Assembly (NCBI RefSeq): GCF_046119375.1 | Contig: NW_027362763.1 | Location: 807,984,001 to 808,048,000 of the forward strand | DNA: 64,000 nucleotides | Direction of reading: 5' to 3' | Origin: Phyllobates terribilis | Lineage: Eukaryota | In this document: positions 1 to 64,000 of the stretch, piece by piece | Position numbering within the stretch: position 1 is the first letter of the stretch | Layout: each line of letters opens with the position of its first letter | Made by a program: the position numbers and the translations under genes | Notes under the pieces: model-generated | Seen by the model: the letters and a program-made list of their open reading frames with translations, nothing else | The model's database searches: none | What the model was told of the DNA's origin: nothing

Positions 1-1389
1 CTTGAAGAGACAGTATTCTGTGTCTACCCCTGTGTACAGCTGAGAAAGCCGCTTTATCACCCTAGTCACAACTACAGTGTCTAGTGCAGTCAATCACTGG
101 GCTTAGCTGTAATGTTACGGTAGACAGTCATGGGACTGCTGAGTGAGTAGCTACTGCTGGGACTTGTGGTTCCACTGTTGAGGAGTTAATAAGAGAACTG
201 TTGTCTGTTATTGTGGAGACATTATTGGTACCTGTGATTATACTGCTGAGAAGTTCATGAGAGAACTGTTACTGAAGGGATTTTGTTTTGGTTGTGAGTT
301 GTGATATTAAAATGCACCAACAATTCCTGTACATGTGCCAACATCCGCGGCAATTGGCCCCCATCATTGGAATGTTTTACTTGTACTGTTGCAGCCATTT
401 CTGGGTTAAGTGTCATTAGTTAGGAGTGTGTTTGCTGTTACTTAAAGGGAAAGTGCCATGCTTAACTGAGGGCAAGCATCATAGGTAGAAGTGGGGAACT
501 TATGTGTGATTCCCCCCGCCCTACCCCAGGGATTGTCCTGTGCTATCATAACACCTACACTGGCTGCCAAGCATACCCTTTACTTTCAAAGAGAATCTGT
601 CAGTAGGATCAACCTTCCTAAATTGTCTCTATGGGCATGTAGGTCATAGGAAGCTGAATAACATGATACCTTGCTATCTGTCATCCGATGTCTTATTCCA
701 GAGAAATCCATATTTGCTGATATGTAAATTACCTCTTCCAGGCTATGGGGAGGATGTTGCCTGGAAGATAACTATGCCTCCATACCTTATTATACATAAA
801 GGGCGAGTTACCAGTGTGAGATATGTAACTAACACATAACAGGAGAAATTAAATTTCTCTTCTTGCAAACATATATTTTGCAGCTCTCTGAGCTCTGCTG
901 TATTGCAACAATATTGCAACCCTGTCTGCCTGAGAGATGGAAGCTGAGACTGAGTGGAACCAGCGGATGTGTCAGTTAGGGTTCACTCACATTTGCGTGT
1001 AAGGATGTGACAGGAGACATCATACACCTCTCCCCCTAAAGACAACGTCTGCAAGGAGTATATTTAAATATGTTTGCCCAGCAACCGAGTGCTGGGGCAG
1101 ACAGAGTAAAGAGACAGTTAATGATTGGTCCATCCAAAAGCGGGAAGGGTTAGGGCCAGTAAAAGGCAAGCACTTCTTCATTTAGTCAGTTAGTAAGAGA
1201 GTTCGTTGGTCATAGTTGCTAGGGCGAGTTCAAAGTGCTGTGGCTGCTAGCAGAAGCAAGTACAAGTTATGCTGGGCGGTATGAGGCCATACCAAACTCC
1301 CCGTGGTTATTCCTACAACGTCCGGAGCTCAAGGCTCGAGGCTCCTCCTAAGCCCGTGGATATCCTTAGGCTTTTAGTAAAACAACCAG

Positions 1390-1501
1390 CTTTATCTGCA
1401 GAGACATAGCACCGCGATGGGGACTCGGGTAGCCCCAAGTTTTGCTAATTTATTTATGGGGCTATTCGAGTCCCAATCGCCCCTTTGCTCATCTGAGTAT
1501 A
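1390..1501 (+). pseudogene. PLE1 reverse transcriptase, 5' fragment
   Basis: Translates LYLQRHSTAMGTRVAPSFANLFMGLFE, the PLE-type GxAMG motif. Confidence 0.85.
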
Positions 1502-1877
1502 CAGTCATGGCCAAAAGTATTGAGAATGAGACAAATAGTAATTTTTCCAAAGTTTACTGCTTCATTTTTTGTAATGGCAATTTGCATATACTCCTGAATG
1601 TCAAAGAGTGATCAGCTTAACAGCAATTACTGTACTTGCAAAGTCAATATTTGCCCAGAAAATGAACTTTAACCCCCAAAACACATTTCAACATCATTGC
1701 AGTCCTGCCTTAAAAGGAGCAGCTAACATCGTTTTAGTGATTGATCCATTAACACAGGTGTGGGTGTTGATGAGGACAGGGCTGGCGATCAATCAGTCAT
1801 GATTAAGTAAGAATGACATCATTGGACACTTTAAAAGGAGGCTGGTTCTTGGTATCATTGTTTCTCTTCAGTTAACG

Positions 1878-2055
1878 ATGGTTATCTCTAAAGAAACACG
1901 TGCAGCCATCATTGCACTGCACAAAAATGGCCTAACAGGGAAGAGTATCGCAGCTACAAAGATTGCACCTCAGTCAACAATCTATCGCATCATCAAGAAC
2001 TTCAAGGAGAGAGCTTCCATTGTTGTCAACAAGGCTCCAGGGCGCCCAAGAAAGA
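1878..2055 (+). pseudogene. Tc1 transposase N-terminus (HTH, GRPR), interrupted by PLE2
   Basis: MVISKETRAAIIALHKNG...PGRPRK. The remainder of the predicted 1878-2102 ORF is read-through into PLE2. Confidence 0.9.
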
Positions 2056-2969
2056 ATCAAAATGCAGCAACGGGGATAATAGAAACAACTACACAAAAGT
2101 AGATATAGATACCAGCAGGTGTAGTTCTATAGAAACTTAAAACTTAACTTTTAATACCATTAGATAAAATATATGCCAAATGCAAGGACCTAAAAACACA
2201 CAGTTTGACTGCCTGTGGTATATAATAACCAAGAGAACTTCCATATATTGTTACTTCCAGAGATATAGATATATGTCATATAAGCATATTGCATCTCTAA
2301 CACAAACCAAGGAAGGAATGGCAAATAGGAAAAAAGATAATGAAGCCCACAGTACACTATATCAACTTATTGTACCCCAATATGTGGGAACATGAAGGCA
2401 TTCACCCTGAGATATGGGAACATGAAAACACTCGCCCCATCAATGGTGACCATTTAACTCTGCTATATAGAAATGGAACATCCTCACCAATTTTGATGAC
2501 TGTCCATGCTCTCGGATCTCAGAGGGGGCTCCATATGATGGTGGTGAACCAAAATTCATAAGGTCACCCACCAAATACCGCTCCCCAGATGCCGCTCCCG
2601 ATGCGTTTCTTAGCCTTAGCTATTCATCAGGGGAAAGAAAAAAGAGGACATGCGGTATGCACGCTGCCCAAAGTCGCGCAGCTCATTCACCAGACAGCGC
2701 TACTTCATGCTCTATTAGATCCTCTTTTGAATCCTAATCGCGCTCTGTTCATAATCGTGTCACTTCCGGTTCCGGTCACCTGACATCCGGTATGTGGAAC
2801 GCAGATGCCGGCCGTGACACGCAGACGTCACTTCCGGTATGCGCGTCATAGACAAGGAAAAATCGCACATAACGGAGCGATAGCTAGGGGACACGCAGGA
2901 TCACCAGCCGGCATCCTGCTTTGGATGTCACCATAAAAGGAGTCTCATCCATGAATATCCCAAGCCATG
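2056..2969. repeat. PLE2 3' pseudo-LTR, direct repeat of 6586-7499 (914 bp, near-identical)
   Basis: Constant 4530-bp offset; only isolated substitutions seen by eye. Confidence 0.95.
2595..2636 (-). ncRNA. Minimal type I hammerhead ribozyme, PLE2 copy 1 (stem III variant CGCAUC)
   Basis: Minus strand reads UUUCCC-CUGAUGA-A-UAGC-UAAG-GCUA-A-GAAA-CGCA-UC-GGGAG. Confidence 0.68.
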
Positions 2970-3457
2970 GAAAGTGTCCAGAACATATAATAACTGGCAC
3001 TTATCCTGGCAACATACCATATGTACCGCGGTATATATAAAACACGCGTTCATTTTACCCCAGTGGTTAGAAAGCTGAAAATGCTTCATAGGTCCAGAAT
3101 CGCACAGTGAAGCTACGGCCCAACCTCAGGAGCGCACTTTAAACCCAAAATAGTGATGAAAGAAAAATGACAAAAACAGAAACAAAAAAATATAAAAATA
3201 TATAAAAATAGGAAGGAGAGGGGTATGAAGGGATATGAGGGAACATAAGGGAAGAATGGAGAGGGACCCCACCTCATAGAGTTGGAGGGTTAGAGGAATG
3301 TATGTAGGGAGCCAGGGGACCTATAAACATCCCTATTCAGCACCTGAAGTAATATCCCTACCTGACAGTGGAGGTTGGCACCCTATAAACCTGCGCAAAT
3401 GGCGCCCCCACTCCTCGACGGCTGTCCCTACACTCCTCTCCCTAATTCACCCTATAT

Positions 3458-5800
3458 CTATAGGAACGGCCTGTAAGACAGCTGCTCATTGAGGCCGTAG
3501 GGAGCCGTTGTCCGCATTCTGAAGATCCACTTCGTCTCTCTTTGCAGGATCAGTTTGTCCCAGTCGCCCCCTCTTGGTGGGGCCGTAACTTTGTCAATTC
3601 CCATGTAGCGTATTATATCCCTACTGTTCGGATGTACGTTATTCACGTGTTTTGCCAGGGGGGTATCTCTTTTCAGGGCGATATCTCTTTGGTGCTCTCC
3701 TACTCTTCTTCTCAATTCTCTCTTTGTCTTCCCTATATATTCCATTCCGCAGACACATTTAGCCATATAGATAATTCCCTTCGATCTACAATTAATGAAA
3801 TGTTTGACAACAAATGTTTTTCCGGTGACATTACTTATGAAGTCTTTCCCTTGCGTAATAACTTTACATGATACGCATCCACTACATCTAAAACAGCCAG
3901 TTATGGAGCTTTTCAGCTTTTTGTTCCCCATATGGCCCATATAGTGACTGTGGACCAATCTGTCCCTAAGGGATCTGCCCTTTTTATATGTAATCATAGG
4001 TCTTGAGTCGACCATGTCACCAATATCCTCGTCCATTAATAGAATCGGCCAATGTTTTTGTAATATCCTACGGACTGTATACGACTGATTAGTGAAAGTA
4101 GTGATGAGTCTGCAGAAGGTGTTGTCCTTATCCACATTTGGGGATGGGTGTAAAAAGGAGGAGCGGTCCCTGGCCAGAGTCACCCCATAGGCCTCAGCTA
4201 TCACCTTCTTTGGGTAACCCCTCTCATGAAATCTCTGACAGAGATCGGTGGCCTGGGCTCTAAAAGTGGCATCGTCCGAGCAGTTCCTCCGGACCCTCAT
4301 GAATTGCCCCTTTGGTATGCCCCTCTTAAGTGGGGCTGGATGGTTACTTTCCCACCTGAGGAGAGAATTCGAGGCAGTTTTTTTCCTATATGTACTGGTC
4401 TCTATCTCCCCATCCTTTCCTATCCGTATCAAGATGTCCAGAAAGGGCAACTCCTGGGGGCCAAACTCAAAAGTGAAGTGTAGGTTAAGGTCATTATGAT
4501 TAAGCCTTTCTACAAGGTTTCCAAAGGATGTTTTGTCCCCATTCCACAGAACTAGGACGTCGTCGATATATCGAACCCATAGCAAAATATTTTCACCACC
4601 TTCAATAGGGATGTCTCCAAAAACCACGGTTTCCTCCCACCAACCCAGGTATAAATTGGCATACGATGGGGCGCATGGGCTCCCCATCGCAGTACCCCTG
4701 AGCTGGTGGAAGTACTTCCCACCGAAGAGAAATACATTTTTTGTCAGGCAAAACTGAAGGGCCTTCATCACAAAGTGATTGTGTCGCTCAAATTGTTTGC
4801 CTCTCCCCATAAGGAAAAAACGTTTCGCCTCCAGACCCCTATCATGGGGAATTGAGGAGTATAATGACTCCACATCAATGCTAGCCAAAGTCACGTCTTT
4901 GTCAACTGTCATACCTTCTAGTTTTCGAAGCAGGTCATTGGTGTCACCGACAAATGAGTTCAAGCTTACAACAAAGGGTTTAAGTACCTTCTCCAAATAT
5001 ATTCCCAAATTTTGCGTTAGGTTGTTAATTCCCGATATTATGGGTCGTCCTTTCAGCGGATTCAGGCCCTTATGTACCTTTGGGAGACTATAGAAGGTAG
5101 ACATAACTGGATGGATTGGACAGATAAAGTCTCTCTCCTGTTTATTTAGGGTACCATCCCTCATGGCCTCATTTGCCAGTTCCTCCAACTCTTGGGAGAA
5201 TCTTTTCGTGGGATCCGCCTTTAATGTGCTATAACACTCCTTAACGTTGAGTATAGCACTGCACATCAGGTAGTACTCACTGGTATCCATGATCACCACG
5301 TTACCCCCTTTATCTGAAGGTTTTATGGTGATATGTTCATCATTTTCTAGTGACCTCAATGCCTGCATCTCGCAACGAGTGAAATTGTGTCTAAAGCGTC
5401 TGGAATCATTTTCCAGGTCCCTCAAATCTTTAGTCACCATGTTCAAAAATACATCAATAGGGCTCAAATCACTCTGTGGAGGTGGCATTTTGGTACTTTT
5501 CAGTTTCAAATTGGTGAATGGGCCATTCCCCTCAAGGTTAGGATCCACATCACCGAGGTGAAAAAGGGTTCTAATATCAGGTAGAAGTTCTTCACGAACC
5601 CCCAGATCCGCGCATGCCTGTTTATCAATCTTAATATAGTGCTTGCGCCACTTCAACTTGCGCACAAATAAATTTACGTCTTTTATGATCTCAAAAGAAT
5701 TGTAGTCTGTTGTCGGTACAAAAGTCAGACCCCTATTCAAAACCTCCAGTTCTACAGAGGTGAGGCTTCTCGATGATAAGTTTATGATTTGGGGATTCAT
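3458..5800 (-). CDS. PLE2 reverse transcriptase + Cys-rich linker + GIY-YIG endonuclease (780 aa, intact)
   Basis: Motifs IKPSDKGGNVV, GRPIIS, DVESLYSSI, GTAMGSPCAPSYANL, RYIDD, CFRCSGCVSC, GIIY..C.CGMEYIG..R...EH, GLNE. Confidence 0.96.
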   Translation of the reverse strand: MNPQIINLSSRSLTSVELEVLNRGLTFVPTTDYNSFEIIKDVNLFVRKLKWRKHYIKIDKQACADLGVREELLPDIRTLFHLGDVDPNLEGNGPFTNLKLKSTKMPPPQSDLSPIDVFLNMVTKDLRDLENDSRRFRHNFTRCEMQALRSLENDEHITIKPSDKGGNVVIMDTSEYYLMCSAILNVKECYSTLKADPTKRFSQELEELANEAMRDGTLNKQERDFICPIHPVMSTFYSLPKVHKGLNPLKGRPIISGINNLTQNLGIYLEKVLKPFVVSLNSFVGDTNDLLRKLEGMTVDKDVTLASIDVESLYSSIPHDRGLEAKRFFLMGRGKQFERHNHFVMKALQFCLTKNVFLFGGKYFHQLRGTAMGSPCAPSYANLYLGWWEETVVFGDIPIEGGENILLWVRYIDDVLVLWNGDKTSFGNLVERLNHNDLNLHFTFEFGPQELPFLDILIRIGKDGEIETSTYRKKTASNSLLRWESNHPAPLKRGIPKGQFMRVRRNCSDDATFRAQATDLCQRFHERGYPKKVIAEAYGVTLARDRSSFLHPSPNVDKDNTFCRLITTFTNQSYTVRRILQKHWPILLMDEDIGDMVDSRPMITYKKGRSLRDRLVHSHYMGHMGNKKLKSSITGCFRCSGCVSCKVITQGKDFISNVTGKTFVVKHFINCRSKGIIYMAKCVCGMEYIGKTKRELRRRVGEHQRDIALKRDTPLAKHVNNVHPNSRDIIRYMGIDKVTAPPRGGDWDKLILQRETKWIFRMRTTAPYGLNEQLSYRPFL

Positions 5801-6567
5801 AATGTCGGTGTGGGGGTACTCAGATTGAGGCGATTGCGTAATGGATAACCCTCCTCTAAAAAAAGCCCAGAGGGGGATCTCCTATTACTAATGTTTCTGC
5901 CACGAATCCTACCGCCACCTCTTCCCCTCTGTCTACCACAATATGGTTTGGGTCTGACCTCTGACTCTGAAAAGTCAGTGTCAGTGGACGAAATATCTGT
6001 ATCCGGGTATCTTGGGCTCCTGTTAGAGAGGAAATTATAAGCCTTATTTTCCTTGAACTCTTGTAGATCTTTAATGAAAAATTTGTGCTTCCGTTCCTTC
6101 AGATGATATTGAAATCTTTCTATTGTGTTCTGAAGTAACGTTTCCTTAGCGTTAAATTCAGGTTCCAAGGAAAATTTTTTTGTTAATTCCACTTGTGTTC
6201 TCAATGATTCATTCAAAGCGGCTAATGTAATCCTCTCCTCATCTAGGAGCAATTTCATGAATCGTAAAGAACTCGCGGTCGCCTCTTTTTCCCAGAGGCC
6301 CAATAGGGTCTGACTCCTGTACCGAAAAGAAGGGAACAGAGTGATCCGGAGGTTCCTTGGGACGATGCCTGCCCTTAAGTAATTCTCAAGTGTTTGTACC
6401 TCCCACCAAGATGTGATCTGCTGTTTGTAGATTTTTGTTAATTCTCTAAAAGCGGCCGAAAAAGTGGGGGTGTATTTTTTTTGGGCAAAAGTGCGCTCAG
6501 AAAAGACCTCTTTGGCCTCAGTAGCCCACTGGCTGGTGTCTATTCCCACTGACAGAAAACCAGCCAT
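5797..6567 (-). CDS. PLE2 upstream ORF (256 aa; helical N-terminal domain, RG-rich basic tail)
   Basis: Lies between the pseudo-LTR and the RT ORF. Contains a WWE..L..Y....IVPR.LR segment and an RGRGGGRIRGR tail. Its TGA overlaps the RT ORF ATG (ATGA). Confidence 0.8.
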   Translation of the reverse strand: MAGFLSVGIDTSQWATEAKEVFSERTFAQKKYTPTFSAAFRELTKIYKQQITSWWEVQTLENYLRAGIVPRNLRITLFPSFRYRSQTLLGLWEKEATASSLRFMKLLLDEERITLAALNESLRTQVELTKKFSLEPEFNAKETLLQNTIERFQYHLKERKHKFFIKDLQEFKENKAYNFLSNRSPRYPDTDISSTDTDFSESEVRPKPYCGRQRGRGGGRIRGRNISNRRSPSGLFLEEGYPLRNRLNLSTPTPTL

Positions 6568-6585
6568 ACCACTTATATTTCAAGT

Positions 6586-7499
6586 ATCAAAATGCAGCAA
6601 CGGGGATAATAGAAACAACTACACAAAAGTAGATATAGATACCAGCAGGTGTAGTTCTATAGAAACTTAAAACTTAACTTTTAATACCATTAGATAAAAT
6701 ATATGCCAAATGCAAGGACCTAAAAACACACAGTTTGACTGCCTGTGGTATATAATAACCAAGAGAACTTCCATATATTGTTACTTCCAGAGATATAGAT
6801 ATATGTCATATAAGCATATTGCATCTCTAACACAAACCAAGGAAGGAATGGCAAATAGGAAAAAAGATAATGAAGCCCACAGTACACTATATCAACTTAT
6901 TGTACCCCAATATGTGGGAACATGAAGGCATTCACCCTGAGATATGGGAACATGAAAACACTCGCCCCATCAATGGTGACCATTTAACTCTGCTATATAG
7001 AAATGGAACATCCTCACCAATTTTGATGACTGTCCATGCTCTCGGATCTCAGAGGGGGCTCCATATGATGGTGGTGAACCAAAATTCATAAGGTCACCCA
7101 CCAAATACCGCTCCCCAGATGCCGCTCCCGACGCGTTTCTTAGCCTTAGCTATTCATCAGGGGAAAGAAAAAAGAGGACATGCGGTATGCACGCTGCCCA
7201 AAGTCGCGCAGCTCATTCACCAGACAGCGCTACTTCATGCTCTATTAGATCCTCTTTTGAATCCTAATCGCGCTCTGTTCATAATCGTGTCACTTCCGGT
7301 TCCGGTCACCTGACATCCGGTATGTGGAACGCAGATGCCGGCCGTGACACGCAGACGTCACTTCCGGTATGCGCGTCATAGACAAGGAAAAATCGCACAT
7401 AACGGAGCGATAGCTAGGGGACACGCAGGATCACCAGCTGGCATCCTGCTTTGGATGTCACCATAAAAGGAGTCTCATCCATGAATATCCCAAGCCATG
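6586..7499. repeat. PLE2 5' pseudo-LTR (direct copy)
   Basis: Matches 2056-2969. Confidence 0.95.
7125..7166 (-). ncRNA. Minimal type I hammerhead ribozyme, PLE2 copy 2
   Basis: CUGAUGA core, stem II UAGC/GCUA, GAAA, palindromic ACGCGU stem III, GUC triplet, stem I UUCCC/GGGAG. Confidence 0.75.
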
Positions 7500-7524
7500 A
7501 AACAAAAACAGAAACAAAAAAATA

Positions 7525-8714
7525 GTCCCCTGGCTCCCTACATACATTCCTCTAACTCTCCAACTCTATGAGGTGCGGTCCCTCTCCATTCTTCCCTTAT
7601 GTTCCCTCATATCCCTTCATACCCCTCTCCTTCCTATTTTTATATATTTTTTTGTTTCTGTTTTTGTCATTTTTCTTTCATCACTATTTTGGGTTTAAAG
7701 TGCGCTACTGAGGTTGGGCCGTAGCTTCACTGTGCGATTCTGGACCTATGAAGCATTTCCAGCTTTCTAACCACTGGGGTAAAATGAACGCGTGTTTTAT
7801 ATATACCGCGGTACATATGGTATGTTGCCAGGATAAGTGCCAGTTATTATATGTTCTGGACACTTTCCATGGCTTGGGATATTCATGGATGAGACTCCTT
7901 TTATGGTGACATCCAAAGCAGGATGCCGGCTGGTGATCCTGCGTGTCCCCTAGCTATCGCTCCGTTATGTGCGATTTTTCCTTGTCTATGACGCGCATAC
8001 CGGAAGTGACGTCTGCGTGTCACGGCCGGCATCTGCGTTCCACATACCGGATGTCAGGTGACCGGAACCGGAAGTGACACGATTATGAACAGAGCGCGAT
8101 TAGGATTCAAAAGAGGATCTAATAGAGCATGAAGTAGCGCTGTCTGGTGAATGAGCTGCGCGACTTTGGGCAGCGTGCATACCGCATGTCCTCTTTTTTC
8201 TTTCCCCTGATGAATAGCTAAGGCTAAGAAACGCGTCGGGAGCGGCATCTGGGGAGCGGTATTTGGTGGGTGACCTTATGAATTTTGGTTCACCACCATC
8301 ATATGGAGCCCCCTCTGAGATCCGAGAGCATGGACAGTCATCAAAATTGGTGAGGATGTTCCATTTCTATATAGCAGAGTTAAATGGTCACCATTGATGG
8401 GGCGAGTGTTTTCATGTTCCCATATCTCAGGGTGAATGCCTTCATGTTCCCACATATTGGGGTACAATAAGTTGATATAGTGTACTGTGGGCTTCATTAT
8501 CTTTTTTCCTATTTGCCATTCCTTCCTTGGTTTGTGTTAGAGATGCAATATGCTTATATGACATATATCTATATCTCTGGAAGTAACAATATATGGAAGT
8601 TCTCTTGGTTATTATATACCACAGGCAGTCAAACTGTGTGTTTTTAGGTCCTTGCATTTGGCATATATTTTATCTAATGGTATTAAAAGTTAAGTTTTAA
8701 GTTTCTATAGAACT
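7525..8714. repeat. PLE2 inverted pseudo-LTR (reverse complement of ~2123-3320)
   Basis: 7868-8714 pairs with 6653-7499, giving 847-bp inverted arms around a ~368-bp spacer. Confidence 0.95.
8202..8242 (+). ncRNA. Minimal type I hammerhead ribozyme, PLE2 copy 3 (in the inverted repeat)
   Basis: TTCCC CTGATGA ATAGCTAAGGCTAA GAAA CGCG TC GGGAG; predicted cleavage after C8237. Confidence 0.75.
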
Positions 8715-8728
8715 GCGCCCAAGAAAGA

Positions 8729-9564
8729 CCAGCAAGTGCCAGGACCGTATCTTAAAACTGTTTCAGCTGCGGGATCGGACTACCAGCAGTGCCGAGCTTG
8801 CTCAGGAATGGCAGCAGGCTGGTGTGAGTGCTTCAGCACGCACTGTGAGGCGGAGACTCTTTGAGCAAGGGCTGGTTTCTAGGAGGGCAGCAAAGAAGCC
8901 ACTTCTCTCCAGAAAAAACATCAGGGACCGACTGATATTCTGCAAAAGGTACAGGGAGTGGACTGCTGAGGACTGGGGCAAAGTCATTTTCTCTGATGAA
9001 TCCCCTTTTCGATTGTTTGGGACATCTGGAAAACAGCTTATTCGGAGAAGAGGTGAGCGCTACCACCAGTCTTGTCTCATGCCAACTGTAAAGCATCCTG
9101 AAACCATTCATGTGTGGGGTTGCTTCTCAGCCAAGGGAATCGGCTCACTCACAGTCTTGCCTAAAAGCACAGCCATGAATAAAGAATGGTACCAGAATGT
9201 CCTCCAAGAGCAACTTCTCCCAACCGTCCAAGAGCAGTTTGGCGCCCAACAATGCCTTTTCCAGCATGATGGACCACCTTGCCATAAAGCAAAGGTGATA
9301 ACTAAATGGCTCATGGAACAAAACATAGAGATTTTGTGTCCATGGCCTGGAAACTCCCCAGATCTTAATCCCATTGAGAACTTGTGGTCAATCATCAAGA
9401 GACGGGTGGACAAACAAAAACCAACAAATTCTGGCAAAATGCAAGCATTGATTATGCAAGAATGGACTGCTATCAGTCAGGATTTGGTCCAAAAGTTGAT
9501 TGAGAGCAAGTCAGGGAGAATTACAGAGGTCTTGAAAAAGAAGGGGCAACACTGCAAATATTGA
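8729..9564 (+). pseudogene. Tc1 transposase C-terminal part (DD35E)
   Basis: FSDES, HVWGCFS, QHDG, WPGNSPDLNPIENLW. Joins 1878-2055 in frame to give ~337 aa. Confidence 0.95.
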
Positions 9565-9743
9565 CTTGCTGCATTAACTCATTCTAACTGTCAATATAAC
9601 CTATTGGTACTCATAATATGATTGCAATTATATTTCTGTATGTGATATAAACATCAGACAAACACTAATAAAAACCAGAGGCCAGCAGATCATGTGAAAA
9701 TATAATTTTGGTGTCATTCTCAAAACTTTTGACCATGACTGTA

Positions 9744-10975
9744 CAGATAGGATTGTACTCTACAAACGATATATTGATGATCTGTTTGTCGTGTGGAAAG
9801 GGGGGTTTAGAGAGGCAGAAACGCTAGTAAAAGAACTCAATAGTAATAACTGGGGAATTTCTTTTGTGGCTAACATTGAAAAGGAAAGAGCCATTTTCCT
9901 AGATTTGGAAATTACACATGAAAATAAAAAAATTATTGCCAAAACACATTTAAAAAAAGTGGATGTTAATGGGTATCTTGATTATCAAAGTGCCCATTAC
10001 CTCAAATGGAAGAACAATATTCCATTCAGTCAATTTTTTCGTATTAGAAAAAATAATACTAAAAAATCTGATTATGTTCTGCAATCTCAAATACTAAAGA
10101 AAATGTTTTCAGAAAAAAAGTATCCGAAGCATTTAATAAATGAGGCATATCAGATAAATCTGAAAAAAACTCAAGATGATTGTCTATTAATGAAAACACA
10201 GGAAAATGAAGCTAGAGCAAATAGGAACGACAAATCAGTAATTAATGCACATTCAGGTAAAAATACGATGGAGGGTAACAAAAAATGGCATCAAAATTGT
10301 ATTACTTCATTTAATAAAGATAATGTATGGATTAGAGAGGTTTTACAAAGACATTGGCATATTTTATTACAGGACCCCCTCCTACGTGATACTCTGCCGA
10401 ATAGACCAGGTATCACATTTAGAAGAGGAAAAACGCTGAGAAATATCATCGCACCAAGTCGCTTGAAAAGACAATACACAAAAGAACAGACAAATATTTT
10501 CAAAAACAATATTATAGGATATGTTCCGAGTAAACAAAATGGCACCTTTAAGTGTTTACAAAAAAAATGCCAGTGTTGTCAATCCATTACACATGGGCAC
10601 CAATTTATAAAATCAAATAGTACAGGTGAGATCTTTCCTATTCAAAGTCATCTTTCATGTACCAGCAGCTACGTTATTTATGTGATCACGTGTGAATGTG
10701 GGCTTCAGTATGTCGGTCGGACAACACAGATGGTCAGATCACGCTTGAACGCACACAGACATAATGCCAAGTTCGGACTCCTAACGCATAGTCTATCAAG
10801 ACATCTCTTAGCAACTCATGATAAGAAATTTGTAGTGAAAATAACACCAGTGGAGGAGATTCCTTCAGATAAACCTGATAGAATCCATCAATTGAATAGG
10901 AAAGAGGCCTTCTGGATATATAGGCTACGCTGTCTATATCCAGACAGCCCCAATGATAAAATCAAAAACGTGTGA
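9744..10975 (+). pseudogene. PLE1 RT C-terminus, thumb, Cys linker and GIY-YIG endonuclease
   Basis: RYIDDLFVVW, IFLDLEI, CLQKKCQCC, VIYVITCECGLQYVGRT..R...H, E.FWIYRL. Open to the stop at 10975. Confidence 0.92.
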
Positions 10976-11409
10976 AAGTTGTTCTTTACTTTTTTTATTT
11001 TTATTTTTTTATTTTTTTTTAATTTATTTATTTTTTATTTTTTTTATTTTTTTATTTTTTATATATTTTTATGAATATACTATGCATTCGATGGTGATTC
11101 TAATGCTACATACTGAGAACCAATTGGATATTGAAATATTAGAGATACCTATATAAGCTTCCTAAAGAAAAGAAAGGAAAGATAGGGAGGGAGAATAATG
11201 GAATAATAAAAAGAAAATAAATTTTATAGATAATGTATGATAACTTGAAAATAAATTTTTTTTTGAACCTGCACATATATATGTATAGAAAAACAGCTGA
11301 CACTATTAACTGAAACAATACTCGGTATCTATATGGTTAATCTAATCCAATTAACACAACCAGGTGCAATTGTGAAGACTATATAACTCTCATATACTCT
11401 AAGATATGT

Positions 11410-11463
11410 TCATACCTGAAGAAGGCTATGTGTTTTTTATTTTATAGCCGAAATGCGTTGTTT
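11410..11463 (+). ncRNA. Degenerate minimal hammerhead ribozyme in the PLE1 3' region
   Basis: CTGAAGA-A-GGCTAT...ATAGCC-GAAA-TGCGTT. Stem III is one transition away from ACGCGT; stem I is weak. Confidence 0.6.
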
Positions 11464-11603
11464 TATTGTTTTAATATATACTATATCGAGAAAACAGAGT
11501 GAAATAAATCTTTTGAAGATAAAGAGTTAATTTTCCAATCCTTGCAAGTCTGGGAGCGCTAATCTTATCGGGTATTTCATTCTGAATCCTATCCTACGGA
11601 TCC

Positions 11604-11824
11604 CTGGCTGAGAGATCCTGTCACACCTGTGATGAAGCTGCGTACCTGAGGAGTTGGATACTGAAACAAGACCGTGAGGTCGACATACAGTATTACAAGA
11701 TAATTTAAAGTATTTGACTGGCTGAGAGATCCTGTCACACCTGTGATGAAGCTGCATACCTGAGGAGTTGGATACTGAAACAAGACCGTGAGATCGACAT
11801 GCAGTATTACAAGATAATTTAAAG
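11604..11824. repeat. Tandem duplication, 114-bp period (2 copies), near the PLE1 3' end
   Basis: CTGGCTGAGAGATCCTGTCACACC...GATAATTTAAAG begins at 11604 and at 11718. Confidence 0.9.
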
Positions 11825-11935
11825 GTGAGCTTAAAACCTTTTTTCTTTTTCTAACCTACATAGAAAATCTACACTTAGATCTGCGCTTGTTCTTCGACCT
11901 CCCCCTATCTTTTAGACCCCACAGCTTTGAGGTCA

Positions 11936-14520
11936 AAACTGTTGTATCCTCACCAAGAGGATGACTGACCATGCTCTCCTCCTCCTTCTCTCTGTCCTCT
12001 GGCCATCCACGCTGAACAGACGGTATGACAGTTGTGCAGGTAGTAGCATCTATAGCGCATGAAACTAGCTCCTGTTCTTCCTCCTCCGCCTCCTCCTCTT
12101 CCTCATTGTCACCCAATCCACGTTGGGATGAGATGAGGATGGGCTGTGTGTAATCACCCTGTATGGTTCCTTGCTCCATCTCATCGTGCTCTGCCTGCAA
12201 TGCATCCTCTTTGATTGTGAGCAGAGAGCATTTCAGAAGACAGAGAAACGGGATGGTGACGCTAACTATGGCATCATCGCTGCTCACCATCTTGGTGGAG
12301 TCCTCAAAGTTTTGGAGGATGGTACATATGTCTGACATCCATGTCCACTCCTGAGGTCTTATGTGTGGAGTCTGAACTGAATACTGACAGCCTTGTTGAT
12401 GCTGGTAGTCAACAACTGCCCTCTTATGCTCACAAATCCTTCCCAACATCTGCAGTGTAAAGTTCCAATGCGTGGGAACATCACATACCAGTCTGTGAGC
12501 CGGAAGCTGCAAACGCTGCTGAAACACAGCAAGGGTGGCGGAAGCTGTAGGTGACTTTCTAAAATGGGCACACAGGCGGCGTACTTTAACAAGCAGATCC
12601 GGCAGCTGTGGGTAGGATTTGAGAAACCGCTGAACCACGAGGTTAAGCACATGGTATGTGTGTGAGCTCACCTCAGAGCCGCCACCAGGCTCCAGCCATT
12701 GTCACACACGACCATGTCTGGCTGTAGGTTCAGCGGTGTGAGCCACAGATCTGCCTGCTCTTTCACAGCTGTCCACAACTCTTCAGCATTGTGCGGTTTG
12801 TCACCTAAGCATATTAGCTTCAGCACAGCCTGTTGCCTCTTGACCGAGGCAGTGCTGCAGTGCTTCCAGCTTGTGACTGATGTGGTCATTTCGGAGATTG
12901 AGGCTGAAGAGGAGGAGGAGGCTGAGGAGGATGAGGTGCAGGAGCTGTAGACTGTGGGGGCAACCCTGATTGACCTAGGGCCCGCAATCCTTGGCGTCGG
13001 GAGGAGATGCTCGGTCCCAAGGTCCGACTGGGTCACAGCTTCCTCTATGTTAACCCAGTGTGCCGTCAGCGAGATGTACTTTCCCTGCCCACAAGCACTT
13101 GTCCATGAGTCCGTGGTTAGGTGGACTTTCCCGGTAACTGCGTTGTTGAGGGCACGGCTAATGTTTTGGGACACGTGCTTGTGTCATGCGGGGACGGCAC
13201 ACCGGGAGAAATAGTGGCGGCTAAGGACTGAGTACCGAGGGACGGCCGCCGCCATCAGGTTGCGGAATGCTTCCATCTCCACGAGCCTAAAAGGCAACAT
13301 TTCGAGCGCAAGCAGTCGTGAAATGTGGAAATTTAGTACTGTGGCCTGTGGGGCGTTGGCTGCGTATATGCGCTTGCGCTCCAAGGACTGGGGTATGGAT
13401 AACTGAATGCTGCGCTGGTACAAGGACGTGGACGTGCTTCCTGATGCTGCTACTTGAGAGTGTGCAATGACAGGTGCAGGGCAGGAGGCATCTTCACATG
13501 CACCATGGACAGGGGATTGGCTTGCATGCACAACAGCGGAAGAAGCAATGGTGCCACCCGCTGACACTGTTCCTGGACCCTGGGGTTCGGCCCACAAAGT
13601 CTGGTGCTTTGCTGCCATGTGCCTGATCATGCTGGATGCGGTCAGGCTGGTCATTTTGCCACCCCTGCTGATGCTGGCCTGGCAGGTGGTGCAAATGGCC
13701 TTTTTGGGGTTATCGGCAGAGTCTTTAAAAAACAACCAGACTCGGGAGGACCTAACAGTTGTACTGGCAACTTCCTTCGTGTTGGTGTTACGGGGAACGG
13801 TTACCTGCCTTCTTTCTGCGGCCACCACACTGCTTCTTCCTGCCTGTTGGGGTGCTCTGCCTCCCTCCCCCTGTGTGCTGCTCTTCTCGCTCTGCATGTC
13901 CTCCTGCCAGGTTGGGTCAGTTACTATATCATCCATAACCTCATCTTCCACTTCCGCACTCTGGTCCTCCTCCTGACTTTCTGGCAATTGTGTCTCATCA
14001 TCGTCCACCTCTTGTGACACTTTTCCACCGTCTCCTTCATGTGACTGTGGCTGCTCAAATATTTGGGCATTGCTACATGCGATCTCCTCTTGCCTCGCTT
14101 CAAGTGGAGGCCCGAATCTATAAATGGAAAAGTGAACAGCTCTTCGGAGTGTCCAAATGTGGGATCATTTGTCTCTGGGCACTGGGCATGGTGGGAGGAA
14201 GGAGGTTCAGGGTGAGGAATATGCGGTCCAGACTCACAGCTACTGAGACTTGACCATGTATAAGACAAGGTGGTGGTGGTGGGGCTAAGTGACTGGAAGC
14301 ATTATCTGCTATCCAACCAATAACCTTTTCACACTGCTCTGTGTTCAATATTGGTGTTCTGCGGTCCCCTATTAATTGGGACTGGAAGGTCGAGCGAGAA
14401 GATGTGGGTGTTTGTTGTGGCACAGTTTCAGCTTGCCCACGGCCTCGGCCTTTGCATGCACCATCATCACCATCACGTCCAGTTTTCCGTCTCTTGCCAC
14501 GTGCCTTGCCCATTTTAAAT
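11936..14520 (-). pseudogene. hAT/ZBED-like transposase pseudogene
   Basis: BED finger VWLFF...AICTTC...MIRHMAAKH, then LTTDSWTS, VVCDNG, HVLNLVV and DVPTHWN, spread over ORFs 13184-14020, 12668-13174 and 11856-12671. Confidence 0.88.
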
Positions 14521-15628
14521 GGAGGACAATATCTTCCACGCTCACAACAAATGACTGAATTTGGAGCGAACTTACATGTGATCCGTGTGACAGACAAACC
14601 ACAGTTTTAAATACCTGGCCTGTAGGTAACTATTTTGAACAGCAAACTAGTGTCAATTGCTTCACTGACACACTGAAACCAATTTTTAATGGCGGTCAGA
14701 AATGGCAGTATTTTCTGAAAACGTATATATGATCTGTGTGACGGATAAAACACAGTTTTAAATACCTGGCCTGTAGGTAACTATTTTGAACAGCAAAGTT
14801 GTGTCAATTGCTTCACTGACACACTGAATTTTTTTTTTATGGAGGCCAGAAATGGCACTATTTTCATCGCAATTATATGTGATCCATGTGACAGACAAAC
14901 CACAGTTTTAAATAACTGGATTTTTAGCGCTGTAATATGGAAAGGACCTCGCTGTATTCTGCAGTGCCAACAAGCAAATGGCGCAGAAAAACTGTGTTCT
15001 CTGGATTGCTTTTTAAGGAAATAATGAGGATTAAGATCCAAATAAAAATTATTCCTGGCCCCTGAGACCTGGGCCTATTTCTATAAATATCTAACAGCAG
15101 CAGCAGCAGACAAAACTGGAATGTAGCCTCTCGTCCTATGTGCACTGCAGACTGCTATATACCCTGCCTGCCTGCCTATATACACTGCCTGCCTGATATC
15201 TCTGCAGATGGATTAGTCCTCAGAAGGACTGTTTGTTGAGATGGATATGTGTCTCTAATATAGTTTGGTACACCTACACTAACTAGAAACAAGCAAATCT
15301 CTCCCTACCTGAGCAGCACCACACCCTACACTGTCTGATTCCGTAGTGACTGTGACGTGCATGGCGGCGCCAGGTCTGATATAGACCTGATGGCGCTGTG
15401 CGGCCAGCCAATCACTGTAATGCCACAACCAACATGGCTACGGCATTACAGTGAGTGGCAGGCAATCCCTGCATGTTGATTGGCGCTCTAAAGAGCGCCA
15501 AACATGCAGGGAGGGGTCCCGAGCTCCCGCCGAGCAACCCCGGAAATACTTGGCGAGCGCCGAGCATGTCGAGCAGTGAGATGCTCGGGCGAGCACCGAG
15601 TAGTAGCCAACATGCTCGCTCATCACTA
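11936..15628 (-). mobile_element. hAT-superfamily transposon (BED-finger type), 3'-truncated
   Basis: Terminal TAGTGATGAGCGAGCATG on the minus strand at 15628-15611, ~150-bp subterminal repeats, and a decayed transposase. Confidence 0.82.
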
Positions 15629-15629
15629 A

Positions 15630-16140
15630 TCATTTACTCTCCTTCACCCTCAATTTATCATTATTTGCTGCCCCACCCCCGATTTATCATCATTTGCTTT
15701 CCCCCATGCCTCGGTGTCAATTCATCATCATTTAATCCCCCCACCCTCAAAATGCATCATTATTTGCTCTGCCCCAGCCCCCCAAGTCATCATTTACTTT
15801 CCCCACCCCCACCTTCAGTTTATTTGCTCTCCTCACCCCCACATTCAATTCAATTGCTGTTCCCCATCCCCCAACCTCACTTCATCATTTGAAGTTCCCC
15901 TCTCCTTCCACTTCATCATTTGCAGTCTCCCTCACTTCATCATTTGCAGGTCCTTCCCTCACTCCATCATTTGCAGTCCCCTGTCCCCCTCTCACTTCAT
16001 CATTTGCAACTCCTCCCCTCACCCCATCACTTGCAGTCCCTGTCCCCCTCCCCCTCTCACTCTATCATTTGCAGTCCCCTTCCCCCCTCTCCTACTGACT
16101 TTATCATTTGTAGTTTCCCCCTTCACCCATTCAATTCATT
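15630..16140. repeat. Pyrimidine-rich degenerate minisatellite (core CATCATTTGCAGTCCCC)
   Basis: About 18 recurrences of (T/C)ATCATTTG with C/T-rich spacers. Probably part of a non-autonomous element ending near TAGTTACACCCTG at ~16436. Confidence 0.8.
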
Positions 16141-16818
16141 TTATAAAGAAAAAAAAAAAGTTTTCATACTTACCTCACTTACGATCCCTTGCAGACGCAG
16201 CTCCGCTACTGCTGTCCTAGCAACAGCCAGTCACGCTCATACATGACGGCGCATGTGCAATGACGTCATCGCATACGCGCCATCACCTGACCAGAAGTCG
16301 GAAAAGGCGGAGGGAGCTGTAGCTGCCCAGCCGTTAAGGTACTTTGACAGCCGCGGAGCTCCGGGAAAGGTTCCAGAGCTGCGGTGTGCGCCGCCAAAGG
16401 CGGCAACCTGGCGAACAGCACTTAGTTACACCCTGGGGCTTGCTGAGCAGAAGCACAAGGGGGGGACCCTGACTGGGCCGGGCCGCCTCTGCTCACCAGA
16501 CCCCATACAGCTGTAAGGGCAGTAATGCCCTGATGGTGACCCTGTATGTATCCATACTTCAAATTATGATGACACTGATGGTAAAAACGTGCTGACAGAC
16601 CATACACTGATTACACAGGTACTATTTTTTTCTTATCTGTTTAAGCATGGACGTGGGAATGAGGCCTTAGGGAATTCCATTTATTTTTTCTATTTTAGAA
16701 ACAGACAAGTGGAATTAATGTACAAAACTGATCCTTTGTGTAACTGGAACAAATGTAAATTGTGAGGTCCTCCGTTTTGCACATTAATTCCACCAGTCTG
16801 TTCATAATATAGAAAATA

Positions 16819-18143
16819 TCTTATATACTCGAGTATAAACCGACCCGAATATAAGCCGAGGCACCTAATTTTACCACAAAAAACTTTGAAAACTTATTGA
16901 CTCGAGTATAAGCCTAGGGTGGGAAATTCAGCAGCTACTGGTAAATTTCCCCATACTGGTAAGCATTGCCCCCTTATCCCCAATTCTGGTATGTATGGCC
17001 CACTCATCCCCAATCCTGGTATGCACGGCCTCCTCATCCCCAATCCTGGTATGCATGGCCCACCATCCCCAATATTGGCATGCATGGCCCACTCATCCCC
17101 AATACTGGTAAGCATGGGCCCCTAATCCCCAATCCTGGTATGCATGGGCCCCTCATCCCCAATCTGCATGGGCCCCTCATCCCCAATCCTGGTGTGCATG
17201 GGCCTCTCATCCCCAATCCTGGTATGCATGGGCCCCTTATCCCCAATCTTCATGGGCCCCTCATCCGCAATCCTGGTATGCATAGGCCTCTCATCCCCAA
17301 TCCTGATATGCAAGGCCCCCTCATTCCCAATCCTGGCATGCATGGCCCACCATCCCCAATCTTGGCATGCATGGCCCACTCATCCCCAATACTGGTAAGC
17401 ATGGGCCCCTCATCCCCAATCCTGGTATGCATGGCCCCCTCATCACCAATCCTGGTATGTATGGCCTCCCATCCCTATACACTTGAAAAAAATAAACACT
17501 TCTACTCACCTTACTTCCTCCCCTCTGCTCCAGCGCTTTGTCCTGTTCTCAGCTGATCTTAGGATCTGAGCAGCGCATGACGTCACTGCCATGCGCCCTC
17601 AGTAGCCGAGATGAGCTGCCAGTATATTCACTCCCCTCCATGCCGGGACCATGGGACTGGAGAGTAGTGAATATCAATGTTCTTTAATAGCGGGCGCATA
17701 GTGTCAGCAGCGCCGCAGCTCCTGCAGCAGCTCATCGATCCTCCGTACTAAAGAGAATGAATATTCTCTCTTGTTTAAGCCCATGGGAGTGGAGACGAGT
17801 GAATTTTCATACTCTTTAATAGCGGACACGGAGGATCGCTGAGCCGCTGCAGGAACTGCAGTGCTGCTGACACTGTGCGCCCGCTGTTAAAGAAATGATT
17901 ATTCACTCTTCTCCACTCCCATGGGTGTGGAGAAGAGTAAACATTAATTTTACTTTAGCAGCGGGCACACATGGTAGCTGCAGCAGCGGCTACTGCATGT
18001 GCCCCTCTCCTCCGCTGCCTCAACCCCCCTCCACCACTATCCACCACCGGAATGTGCATACTATACTCAAGTAGAAGCCGAGGGGGGCTTTTTCAGCCTA
18101 AAAACTGTGCTGAAAAAGTCGGCTTATACTCAAGTATATACGG
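16819..18143. mobile_element. Non-autonomous Tc2/pogo-like DNA transposon A
   Basis: TIRs (TCT)TATATACTCGAGTATAA and TTATACTCAAGTATATACGG; TA at both flanks (16817-18, 18144-45). Confidence 0.82.
16975..17470. repeat. 24-30-bp minisatellite CCCCAATCCTGGTATGCATGGCCCCCTCAT
   Basis: Direct inspection. It generates the low-complexity ORFs of the track. Confidence 0.92.
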
Positions 18144-18175
18144 TACATTATCATCTAGCTTTGGCCAAATATGTA

Positions 18176-19935
18176 CCGTATTTTTCGGACTATAAGGCAC
18201 ACTTTTTTCCTCCAAAATTTTGGAGGAAAATGGGGGGAGCATCTTATTGGCTGAATGTTGGGGGGGTGTGTATATATATGTGGGGTGTGAGCGGAGCGGT
18301 AGCGGTGGAGGAGTGAGGCACAGGAGGCAGCAGCCGCCTGCTGCAGCCTACACTGTCCCCGCTGCTAAAGAAAATGAATATTCCGTGCTCCCCACAGGGA
18401 GCACTGAATATTCATGCTCCTTAATAGCAGCACACAGTGTAGCCGCAGCGCGGCTCCTGCTGCTGCCGGAATCGCCTGTGCCTGCTGTTAAAGCACATGA
18501 ATATTCAACCTCTCTCCATGTCCATGGGAGTGGAGAGGGGTGAATATTCATGCCCTTCAATAAGCGGGCACACGCGATAGCCCGGCAGCAGCAGGAGCCG
18601 CAGCGCGGCTATGCTGTGTGCCGGCTATTAAGCAGCATGAAGGCACACAGCAGCTGATCTCTCCTTGTGCGCCGCGCATGGCAGTAACGTCATGCGCGGC
18701 TCACATGGAGAGATCAGTGCGGGCAGACAGGACACAGCGCTGGAGGAGAGAGAAGAAAGGTGAGTAGGAGTGTTTATTTTTTTTTTATGTGCAGCCTGAT
18801 GGGGATTAGGGGGACTATGCATACTAGGATAAGGATGAGGGGGCCATACATACCAGGTTAAGGTTGAGGGGACCATACATACCAGGGTAAGGTTGAGGGG
18901 ACCATACATACCAGGGTAACGCTGAAGGGGCCATACATAACAGGATAAAGATGAGGGGGCCATACATAACAAGATAAAGATGAGGAGGCCATACATACCA
19001 GGATAACTCTGAGGGGGGCATACATAACAGGATAAAGATGAGGGGGCCATACATACCAGGATTAGGATGAGGGGCCATACATACCAGGATAAGGATGAGG
19101 GGTGCCATGCATACCAGGATAGAGATTAGGGGTGCCATGCATACCAGGATAGGGATTAGGGGTGCCATGCATACCAGGATAGGGATTAGGGGTGCCATGC
19201 ATACCAGGATGGGGATTAAGGGTGCCATGCATACCAGGACGGGGATGAGGGGTGCCATGCATACCAGGACAGGGATCAGGGGGCCATGCATACGAGGACA
19301 GGGATGAGGGGTGCCATGCATATCAGGATAGGGATGAGAGGTGCCATGCATACCAGGATGGGGATTGCTGTGCCATGCATACGAGGATGGGGATTGCTGT
19401 GCCATGCATACCAGGATGGGGATTGCTGTGCCATGCATACCAGGATGGGGATTGCTGTGCCATGCATACCAGGATAGGGATTAGGGATGCCATGCATACC
19501 AGAATAGGGATTAGGGGTGCCATGCATACCAGGATAGGGATGAGGAGTGCCATGCATACCAGGACAGGGATGAGGGGTGCCATGCATACCAGGATAGGGA
19601 TGAGGTGTGCCATGCATACCAGGATAAGGATGAGGGGTGCCATGCATACCAGGATGGAGGGGTTCCATGCATACCAGGATGGAGGGATGCCAGGCATACC
19701 AGGATGGGGATCGGGACCACGTATAAAAGGAAGGGCAGGGGGCATATATACCAGGATAGGGGATATTGTCAGAATTGGGGGATATTACCCCTATACCAGT
19801 GTCAGCAGAAGACCCCCTCCCCCTTAAAAGTGCATCATGAACACATTTTTTGCTTAATTTTTTTTTATTATTTTCCTCCTCTAAAACCTAGGTGCGTCTT
19901 ATGGTCCGGTGCGTCTTATAGTCCGAAAAAGACGG
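18176..19935. mobile_element. Non-autonomous Tc2/pogo-like DNA transposon B
   Basis: TIRs CCGTATTTTTCGGACTATAAG and CTTATAGTCCGAAAAAGACGG; TA TSD at 18174-75 and 19936-37. Confidence 0.88.
18800..19780. repeat. ~30-bp minisatellite GGGGTGCCATGCATACCAGGATAGGGATGA
   Basis: About 30 units; reverse-complement relative of the 16975-17470 array. Confidence 0.93.
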
Positions 19936-20025
19936 TACATTTGAAAAAATACAGATGAAGTATTCAGAAGCCCCGAGGAGCCATTGACTGAGATGGTCAG
20001 ACATAGTGCACCTATGCTTATGTAA

Positions 20026-20449
20026 AGGCCCTGTCAAACTAAGCGACGCTACAGCGATCCCGACAACGATACGACCTGTCACGGATCGTTGCTGCGTCGC
20101 TATGTGGTCGCTGGTGAGATGTCAAACAGTCAGATCTTCCCAACGACGCAACAGCGATGCAGCGACCCGTAACGATCTGTATAACGATGCACGCCTATGT
20201 GTTTCTGTGTCTGAGTCGTTAACAAGGTCGTTGGTAAGGTGTCAAACACACCGATATATGCTACCCAGCGGGGCTTCAACGATCAAAGAAATGTCCAGAC
20301 CTTTCCGACACGACCAGCGATCTCACAGCAGGGGCCTGGTCGCTGCTAAGTGTCAAATGTAGCGAGATCGCTGCTGAGGTCGCTGTTGCGTCACAAAACT
20401 TGACTTTGCAGCAATCTCGCTAGCGATCTCGCTTAGTGTGACGGGGGCT
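20026..20449. mobile_element. PIF/Harbinger-type MITE
   Basis: TIRs AGGCCCTGTCAAACTAAGCGA and TCGCTTAGTGTGACGGGGGCT; TAA/TTA flanks. Confidence 0.8.
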
Positions 20450-20882
20450 TTAGACTCTCCTTACGCCAGGTATACATTTAGTTATAAAAGTACAGTAAAA
20501 ACATCATCTACTAAACTACTAAAATACCCAAATACCTCTCATAAAGACAGTTGAATGTAAGCATTATTGGTGTGTTTGATTCCGTCTGCAGAGCGCTACC
20601 TTTGATTACATTTTTGTGTATTTTTCCAAATATATTCACTTGTTTGATGTTGCAATTGTAATGTAAAAAAGCCCTTATTCTAGATTTGTGTCATGTTTTT
20701 AATTGTATCCGAAGTTTCTTACAGACAAGGTTATGCATTCTATGTTAACTATAGGCTGTTTAATATGGATTTGTTTTTGTTATGTTTTACAATGGTGGTA
20801 GATATATTTTTCTTATGATTGTGTAATGCTGTCACTGAAACTGGTTGTCTGAGACATTTATTGGATTTGACACTGATTCTAA

Positions 20883-21096
20883 GGCCACGGCCCCACTATC
20901 AGTATTTGGTCAGTATTCAGTCAGTATTTTTTCTCAGGACTGCGAGCCAAAACCAGGTGAGGAACAATCAGAGAAAAGGTATAATAGAAACAAGTCACCA
21001 ATTCTGCATTTGTCACCCACTCCTGGTTTTGGCTCCCACTCCTGAGAAAAAATACTGACCGAATACTGACCAAATACTGATAGTGAGGCTGTGGCC
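20883..21096. mobile_element. PIF/Harbinger-type fold-back MITE
   Basis: Near-complete palindrome GGCCACGGCCCCACTATCAGTATTTGGTCAG ... CTGACCAAATACTGATAGTGAGGCTGTGGCC; TAA TSD on both sides. Confidence 0.88.
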
Positions 21097-21904
21097 TAAC
21101 ATGCAGAATCTTGACTATTTCTACTATATTGTATAGGATTTCGAAGTTTTCACTGTCATCGTGCTCATCACATGTCTATTCAGTTTGCATACAGCTGATC
21201 ACGAGCCGATCATTGTGGTAACAATTGAGAGAAGTGAAAGATAAAGAGGTTGGCTCGTGATTGTAAGTATGCATCACTTATCGAGTGGTCACGTGAGAAG
21301 AGCAGTGAGTGTGAAAACATACAATTTGAAAAAGGCAAAAGCTAATTAAGGATTATTAAGGATTACATGCAATTTACAATCCACATACTTGTGTTTCTGA
21401 CATCCAATCTCTCTTATGATTATATATATATCTATAGTATAACGCTACAAGCGTCCCTCTGTCTGAAGCCTTTATAGACTGCGCAAGCGCGACACGCCTT
21501 CGCCATCTGGCTCCAGACAGAAGAACGCATGGAGCCGTTACAGGTAAGAGGAGTGTGTATGGCGCCGGAGATCTTGGTATGCGTAGACACTGAACGCATA
21601 CCGAGATCTCCGGCGCCATACTTGCATGCTTACCTGACCGAGAGGAGCATTGCCGCGGCGCCTCTCTTCTCACTGGAGACCGGGGCAAGAGTGCGGTGTC
21701 GGAATCGGCGCATGCACATAGCACTATCCTGCGCCATTTTACCGAAGACAAATTTTCAGTGTGTCTTCAGCAAAATGGCCCTGGACAGCGCGGTATGGAC
21801 ACGCACATACTCAGGTGCCGCACTCCTCCTCCTGTCTCCGGCAGAACGGGACACAGCGCTGGAGCACAGGGAAGAAAGTTGAGTATAAGTTTTTATTTTT
21901 TTGT

Positions 21905-22345
21905 ATGTGTACAGGGTGAAAGGGATGAGGGGTGCCATACATACCAGGATTGGGGGGTGAGGGGACCATGCATACCAGGATAGGGATAAGGGGTACAATG
22001 CATACCAGGATTGGGGGGTGAGGAGTGCCATGCATACCAGCATTAGGGATGAGGGGTACCATACATACCAGGATTGGGAGGTGAGGGGAGCCATGCATAC
22101 CAGGATTGGGGGCTGAGGGGGTACCATGCATACCAGGATTGGGGGGTGAGGGGACCATGCATACCAGGATAGGGATGAGGGGGTACTATTCATACCAGAA
22201 TCGGGGGGTGATGGGACCATGCATACCAGGATTGAGGGGTGAGGGGACCATGCATACCAGGATAGGGATGAGGGGGTACCATGCATACCAGGATTGAGTG
22301 GTGAGGGGACCATGCATACCAGGATTGGGGGGTGAGGGGACTATG
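21905..22345. repeat. 31-32-bp minisatellite GGGGACCATGCATACCAGGATTGGGGGGTGA
   Basis: About 14 units with the same core as the arrays in elements A and B; the carrier's ends were not identified. Confidence 0.9.
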
Positions 22346-22359
22346 CATACCATCTATAT

Positions 22360-22473
22360 ATTCATAGATTTTTAATTTATTATTCCTTTTGTCAGATTAA
22401 AGTTATTTCTGTGACCATTGTGGGTTTTTCTTTCATTAAACGAGGGGCACCAACAATTTTGACCACATGTGTA
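22360..22473. mobile_element. Isolated Tc1-type terminus
   Basis: Ends CACCAACAATTTTGACCACATGTG-TA, resembling a Tc1 TIR; no partner found. Confidence 0.45.
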
Positions 22474-23999
22474 TTTAGAGTTGCAAATGTGTGTATGATC
22501 ACAATATAAAAACAGCACCAACCACCGTTTTTAAAGCCTTGCTACCACTGCAGTTTAATGCAACAGCCAGAGGTAAACAAATTAAAGATGGTCCGATGGA
22601 ATTTGTGGCCAGTATTGTACTTGCCCCTAAAATTTACCAGCCAGCCCCTGAATGTAGCCCAGGTATTTTTCCTTCTTTTTCCCGATGGCACACTTCTTTG
22701 GGTTTATGTCAAACCTCCCTTTCCTCTGTGCATCCAGCACAGCCTGTACCTTCTGCAGATGACTTTCCCAATCCAAGCTGAATATCACAATATCGTCGAG
22801 GTAAGCTGTGATGCACTTTTTGTGAGGGGCCGGTTTATGGCCCTCTGGAAGGTAGCTGAGTCTCTTTACAACCCAAATGGGCTTCTGGTATACTGAAAGC
22901 AACCATCAGGTGTAAAAAAGGCTGTCCCCTTCTTGGCACTTTGAGAGAGGAGAATTGTCCAGTAACCTTTCATTATGTCCAGGGAGGTGATGTATCTTGC
23001 TGACCCTAGCTTCTCTATGAGTTCATCGTCTCAAGGTATCGGATACTCATCAAATTTAGCCCCCTCCTTCAAAATCACCTTGCTTTGGGCTTCGGAGTTT
23101 CTATACGGCTTTTGGTTCACCTGCACATGTGATTCCGTCAGGATTCCATGTTCACCAACCTGCATGCGTCTTGGCAACTCTGAAAACAGGTGCAATTTCC
23201 GCTGATACAGTTCTCGGCACTGTTCTTTTTGGGCAGGTGACAGTGTCTTTGCCATGGTGACACCCTTAGTGTCACCTGTTGGTCTGTCCAGCCTGAAGTT
23301 TCAACATGGTTTCTCTGTTGCCCTGCCTTGATGGATAGCATTACGGAAGGATTTTGGAAGAGAGTGGTGGTACCAGTTAACTGGCAGGTGGGACAGGACT
23401 TGCAATATCTTAGGATTTCACAGTGACATCAGGGCCATTAGAACCACTTCATTAACCCTTCTTGAGTTTTGTTCAACCTCCAGGTGGCCACCCAAAACAT
23501 GTAAATGAGCCCTGTCCAACACGCTTTGTCTGTAAGGTCCTGGTACCAACAATTGCTCCACTATCTCCTTTCTCACCTTAGTAACCCAGAACAATAAGTC
23601 CCCACTCAACATGTAATAGGGAAACCTGGTGTCAGCCCCCAACTCCTGTGTTATGCCGTTTATAAAGGTTACCTTATGGAACGATTCTTTTAGAGTTAGG
23701 TCCCTATGCTGAGTGACCCCAAAATTTTCTCTGGTCATCCCTATATCAAGAATGTCTGCCTCCTTATCTTCTCCTATTACACAGAAGGGAAACTCGTCAG
23801 ACTCTGGGGTTGGTGAGTCTTTTTTAGGGCCAACCCGTTTCTTACCCGAGCAATCAAGGTCTCTGCCCCTCCCCCACAAGACCTAAAACAACACCGACCT
23901 ATGATAATTGGGTGCAATAAATCCTGGATCACGTCAACCACATGGGACTCAGTACCTCTGGCCACCTCAATGACCACTCTAGCCATGGGATAGTCTTTA

Positions 24000-24845
24000 T
24001 GAAGCATCGGCGTCTCTGCCTCCTGCGGGCAGAAACGCCATTCCCCTCACCGCCGAGGTCCAGGTCCGGCGTCTTCCCACTTCCCTGTAGCTGTGGTGCG
24101 CACTGCGCTCAGCTTCCCGGGCACTGTTCTTAGGGTGCGCGCGTGTGCGCTCCCTCCCTCTTAAAGGGGCCTCGCGTCCTATAGAGTCCCCTGCCGATGG
24201 CCGGAGGACTTCCCCTATATAAGACACCTCCTCCAAAATGGAGGTGCCTGTGCAAGGTTGTTGTTCCGTGTGCTAAACACTTGCTCCAGCCCTCAGGTCC
24301 CGCTGCCTGTCTAACAGTTCTGTCCTCCAGTCTGTCTTCAGTTGTGCCTGCCAGCCTGCTTACCTGGCGCACCTGTCTGTAACTTGCCATGCCCGCCAGT
24401 CTGCCTACCTGGAGCACCTGCCTGTTACCTGTCGTGCCCACCTGCCAGCCTACCTGGAGCACCTGCCTGTTACCTGTCATGCCCGCCAGCCAGTATACCC
24501 AGAGCACCTGCCAGTTACCTGCCGTGCCCGCCTGCTCGCCTGTACGGAGCACCCGTCTGGCTATCTGCCGGACCAGCCTGCTTATCTACCCGGTCCACCC
24601 GTCCGCCATCCTGCCATGCTCATCCGCTGTACCGGTCAGTTCCTGCCATCTGACCCATGGGAGTCACCTGCTCTCACACAAGGTCGGTCCCAGAGTGGCA
24701 CCTGGTCCACCTGCCCGGTTCCTCCCTGGTTCACGGAGTCGACTAAGCCATGTGACCTTGGTCGGGCCATGTAGGCACTTAGTCATGCCCCTCTGGTCCC
24801 TCCTTGCACCGAAGCACAGAGGTTCCACCACCCGGACTCGTAACA
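24000..24845 (+). repeat. Chromovirus 5' LTR (TATATAAG at ~24215; internal ~39-bp repeats)
   Basis: TGAAGCATCGG...TCGTAACA; homologous to 36418-37192. Confidence 0.92.
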
Positions 24846-25132
24846 GTTTGCACAGGCCATGGAACCCGGTGGCTCCCAGGCTCCTTCGCTCTCTGATCTG
24901 TATCAGGAGGTCTCACGTCAGAGATCTCAACAGGAAACTATCCTGTCCTACCTGCGGACTGTCAACTCCCGCCTGGACACGCTGTCCACCCCATCTGTGT
25001 CTGTCTCTAGCCGAGCGGCACCCACACCGGCGGCACCTCAACCCACTGGCGCTGTGGCACTCGGCTCCGGACCCCGGCTCTCTGCGCCTAAACGTTTTGG
25101 AGGTGACCCCATCTTATGTCGGGGCTTCTTAA

Positions 25133-28100
25133 ACCCTTTACAACCCAAGGTCATTTGCACGTTAATGACCAGGCCAATTTTACAATTCTGACCACTGTCA
25201 CTTTATGAGGTAATTACTCTGGAACGCTTCAACAGATCCCCCTGATTCTGAGACTGTTTTTTCGTGACATATTGTACTTCATGATTATGGTAAGATTTCT
25301 TCGATATCACTTGTGTTTATTTGTGAAAAAAATGGAAATTTGGCGAAAATTTGAATTTTTATGCATTTCCCACATGTCTACTTTACATCAGCACAATTTT
25401 GGAACCAAAATTTTTTTTTATTGGGTTAAAAGTTGACCAGCGATTTCTCATTTTTCCAACAAAATTTATGAATGTAAAATTTGCTTGAATAATTAGCGGA
25501 CACCATGTTGCATTTCAGGAGCCCCTGATGTGCCTAAATAGTGGAAACCCCCCACAAGTGACACCAGGGAACTTATCTAGATGTGTGGTGAGCACCTTGA
25601 ACCCCCAGGTGCTTCACAGAAGTTTATAACATTGAGCGGTAAAAATAAAATGTTCACATTTTTCCCTCAAAAATGTTTTTCAGCCCCCACTTTTGCATTT
25701 TCATAAGGGTAACAGAAGAAATTGCATTATGAAGTTTGTTGTGCAATTTCTCCTGAGTTAGCAGATACCCCATATGTGGGGGAAAACCACTGTTTGGGCG
25801 CGCGGCAGGGTTCGGAAGGGAAGGAGCGCCATTTGACTTTTTGATTGTAAAATTTACTTGAATAATTAGCGGACGCCATGTTGCATTTTGGGAGCCCCTG
25901 ATGTGCCTAAACAGTGGAAAACCCCACAAGTGACACCATTTTGGAAACTAGACCCCTCAGGGAACTTATCTAGATGTGTGGTGAGCACCTTGAACCCCCA
26001 AGTCCTTTACAGAAGTTTATAACATGGAGGCGTGAAAATAAAAAAATCAAACTTTTTCCACAAAAATGATGTTTTAGCCCCAATTTTTTTATTTTCACAA
26101 GGGTAAGAGGAGAAAATGGACCCCAAAAACTTTTGTGCAATTTCTCCTGAGTACGCCAATACCCCATATGTGGGGAAAATACAGTGTTTGGGCGCACGGC
26201 AGAGTTCAGAAGGGAAGGAGCACTGTGTGACTTTTTGAACGCAAAATTGGCTGGAATCGATATCGGACGCCATGTCACGTTTGGAGAGCCTCTGATGTGC
26301 CTAAATAGTGGAAACCCCCCACAAGTGACCCCATTTTGGAAACTACACCCCTCAAGGATTTTATCAAGGGGTATAGTTAACATTTTGAACCCAGGGGTAC
26401 GACACAGAATTTGCTAACATTAGGTCATCATATTGAATAAGTTGTCATTAGTCTTGATCGCAAGTGCTCACTACTTGAGTTTGCATTGGGTACTCAGGTA
26501 TGCACCATGTATCACGGGTGCTCAAGTGAAATGCTCGAGTCCCCACCCGCATGTTTCATGGTTATTAGACACCCAAAAAAAAAAAATGCGGGGATTGCTC
26601 GTGCATAGCAGGCAATCCCCGCAAGGCTTTTTTGGCCACGAAGCATATGTGGCGGAGACTCGAGCACCCACGATATTTAATGCATACCCGAGCACCCGAT
26701 GCAAACTCAAATAGCGAGCACTTGCGTTCAACACTAGTTGCCATATCGTCATCTTTTTTTTTTATTTACTTTTGAAAAAAAAACAACCCTAACCCCAACC
26801 CTAACGCTACCCTAGCCCAACCCTAACCCCAACACTAACATTAGCACAACCTTAACCCCAACCCCAGCCCTAGAGTTTATTTCTTATGCCATTCCTCATG
26901 CAGTATAAGTGATTAGACGACCTTATTCTTTGGGTCGGTGCGACTACAGAGATACCAGAATCATATCGGGTTTTTATGATTGACAGCTGTCACACACTAA
27001 AAGACACATATTTTGTAAAATCTAGTTTTTTCATCGGCATATTTTGAGAGCTATAATTTTTCCAGATTTTGGCCGACAGAGTCATGTGACTGCTTGTTTT
27101 TTGCGGGATGAGTGGACGTTTTTATTGGTGCCATTTTCAGGCACGTGACATTTTTTGATCGCTTTCTATTCCAGCTTTTGGGAGGCAGAATAAACAAAAA
27201 CCAGCAATTCAGGAATTGTTTTTTTAAAATTTTTTTTATTCTCCGCGTGTGGTAAAATTGATAAGGTAGCTTTATTCTTCGGGTAAGTACGTTTACAGCG
27301 GTACCACATTTATATAGTTTTTCTATGTTTTGGCGCTTTTACACAATAAAAGCTATTTTATAGAAAAAATTATTTTTTTGCATCGCTTTATTCTGAGAGC
27401 TATAACTTTTTGATTTTTCAGATGATGGAGCTTTATGGCAGCTTGTTTTTTGCGGGACAAGATCATGTTTTCAGAGGTACCATTTTTATTTATATTCGTC
27501 TTTTTGATCGCGTGTTATTCCATCTTTTGTTTGGCGGTATGATGATAAAGCATTGTTTTTTGCTTCGTTTTTTTTTTATTTTTTTTACCATGTTCACTGA
27601 AGGGGTTAACTAGTGGGACAATTTTATAGGTCAGGTCGTTCCGGACGCGGCGATACCAAATATGTGTACTTTTATTGTTTTTTTGTCCTTTTTTTCATAA
27701 TAGTATTTATTGATGGGTACATTATATTTTTATTTTTGGTGGATTATTTTTTTTTAATATTTTTACAATTTTTTTTTTCTTTCAATTTCTGACAGTTTTT
27801 TTATTTGTTTACTTTGTCCCACTATGGGACTTTCACTTTTTTTATTCTGATTGCCTGCACAGCATAGGGATGGAGCACCAGGCTGTCAGCGCTGCACAGT
27901 GAGAAGATAGTTTGGTCATGTACTGCGTATGACCAAAAAATCTTCCTGCTGTCTGGTGACCCGGATGTTGTCATGACGACATCGGGTCATCATGGCAACA
28001 CCCGGGAAGCCGCGGCAGACAGCGCTGGAGGCCGGAAAAAGAGGTGAGTATACTGATCACCTCCCCTTAGCCACCGCAACATTGCGGGGGTTAATGTGCC

Positions 28101-28288
28101 GGGAGCGGTGCGGGACCGCTCCCTGCACATATTACCGGGTGTCAGCTGTGACAATCAGCTGACACCCGGTAGCGATCGCGCCAGCACAGCCTGTGTGCGT
28201 GCGCGATCGCCATGACGTACTAATACGGGTCAGGCTCTTAAGTCCCAGGGCACAGACGCGTATTAGTACGTCATGGGCTTTAAAGGGG
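25133..28288. mobile_element. Non-autonomous piggyBac-like (TTAA-specific) element, 3.16 kb
   Basis: TTAA TSD at 25129-32 and 28289-92; TIRs ACCCTTTACAACCCAAG and CATGGGCTTTAAAGGGG; internal ~375-400-bp repeats; no transposase. Removing it restores the gag frame. Confidence 0.87.
26449..26736. mobile_element. hAT fold-back MITE nested in the piggyBac-like element
   Basis: TIRs TAGTCTTGATCGCAAGTGCTC and GAGCACTTGCGTTCAACACTA; 8-bp TSD GTTGTCAT/GTTGCCAT. Confidence 0.9.
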
Positions 28289-30474
28289 TTAAATCAGTGC
28301 ACGCTGCACTTTGAACTCCTGACACATCAATTCCCCTCCAACCGGGCAAAGGTGGCGTTCATCATGTCTCACCTCACTGGGGAGGCATTGGCATGGCTAA
28401 ACGCCCTGTGGCTGAGAGGGATCCCCTGGTGTCCGATCGTCCGGCTTTCCTCACTGCTTTCCGGAAGTCTTCGATGAGCCCGGGCGAAAATCTTCTACTG
28501 CCTCCTCACTTCTCCATTTCCGCCAAGAGAGTCTCTCTGTGGGCCAATATGCCATACGTTTCCGAACCCTCGCATCTGAGCTTGCCTGGAAAAAACGAGG
28601 CCCTGGTGTCCACCTTCTGGGTGGGTCTTTTTGGACGGATCAAGGATGAGCTAGCGGGTCGTGACATCCCTTCCACCCTGGATGACCTGGTGTCATTAGC
28701 TACCCAGATTGACATCTGTTTTCTGGAATGTGCTAAGGAGACTACCCGGGAAGAAGATTTCCTTGTCTCGCTCCTGTATTCCAAAAGCCAGCCTCGCAAC
28801 CAGCAATTCCCCTGGCACGTTCGCCTGAGCCCATGCAAATTGACCAAACCAAGATGGTCAAGTCTCGCAAGGAGACGCGCCGAGCCGAGGTGAGTTGCTT
28901 CTACTGTGGCAGTAAAGAGCATCTGATCCGTTCCTGCATGGTGAGGCCGGAAAACTCCAGTGTCTAGGACCGCTCGGAGAGGTCGTCCTAGGCAATAGTA
29001 AATCCTCTCCATCCTTGACTCTGTCTGTTTCTATGTCCAGTGATGAGACCCGCTTCTTCGTGATTGCCCATCTGGATTTAGGAGCTGCTGGGAATCTCAT
29101 TCAACAGGCTGTTGTGGAGCGGTATCAGATTCCTATTGTACGTCTGGCTGACCATCTTGCTCGTCACAGAGCCTGTAACACTTCAGGTGGGAATGCTGCA
29201 CTCGGAGAAGATCTCCTTTCATGTGCTGTCCGGTCTCTCTCACCCCCTCTTGCTTGGTCTACCCTGGTTACAAAGACATGAGCCCATCCTGAATTGGAGA
29301 TCTGGTGAAGTGCTCCGTTGGGGTCAGGAATGCCATGGTTCCTGTTCGTCCAGCTCGACCCCCGTCTACTCCCGCTAATCTACCTGGTCTGCTGGCACCC
29401 TACTGGTCCTATGCGGGCGTCTTCGACAAAAAGGAAGCAGAGACACTACCACTTCATAGGCCGTATGATTACCCCATCGACCTGGTGCCTGGTGCTTCTC
29501 CTCCCTGCAGGCGTATCTACCCCTTGTTGCTGGCTGAGACCTGGGCCATGTCTGAGTACATAGAGGAGAATCTTGCTAGGGGATTTATCCAGAAATCCAC
29601 CTCTCTGGCTGGGGCAGGATTCTTCTTCGTCAAGAAGAAAGATGGCTCTCTACGTCCCTGTATCAATTACAGGGGTCTTAACCAGATTACCATAAAAAAT
29701 ATGTACCCCCTGCCTCTCATCTCGGAGCTGTTCGACCGCCTTAAAGGCACGAAGATCTTCACCAAGCTCGATCTTCATGGGGCGTACAATTTGGTCCGAA
29801 TCCGCCATGGAGACGAGTGGAAGACGGCATTCAACACCCAGGACGGTCACTACGAATACCGCGTAATGCTCTTTGGTCCCTGTAATGCTCCAGCCGTCTT
29901 CCAGGAGCTGGTTAACGACATCTTCCGTGATCGCCTGTATTCTTGTGTTGTGGTGTATCTGGACGATATCTTGGTCTTCTCTCCGGATCTGCCCTCTCAC
30001 CGGAGGGATGTTCGTCAGGTTCTGCTAAGGCTCTGGCCTATACGCTAAATTTGAGAAATGCTTCTTTGAGCAGACCTCTCTACCGTTCCTGGATTATATT
30101 ATCTCCAAGACTGGTCTGTGGATGGATCCTGAGAAGATCTCTGCCGTCTTAAAGTGGCCCCGTCCGGAGGGGTTGAAGGCGATTCCTGGGCTTCGCAAAT
30201 TATTGCCTCCTCTTCATTCCTCATTTCTCCTCCCGGACTGCTCCCATCTCCGCGCTCACCAGTAAAGGAGCAAATCCCAGGGAATGGACTTCCGAAGCGG
30301 AGGAGGCCTTCATCTCCCTAAAACAAGCCTTCTCCTCCGCTCCTGTGCTACACCGTCCGGATAGCAACAAGCAGTTCTTCCTGGAGGTTGATGCATCCTC
30401 CTCCGGAGCCGGAGTGGTGCTCACACAGAAATCCTCGTCCGGGAGAATGGTAACCTCCAGCTTCTTCTCCAAGC

Positions 30475-30728
30475 AAACCAGGGGAGGAGTTCTGAGGAGA
30501 TAATTTGCATATTTCCACTGCATTTTGGGGTAAGTGAAGAGTCTCCGCGAGCTCAAAGAACACTGGATTTTGGCTGTTGGAGCTGAAAAGAGGACATCGG
30601 TAAACCAGGGGAGGAGTCCTGAGGAGATAATTTGCATATTTCCACTGCATTTTGGGGTAAGTGAAGAGTCTCCGCGAGCTCAAAGAACACTGGATTTTGG
30701 CTGTTGGAGCTGAAAAGAGGACATCGGT
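30475..30728 (+). promoter_or_regulatory. Two 127-bp tandem monomers in the CR1 5' UTR, each with an octamer ATTTGCAT
   Basis: Units start at 30475 and 30602; ATTTGCAT at 30503-10 and 30630-37. Promoter function is inferred. Confidence 0.6.
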
Positions 30729-30799
30729 AAACCGCGCGCCGTTAGGCGCGCGCATTTTGAGGCGTTTTTCACTGTTTTCAGAACATTAACAGTAAGAAC

Positions 30800-31762
30800 A
30801 TGGAAGAGTCCAGGAGCCATTTGGTGAGCTGCATATCCTGCTACATGTTCACAGACTTGCCAGTGGAAAAGCCAAACTTCACATGCCAGAAATGCAAGCT
30901 TGTGTCCCTGTTGGAGGAAAAGTTGCGAAATCTAGAAGAGAGGTTAACTACCTTGAAAATCATTAAGGAAGGTGAAGAGTTCTTAGACAGAGCAGAATTA
31001 TCTCTTCATGATTCAGAAAGAGAAGAAATTCGAACGGCACCTGACGAAACAGAGGAATGGAAGCATGTGACCCACAGAAGCAGGAGGATCGAGAGGCAGT
31101 CAGCACCCATACTGCTCAGGAACCAGTACCAGGCTCTCACGCAGGAGAACCTTGAAGAAATACAGCAAGATAAGACTTTGCCAGCAATGAATAACCTTGT
31201 AAGTCCTCAGAATCCTCCTGGATGGAGAGAGAAGAATGTTGTGAAGAAAAAACGAAGAGTGGTGGTCATGGGGGATTCCCTGTTAAGAGGAACAGAGGCC
31301 GCTATCTGCAGACCAGACATAACCTCAAGAGAAATGTGCTGTCTTCCTGGAGCAAAAATTAAAGATGTGTCTGACAGGATATCAAGACTCTTCAGACCTA
31401 CAGATCACTACCCATTCCTGCTAATACATGTGGGGACAAATGACACCGCAAGAAAGGACCTGGAAACCATCTGCAGTGACTTTGAAGACTTAGGCAAGAA
31501 AGTGAAAGAATTGGGAGCGCAGGTGGTCTTCTCATCCATCCTCCCAGTGGATGACCATGGAACAATGAGGTGGAATAAGATTCTACAGGTGAACAACTGG
31601 CTACGTCGATGGTGCCGTCAACAAGGATTTGGATTTCTGGATCACGGGATGAATTACCTATACGATGGACTACTTGCTAGAGATGGGGTGCACCTTACGA
31701 AGACTGGAAAACATGTATTTGGAAGTCGCCTTGCTACACTCATCAGGAGAGCTTTAAACTAG
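30800..31762 (+). CDS. CR1 ORF1p (zinc finger/leucine zipper + SGNH esterase-like domain), 320 aa
   Basis: CISC..CQKC followed by a heptad L repeat; MGDSLLRG, HVGTND, DGVHL. Confidence 0.93.
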   Translation: MEESRSHLVSCISCYMFTDLPVEKPNFTCQKCKLVSLLEEKLRNLEERLTTLKIIKEGEEFLDRAELSLHDSEREEIRTAPDETEEWKHVTHRSRRIERQSAPILLRNQYQALTQENLEEIQQDKTLPAMNNLVSPQNPPGWREKNVVKKKRRVVVMGDSLLRGTEAAICRPDITSREMCCLPGAKIKDVSDRISRLFRPTDHYPFLLIHVGTNDTARKDLETICSDFEDLGKKVKELGAQVVFSSILPVDDHGTMRWNKILQVNNWLRRWCRQQGFGFLDHGMNYLYDGLLARDGVHLTKTGKHVFGSRLATLIRRALN

Positions 31763-31881
31763 AACAATGTGGGAAGGGAAGCAAAAGGTCAGAAAAAGCC
31801 ATACAGCTGACAAATACTATTGAGATCTCTGCTACTGGAAGTGGAAAGAAAGAACAAAGACAAAAAAATCTAAATAAAAAT

Positions 31882-34671
31882 ATGGGAGGAAGAGAAACCA
31901 ATCACAAACTAAAATGTTTCTATACAAATGCACAAAGCATGGGCAACAAACAAGGAGAATTGGAACTACTAATGCAGGAAAAGAAATATGATGTCATTGG
32001 AATCACTGAAACTTGGTGGGACGATACACATGATTGGAATAAAAGGCTAAAAGGATACAACTTATTTGCAAGAAACAGAATTGATAAACGAGGAGGAGGT
32101 GTCGCATTGTATGTTAGAAAAGCGTATATCTGCACAGAGATTGAAGCTTCAGAGACTGGGAGTTCTGTGGAAACTGTTTGGGTAAGAATACAAGGAGAGA
32201 ACAACGGAAAGGACACCATTGTAGGCATTTACTACAGGCCACCTGGGCAAGCTGAAGATATGGATGAACTCTTTATGTATCAAATGACCAAGTTCTCCAA
32301 AAAATATGACGTAGTGGTCATGGGAGATTTCAACTATCCAGACATTTGTTGGGAATCTCTCTCAAGTAAAACTAACAGGTCAAGCAAATTCTTATCCTCT
32401 CTTGCTGACAACTTTATCTTCCAAAAGGTAGGGGAGAAAACAAGGGGATCTGCTACTTTGGATCTAATCCTTATAAACAGGGAGGAAATGGTTGAGGAGG
32501 TAAAGGTGGCTGGGACCCTAGGAGGCAGCGATCATGCTATTATAGAATTTTGGATAACTAGAGGAGGAAGACATGTGAAGACTCAAACTTCAAGGTTAGA
32601 TTTTAGAAAGGCAGATTTTAAGAGACTCAGAAAGAGAATAGGAGGGATCCAATGGCTGGATGTCCTTAAGGACAAAAATGTCCAGGAAGGATGGGAAATT
32701 TTTAAAAATGAGATTCTCAAAGCACAATCGTTAACAATCCCGAAAAGTAGGAAGAATGGGAAGCATTTAAGGAAACCAGGATGGATGAACACAGAACTTA
32801 AACACATGCTAAAAAGAAAGAAAGAAATGTTTATTAAATGGAAAGAGGGAGGCATATCTAAAGAAGATTATAATGCAGTCTGCAGATCCTGTAGGGCACG
32901 TATCAGGTTAGCTAAAGCTGACAATGAATTAAGGCTTGCAAGAGATGTCAAAAGCAATAAAAAAGGATTTTGGGGGTATGTCAAAAGTAAAAGAAAAGTC
33001 AAAGATGCTATAGGATTTTTACAGGATGAAAATGGAGAAATGGTAAGAGAGGATGTTGAGAAGGCCGAACTTTTTAATTCCTATTTTGCATCTGTTTTCT
33101 CTCAGAAAGAAAATGTAACATCAACTGATTTTCACTGTCCTTTTAAAGGAATAGAAGAATCCAAGTTATCTGTAAACAGAAAGATTGTGAGGGAATATTT
33201 AGCTAACATAAATGAGTTCAAGTCTCCAGGTCCAGATGAATTACACCCCAGAGTACTGAAGGAGATCGTAGAAGAAATTTTAGAACCACTCTCCATAATC
33301 TTTGAAAATTCTTGGAGAACAGGAGAAGTCCCAGAAGACTGGAGAAGAGCAAATGTTGTTCCTATCTTCAAAAAGGGGAAGAAGGTGGACCCAGGGAACT
33401 ATAGGCCGGTGAGTCTGACTTCTATACCAGGAAAGATCTTTGAACAAATTATTAAACATCATGTATGTAAGTACCTGGATAAGAATGAAGTGATTAACCA
33501 GAGTCAGCATGGGTTTGTAACTAACAAGTCATGTCAGACTAACTTAATTTCCTTCTATGACAGAATCACTGACTGGGTGGATCAGGGAAATGCTGTAGAT
33601 ATAGTATATCTTGACTTCAGCAAAGCATTTGACAAAGTATCTCACACCATCATTATTGAAAAAATGACCAAGTATGCAATGGACCAGGCAACTGTTAGGT
33701 GGATTCATAACTGGCTTAGTGATCGGACTCAAAGGGTGGTTGTAAATGGCTTCACATCCAGCTGGATGAATGTCTCAAGTGGGATACCACAGGGCTCTGT
33801 CCTAGGACCTGTATTGTTCAACATCTTCATCAATGATTTAGATGAAGGAATTGAGGGTAAACTGATTAAATTTGCTGATGACACAAAGCTAGGAGGGATA
33901 GCTAATACTAGAGAAGAGAGAGAGAGGATTCAAAAAGACCTAAATAAACTGGAGCAGTGGGCAGCAACCAACAGAATGGTTTTTAACAGGGAAAAATGCA
34001 AAGTACTACATCTGGGCAATAAAAATGAAAAAAGCATATACAGAATGGGAGGAATAGAGCTAAGCAACAGTACATGTGAAAAAGACTTAGGTATACTAAT
34101 AGATCATAGACTGAACATGAGTCAACAGTGTGATGCAGCAACAAAAAAGGCAAATACAATTCTGGGATGTATTAACAGAAGCATACAGTCTAGATCACGT
34201 GAAGTCATTATCGGTCTTTACTCCTCTTTGGTCAGACCTCATCTGGAATACTGTGTACAGTTTTGGGCACCACATTTTAAAAAAGACATAGACAAACTGG
34301 AAGAAGTTCAGAGAAGAGCGACCAGAATGGTGACTGGTCTGCAAACCATGTCCTATGAGGAACGGTTGCAGGATTTGGGAATGTTTAGCTTGCAAAAAAG
34401 AAGACTGAGAGGAGACTTAATAGCTGTCTACAAATATGTCAAGGGCTGTCACATTGTAGAAGGATCATCTTTATTCTCATTTGCACAGGGAAAGACTAGA
34501 AGCAACGGGATGAAACTAAATGGGAGGAGACACAGATTAGATATTAGAAAAAACTTTTTGACAGTTAGGGTGATTAATGAGTGGAACAGGCTGCCACGAG
34601 AGGTGGTGAGTTCCCCTTCAATGGACGTCTTCAAACAGAGGCTGGACAGACATCTGTCTGAGATGATTTAG
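31882..34671 (+). CDS. CR1 ORF2p (AP endonuclease + reverse transcriptase), 929 aa, intact
   Basis: YTNAQS, GITETWW, YYRPP, GDFNYP, GSDH; YRPVSLTS, YLDFSKAFD, GIPQGSVLGP, FADDTKL. Confidence 0.97.
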   Translation: MGGRETNHKLKCFYTNAQSMGNKQGELELLMQEKKYDVIGITETWWDDTHDWNKRLKGYNLFARNRIDKRGGGVALYVRKAYICTEIEASETGSSVETVWVRIQGENNGKDTIVGIYYRPPGQAEDMDELFMYQMTKFSKKYDVVVMGDFNYPDICWESLSSKTNRSSKFLSSLADNFIFQKVGEKTRGSATLDLILINREEMVEEVKVAGTLGGSDHAIIEFWITRGGRHVKTQTSRLDFRKADFKRLRKRIGGIQWLDVLKDKNVQEGWEIFKNEILKAQSLTIPKSRKNGKHLRKPGWMNTELKHMLKRKKEMFIKWKEGGISKEDYNAVCRSCRARIRLAKADNELRLARDVKSNKKGFWGYVKSKRKVKDAIGFLQDENGEMVREDVEKAELFNSYFASVFSQKENVTSTDFHCPFKGIEESKLSVNRKIVREYLANINEFKSPGPDELHPRVLKEIVEEILEPLSIIFENSWRTGEVPEDWRRANVVPIFKKGKKVDPGNYRPVSLTSIPGKIFEQIIKHHVCKYLDKNEVINQSQHGFVTNKSCQTNLISFYDRITDWVDQGNAVDIVYLDFSKAFDKVSHTIIIEKMTKYAMDQATVRWIHNWLSDRTQRVVVNGFTSSWMNVSSGIPQGSVLGPVLFNIFINDLDEGIEGKLIKFADDTKLGGIANTREERERIQKDLNKLEQWAATNRMVFNREKCKVLHLGNKNEKSIYRMGGIELSNSTCEKDLGILIDHRLNMSQQCDAATKKANTILGCINRSIQSRSREVIIGLYSSLVRPHLEYCVQFWAPHFKKDIDKLEEVQRRATRMVTGLQTMSYEERLQDLGMFSLQKRRLRGDLIAVYKYVKGCHIVEGSSLFSFAQGKTRSNGMKLNGRRHRLDIRKNFLTVRVINEWNRLPREVVSSPSMDVFKQRLDRHLSEMI

Positions 34672-34724
34672 TGAATCCTGCTTTGAGCAGGGGGTTGGAC
34701 CAGATGACCCAGGAGGTCCCTTCC

Positions 34725-34762
34725 AACTCTACCATTCTATGATTCTATGATTCTATGATTCT
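34725..34762 (+). repeat. CR1 3' terminal (ATTCTATG)n tail
   Basis: CCATTCTATGATTCTATGATTCTATGATTCT. Confidence 0.92.
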
Positions 34763-36417
34763 AAGCTCTTCTCCTCGTCCAAGCGCAACTACTCCATAGG
34801 AGGTCGTGAGCTGCTGCCCATCAAATTAGCACTGGAGGAGTGGCGCTACTTGCTGGAGGGGGCTCTGCATCCGATGGTCATCTATACTGATCACAAAAAC
34901 CTCGCTTATTTGCAGAACGCCCAAAGATTAAATCCACGTCAGGCCAGGTGGTCTCTATTCTTTGCTCGATTCTGGTTCACTCTGCATTACCGCCCAGCGG
35001 ACAAGAACATTAAAGCTGATGCTCTATCCCGCTCATTCCTGTCTTCCGACCAAGAGGAGGAGCCTCTACATATCATTGACACTTCCAAAGTACTGACTGT
35101 GGCTCCGTTTGACCTGTCTCATCTTCCACCTGGTAAGACCTTTTTAGCGGTTCCGGATCATAAGAAGGTTCTACTCTGGGGCCATTCATCCAAACTAGCC
35201 GGTCATGCTGGCCAGAGGAAGACCTTTCTGCTCATCGCCCTACATTACTGGTGGCCTTCCCTGCGCAAGGATGTTGTGGACTTTGTCGCGGCTTGTTCCT
35301 CCTGTGCCCATAACAAGGTTCCCAGGCACCTTACATCCGGCCGTCTCCTTCCTCTCCACCGTGCCTACCGCTCCATGGCAACACATTGCAATAGACTTCA
35401 TTACGGATCTCCCTGTTTCTGCCGCTTGTACTGTCATTTGGGTGGTCGCTGACCGCTTTTCTAAAATGGCCCACTTCATCCCTCTGCTTGGTCTTCTGTC
35501 TGCATCTGTGCTGGCTAAGGACTTCATCCATCACATCTTTCGTCTTCACGGCCTACCCCTCCACATTCTGTCTGATCGCGGGGTTCAGTTCACTTTGCGC
35601 TTCTGGAGAGCTACGTGTAAGCTGCTGGATGTCTCCTTGGATTTCTCCTCTGCTTATCATCCTCAATCAAATGGTCAAGTGGAATGTATCAACCAGGTCC
35701 TTACCAGCTTTCTTCGGCACTTTGTCAACCCTCACCATAACGATTGGGTTGAGCTCCTGCCCTGGGCCGAGTTCTCCTATAACAACCATGAGAGCGAGTC
35801 TTTTTCTAAATCCCCGTTCTTTGTGGTCTACGGGGATTCCCGATTCCTCTTCAGTAGACAATCCTGCCGCGGAGTCTCTGGTCAGCGAATTTTCGGCTAT
35901 TTAGGAAGACATTAGATTCTTCAGTCCTCTGAGTGGATGAAGAAGCATGCTGATAAGAGACGTCTGGATTCGCCTCATTTCCGTCCGGGAGACAAGATCT
36001 GGCTTTCATCCAAATATGTTTGTCTCAAGATACCTTCCTATAAGTTGGGTCCGCTGTTCATCGGTCCGTTCGAGGTTCTGAACCAGATCAATCCCGTGGC
36101 TTACAAGCTGAAACTCCCAGTCACCTTACGGATTCCCAACTACTTTCATGTATCCCTCCTCAAACCTGTTGTCCTTAATTCTTTCTCTGCCGATCCAGAT
36201 ACCGCTCCAGCTCCAGTCTCTGCTGAGGACGTCTTTGAGGTAGAAAACATTTTGGCCACCAAGAGGATAAGAGGAAAGACTTTCTTTCTTGTGGATTGGA
36301 AGGGGTTTGGCCCTGAGGAGAGGTCTTGGGAACCCAGGGAGAACATTCATGCCCCTCATCTTCTTAAAAAATTTCTTGCGGGCCTAAAGAAGAGGGGGCG
36401 TAAAGGGGGGGGGGTAC

Positions 36418-37192
36418 TGTAGCATCGGCGTCTCTGCCTCCTGCCGGGCAGAGATGCCATTCCCCTCACCGCCGCGGTCCGGCATTTTCCCGCTCTCCCG
36501 CTGCTGTGGTGCAGCTGCCCGGGCACTGCGCTTAGGGCGCGCGCGTGCGCGCTCCCTCCCTCTTAAAAATGGAGATGCCTGTGCAAGGTTGTTGTTCCGT
36601 GTGCTAAACACTTGCTCCAGCCCTCAGGTCCCGCTGCCTGTCAGTCCTGCCTGCCAGTCTGTCTGTCAGTCCAGCCCGCCAGCCTGTCTAACAGTTCTGT
36701 CCTCCAGTCTGTCTACAGTTGTGCCCACCAGCCTGCTTACCTGGCGCACCTGTCTGTAACTTGCCATGCCCGCCAGTCTGCCTACCTGGAGTACCTGCCT
36801 GTTACCTGTCGTGCCCACCCACCAGCCTACCTGGAGCACCTGCCTGTTACCTGTCATGCCCACCAGCCAGTCTACCCGGAGCACCTGCCAGTAACCTGCC
36901 GTGCCTGCCTGCTCGCCTACCCGGAGCACCCGTCTGGCTATCTGCCGGACCAGCCTGCTTGTCTACCCGGTCCTGCCGTGCTCATCCGCTGTACCGGTCA
37001 GTTCCTGCCATCTGACCCATGGGAGTCACCTACTCTCACACAGTCGGTCCCAGAGTGGCACCTAGTCCACCTGCCCGGTCCCTCCCTGGTTCACGTAGTC
37101 GACTAAGCCGCCGTGTGTCCTTGGTCGGGCCGTGTAGGCACTTAGTCACGCCCCTCTGGTCCCTCCTTGTACCGAAGTACAGAGGTTCCACA
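36418..37192 (+). repeat. Chromovirus 3' LTR
   Basis: Follows the PPT; homologous to the 5' LTR but lacks the TATA-containing block and 16 subterminal bp. Confidence 0.9.
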
Positions 37193-37803
37193 CTTTAGCA
37201 TCCCTGTGGGTGCAGCCGACGCCCACCTTCTACCTGGGTATCAATTGGAGAGGGAGTGTGGACCTCATGAGGGTCACCAAACTCGCTGAGTTTATTAATC
37301 TAGTCATTTGCAGGCCATTCACTTTTACAGGACAAGTTTGGGGCCCCTTGCCAGGTGCAGTCCACACTGCAAGCTGGATATGCGTAGAATGAACACCGGC
37401 GTCCCATGCTATAGTCCATATGCACGGTGGTCAGGGGACAATGGGCAGCTATATGACCTGGGCTGTGACATCTCCAGCAAATGACATCCCCCGATGAGGC
37501 CCTTGGCATGACCTCAGCTGCCCTCTTGAACTTTGGATGCCCTACCCCCCTCTTAACTTCCTTTCCTCAGTGTGTAATGGGTTGTCTCCCCACAGACCCG
37601 TTGACCCCCTGATACCTTTCGACCAATCTGATCAAGTCATTGGCGTTCCGTGAATCTCTCTGGGCAACCCAAGTCTATTACAACTCGCTCCACCATCTGC
37701 GCTAGTGTAGAGGACTCTGGCTGTAACCACATTTGGATGAGGTGCAGCAGATCAAGCACTTGGGAGCGAGGGAGTTTGTCACGGTGATATGCCCAGCGGT
37801 GGA

Positions 37804-38418
37804 CTAGGTGTGCCTGACAGACATTTTCATCCCAAAGAGTGCCAAAATTTCTGTTTTCAATTTTTCATATTCTTTGGCGTCCTGTAAGGCTAAATCATAG
37901 TAGGCTTTTTGTGGCTTCCTCGTTAAGTATGGCACCAAGACTTCTGCCCACTGCTCTGGCAGGAATTTCTCCCTATCGTTGAACCTTTCAAAAATGGTTA
38001 GAAAGGTCTCTATGTCATCACCCGGTGTCATTTTCTGCAAGGCTCTCCTCGCTGCCTTCTGGACAGAGAAATCATTAGCTGACATTGGAGTTGGAGCAGC
38101 TGCCATGCCACGATCTGCCTTTTTGAGCAAATCAATCTGCTGCTTCTGTTGTCGACTCTGTTGCTGGTACTGTTGGAGCAGCTGCTGGTGCTGTTGCTGC
38201 TGCAGTTTTTGTTTAAGCAGCTTACTTGTCTCCTGTTGTGCCAGCTGTTGCTGTTTCAGCTGCTGCTGTTGGAGCTTCTGCTTCTTTTGTTGCTGCTGGA
38301 GCTGCTGCTGCTCCCGGTGCTGCTGCAGCTGTTGCTGGCTTTGGACCAGGTGCTTGATCAGTCTCTCCAATTTGTCTGACTGCTGTTCCATCCTAACAGC
38401 CGCCTTCACCCAGGACAT
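37804..38418 (-). pseudogene. G1 gag N-terminus (poly-Q stretch + SCAN-like capsid region)
   Basis: MSWVKAA..., Q-rich segment, LQKMTPGDDIETFLTIFER...WAEVLVPYL..KPQKAYYDL. Confidence 0.85.
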
Positions 38419-38465
38419 GCAGTCTGTCCACAGCTGTCACACTTGCTTCCCGTGGATCTTGCTCG

Positions 38466-38479
38466 CACTTCTAACACCA
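38466..38479 (-). promoter_or_regulatory. G1 primer-binding site (tRNA-Leu-like)
   Basis: Minus strand TGGTGTTAGAAGTG, one mismatch from the complement of the tRNA-Leu(CAA) 3' end, adjacent to the LTR remnant. Confidence 0.7.
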
Positions 38480-38776
38480 ACAGTAGTAGATCGGTTCCCT
38501 CAGCTGCATATAGAGGTAGACACAGGAACACTGTCTCTTAAATCTTCCACTGGGTTTATTAAGAGTGATCCGTAAACCACGGTAATGTTAGCAAGAACAA
38601 AACACGGCCTTCCCGGCCTAACAGGGAAAACAAAACATAGCATATGGCACAGTCCTTGTTGCTATGGACAACCGCCCACTTCAGGAACAAACAATCCAAT
38701 GTTTATCTTTCCTTCACATGACAAAACAGCTCAGAGCTTTCACCTCCAGGCCCAACCCACCCTAAATGATTCATTA

Positions 38777-38832
38777 TAATAATAATCTATTTATTTACAT
38801 AGCGCAAACATATCCCGCAGCGCTTTACAATT
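38777..38832 (-). mobile_element. L2-type LINE/SINE 3' tail
   Basis: Minus strand TGTAAAGCGCTGCGGGATATGTTTGCGCTATGTAAATAAA followed by (ATT)n. Confidence 0.6.
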
Positions 38833-38859
38833 CAGACAATTTACAGACATTCATTATTC

Positions 38860-38895
38860 ATTGAAAAAAGCCCAGGAGGGGCTGAAACGTCTGAT
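38860..38895 (+). ncRNA. Degenerate hammerhead-like motif, probable Penelope pseudo-LTR remnant
   Basis: TTGAAAA-A-AGCCC-AGGA(G)-GGGCT-GAAACGTC, followed by AATAAA at ~38918; core deviates from CUGANGA. Confidence 0.4.
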
Positions 38896-39147
38896 CACGT
38901 GTATGTTGAGACAGCAATAAACAGCTAATTATTTCACATGTGAGTGACGGGATCCTATTTGGTTTGATGGGAATTTATCCTCTGACCTCCTCCCTAAGAT
39001 GGCTAATTAACCCCTAATCATTTTGCGTGCTGGAACATTTTTCCTATGTTTAAATTACTGCAGCTAACAATCTCAGTGCTACATATCTCCCCTCCAGTAC
39101 TTTGCCAGTGACTTTATCACAATATATATGTATATATATGTGTATAT

Positions 39148-39618
39148 TGTGGTAGACTAAGGAACCGTGTTTTCTCTGCAGGCTTTATTATATGGCATAA
39201 AGCCCTGCAACTCCAGCAAAAATAAACTTGCGTTACAGGCAAAATGACAAAACAAAAGATAAATGAAAGCACAGTCCATATGTATGTGGAATGCGCCTAC
39301 ACAGGGTGTAGTCCCAGCCTTCAGCTCTGTCTTGAACTAAAGCTTTCCAAGTCTGGAGACCTTGCCTCTCCAGACCACAACACAGAAAAAAAAACAGGAC
39401 TGAACATTTAAACCATGCTCAGCCACACCCTGAGGGGAGGTATGGTGAGTGACGTCCCTCCCATCTCTATGTCATTCACATAAAACTACACCCTTTAAGA
39501 GAGTTAACTCCCAGCATATAACATGCTGGCAGAAATTAAGTAGGTCTCAGTTCACACAGGAGATCAACCTGAGTGACACATGCCTCCCCTCATATATCAC
39601 ACCAGTGACTCTGTCACA
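39148..39618 (-). repeat. G2 3' LTR
   Basis: TG..CA ends; PPT GAGGGGGGAATA immediately upstream on the minus strand (39619-39631). Confidence 0.8.
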
Positions 39619-39639
39619 TATTCCCCCCCTCTGCCCAAA

Positions 39640-40976
39640 GCTGGAGGTTTGGGCACCTTCAGACACCAAGCAGGGAATTCTGGAGAGGGCATCAGCATTA
39701 GCATGTAACATCCCGGGTCTATGCTCCACGTGAAAATTAAAGTCTTGGAGACCAAAGAACCATTTGGTTACTCGGGCATACTTACCCTTCTTTCCCCTCA
39801 ACCATCTCAAATGGGCATGTTCTGACACCAATTTAAACTTTCGTCCAAGTAGATAGTATCTTAGTAAGCCCATGGCCCATTTTATGGCTAAGCATTCTTT
39901 CTCCACAATGGCATGATTTTTCTCACAGGATGAGAGCTTTTGGCTCATATACAGGATGTGATGCTCTTCCCCATTTATCTCCTGCGACAGCACAGCTCCT
40001 AGGCTTCTGAGGAGTCTGTCTGGATCACAAACTCTTTAGTAAAGTCTGGTGCGACCAGGACCGTCTGCTTAGAGAGCGCCAGATTCAGCTGTTGGAATGC
40101 CATCTCAGTTTCAACCGTCCCTTTCACCATCGTTGATTTTGTGCCTTTCAGAGGGTCCTTCAGTGGTGCGTCATTCATGGCAAAATTTGGGTAATATCCC
40201 ACGATTTCAAGAAACACTCTCACCTGCTTCTTGGAGAGCGGTTGCTGCCAGTTCTGAATTGCCTCGATCTTATTGACCTGTGGCTTAATTTTGCCTCTCC
40301 CGACAACATAGCCTAAGTACTTGGCCTCCTTCTTTCCAGTGGCACATTTTCTCAGATTTATCATAAATCCTGCCTTCCTTATAGCATCCAGAATCGCCTG
40401 TACCTTTGGCAAATGACTAGCCCAGTCTGGGCTAAAGATGACAATGTCATCAAGGTAGGCTGTGGCATACTTCGTATGTGGGCTGAGGATCCAATCCACG
40501 GCCCTCTGGAAGGTGGCTGGTGTCCCCTGCAATCCGAAAGGCATTCGGGTGTACTGGAAGCACCCATCAGGTGTTGAGAAACTGTTTTCTCCTTGGCCCT
40601 CTGGCACGTGGGGATCTGCCAGTAGCCCTTCGTCAAGTCGAGGGTGGTAATATATCTCGCAGGTCCAAGCCTCTCGATGAGTTCATCGATGTGGGGCATC
40701 AGGTATGCGTCACAGTTGGATACCTCATTCAGCCTGCAGTAGTCATTACAAAATCTCCACTCCCTGTCGAGCTTTGGCATGAGAACGATGGGACTCTACC
40801 ATCCGCTCTTTGATTTCTCTATCACACCGAAGTCCAGCATCCTCTTCACCTTGGCTGAGATTACCTCTCGGTGGGCTTCAGGGATCCTATAGGGTTTCAG
40901 GTTTACCCTAACATGTGCTTCCGTCAGCACGTCATGCTCGACCACCTGCGTACGCCCCGACAACTCCAAAAACAGG
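39640..40976 (-). pseudogene. G2 RT and RNase H
   Basis: WRFCNDY, TLDLTKGYWQI, MPFGLQG, YLDDIVIFS, FVIQTD, EKECLAIKW, HANADALSR; frameshifted. Confidence 0.9.
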
Positions 40977-41308
40977 TGTCACGCCAGGTGTGAATGCAAC
41001 ACAGAGTGTCATGCCAGGTATGAGTGCAACACAGAGAGGAAAGGGAAAGGGAGCCCAGACACTAGGGAAAGGGGGAAGAGGTGACCTCCTAATCTGGACT
41101 AGCATCACCCTGTCTCCCCCTATCGTCCCTATACAGCCTCCGCAGCTGTTGCTGATCACGTGCCTTGCCCTACTATGCCTGGCGTAAAGCTATAGCTGGG
41201 GTTGGAAGGTGATGAGTACTAGTCAACCTCCGCTAGCACTCTAAAGACAAAAGGGGAAGACAACACAGGGGAATAACAACTCAGCTCCAGAAGAACTCCA
41301 ACAGGACA

Positions 41309-42339
41309 TGTAAGGTGCCCCAGCGAGGTAGTCGTGGGAGAGCTGTAGCCCCCTCTCGCTCTGGCACCCTACAGACAATACGTGTCCTCCCTCTGATGTG
41401 TGGCTGTGTATGTGGGGCTCTCCACTTACTTCAAACAATCTGATCGCAGCTGTCTCCAGGCATTTCTCTTCTGGGACAAGGGCAGCAATAATTTCAGAGG
41501 ACACGAGGTTCTTAACCAGAACTTGAACTTTACTTGGGGAAGAGGAATATGTACAATATTTACAGGCAGATATAATGGATAAGGCCCGACAGGTTATCAT
41601 CTCTCTCACAGGCGCTGGCAACATCTTCAGCCCTGGTTCCCTCTTTGAGTGAAGCATCTCTGTGACTCTATCTCTAGCCCAAGAGACTCTTCTGTAATAC
41701 TAACAGTGATCTGGATACAATCTCTCCCCCACGTCTTAGCCTGGAGTCCTATTTATCTTCTTCTGCTTCCTGCAGACTAGAAGTGCCCCGGGTCCTCAAC
41801 ACTTCCTTTGAGTTTCTACGGCTGGCAAACAGGACTCTTGCTCTTGCGTAGGGAGACTTTTGCACTATTGATCCCACTGTCTGAGGGTATGGAGCTCCCG
41901 TCTACCCTAGCAGCCACATATATTCAGGCTGCCCGTAATGGTCACTGTCCTATCTCTAACTGAAGAATCACTTCCTGATTCTGGAAACTAAACAGAGATT
42001 TTCCTAATGTGCCCACCCTCAGTGAGCTGTCATCACACAGCATTAACTCATCACTGTCTGTAACACTGCTAGCAGACTCAACTTGACATCTGCACCCAGG
42101 ACAGTGGCATCTTGTGGCTGTTTACAGGTACTGCAGCCCACAAGGAATTATGCCAGGAACAAGCTCTATATCATTCAAGGCTTGATCAGGGCACTAAGTT
42201 CCCCCCTACTCTACTGACTGGACCACTACAGCTAACCCCTTAGCTTGGTCTACCAACAGTTCAGAGAGGTCGACTTCAGGAACACTTCCTTTAACTATCT
42301 CAGTGCCAAGGGAAGGCTACGCCCTTCCCCACTATTACA
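41309..42339 (-). repeat. 3' LTR of the CSD element (1031 bp)
   Basis: Matches 44921-45952. Confidence 0.95.
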
Positions 42340-43076
42340 TTCCCCGACACTTTAATGTTGTTCGTCCCCGACCACACTAAACAATCAACACAGATCAGCA
42401 GCTATGACATTATATCATATTACTAAATTTGCTAAAACATTTTAGTAAACGACTGGTCCTGAAAAATGTCTTCTTGAATGGGAGACCGGCCCTTCTCGGT
42501 TAAGGGCCCCAGAACAGTAGCTCAGGACAGTCCATTATCAACTTTTCAAAACTTTCTCAGGAGTACCGGTCCTTCTTGGTAAGGATCCTGGAAACACAGT
42601 GTCCAAGTCCATATTTTTAAGACAGGCCAACACCTCAATAGCCCCCAATCTCCTTCAAGGGCTGCATTCTGAGGCACACAGTCACAGGTAACACCCCGTG
42701 AGTCTCTTTCTTCTTGGCCCTAGCGGGGGTCACCGGTTCTGTCCGCTAGGCTGCAAGTCTCTTAGATTTGGAGGATATCCATCCTCAAGGTGTGCCTCAG
42801 CGTTTTAAATTCCAGCAGAAAAAGGCGCAACAAGCGCAACAAAAATAAAAATAAAAAGTTAAAACAAAAAAGAGCAGCTCTCCTGGGCACACAACTTTAG
42901 TGCTGCTTAAGGCCTTTCTGGCCTGGGAGGTAGGGGAACAGTCCTCCATTTTTCTCTACAATCTAATTCAACATGGGGCACTCCGCCCCCATTGGGAAAC
43001 AGTCTCAGAATCAGGACCTCAGCTGGTGGGTCCTAGTAGAAGAAAAGGTGAAAGGTCAACGGACCTTTTAGCCAGC

Positions 43077-44819
43077 TCACTTCTTCCGGGCCTCCTTCCG
43101 TTCCTTCATGAAGGCGGCCCATGCTGCAGAGGAAGGTGGCTTCTTCCACCTCCAAGGCTGATCGGGGTACTTAGTAGGCCCAGGATCCTCGTCCGAGGAT
43201 GTAGCACTGCCACAGCCAACCTGGGTAGGGACGTAGCTGGTTACTGTAAAGCTGTGGACGACATTACTGGTGCCAGCTTGAATTTCCCCGACAGCTCTCT
43301 CAGTCCCTCCTGGGTACTGTGGCGCCGACTCCTCACTAGTGAAATCAGCTTTCTTGCCACTTGTGAGATCTTCATCTTCCTCGCTCACAATCTCCCCCCA
43401 CTGCCGCCTCCTAGGCTCCTCTGCTGGCGGAGCACTGGCCTTAGGTGGGGGCAGAAAGCCTTTAGGGGCTTCCTTAGCCCAGCACTGCTTAGCCTCCCTC
43501 TTGGCCCTCCTTCTGAAGACCTCTTCGTCCTTTTCCAGGACATCTTTCCATTCATACGGTCGGGTGAGCGCAGCCGCGTACCACCCTCCAGAACACTCGC
43601 ACTTAACGAAGTGCACTATGTCCCCCACACGCAGATTGTGAAGTTGATCAGGCAGATAATCTTGCTTAATTACCTCGCAAGTAACGAACACCTCGTGTCC
43701 GGTCCACTCTTCCTCCAGAAATCCTTACCCCTCACAGATGTGGAACTCAAGGACTCGTCCCCGAGTCTGGGAGTCCTCCACCGACTCTCTCCGCGCCGCG
43801 TTGGACCCTTCCAGCCAGCCTCTGAGGAAAGTGTCGGTCCATCGCCGCTGCTCTCGTGGCGTCATCGGGGGGTTATCGGTAGTCCACCTCAGACTCCCGA
43901 GCTCGGCGTAACGTTTCGCTGAAGGGATGTCGATGGCCTCCACAGCCAGCTGCCAGAAACTCTCTTGCGGGGCCCTCTTCCCGGGAGGCCTCGCCTCCGC
44001 CTCCGCACCACCCCCTTCAGGCCTAGGGGCCCCTGTCTCAGTGGAAGCTGTCGCGGCAGGCGCCGCAGGCGAAACCGGCCGCTGGGGTATAGGCTGCTCA
44101 CCTCCGTCAGGCTCCGCTGCAGCTGTTGCTCCGGCCCCACCAGAATGTTCTCCATCCTCAGCCGAGGGGGACGGGTCTTCCGGCATCCGGCTCCAGCACC
44201 ACATGCAGAACTCATGGATAAGCAGGCCCAGCTCCGGATCAGGCCTAGTGGACCACTGGACAGCCACTGGGGGTAAAAACTCATGGGCGGCACCCGCGAG
44301 CGAGCGACTCTCGCTTGCAGCCCCTGGGGTACTCAGATCTAGCATCTCTTCCTTAGCGCGCATTCCGGACAGGTCATCCGATCCTCTGGTCGCCATTCTC
44401 TTGGAGCGTCCACCGCAGCACCTCCTTCCTCTCGTGTGCTGGACAGAAAATGGCGCTGGTCGAATACCAGTGACGCCCGTCCTGTGCGTCCAACTCCTCC
44501 TCTTCCTGGGCTGGCTTTCTGATGCGACCGCCGCGTCACACGTCACTCTCGGCAGCTCCGACTTCAGCCGCTCCCCTTCTCTCTGCGCGCTGATACTCAC
44601 GGGGCCGGACTTCACTTTACACCGCGCCCTCTTCCTCACTGGACGTCCCATCCTGGGACGCATCTTCACTGCTGGGCCCATCCTTCTTTGGGCCGGAACT
44701 CGTAGGGGCTGGACATCTTTTCGCGCTCTCCGGCGCCGTCCACTCCCATGATAGGCAGTTCTTCTCCCAGACTTTACCGCCATTGTCACCATCTTGGAAT
44801 CCATGCTTCGGGCCGCCAT
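43077..44819 (-). pseudogene. ~580-codon ORF with a cold-shock domain (43560-43766) and one in-frame TAA (43725-27)
   Basis: ORFs 43725-45269 and 43077-43691 are the same frame. Across the stop: TRGRVLEFHICEG*GFLEEEWTGHEVFVTCEVIKQDYLPDQLHNLRVGDIVHFVKCECSGGWYAAALTR, which aligns by eye with CspA/YB-1 (RNP1 G-x-GF, RNP2 VFV). Start codon uncertain. Confidence 0.78.
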
Positions 44820-44900
44820 CTTGGGCCGAATGCCTTCCAACACTTTCTCCTCAGTGTTCTGCGTCGGCTCTTCCCTGCTTTCTTCATGCGAGGAGCTCGC

Positions 44901-44918
44901 ATCCTGCCGACTACGCCA
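44901..44918 (-). promoter_or_regulatory. Primer-binding site complementary to the tRNA-Ser 3' end
   Basis: Minus strand TGGCGTAGTCGGCAGGAT, 2 nt from the LTR end; 18/18 match to vertebrate tRNA-Ser(AGA/TGA)+CCA as I recall it. Confidence 0.88.
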
Positions 44919-44920
44919 AA

Positions 44921-45952
44921 TGTAAGGTGCCCCAGCGAGGTAGTCGTGGGTGAGCAGTAGCCCCCTCTCGCTCTGGCACCCTACAGACAATACGTGTCCT
45001 CCCTCTGATGTGTGGCTGTGTATGTGGGGCTCTCCACTTACTTCAAACGATCCGATCGCAGCTGTCTCCAGGCATTTCTCTTCTGGGACCAGGGCAGCAA
45101 TAAATTCAGAGGACACGAGGTTCTTAACCAGAACTTGAACTTTACTTGGGGAAGAGGAATATGTACAATATTTACAGGCAGATATAATGGATAAGGCCCG
45201 ACAGGTTATCATCTCTCTCACAGGCGCTGGCAACATCTTCAGCCCTGGTTCCCTCTTTGAGTGAAGCATCTCTGTGACTCTATCTCTAGCCCAAGAGACT
45301 CTTCTGTAATACTAACCGTGATCTGGATCCAATATCTCCCCCATGTCTTAGCCTGGAGTCCTATTTATCTTCTTCTGCTTCCTGCAGACTAGAAGTGCCC
45401 CGAGTCCTCAACACTTCCTTTGAGTTTCTCCAGCCGGCTAACAGGACTCTTGCTCTTGCGTAGGGAGACTTTTGCACTATTGATCCCACTGTCTGAGGGT
45501 ATGGAGCTCCCGTCTACCCTAGCAGCCACATATATTCAGGCTGCCCGTAATGGTCACTGTCCTATCTCTAACTGAAGAATCACTTCCTGATTCTGGAAAC
45601 TAAACAGAGATTTTCCTAATGTGCCCACCCTCAGTGAGCTGTCATCACACAGCATTAACTCATCACTGTCTGTAACACTGCTAGCAGACTCAACTTGACA
45701 TCTGCACCCAGGACAGTGGCATCTTGTGGCTGTTTACAGGTACTGCAGCCCACAAGGAATTATGCCAGGAACAAGCTCTATATCACTCAAGGCTTGATCA
45801 GGGCACTAAGTTCCCCCTCTACTCTACTGACTGGACCACTACAGCTAACCCCTTAGCTTGGTCTACCAACAGTTCAGAGAGGTCGACTTCAGGAACACTT
45901 CCTTTAACTATCTCAGTGCCAAGGGAAGGCTACGCCCTTCCCCACTATTACA
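44921..45952 (-). repeat. 5' LTR of the CSD element (1032 bp)
   Basis: Directly precedes the PBS on the minus strand. Confidence 0.95.
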
Positions 45953-46203
45953 GACACATGGCCTCAAGACTCCAGAGAGGACGTGATGCTGCTTCAGACA
46001 AATTCCAAGTAGGAATGAGTATAACCGGCGACGTCCACCTAGACACACCAGGTATATATACACCCAGACTAAAGGGAGGTAGTCGCTGGGTCCTAAACAC
46101 AGCCTCCTATTTAGGCAGCTGTCTGCATTGCCAAACTTGGAGATCTCCTGCAAACCACTGCAGGGCGACTGTCTGTCAGCTCTGACACACCCATGACAAC
46201 AGG

Positions 46204-48985
46204 TCACGATTCCGTTGCAGCAGCTCTCTACATTGTTGCTTCTGTGCCGGCGATAGAGTCTCTGCTATCATGACGTCCTCGACTTTGGCTTTTGGACTGG
46301 CTCCCAAACAAGAAGCCCCCAATGTTTCCCGATCTCGCCTTGGCTTGAGCAAGTTCATAGTACACTTGGTGCGGCTTTCTTCGGCCAGGCTGGTGACCTT
46401 TGTAGTTCACTTTGCTGAGTTTCTGCACCACCTTATACTGGCCTCGCCACTTAGCCAGGAACTTGCTCTCGATGGTGGGAATAAGCACCAGGACGTGATC
46501 CCCACGCTGGAACTGTCTCAGCCTCACTGACCAGTTATAGACCCTTTTCTGGGCCTTTTGTGCCTGGAGGACATTTGCCTTGATAGGCATCACTTTCTCC
46601 ATTCTCTCCTGCATCTGGGTGACATGTTCTTTGACGCTCTGGTGGGGAGTAACCTCGGCTTCCCAAGTTTCCTTGGCAATATCCAGGAGCCCTCACGGAT
46701 ATCGTCCATGCAGTAGCTCAAACGGGGAGAAACCCATAGAGGCTTGTGGGGCCTCTCTTACCCGAGAAAAGCAGTAACGGTAGTAGGTAGTCCTAGTCAT
46801 GACCATCCTTCTCTACGACCTTTTTGAGCATTGCTTTTAAGGTTTTATTAAAGCGCTCTACCAAGCCGTCTGTCTGCGGATGGTAAACGGAGGTTCGCAG
46901 CTGGGTAATCTGAAGGACTTTACACAGCTCCTTTATTACCTTGCTCATGAACGGAGTTCCTTGGTCCGTTAGTATCTCCTTCGGCAGTCCGGTCCTGGCA
47001 AATATATGGACAACTTCCCAGCCTGTGCTCCTACTTGATGAGTTTCTCATTGGTTCCGCTTCTGTCTTCCGAGTCGCATAGTCCATGACAACCAGGATAT
47101 ATTGGTGGCCCCAGGCTGTTTTGACTAAGGGCCCCAGTAGGTCCATGGCAATCCTCTCAAAGGGGATTTCTATCACAGGTAGGGGAATTAAAGGACTATG
47201 GAAGTGGGAAGAGGAGGCAGTTATCTGGCAGCTGGGGCAGGACCTTCAATAGTTCAGGATCTCAACCCTTGCCAATAAAACCTCCTCAATATCCTCTTCT
47301 GAGTCTTCTCGACCCCCAGGTGTCCCCCCAGAACATTTGAATGGGTCATTTCTAATATCCTCTGTCAGTATGGCCCTGGAACTAATAGCTGCTCCACTAT
47401 CTCATCACCCCTTGGTTTGGTCACCTGATACAGTAACTCCCCCTGAACTGCTAAGTGTGGGTACCTGGTGTCTGCCCCCAGCTCTTGAACAACCCCATTG
47501 CAGACAGTAACATTGTCCCATGCTCCCTTCAAGGACAAGTCCCGAACTTGAGCAGACCCAAAGTTCTCTCCTGTCACCTCTTACTCATTGAGGTCGGCCT
47601 CCTCGGTCACAGTCTCATCCTCGTCGCCGGCAAGGACACACAATGGGAACTCATTCCCTTTAGATGTTGACTGGGGTATTTCCCTAGTTACCTGGATTTT
47701 GTCCACGTGACTCAGTCCGGTTCCTTTCCCCCACAAGTCCCAGTACAACGGGAAATCGCCCCCCAATATGACGGGATATATCAGGTCCTTAACCACCATG
47801 ACCTCGTGGGATTGGGGACCACAGTCTATTCCCACTGTCACTCTGGCCACAGGGTAGTCCTTGGCGCCCCCATGTATGCAGCGTACGCCCACAGTCTTGG
47901 CAGAGATCAGTTGGTGGGGAAGGTTGGCACTGATTAGGGTCACCAGACTCCCTGAATCCAACAGTCCAAGCATTATCACCCCATTAACGGAAACGTACAT
48001 GCCTGCAGCCCCTCACCAGGTTAATAATCCATGCTACAGGCCGGATGGGCATAATAGGAACAATGCCATCCTAAGCTGCAGTCTATTGGTTCAGGGGACA
48101 TGTGACACCGGGCGGCTATGTGTCCAGGATTATGACATCGCCAGCATACCACATCCCTCACAGCAGTCTTTGCAGGGCCCTCAGTGGGATTGAGACGACC
48201 CCTGTTTGTGACTCTAGACCCCTTACGTGGTGAGCCCACCCCTCTTTGGGTACTTCAGTATAGGGAATTGACTATGTCCAGTTTCCCAAGAGATTTTTCA
48301 ACTACTTGGTACCTCTCTACCAAGCCCACAAGGTCATCTGGACTAGATGTAACAAGTCAAACATCTACGAGCGAGGGGATTTGTCGCCAGCATACGCCCA
48401 CTGGTGTGCTCTGACAGACATAGTCACTTCCGAGCATGCTAGTATCTCGGTCTTTAACTTGGCATACTCCTGTGCATCCTGTAGGGCCAGGCCATAGTAG
48501 GCCTTTTGGGGTTCACTCGTTAAATATGGGGCCAAATATGGGGCCAGCACCTCCGCCAACTGCTCCGGCGGCAGTTTTTCCTATTCTGCTACCCTTTCGA
48601 ACACAGTCAGAAATGCCTCAACATCATCCCCTGGGGTCATCTTTTGCAACCCATGCCTTACCGTCTTCCGGACATATGAGACATCACCTGGAGTTGGGGG
48701 AGGGGAAGCCTCTCTGCTGCGAACTTCCCCTGCTAGAAGTTCCATCTGCCTTTGTTGTTGCTGAATCTCCAGCATCAGGAGTTTATTGGTCTCTTGCTGT
48801 TCTTGCTGTCTCTACAACTGTTGCTCTCGTTGCTGCTGTAGAAACTCTTGGTGCTGCTGTTGTAGGCTCTGTTGGCTCGGCAAGTGCTGCTAATGTTGCT
48901 GTTGTTGGCTCTGCAGCAGGTGCTTCAGGAGCTCTTCCATGCTGCCGGACACCTCTGGCTTGCTGGCAGCCTTTACCCAGGACAT
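46204..48985 (-). pseudogene. G2 gag (SCAN-like, Q-rich), protease and integrase
   Basis: KMTPGDDVEAFLTVFERVAE, EPQKAYYGL, LLDSGSLVTL, QLLVPGPY, IPFERIAMDL, KFLAKWRGQY; several frameshifts. Confidence 0.9.
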
Positions 48986-48986
48986 C

Positions 48987-50020
48987 AAGGCTGGAAGCTA
49001 TGGACGTCACCAAACGCTGGGTTTCCTAGTTTGTTATGCTTTGACAGACCTTTACTGCAGCTGACTTCAGTTGTTGCTTGTTTGTGGTTCTTTCTGCCTA
49101 AAGTTTTGTCTTAAGCATTTGAAATGCATGCTTGATGGGGGTGAGATCTGGTGAGTGACTCGGCCATTGTAGAACAATCCACTTCTTTACCTTAAAAAAT
49201 GTCTGAGTTACTTTCGCAGTGTTTTGGGTCATTGATTGTCCATCAGTACTATGAAGTGATATCCAATCAACCTTGCTGAATTTGGTTGAATCTGAGCATA
49301 AAGTATAACCCTGCACACTTCAGAATTCATCCTACTGCTTCTGTCTTCAGTCACATCATCAATAAATTCTAGTGACCCAGTGCCATTGAAAGCCAAGCAT
49401 GCCATCACACCACCTCCACCATGTTTTACAGAGGATGTGGTGAGCTTGGATCAAAAGCCGTTCCAAGGCTTCTCCATACTTTCTTCTTCCCATCATTGTG
49501 GAAAAGGTTGATCTTAGTTTCATATGTCCAAAGATTGCATTTCCAGGACTGGGCTGGCTTCTTTAGATGTTTTTTTGGCAAAGTCTAATCTGGCTTTTCT
49601 ATTTTTAAGGCTGATTAATGGTTTGCACCTTGTAGTGAACCCTCTGTATTTGCTTTCATGAAGTCTTCTTTTTATGGTAGACTTAGATACTGAAACAAGC
49701 TTTCAAATGCAAATGCCACACCTGGAATATGCTCCAGACCTTTTACCTTCTTAATTAATTATGGATTAACAAGAGAATAGCCCATGCCGTTTATTAATGA
49801 GCTTTTGAGATAATTGCTCAATTACTTTTGGTTTGAAAAATAGGCAGCTACATATAAGATCTGTAATTTCTAAACCCTTAATCTAGTTAGGATGTGAATA
49901 AATTAAAAATAACGCGGAGAGTCTGCACTTTAAGCCCATATTGAGTATGTAACTGTATCTTGAATATGTTTTGGTAAACAGCTAAAATGCCAAAACTTGT
50001 GTCACTGTCCAAACATATAC
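48987..50020 (-). mobile_element. Tc1-like transposon fragment (deleted)
   Basis: KKWIVLQWPSHSPDLTPIKH...NKQQLKSAAVK...ETQRLVTS; TIR-like TTTGGACAGTGACAC near 50010. Confidence 0.75.
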
Positions 50021-50324
50021 ACAAAGCTGCACGAAAGGAGTGAATGATCACAATAAAACATATACAGTATATCATAAAAAATATGAATTTTATTAGTACA
50101 TCAAGTTAAAAAAGAAACTTTTAATATATATTAAAATAGAGTGGAGTGATGCACTAAAAAATAAGAAAGTTCATGACAAACGTATTTAAGTAACATATGC
50201 GTGGATTAGTTAATTGAATTGCTGTATCCTGAATCAAATAGATATATATATATAAAATGAGATACAGCAGATATATATCAAATAGACATATAAGTACTTA
50301 GTAAGGAAATAGATAAACTGCATA

Positions 50325-51140
50325 CAATGGGGAAAATAAGTATTTGATACACTGCCAATTTTGCAAGTTTAACCCACCTACAAAGAATGGAGAGGTCTGT
50401 AATTTTTATTGTAGGTACGCTTCAACTGTGAGAGACAGAATCTAAAAAAAACAGTGACTCACATTGTATGATTTTTAAATAATTGAATTTCATTTTTATT
50501 GCATGAAATAAGTATTTGATCACCTACCAGGCAGCAAGAATTCTTGCTCTCACAGACCTATTAGTTTTTCTTTAAGGAGCCTTCTTACTCTGCACTCATT
50601 ACTTGTATTAAATGCACCTCTTTGAACTCGTTACCTGTATAAAAGACACCTGTCCACACACTCAATCAATCACACTCAAAACTCTCCACCATGGCCAAGA
50701 CCAAAGAAGTGTTTAAGAACACCGGGGACAAAATTGTACACATGGGAAACAGGACAATAGGTAAGCAGCTTGGTAAGAAGGTCAGGAATCAGCCCAGCCC
50801 TGAACGATTTGGAGCAGATCTGTATGAAGGAGTGGACCAAAATTCCTGCTACAGTGTGTGCAAACTTGGTCAAGAACTTACGGAAGCATTTGACCTCTGT
50901 AACTACAAACAAAGGTTTCTGTACCAAATATTAAGTTCTGTTTGTCTATTGTATCAAATACTTATTTCATGCAATAAAATGCAATTTAATTATTTAAAAA
51001 TCATAGCGATTTTCTGGATTTTTTTTTAGATTCTGTCTCTCACAGTTGAAGTGTACCTACGATAAAAATTACAGACCATTCTTCGTAGGTGAGAAAACTT
51101 GCAAAATTGCCAGTTTATCAAATACTTATTTTCCCCACTG
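50325..51140 (+). mobile_element. Internally deleted Tc1-like element with long TIRs (816 bp)
   Basis: CAATGGGGAAAATAAGTATTTGATA and ATCAAATACTTATTTTCCCCACTG; TA TSD; MAKTKE.. N-terminus fused to a C-terminal transposase remnant. Confidence 0.9.
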
Positions 51141-52316
51141 TAGATACATACACGTGTGTATTTGTATGTTTATCCGCAAGTGTGTCCTCTAGAGATTAGC
51201 GAGCATGCTCGCTACTGCTCAGTGCTCGCCTGAGCATCTCACTGCTCGAGATGCTCAGCGCTCGCCGAGTATTTCCGGGGTTGCTCGGCGGGAACTCGAG
51301 TCCCCTCCCTGCATGTTTGGCGCTCTTTAGAGCGCCAATCAACATGCAGGGATTGCCTGCCACTCATTGTAATGCCGCAGCCATGGTGGTTATGGCATTA
51401 CAGTGATTGGATGGCCGCACAGCGTCATCAGGTCTATATCAGACCTGGCGCCGCTGTGCTCATCATAGTCACTCCGGAATCAGGCAGAGTAGGGAGAGGT
51501 GCTGCTGCGTCAGGGAGAGATTTGCTTGTGTATTAGGCAGTGTAGGGAGAAAAACCGTCCATACACATATCCATCTTAACAAACAGTCCTTTTGAGGACT
51601 AACTAATCCATCTGCAGACATATCAATCAGGCAGGGTATGTAGGCAGGCAGTGTATATAGCACAAGAGGCTCCATTCCTATTCTGTCTTCTGCTGCTGTT
51701 AGTTATTTCTATACAAAGGCCCAGGTCTCAGGGGCCAGGAATACTTTTTTTGGGATCTTAATCCTCATTATTTGATTAAAAAGCAATCCAGAGAACACCG
51801 TTTTTCTGCGCCATTTGCTTGTTGGCACTGCAGAATACAGCCAGGTCCTTTCCATATTACAGCGCTAGAAAACCACTGCAGAATACAGCCAGGTCCTTTC
51901 CATATTACAGCGCTAGAAATCCAGCTATTTAAAACTGTGTTTTCTCCGTCACACAGATCACATATACTTTTTCAGAAAATATTGCCATCTTTGGCCTCCA
52001 TTCCAATTTTTTTCACTGTGTCAGCGAAGTTTTTGACACCGGTTTGCTGTTCAAACTAGTTACCTACAGGCCAGGTATTTAAAACACTGTTTTCTCCGTC
52101 ATGTGGATCACATATACGTTGTCAGAAAATACTGCCATTTCTGGCCTCCATTTAAAATTTCTTTCAGTGTATCAGTGAAGAAATTCAAACCAGTTTGCTG
52201 TTCAAACTAGTTACCTACAGGCCGGGTGTTTAAACCTCTGTTTTCTCCATCACATGGATCACATATACGTTGTCAGAAAATACTGCCATTTCTGTCCTCC
52301 ATTAAAAATTGACAGA

Positions 52317-52680
52317 AGGGAGAAGCCAGGGAATAGAGGGGTGACAGGTGGATTAGTCGGGCAGTAGAGTTTAGGATAGATTGGAGGGGTGCAAGAGTGT
52401 TTGAAGAGAGACCATAGAGCAGGAGGTTGCAGTAATCGAGGTAGGAGATGATGAGGGCATGCACTAGTGTTTTTGTAGATTCATGGTTGAGAAATATGCA
52501 GATCCGGGGAATATTTTGGAGTTGGAGTCAGCAGGAAGTGGAATGGGCTTGGATCTCAGGTTTGAAGGAGAGATCAGAGTCAGGCTTGTGGGACTGGGTA
52601 GAGCGGGCTGCCATTTACTTTGATGGATAGGTCAGTTGGGGAGGTTGAATGAGAGGGTGGAAAAATGATGAATTCGGTGA
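52317..52680 (-). mobile_element. L2-type LINE ORF2 fragment inserted in hAT copy 2
   Basis: HALIISYLDYCNLLLYGL...LAPLQSILNSTARLI. Confidence 0.75.
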
Positions 52681-53085
52681 TACTGATGAGACTCAGATAC
52701 CTGAGGTGCATGCGAACTGTACAGTGCTATCAGGGCAGGAAGAGGAGGAAGGTGACTCTCAGGATGAAGAGTGGGAGAACAGATAGGATGATGATGAGGT
52801 TGTTGATCCCACTTGGTGTGAACTCAGAGGCATGCAACTGAGTTGCTCAGCAGAGGAGGTGGAGGAGGAGGAAGACGAGGAGGTTACGTTGCGGCTTCCC
52901 GCACAGACACTGAGTGAACAAGCACGACAAGCACTGCATCCACAGCCACAACTGTGGCTGTGGCCAGCAGCGGTCGCGGGTATACAGTTTTTGGAGACTG
53001 CAAAGGATGACACAACTCATGTTATCTGCCAACTTTGTTAAAAATGACTGAGTAAACGCAAAAATTGCAATAAGTTGACTACTAC

Positions 53086-53381
53086 ATGTTCTGTTAACCC
53101 TTTCGACGAGTATGCTCGGGCCGAGCACCGAGTAGTTACAGCTGCTCGGTGTTATGTTTGAATCACTCCCGTGTGCATGATTTGCGACTGTTTGATAGTT
53201 TTAGTATATGTAAGTAATGTCTATTTCTTACACATTCCTCACATGTATTAAAGTTGTCAAACAGTCGCAAATCATGCACACCGGAGTGATTCAAACATAA
53301 CACCGAGCAGCTGTAACTACTCGGTGCTCGGCCCGAGCATACTCGCCGAAAGGGATAACAGAACATACTCGCTCATCACTA
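53086..53381. mobile_element. hAT-family fold-back MITE inserted in the BED-finger coding region; left tip missing
   Basis: ~115-bp inverted arms; right end CATACTCGCTCATCACTA. Confidence 0.82.
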
Positions 53382-54457
53382 ATCAACATACATTAGACTG
53401 GGAATCTCACTGCGCTAAAAGACAGACTAGTGGGCCTCACCAACCACCTGCCACGCCTGCAACTGCTACTTCTTCCTCCTCCATCACCTTGGCAAGTGTT
53501 CTCACACAGATCTCTTGCCGCAGAACCTCCACTTGTTTGCCCGCTACAGTCGGGGTGAGTGAGAGCCTGTCAGCTGTTACGGAACAAACCTACTGTTTTT
53601 GACCGATCTCAGACACCGAGCACACTACATCTTTCTCAATCCACCATAACATCTCCGCCTGCACGTCTCTCACATTCCAGCAGTTTGTCAAATTCACCCT
53701 ACTCCACCCTCTCTCAGCACAGCAGCCAGCCCTTGGTCCCGCAGTTGTGGTCACGTAAAAGATTGTTTCCTCATATATATGCAAAGTAAAGAGCTTGAAC
53801 TTCTCCATCTCCAATCTGTTGGCCTTTCCGTCTGGTGGATACAGACAGTTTCAGAAAGCTGATGGCAGGCGCAGTCCCCCAGTACCAGTTTTGCAGTCTT
53901 TACTTCTCTAAGAAAGATGTGCCTGCACTACACCAGCATGTTGCAGACAACATCACCCATTCCTTGAAAAAATCTATATCTGACAGGGTGCATTTCACCA
54001 CTGACACCTGGACAAGCAAGCATGGCCACGGGCATTACATCTTGTTGACTGGTCCCTGGGTGTCTCTGGTGGTTGTGGGGGCAGGCGGGGAATGGGCTTC
54101 TCCACAAGTATTGGAATCCCCAAGGCTTGCAGGGCACTTGGGGATGGAGAACTAAACCACTACCCACCAAAAGATGGAGAACTAAACCACTAGTCACCAA
54201 ATGTTGGAATCCCCAAGGCTTGCAGGACTAACCTCTGTATCTAACATTTCCTCTACTGCTTCTGCCTCCTCCACCTATTCTAGGGCCTCCACCTACACCC
54301 TCAACCTCTGCCTTAATGTGACACCTTTTTTGTGGCTTCTATGCCTGCTGTTGCTACTGCTCCTGATGTTACTAATAATTTTTTGAAATGTGGAGACTCC
54401 AAGTTGGGTCTCCATCTGGTGGGTTGCCTGTAGTGGAAGGGTGTCAAAGCCCCATTA

Positions 54458-57109
54458 GGTTAAGTGCACACTGAGCGTTTTTTATGCATTTTCACTGCAT
54501 TTTATCCGAGCGGAATTGCACCAAAAACACTAGGTCATTGTGTTAAAAAAACACAACATGTCCATTCTTTGTAGCGTTTCTGCAGTGCAAAAAAGCTTAA
54601 AGAATGATACCTGGGTCGGGGAAGAAGACTACTTCTCCCATCATCCGACTTCCGCTCCCGCTGATAACTGCGAGAGAGGCGCGGCTAAGGGGAGAAGTAG
54701 TCTCCTCAGCCAAGCTGGGGCTGTGCGCGATGAAAAAAAAAAAAAGTAAAAATCAATATCAAAATAAAAAACACCTTTTATCCTCACCTGTCTGATGTCC
54801 CCTGGTGTCCTGCCGTCCTCCTGATGTTCCCTGGCGACGCGATCATCCCGGCGGCCGGCCTTACACTGACGAGAGTGCGCTCGCTCCTGGCACTGTACAT
54901 AACTGCTGCCGGCTGAGGTCACACGAGTTCATCAGCTGAAGATCACTTTACAGGACCTGTGCTGTGTGGGAATATTCTCATGAATGTTCCCACGCAGTAC
55001 TGATGCAGTATGAGGTCACCAGGACTGATCAGCTGATCTTCAGCTGATGAACTCACCTGACCTCAGCCTGCAGCAGAGCAATGTACACTGACAGGAGTGA
55101 TTTTACACTCCTGTCAGTGTACAGTGCTGCCTACTACAGCATTCACATCAGTGATGGATGTGACTGCTGAAGTGACCCGGATCGCTGAGGAACAATCTGG
55201 ATTGCGTCATGACGGCAGACAGGTGAGGGATATTGTTGTTCTTTTTTTTTGTTTTATTTTCAGGAGACGAGGGCATCGGGAATGGAGAGAACAATAAAAA
55301 AGTTATTAAAACCATGTGTAATTTTATTTCAATAAAATACTTTATTCTGGCGGTGTCTTTATTGAAAAAGCGCTGAAAACGTAACTACTGGGTTAGTAAA
55401 GGGGGCGTCTTATAGATGCCTCTCCATTACTAACCTGGGCTTCATGTCAGCTGCCAATACAAGGCTGACATGAACCACAACCCCATTACCCCACTCGCCA
55501 CCGCTACACGGCAGTGAGAAGAGCGGAGTCTAAGTGCTATATTTTGCGCATCTTATGGATGCACCATCTCTGGGACTGCTGAGGGGTGATATTATTAGCC
55601 GCGGAGGTGGCTAGTATCCATGGCCCCTTCCCTGGCTATTAATATCAGCCCGCAGCTGTCTGTTTAGCCTTTCTGGTTAGATTTTATAGGGGGACTCTAC
55701 GTCAATCTTTTTCTGGGGTCCCCCTTTAATTTAGCCAGTAAAGGATAAGCAAACAGCTGTGAGCTATTATTAATAGCCAGGGAGCATTTTTGGCTAATGG
55801 CCCCTTCCCCGGCTACTAATATCAACCCCCAGCAGTCGACTTCCCCTCTGATGTTATAAAAATGACGCCAGAGCCCACGCCATTTTTTTTACATTTTTTA
55901 GGCTATGTGCCCACGATCTAGACGTACCAGCGCTTTGGATGCAGCATATTTTTGCTGAGTCCAAAACACTGCGTTCTATTGAACGCAGGTAAATTCACAT
56001 GTGTTCACTTAATCATGCAAATTACCATATTCAATACATTCTAGTGGTCAAATTTCTGTTGTAGAGACTAGCGACTCTGCAAGAGAATTTGGTATGCTGC
56101 GGTCCTGAAAGACGCACCACATGTCAGTGTTCATGAGTGATCTGCAGCCTCAGATGTACGCATAGAGAACATGGGATTTCTAGAGATCCCATCCACTATG
56201 CTGTAACATCTGGATGCTGCGGGTTTGACGCTGCATAAACATGCAGCTTCAAACCTGCAGCGGCTCCTGACTGTGGCCATGTACCCAATCTCACCCGCAG
56301 AATGTCAATTTCTGTAGCGGACACGCTAGTCTCCGCTGCAGATTTTGACCGATTGAAATGTCATTATATGTGGTGGATCCGCATGTATTGACAATAAAAT
56401 TGCGTCATTAGAACACAGTGTTTTGGGTGCAGCAAAAATATGACGCATCCAAAGCGCTGCTACGTCCGGATCGTGGGAAAATACGCTGCATCCAAAGCGT
56501 TGCTTGTTGCTGTTCGTGAGAATGTAGTGGCTAATGAAACAGCTGTGAACTGATATTAATTGCCAGGGAACATGTTTGCCTAATGGCACCTTCCTAGGCT
56601 AAAAATAGCAGCTCTCAGCTGTCCCAGAAGTGACTTGAATGGAAATGTTAATGAGATTGGTTGTTTGGGATTAGCTGACACCTAGCCCTTTTGTTTGGTG
56701 ATGACAAGGTGTCAATCAGACCCTTTCATTACTAACGCAAAGAGTTAAATAAACACACACACACACACACACACACAGAGTAAAACACTTTATTTGAAAT
56801 ACAACAGACACATTCTTTAATCATTTTAATTAACCAATATACTCACCCCAGGTCTGGCGGTAATCTAAGGATTGAAGCAATGTCTCACGTTTTTTTTTTC
56901 AAATATCTTTATTTAGCTCCAAAAATCATTCATTGATGTCCAAAAACGCATAAAAAAAACCGCATTAAAAAACACATAAAAACCACATTAAAAAATGTGT
57001 CAAAATCACGGCAAAACTGACTTTTTTTTCCACAGCATTTTTCCTGCCAAGAGACAGAGAAACGCTGCAGTAATTTCTGCTTTCAAATCCTGATTGTGCG
57101 CACATAGCC
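54458..57109. mobile_element. Non-autonomous PIF/Harbinger-like element (~2.65 kb) with a nested MITE at ~55901-56480
   Basis: GGTTAAGTGCACAC and GTGCGCACATAGCC ends with TTA on both sides. The inner MITE starts TTA-GGCTATGTGCCCACGATC and has an inverted partner at ~56440-56478. Confidence 0.68.
56752..56776. repeat. (CA)n microsatellite
   Basis: Direct inspection. Confidence 0.9.
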
Positions 57110-57124
57110 TTATACTATTTCTAC

Positions 57125-57205
57125 TCTGTGGAAATTGTTAATGTCTGTAAAGTGCTGTGGAATTAATGGCGCTATATAAGTGAGTAAAATAAATAAATAA
57201 ATAAA
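57125..57205 (+). mobile_element. L2-type LINE/SINE 3' tail
   Basis: TGTAAAGTGCTGTGGAATTAATGGCGCTATATAA followed by (AAAT)n. Confidence 0.6.
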
Positions 57206-57389
57206 AATTGATGCCACTTTATTGGTATCTACCCACAATTCTTGGAAATGTTTGGTCTACAAATTGAGTCTCCTCCACGTGTGTTGCCTGAATTTGGCCG
57301 AGCTCTCAGAGCACCAGGCGTACACCTGTCACTCATCCACCTGTTACTGATCAAAGTTTAAGTTAGAATTGATGCTCCAAGCCCTGTCC

Positions 57390-58782
57390 CATACTAAAAT
57401 GTGGCCTGGTTCCAGGACCACGCTATTAGGACAACCAATTTAGATTCTGAAATTTGGACTCCTTGATGGAGCACAATATTAGCACAAAATATTTATATGC
57501 TGACATGTGGCCTGGTTTCTGGACCACGCTATTAGCACATATAACTTAGATTGTGAAATGTGGACTTCTGACTGGAGCACAATACTAGCACAAAATAATT
57601 AAAAGCTGAAATGTGACATGGTTTCTGTAGTACGGTAGTACCAGAAAAAAATTAGATTTTGGATAGAGCAGAATCTCAGCGTAAAACAATTACAAGCTCA
57701 GATGTGGCCTGGTTTATGTAGCACGTTAGTAGCAGCAAAAAATTTATAGTGTCAACCCCTGGATGAAGCGGAATATCAGCACCAAAGAATTAAAATCTCA
57801 AATGTGCACTAGTTTCTATAGCACGGTAGTAACAGAACAAATTTAGATTTTTTAATGTCAACCCCTGGGTGGAGTTTTTGTAGGACCGTAGTAGCAGCAA
57901 AAATTTAGATTTTCTAGAGTGAACTCATGGATGGAGTAGAATATCAGCACAAAAGAATTAAAAGCTGAAATGTGGCCTGCTTTATGTCGCACAGTAGTAA
58001 GACAACAAAGATAGATTTTATCATGTGAACTCATGGATGGAGAACAATATCAGCACCAAAAAATTACAAGCAGAGATGTGGCCTGCTGTATCACGTTAGA
58101 AACAGAAAAAATTAGATTTCTGTACTGTGGATGAGGCCTGTATACACCAGAATATATGCACCAAAAATTACAAGCTGAAATGTGACCTGCTGTATGTAGC
58201 ATATTAGTAATAGAAAAAAATAGATTTTTTACTGTGGTCGAGCTCTGGATACAGCTGAGTTTCACTGAAAAAAAAATACAAGCTGAGATGTGGCCTGTAT
58301 CACGTTAGTGACAGAAGAAATTAATTTTTTCCCCACTGTGGATGAGCTCTGCATACAGTTGAATTTCACTGCCAGAAAAATACAAGCTGAGATGTGGCCT
58401 GCTGTATCACGTTAGTAACAAAAGAAATTAGATTTTTTTTTCACTGCGGAAGAGCTCTGGATACAGCTGAATTTCACCGCCAGAAAATGACAAGCTGAGA
58501 TGTGGCTTGCTGTATCACATTAGTAACAGAAAAAAATAGATTTTTTTTACTGTGTACGAGGTCTGTATACAGCAGAATATATGCACCAAAAATTACAAGC
58601 TGAGATGTGGCCATCTGTATGTAGCATGTTAGTAATAGAATAAATTAGATTTCTTTTTACTGTGGATGATCTCTGGATACAGCTTAATTTCACCGCAAAA
58701 AAAATACAAGTTGAGAAGTGGCCTGCTGTATCCCATTAGTAACAGAAGAAACTGGATTTTTTTTTACCGAGGACGAGGTCTG
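57390..58782. repeat. Degenerate ~105-bp satellite array
   Basis: Recurrent TACAAGCTGAGATGTGGCCTGCTGTATCACGTTAGTAACAG...AGATTT; cut by the LTR at 58783. Confidence 0.85.
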
Positions 58783-59921
58783 TGTTACGCTCGCGCCCGG
58801 ACTGACTGGCATGAGCTTGATTAGTGATCCCACTGGACCATGAACTGAGGAGTGCCTGGAGGGGCGTAACTAAGTATCAACTCGGTCCGACCAAGGTCAC
58901 ACGGTGGCTCAGTCGACACCGTGAACCAGGGAGGAACCGAGCAGAGGGACATGGAGCTACTCCAGGTCAGACCACGGTCACAGCTGTTGACTCCCACTGG
59001 GGAATGCAGGAACAGGCAGGTTAGGCTGGCGTACAGACAGGTGGGCACTGGCAGGCACGGCTGGTATGAAGACAGGTGGGCATTGGTAGTCACGGCTGGA
59101 ATGCGGACAGGTGGGCACTGGCAGGCACAGCTGGCATGTAGACAGGCGGGTACTGGCAGGTAGGAACGCAGGCAAGATAGGGACCAGTACAGACTGGGAC
59201 ACAGGAACGGAGCCGCAGGTGTGGTGGACAACAGAGCAGAGCAGAACCGCAGGTGCGGAGAACAAGCAGAGCAGAGCGGAACCGCAGGTGCGGTGAACAA
59301 ACAGCCGAGCGGAACTGCAGGTGCGGTGAACAAGCAGAGCAGAGCGGAACCTCAGGTGCGGTGAACAAGCAGAGCAGATCGGAACCGCATGTGCGGTGAA
59401 CAAGCAGAGCAGAGCGGAACCGCAGGTGCGGTGAACAAGCAGGGCAGAGCGGAACCGCAGGTGCGGTGAACAAGCGGAACAGAACAGAGTAGAAGGTGAA
59501 GGCAGACAGAACAGGGCTCTGTTCACATGGAACAGACTGGAAAATACAGGAAGATAGTTAGAACTCAGGAGGTAGATATGAAGGCAGGGAAACGGTACGA
59601 GCAGAACAAGATACACACAAAGGTACTTACAATGAAGTAGCGAGTGGACTCAAAACTCACAAACAGAAGTACAGAGACAACGAGTTGGAGTTAGGTGCAG
59701 GTTCAGACACTGCAGGAAAAGGGAAGGTTCAGACATAGAGACAAGCAGGTAACGGGCTAGGACACTGTTCAGACAGGAACTGGACCAGGAACAAGATACA
59801 GGAACGAGCCTGGGAACTCAGCCCCCAGGGTGGCGGAAACAAACTAGAAGTCAGAGATACAGGTAACGGCCCTGGGTACTCAGCCCCCAGGGTGGCGGAA
59901 ACAGACTAGATTCAGGACAGG

Positions 59922-60485
59922 TAAACAATGGTGCAGCGGTCTCAGAGAGCGCCAAAGGAATACTGGACAATTTAATAGATGGCAACCGACTTTTATTCTT
60001 CCTCCAATACCACCTGATGAAGACGGCTTAGACCGTTAAAAAGCGTTGTGGCAGTGGTATTGGAGGAAGAATAAAAGTCGGTTGCCATCTATTAAATTGT
60101 CCAGTATTCCTTTGGCGCTCCCTGAGACCGCTGCACCATTGTTTACTTGTGAAATATCTCCATACGGAGCCAAAGCGGCAGCCTGGTCTATTTGGATGTG
60201 TGAGGACCTGCGGTTATCCAGCCACCGGGTTAAACTACTGAGGACCTGCGGTGACGTGGTATCTGGTCCGGCAGGTTCGTGTGACCACTTGAGGAGCACG
60301 GAGTTGCGAGGCAAACACCGACAGGACGGTACTACAAATAGAGGTGACCCAGAGCCTCATTAATCACACGCTTAATCTTGGTTGTGTAGACGTACACAAC
60401 CATCACAGGTGAGTGTACTGGCACTTTTTAAATTATTTAAATAGCCCTGTGAGTCTACACATGCGCCCTTTCTTTTCTTTTCGCA
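59922..60485 (+). mobile_element. PLE3: 564-bp non-coding Penelope pseudo-LTR fragment with an inverted 5' head
   Basis: 15-bp TSD TAGATTCAGGACAGG (59907-21, 60486-500); HHR core; AATAAA at 60068; intron-like GTGAGT...pyrimidine tract at the 3' end. Confidence 0.82.
60010..60052 (+). ncRNA. Degenerate minimal hammerhead ribozyme in PLE3
   Basis: CCAC-CTGATGA-A-GACGG-CTTAGA-CCGTT-AAAA-AGCG-TT-GTGG; GAAA is mutated to AAAA. Confidence 0.6.
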
Positions 60486-60974
60486 TAGATTCAGGACAGG
60501 ACCTGGCAACTCACAGTTGCACAGAACACACTGTAAGAAAGTGTTGCTCAGGCACCTCCTACTGGGTGGAGGGGGTTTAAATATCCAGTGACTCACAGCA
60601 GTAGGCTGGGGACGCATTAGGACTGCGCACACTATAGCTTTAAGAATCAGAATGTAACAGCGCCGCCGACCTAATCCAGCAGACAAGAGACATACAAACA
60701 GCAGGTACTGGAGCAATGTGTGCAGCCTGGCCTGATAGGTAAGATTGCGGTCTTGCATGGTGGGAGGTGGTAAGCCATGCAAGCACGCCACCAGGGATGT
60801 TACAGTACCCCCCCCTTACGCCCTCTTCTTCAATCCTGCAAGGATTTCTTGCAGAGAATTTGGAGGCCGATCCTTCTCTTCAAGAAGATTACCTCTTCTG
60901 TCCACTAGAGGGATCGAAACTGGTCTCACCATCTTGGTGACTAGGATGCTTCCTCCCATCGAGCCATCCTCAGC

Positions 60975-61460
60975 AACAGATGAAGTGGATGAAGTACCAG
61001 GAACAGGACACAGGAAAGTCTCTCTCCATTTGTTAATATCGGGTAGTAACCCAAAGGATTCACGGGATAACTGGAGGTACTCCACTAGGTTGGAGGGGTG
61101 CAGAGACTCGGGGTTAACCACCGCATTGACGTACACTTTGCCAAGCTTACTGGATTTAGTGGGCGAAGTACCAGGTACAGGGTGCAGAAAAGTCTCTCTC
61201 CATTTGTTATTAGGTAGCACCCCGGAGGATTCAGGAGACAACTGGAAGTCCTCCGCCTGGTTGGAGGGGTGCAGAGACTCGGGGGTAACCACCGCCTTGA
61301 CATACACTTTGCCAAGCTTACTGGATGAAGTGGGCGATGTACCAGGTACCGGGTGTAGGAAAGTCTCTCTCCATTTGTTATCAGGTAGCACCCCGGAGGA
61401 TTCAGGAGACAACTGGAGGTCCTCTGCCTGGTTGGAGGGGTGCAGAGACTTGGAGGTAGT
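60975..61460 (-). repeat. 171-bp (57-codon) tandem repeat, ~2.7 copies, frame open
   Basis: SLHPSNQAEDLQLSPESSGVLPDNKWRETFLHPVPGTS.. recurs three times. Confidence 0.9.
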
Positions 61461-62845
61461 CACCGCCCTGATGGACGTATTGCCAGATTTATTAGAGATG
61501 GAGGATCCTTGTTAGGGACCATCTTCAGTCTGGTTTCTGAGATGACACGTCTGTGAGGCGGGGCGGTGCCTAAAGCCAGATCATTGGTACAATCGTCGAG
61601 ACTGTGTGGGGACATTGCCTCCGCTTCCCCTCCTTCGGAGACTTCAGAGCACAGCGAGTCAGCGACTAGCAGATCTGGTGAAGAAGAAGAAGAAACTGCT
61701 GACTGTACTGAAGATATGGGGACTGGACACCCCTTGCACCTCAGCAGTCCCCCAGGATACACCATGCAGGATCTCCAGACCTGAGCGGGCACTAGATCTC
61801 TCGGCTCTGGACGACCTGTGGGTAAACCAGACAGCACCTGGAGTGTGAATTTCTTCATGTGTGATGCTCCAATCTGGAGCTTAATTTGTACAGACATATT
61901 TTGACTGTTTCTGAGTAGGGCTCGCCCTTCCGCTGACAATGCCCAAACCGGCTTCTGGAGTTGTCGGACGGGAATCAGACACAGATTCTTCAAGGCTTTA
62001 AGCCCGAAACTTACGGTTAATCCGAGGCCTTCACTTGCCACGGAGACAGTCATGGTCATCTGTGGAGAGGAAACACTAACGCCAAGGGCAGCCTCTCCTA
62101 CAGGCCTAATGTCTTGGGATTCTCCAACCTTCGCTGGACAAAGACTGTCAGGGGGTCCCAAACAACCGCAGCGGGACCGCAATCCGATTTTGTGACTGAG
62201 TTCTGGCCTCTGCCTTGCCTGACGAACATAGTCATCCTTCATGGATTCTGTGCGGATAGCTGCCTCTACAGGCTGGGGAACAGGAGGTCTTTGGGAGGAC
62301 AGAACCTGGCGTGACGGTTTACCTCTATGCCTTGAACGTCTGGACTGCCTCTTGAGGTGGGGAAGAGAAGTATTCTGTGGAGCATTGTCATCCTGTGTGG
62401 ATTCTGTGTGGTCAGCAGTCTCTTCAGGCTGGAGAACTGGTAGGCTATCAACACACATTACCCATCGGGGCTTCTCCAAGATATTGGGAAGGGAAGCTTT
62501 AGCAGAAGCTTCAGGATTAGGGTCATCGAAGACCATTAGAAAGACCACCAGGAAGGCCTGCAGGTCCAAGACGATAGGATCCTATGCTTCCCATAGGGGG
62601 GGTGATCCATTTCAAGGCATCACCCGCAAGGTAGGACATCAGAAATGCTACTTTAACCCGATCAGTGGGAAAATAGTGAGCATAAAATTTGAAATGTAGC
62701 ATGCATTGCTCCACAAACGCATGGCTTTGTTTAGGGTCCCCATAATACCGTGGTGGATCCGCAGGAACGAGTGCTGATAGCTCCATTGGGGCTGGTGCGT
62801 AAATCGCCTGGACCTCAACATGAGAAAAAATTTTTCCTTGGTGCA

Positions 62846-64000
62846 TGTGACTCGCCCCCTGGGCCGTGGGGCACGCGGAACCGGGCAGTAGGGAGACGCT
62901 GGGAGTAGTAGTGGCGGCCCGGTCCCGCGGCTCAGGGTGGTCAGACCAATGGTAGTCTGCTACGTGCTTTAGATAATGTCCGACTACGCCACCCGTGGAT
63001 TTGCGGTCATTAGGAACCGCCGCTGCAGGGCAAACCGCTGGGTCTGATGGTGGGTGCAGCTGAGGTGGCGTGACTCCCCACGGGAAGAGTGCAGCCCCAG
63101 GGCAGTGCAGTGGATGGTGGGAGTGATGGTGGTGAGAGTCCCAGTACCGGTAGTGCTGGAGGCACGAAGGAGCACACAGACAACAAGTTACAGTCCAGGG
63201 TCTTTACTCACAGTTCATGTGCTCCGGGCCACTTCGGCCCCAGTAGTGACTGCCCGAGCCGTGGTGCGTCCACCAGGTGTGGGGCTCGGTCAACTCCCAG
63301 GCAGTTCAGAAGCATGGCTCAGGACCCCCTTTTGTCCTTTCTCTGGCCTGCCTCACCAGTGACCCACTTTTGTCCAGCTGCCACGGACCTGTGCTGTTAA
63401 ACGTGGGCCCCGTCCTCCGCTGTCCTATATGGTGCCTTCCTAGCAGGTTTGATGAGGTGTCGCACCAATAAATGATCACGACGACCGGTCTTTGGCTGAG
63501 GGTAGTCTCTCCTCCACCTACTTGGGATCCGGTACCCTTAATCTGCCTGACCCTTCACCCTGTATTCCTGTGGGTTCTTAGGGTCCCTTCCACCTTCTTG
63601 TTCCTGAGCCCTTCTGTTACTCTGTCTCTTCTTCTCCTTTTCTGTTCCTTCCTGTTCCTTTCTGTTCCTTTTTCTTGGAGCTGGGATGAGACGCAATCTC
63701 AGCTCTCCTTCACCTCCTCCTCTGCCTCTCACTAGGCCCTCCTGGAGTAGAGCTCCTACAGAGCCTCTACTCCCTGTCTTCTCCTCTCTGAACAGAACCT
63801 AGATCTAAGATGGTGCCCACCTTTTATACCTCCCTCTGACCATGAGCCCAGGTGACCAGCAACCAATGGGCTCCTACCTACGCTCAGGAACCAACCCCTA
63901 TCTGCCCCTACAGCACTGGGTGTTCCACCCCCCTCCCCACTCCAGACAGGGACATAGTCGGTCGTGCCTGCACTTCTGTCTAGTGGGAGCACCGTTGAGC
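62846..64000 (-). mobile_element. LTR inserted into the gag remnant; runs off the window end
   Basis: Abrupt TGTGACTCGCCCCCTGGG start; on the minus strand TATAAAA at ~63825 and AGTAAA at ~63205; CCAAT on the plus strand at ~63865. Other end not visible. Confidence 0.62.

Follow-up and report, generated by a model that had tools for sequence, protein, structure and literature searches.

Non-autonomous LTR elements are usually regarded as non-coding or Gag-only parasites, and soybean SNARE is reportedly a partnership of autonomous and non-autonomous LTR elements with LTR swapping. The frog elements described here are SNARE-like in that the passenger has helper cis-signals and mosaic LTR and internal regions; unlike a SNARE-type passenger, they retain a selected, host-derived gene of RNA-binding type. 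Among amphibian elements, Xenopus 1a11, xretpos(L) and lambda-olt 2-1 are likewise pol-less LTR elements in tens to hundreds of copies, and 1a11 and xretpos carry an ORF (PMC4585706). By their description in that source, 1a11 is Gag-like and xretpos a suggested tRNA-Arg user, which sets them apart from the present elements, and the word "cold" is absent from its text. Zebrafish BHIKHARI-1 and -2 are vertebrate LTR families with a functional encoded protein; they are described as ERV-related and Gag-encoding, whereas the frog elements are without Gag homology (PMC13269885).

Capture of a cold-shock domain (CSD) by LTR retroelements has been published for birds, in which 46 ERVs carry one (PMC12287698). 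Like the frog elements, these are LTR retroelements with an acquired PF00313 domain; they are reported there as ERV-A/B and ERV-G by RT, with varying CSD positions and several captures, and their CSDs are near canonical in two supplement rows (E 1e-24 to 1e-25). In contrast, the frog elements are Gypsy-type, lack gag, pol and a retroviral RT, and have a CSD protein as sole product, and their CSDs are strongly diverged, form one branch and show measured purifying selection. The preliminary description of the locus knew of no formal account of such a family; this stands for the frog lineage, for which we found none in mostly open-access literature outside Repbase and Dfam, but not for CSD capture as such, given the bird ERVs.

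Results

The window analysed here, 64,000 nucleotides of Phyllobates terribilis DNA, contains an LTR element of 4.6 kb on the minus strand (41309–45952), and the cis-apparatus attributed to it earlier proved complete. The 5' LTR (1032 bp, 44921–45952) and 3' LTR (1031 bp, 41309–42339), each ~1.03 kb and bounded by TG..CA, are 1.6% apart (K2P distance 0.016), and sequence comparison of the two sides identified a GACA target-site duplication (TSD; 41305–41308 and 45953–45956). The primer-binding site (PBS; 44901–44918), 2 nt from the LTR, occurs once in the window versus 0 in 100 shuffles; all 18 of its bases match the 3' terminus, CCA added, of a tRNA gene in the genome, Ser(TGA) according to ARAGORN. 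A short purine run, only GGGGAA (42340–42345), precedes the 3' LTR; it is identical in 24/26 complete copies and one base off in 2. At 42714–42763 lies a 50-nt motif of stem-loop form, its loop holding the palindrome ACCGGT.

The single ~580-codon frame reported earlier was confirmed, with the addition that it is also open upstream of its ATG. The 580-codon ORF (43077–44819) has its likely start at an ATG at 44819 in strong Kozak context and its stop, TGA, at 43077–43079; the frame stays open for ~130 codons upstream, across the PBS into the 5' LTR. This LTR part showed no clear constraint (dN/dS 0.73–0.75), a value that leaves a coding role for it unsupported. One premature TAA interrupts the ORF in the copy at hand (43725–43727, in RNP1), and it is private among the copies readable there: the codon is sense in 35/35 readable sister copies (40 fetched). 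RT and integrase were absent from the element by ORF list, Pfam and sampled junctions. The locus is a dead copy of a non-autonomous LTR retrotransposon.

The window family consists of hundreds of dispersed recent insertions. Exact LTR-PBS junctions in the genome number at least 534, which excludes a single-copy locus; two full LTRs are present in 26/40 fetched copies, a perfect 4-bp TSD flanks 22 of the 26 complete sister copies, and their LTR pairs are 0.6–3.0% apart. Behind 40 sampled family junctions, gag in sense was found in none and a CSD in 27. The earlier view of a non-autonomous CSD family was correct as to its multicopy nature and underestimated its scale, as the window family is one in an old lineage of several. 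At least six CSD element families, the window family among them, occur in the P. terribilis genome; family F alone counts 15,727 young copies or more, and the whole lineage exceeds 16,000 copies, or ~80 Mb if full length. The CSD is the sole part common to family F and the window family. Within the window family, subfamilies A and B are mosaic, with dS of 0.07 in the LTR part versus 1.46 in the CSD.

Sequence and predicted structure support the domain at 43557–43763 as a real CSD, and its nearest kin are the Y-box proteins. The two half-frames of the window copy gave no CSD match in Pfam because the premature stop splits the domain. An intact natural copy matches PF00313 at E 1.4e-5 and 25.3 bits, just below the 27-bit cut-off, which family F and 12/17 element-type relatives exceed. 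The proposed kinship with Y-box rather than bacterial Csp proteins was borne out: the intact copy aligns with human YB-1 gaplessly over 76 residues (E 1.1e-5; best bacterial Csp 0.027), and a further comparison gave YBX 5e-16, Csp 4e-10, Lin28 8e-4 and CSDE1 0.08. AlphaFold2 predicted a five-stranded OB barrel carrying RNP1 and RNP2 (pLDDT 84.7), for which Foldseek returned CspA, YBX1 and YBX2 at probability 1.0 and E 7e-7 to 6e-6; the best ESM Atlas score, 0.86, is a lead at most. The first protein-database search gave a single match at 94% identity, to a fragment that forms part of a fused Phyllobates gene model. Proteins with a related CSD are present in toad, treefrog, tungara and poison frog. 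In a tree of 72 columns, built without Lin28 or bacterial rows and with three rows left out (one insert-bearing, two multi-CSD), 33 element-type CSDs form one branch beside the Y-box proteins with support 91/87 (not starred).

The putative RNA-binding face of the domain differs from that of Y-box proteins. W65, F74, F85 and H87 are given as RNA-contact residues of YB-1 (PMC7498358). The RNP1 F74 equivalent is retained in 28/33 element CSDs and the RNP2 F85 equivalent is aromatic in 30/33, whereas the W65 and H87 equivalents are each retained in just 1/33, so Y-box-like binding cannot be assumed. A new aromatic residue occupies the E121 position in 32/33, and basic residues stand after RNP2. 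Identity to a vertebrate (fish) Y-box CSD is 26–39%, and CSDs of different element families are 30–50% identical to each other. Fold and loop length appear to be those of YBX1 and YBX2 (PDB 5yts, 6ktc, 7f3j) as judged from alignment and model; unlike those proteins, the element CSD is encoded by a mobile element, has lost W65 and H87 and has no tail match. The hallmarks of a Y-box protein, namely all four contact residues and a near-invariant CSD with C-terminal tail, were not found in element CSDs.

Outside the CSD, the protein consists of low-complexity regions that differ between families. The resemblance of the flanks to Y-box charged tails suggested earlier was not upheld, as Pfam and PDB searches found no such match. 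An Arg/Lys-rich N-terminal region (44397–44819, 13–21 R+K per 50 aa) has a net dN/dS of 0.25; a conserved hydrophobic box (44175–44276; no Pfam or PDB match) and a Trp-rich C-terminal motif (43134–43169) are shared with the divergent family C. As described earlier, the ORF has no gag or pol motif: Pfam, PDB and profile searches revealed neither capsid domain nor zinc knuckle, and profile comparison gave a Gag probability of 0.1%. No cryptic Gag fold was encountered, although the full-length AlphaFold2 model (pLDDT 33.5) is too poor for a fold search or for excluding a fold. The encoded protein is probably largely disordered apart from the Y-box-like CSD. Four presumed-RNA contig sets from one study were discarded as a source of expression evidence, being mostly <99% identical and having no silent-stretch control.

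Codon comparisons show strong purifying selection on the CSD. In pooled, non-independent pairs without confidence intervals, its dN/dS is 0.11 within subfamily A, 0.07 between A and B and 0.14 in family F, with a range of 0.05–0.16 on element lineages, whereas shifted frames gave 1.4–3.7. Within the window family the values are 0.05–0.11 rather than near 1. For the whole ORF the value is 0.44 within A and 0.25 when A is compared with B, and for the C-terminal block 0.08 (A vs B). In 44 independent copies (from 47, after dropping one without PBS and two segmental duplicates), 15/16 stop sites and 15/15 frameshift sites are private to one copy, whereas 8/18 in-frame indels are common to several; the copies were chosen by similarity to the CSD region, so the set favours intact copies. 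By a strict motif test, at least 10/40 copies remain intact. Copies decay after insertion, and the frames were open in those that moved.

A CSD-less sister subfamily of at least 40 copies shares LTR, PBS, basic N-terminus and stem-loop with these elements, and the CSD is missing in 8/8 checked copies. The segment replacing it has a pN/pS of 0.75, no Pfam match and no source among the fetched loci. Since this subfamily also spread, the CSD is not strictly required in cis.

The likely helpers, judged from common cis-signals, are tRNA-Ser-primed autonomous Gypsy elements. The PBS has 69,769 exact matches genome-wide, and gag or pol lies behind 24/30 sampled TTACA-PBS junctions. Over the last 5 nt of the 5' LTR, the spacer and the PBS (26–27 nt), the element is identical to two autonomous Gypsy families at their junction, which makes these candidates for the partner that the preliminary description proposed to look for; one of these also carries the 50-nt stem-loop inside its LTR at 84–88% identity. 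The LTR body is not in common and the polypurine tracts differ, and no autonomous element with the window family's own LTR was found among 40 sampled junctions. Family F and a gag-pol Gypsy family have ~500 nt of U5, PBS and leader in common (up to 88%). In the associated autonomous elements, gag is PNMA-like and pol is in Gypsy order; they have a CCHC zinc knuckle of their own and 4-bp TSDs, and no CSD was present in the 17 examined (5 + 12). Locus L155, considered as an autonomous CSD element, is really a CSD element that another retroelement interrupts. Within the 3' UTR, no 50-nt window varies less in the 44 copies than the stem-loop (0.042 vs 0.044–0.216). Its fold z is only −1.8, which is not significant; it has no Rfam match, and families C, E and F yielded no copy of it. 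It may be a dimerisation or packaging signal, or a relic of LTR swapping.

Discussion

We consider it somewhat more probable than the opposite that the element is a non-autonomous Gypsy-type passenger for which a helper supplies capsid, RT and integrase, and whose CSD protein binds its own RNA, aiding stability and packaging. A Y-box-type CSD would have been captured once, long ago, its RNA-binding face would later have been remodelled, and the cassette would have been re-paired repeatedly by recombination with LTRs and leaders from different helpers. The protein, made from element RNA, would act preferentially on that RNA as a chaperone or masking factor, giving it an edge in the competition for helper Gag. 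YB-1 is reported to unwind RNA stem-loops via its CSD (PMC8464072). Germline masking and tRNA annealing, both raised in the preliminary description, would be candidate roles; two of the four core RNA-contact residues of YB-1 are lost. The advantage need not be absolute: it might disappear, or come in trans from another element. The helpers would likely be tRNA-Ser-primed autonomous Gypsy elements. The broader proposal, that one remodelled CSD capture founded an undescribed frog lineage of satellite retrotransposons that wins helper Gypsy particles, swaps helpers and has reached >16,000 copies, is more tentative, and we place it a little short of even.

The protein might instead be a trans-acting counter-defence factor against small-RNA silencing, RNP-granule sequestration or host Y-box proteins, to the benefit of the helper-passenger group. 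The spread of the CSD-less subfamily and the great abundance of both Ser-primed helpers and passengers are in keeping with this. YB-1 is reported to counteract stress-granule assembly (PMC8464072). However, a purely trans benefit predicts that frame-breaking changes would be inherited between insertions, which they almost never are, and we regard this explanation as unlikely.

Somewhat less probable again is a nuclear regulator, comparable to the Rev- or Tat-like accessory proteins of complex retroviruses, whose Arg-rich part would direct import and whose CSD, by binding the 3' stem-loop or single-stranded LTR DNA, would aid export or transcription. Constraint on the Arg-rich N-terminus and the conserved stem-loop in common with a helper LTR fit this idea, and the YB-1 CSD binds ssDNA (PMC7498358). 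The failure to find the stem-loop in families C, E and F speaks against it, as does family F, which shares the CSD alone with the window family; the flanks therefore do not form a regulatory module common to both.

A disguised Gag, or a CSD replacing nucleocapsid in the element's own particle, is very improbable. Xenopus 1a11 offers a precedent as a single-ORF, pol-less LTR element with a Gag-like protein (PMC4585706), and the full-length model is too poor to exclude a fold; against this, no capsid matched in Pfam, PDB or profile searches and the non-CSD regions are low-complexity and family-specific. The nucleocapsid substitution entertained in the preliminary description is unlikely because candidate helpers carry their own zinc knuckle, and the CSD-less subfamily transposed. 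That the CSD came along passively from a retrocopied Y-box mRNA, or that it marks a gene domesticated by the host, is hardly credible: Y-box and CSDE1 retrocopies are present in the genome and some frog homologues carry host-gene annotations, but the CSD combines 26–39% identity to a vertebrate Y-box CSD with low dN/dS on element lineages, and copies decay once inserted, with private stops and frameshifts.

The lineage retains one host-derived gene of RNA-binding type under strong selection across divergent families, and such selection across families with CSDs only 30–50% identical implies an undescribed accessory function in retrotransposition. With it, the competition of passengers for helper particles becomes open to test. 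The at least 15,727 young family F copies bear on frog genome size, and the name 'Y-box-binding protein 2-A-like' given to related proteins of a toad genome bears on annotation. The remodelled CSD would also serve as a natural experiment in how Y-box proteins recognise RNA.

Structure and copies of the element

The observation in the window is real. All parts of the complete cis-apparatus claimed in the preliminary description were found on the minus strand: a 5' LTR (44921–45952) and a 3' LTR (41309–42339), both TG..CA and differing by 1.6%, a flanking GACA target-site duplication (TSD; 41305–41308 and 45953–45956), an 18-nt primer-binding site (PBS) 2 nt beyond the 5' LTR and complementary to the 3' end of a genomic tRNA-Ser(TGA) gene, and a short polypurine tract. 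The single frame, described as about 580 codons, is a 580-codon ORF that starts at an ATG in Kozak context (44819, minus strand) and is broken by a premature TAA within the first RNP motif. Repeated AAGATGG motifs, resembling a YY1 site, occupy the likely start codon (44795–44822, minus strand), a feature of families A, C and E that is also seen at loci L102 and L103. The element is inserted within a decayed Gypsy (remnants at 46228–46692 and 39999–40682, minus strand), in which the remains of integrase come upstream of those of RT, the order of Gmr1-like elements. A gag-like remnant lies at 37804–38436, and inspection alone indicated Penelope-like RT/GIY-YIG elements, an open 996-codon CR1-like ORF2 with ORF1, and a Tc1-like transposase (3458–6579, minus; 9698–10975, plus; 31681–34671, plus; 8701–9564, plus).

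In the 10.57-Gb genome, a DNA search gave 833 candidates (best 40 at 94–100%), and 534 exact LTR-PBS junctions were counted, in line with the predicted multicopy family rather than a single-copy locus. From the 150 best protein matches 40 copies were retrieved: two full LTRs are present in 26, and 22 of these also have their own perfect 4-bp TSD; LTR pairs are 0.6–3.0% apart, and at least 10 of the 40 retrieved copies have an intact frame. Clusters of near-identical copies with open 740–760-codon frames (G000:C10:89-95 Mb, C162, C283, C55, C103, C138) probably arose by segmental duplication; L051 and L052 share flanks, and L034 and G000:C1:582554090-582561370 hold tandem elements with a common LTR (period ~3.6 kb, 2–3 units).

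Earlier reports describe cold-shock domain (CSD) capture in 46 bird ERVs, by multiple events and at varying positions (PMC12287698), pol-less single-ORF LTR elements in Xenopus (PMC4585706), and zebrafish BHIKHARI, which encodes Gag (PMC13269885). No description of Gypsy passengers (CSD elements without gag or pol) with a selected CSD protein as their only gene was found in the searched literature, which excludes Repbase, Dfam and most subscription journals.

The cold-shock domain

A Pfam search of the window's own stop-split frame returned no CSD match; an intact natural copy of the family matched PF00313 (E 1.4e-5, just below the curated cut-off) and aligned to YB-1 without gaps. In the AlphaFold2 model (pLDDT 84.7), two helices lead into a five-stranded barrel, and Foldseek matched the prediction to CspA, YBX1 and YBX2, bearing out the claimed CSD. 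Solved structures ranked by a 17-sequence profile placed YBX (5e-16) before bacterial Csp (4e-10), Lin28 (8e-4) and CSDE1 (0.08), in agreement with the proposed metazoan Y-box type. In a tree of 45 CSDs (72 columns, without Lin28 or bacterial rows), the 33 element-type CSDs fall on one side of a branch (support 91/87, not starred) and cluster with Y-box proteins apart from CSDE1 (100/98).

Nucleic-acid contacts of YB-1 include W65, F74, F85 and H87 (PMC7498358). At the equivalent positions, 28 of the 33 element-type CSDs conserve F74 and 30 have an aromatic in place of F85, but W65 survives in one and H87 in one; the two residues following H87 are mostly Arg, and E121 is replaced by an aromatic in 32. 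Given CSD geometry, we infer that this new aromatic may take the place of W65 on the binding face. The CSD of L254 (G000:C4:791520011-791520214), possibly an early branch, is the sole case in 33 retaining the RNP2 histidine.

Candidate helpers

Gag was absent behind the window family's own junction in all 40 sampled junctions. Relaxing the junction pattern gave 2,037 matches; of the first 30, five are the window family, and gag or pol is present in 24 of the remaining 25. These gag/pol-bearing elements form two Gypsy families with PNMA-like gag, a CCHC knuckle and the order protease-RT-RNase H-integrase (seen in one of the two). Over 26–27 nt of LTR end, spacer and PBS, both agree with the window element, but not in LTR body or polypurine tract. 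The ATG at the PBS end is the gag start in a candidate helper; in the window element only a short out-of-frame ORF runs from it.

The LTR of one candidate helper family also contains a 50-nt motif 84–88% identical to 42714–42763, a stem-loop whose loop holds a palindromic hexamer. Its predicted folding did not reach significance. Like the kissing loops of retroviruses, the motif may serve in dimerisation or packaging; alternatively, it may be a relic of an earlier LTR, since the locus of family D resembles an LTR of that helper.

Role of the CSD protein

Passengers have a defined anatomy, have been mobile, encode a predicted fold under selection and share signals with candidate helpers. Helper Gag and Pol would package and copy passenger RNA; the passenger protein, using its CSD and basic region, would bind the passenger's own RNA and so make it more stable or better packaged. 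YB-1 is reported to unwind stem-loops and to package dormant mRNA (PMC8464072), activities that make such a mechanism plausible. We lean, with modest confidence, towards such a helper-borne passenger whose protein acts on its own RNA.

Against a strict cis requirement counts a CSD-less sister subfamily, in which ~900 nt of unrelated sequence replaces the CSD part. Three of the 40 junction copies belong to it, and at least 40 copies are dispersed in the genome; 8/8 copies checked lack a CSD and keep LTR, PBS and 3' stem-loop. In L166, L179, L199 and L274-L281 these ~900 nt lie in frame behind the basic N-terminus, the 378-codon frame being open in 3/8. Counter-defence in trans by the CSD protein is unlikely, and a nuclear regulator somewhat less likely still. 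Substitution for Gag or nucleocapsid is very improbable: the ORF outside the CSD matches nothing in Pfam, PDB or helper Gag, as the preliminary description held for capsid, and the full-length structure prediction was uninformative.

Least probable is a CSD carried as passive cargo. Instead of the values near 1 that neutrality would give, pooled pairwise dN/dS of the CSD is 0.11 within subfamily A and 0.07 between subfamilies A and B (net 0.05), and 0.44 and 0.25 for the whole ORF; controls gave 0.85–1.2 in shifted frames, 0.53 and 0.34 in the in-register antisense frame (third positions common to both) and, computed alike, 0.98 in the 3' UTR within A, all figures coming from non-independent pairs and carrying no intervals. 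Subfamilies A and B are mosaics, since their synonymous distance is 0.07 in the LTR part versus 1.46 in the CSD. Among 44 independent copies, selected by CSD similarity, 15/16 stop sites and 15/15 frameshift sites are private to one copy versus 8/18 in-frame indels shared, indicating that copies that moved had open frames.

Lineage of the CSD families

Family C has 1.03-kb LTRs unrelated to those of the window family (pairs 5–12% apart) and a different primer site; the two share the hydrophobic box and Trp-rich end of the ORF protein. CSD types D, E, G and H are also present; LTR context is established for all but H, in G by matches to PBS and LTR and in D only in part. Intronless retrocopies of CSDE1 (L244-L249) stand in tandem on C1, and L264 is a decayed Y-box retrocopy. 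A 94%-identical fragment lies within a Phyllobates gene model. Related proteins occur in Ranitomeya, Anomaloglossus, Bufo, Engystomops and Hyla, one Anomaloglossus protein running through the same primer site, the sole relative seen with element context. As these host genera are hyloid frogs, the CSD was likely captured tens of millions of years ago, barring horizontal spread.

Exact matches to the window element's primer site number 69,769 in the genome; the first 30, none more than 4 Mb from one contig end, include 14 that precede gag and 14 of family F. With the window family, family F has nothing but the CSD in common; within F, CSD dN/dS is 0.14. Its copies are ~4.9–5.2 kb, with LTRs 99.0–99.9% identical and the CSD at the ORF end (6/6 fetched in full). 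Loci L144-L149 (G000:C1, 0.9–3.5 Mb) include many open frames of 710–816 codons, and the L148 3' UTR has a short repeat in two to three copies after the ORF. Over ~500 nt spanning LTR end, PBS and leader, family F is up to 88% identical to a gag-pol family, and the two have one purine tract in common; judged by sequence, its helper link is much stronger than that of the window family. Exact matches to a 23-nt pattern within the F CSD number 15,727 (control 0), a lower bound for family F because the pattern occurs in only 15/22 F/G loci (and in no other fetched locus), to which unplaced contigs may add duplicates. Family F is the largest part of the story.
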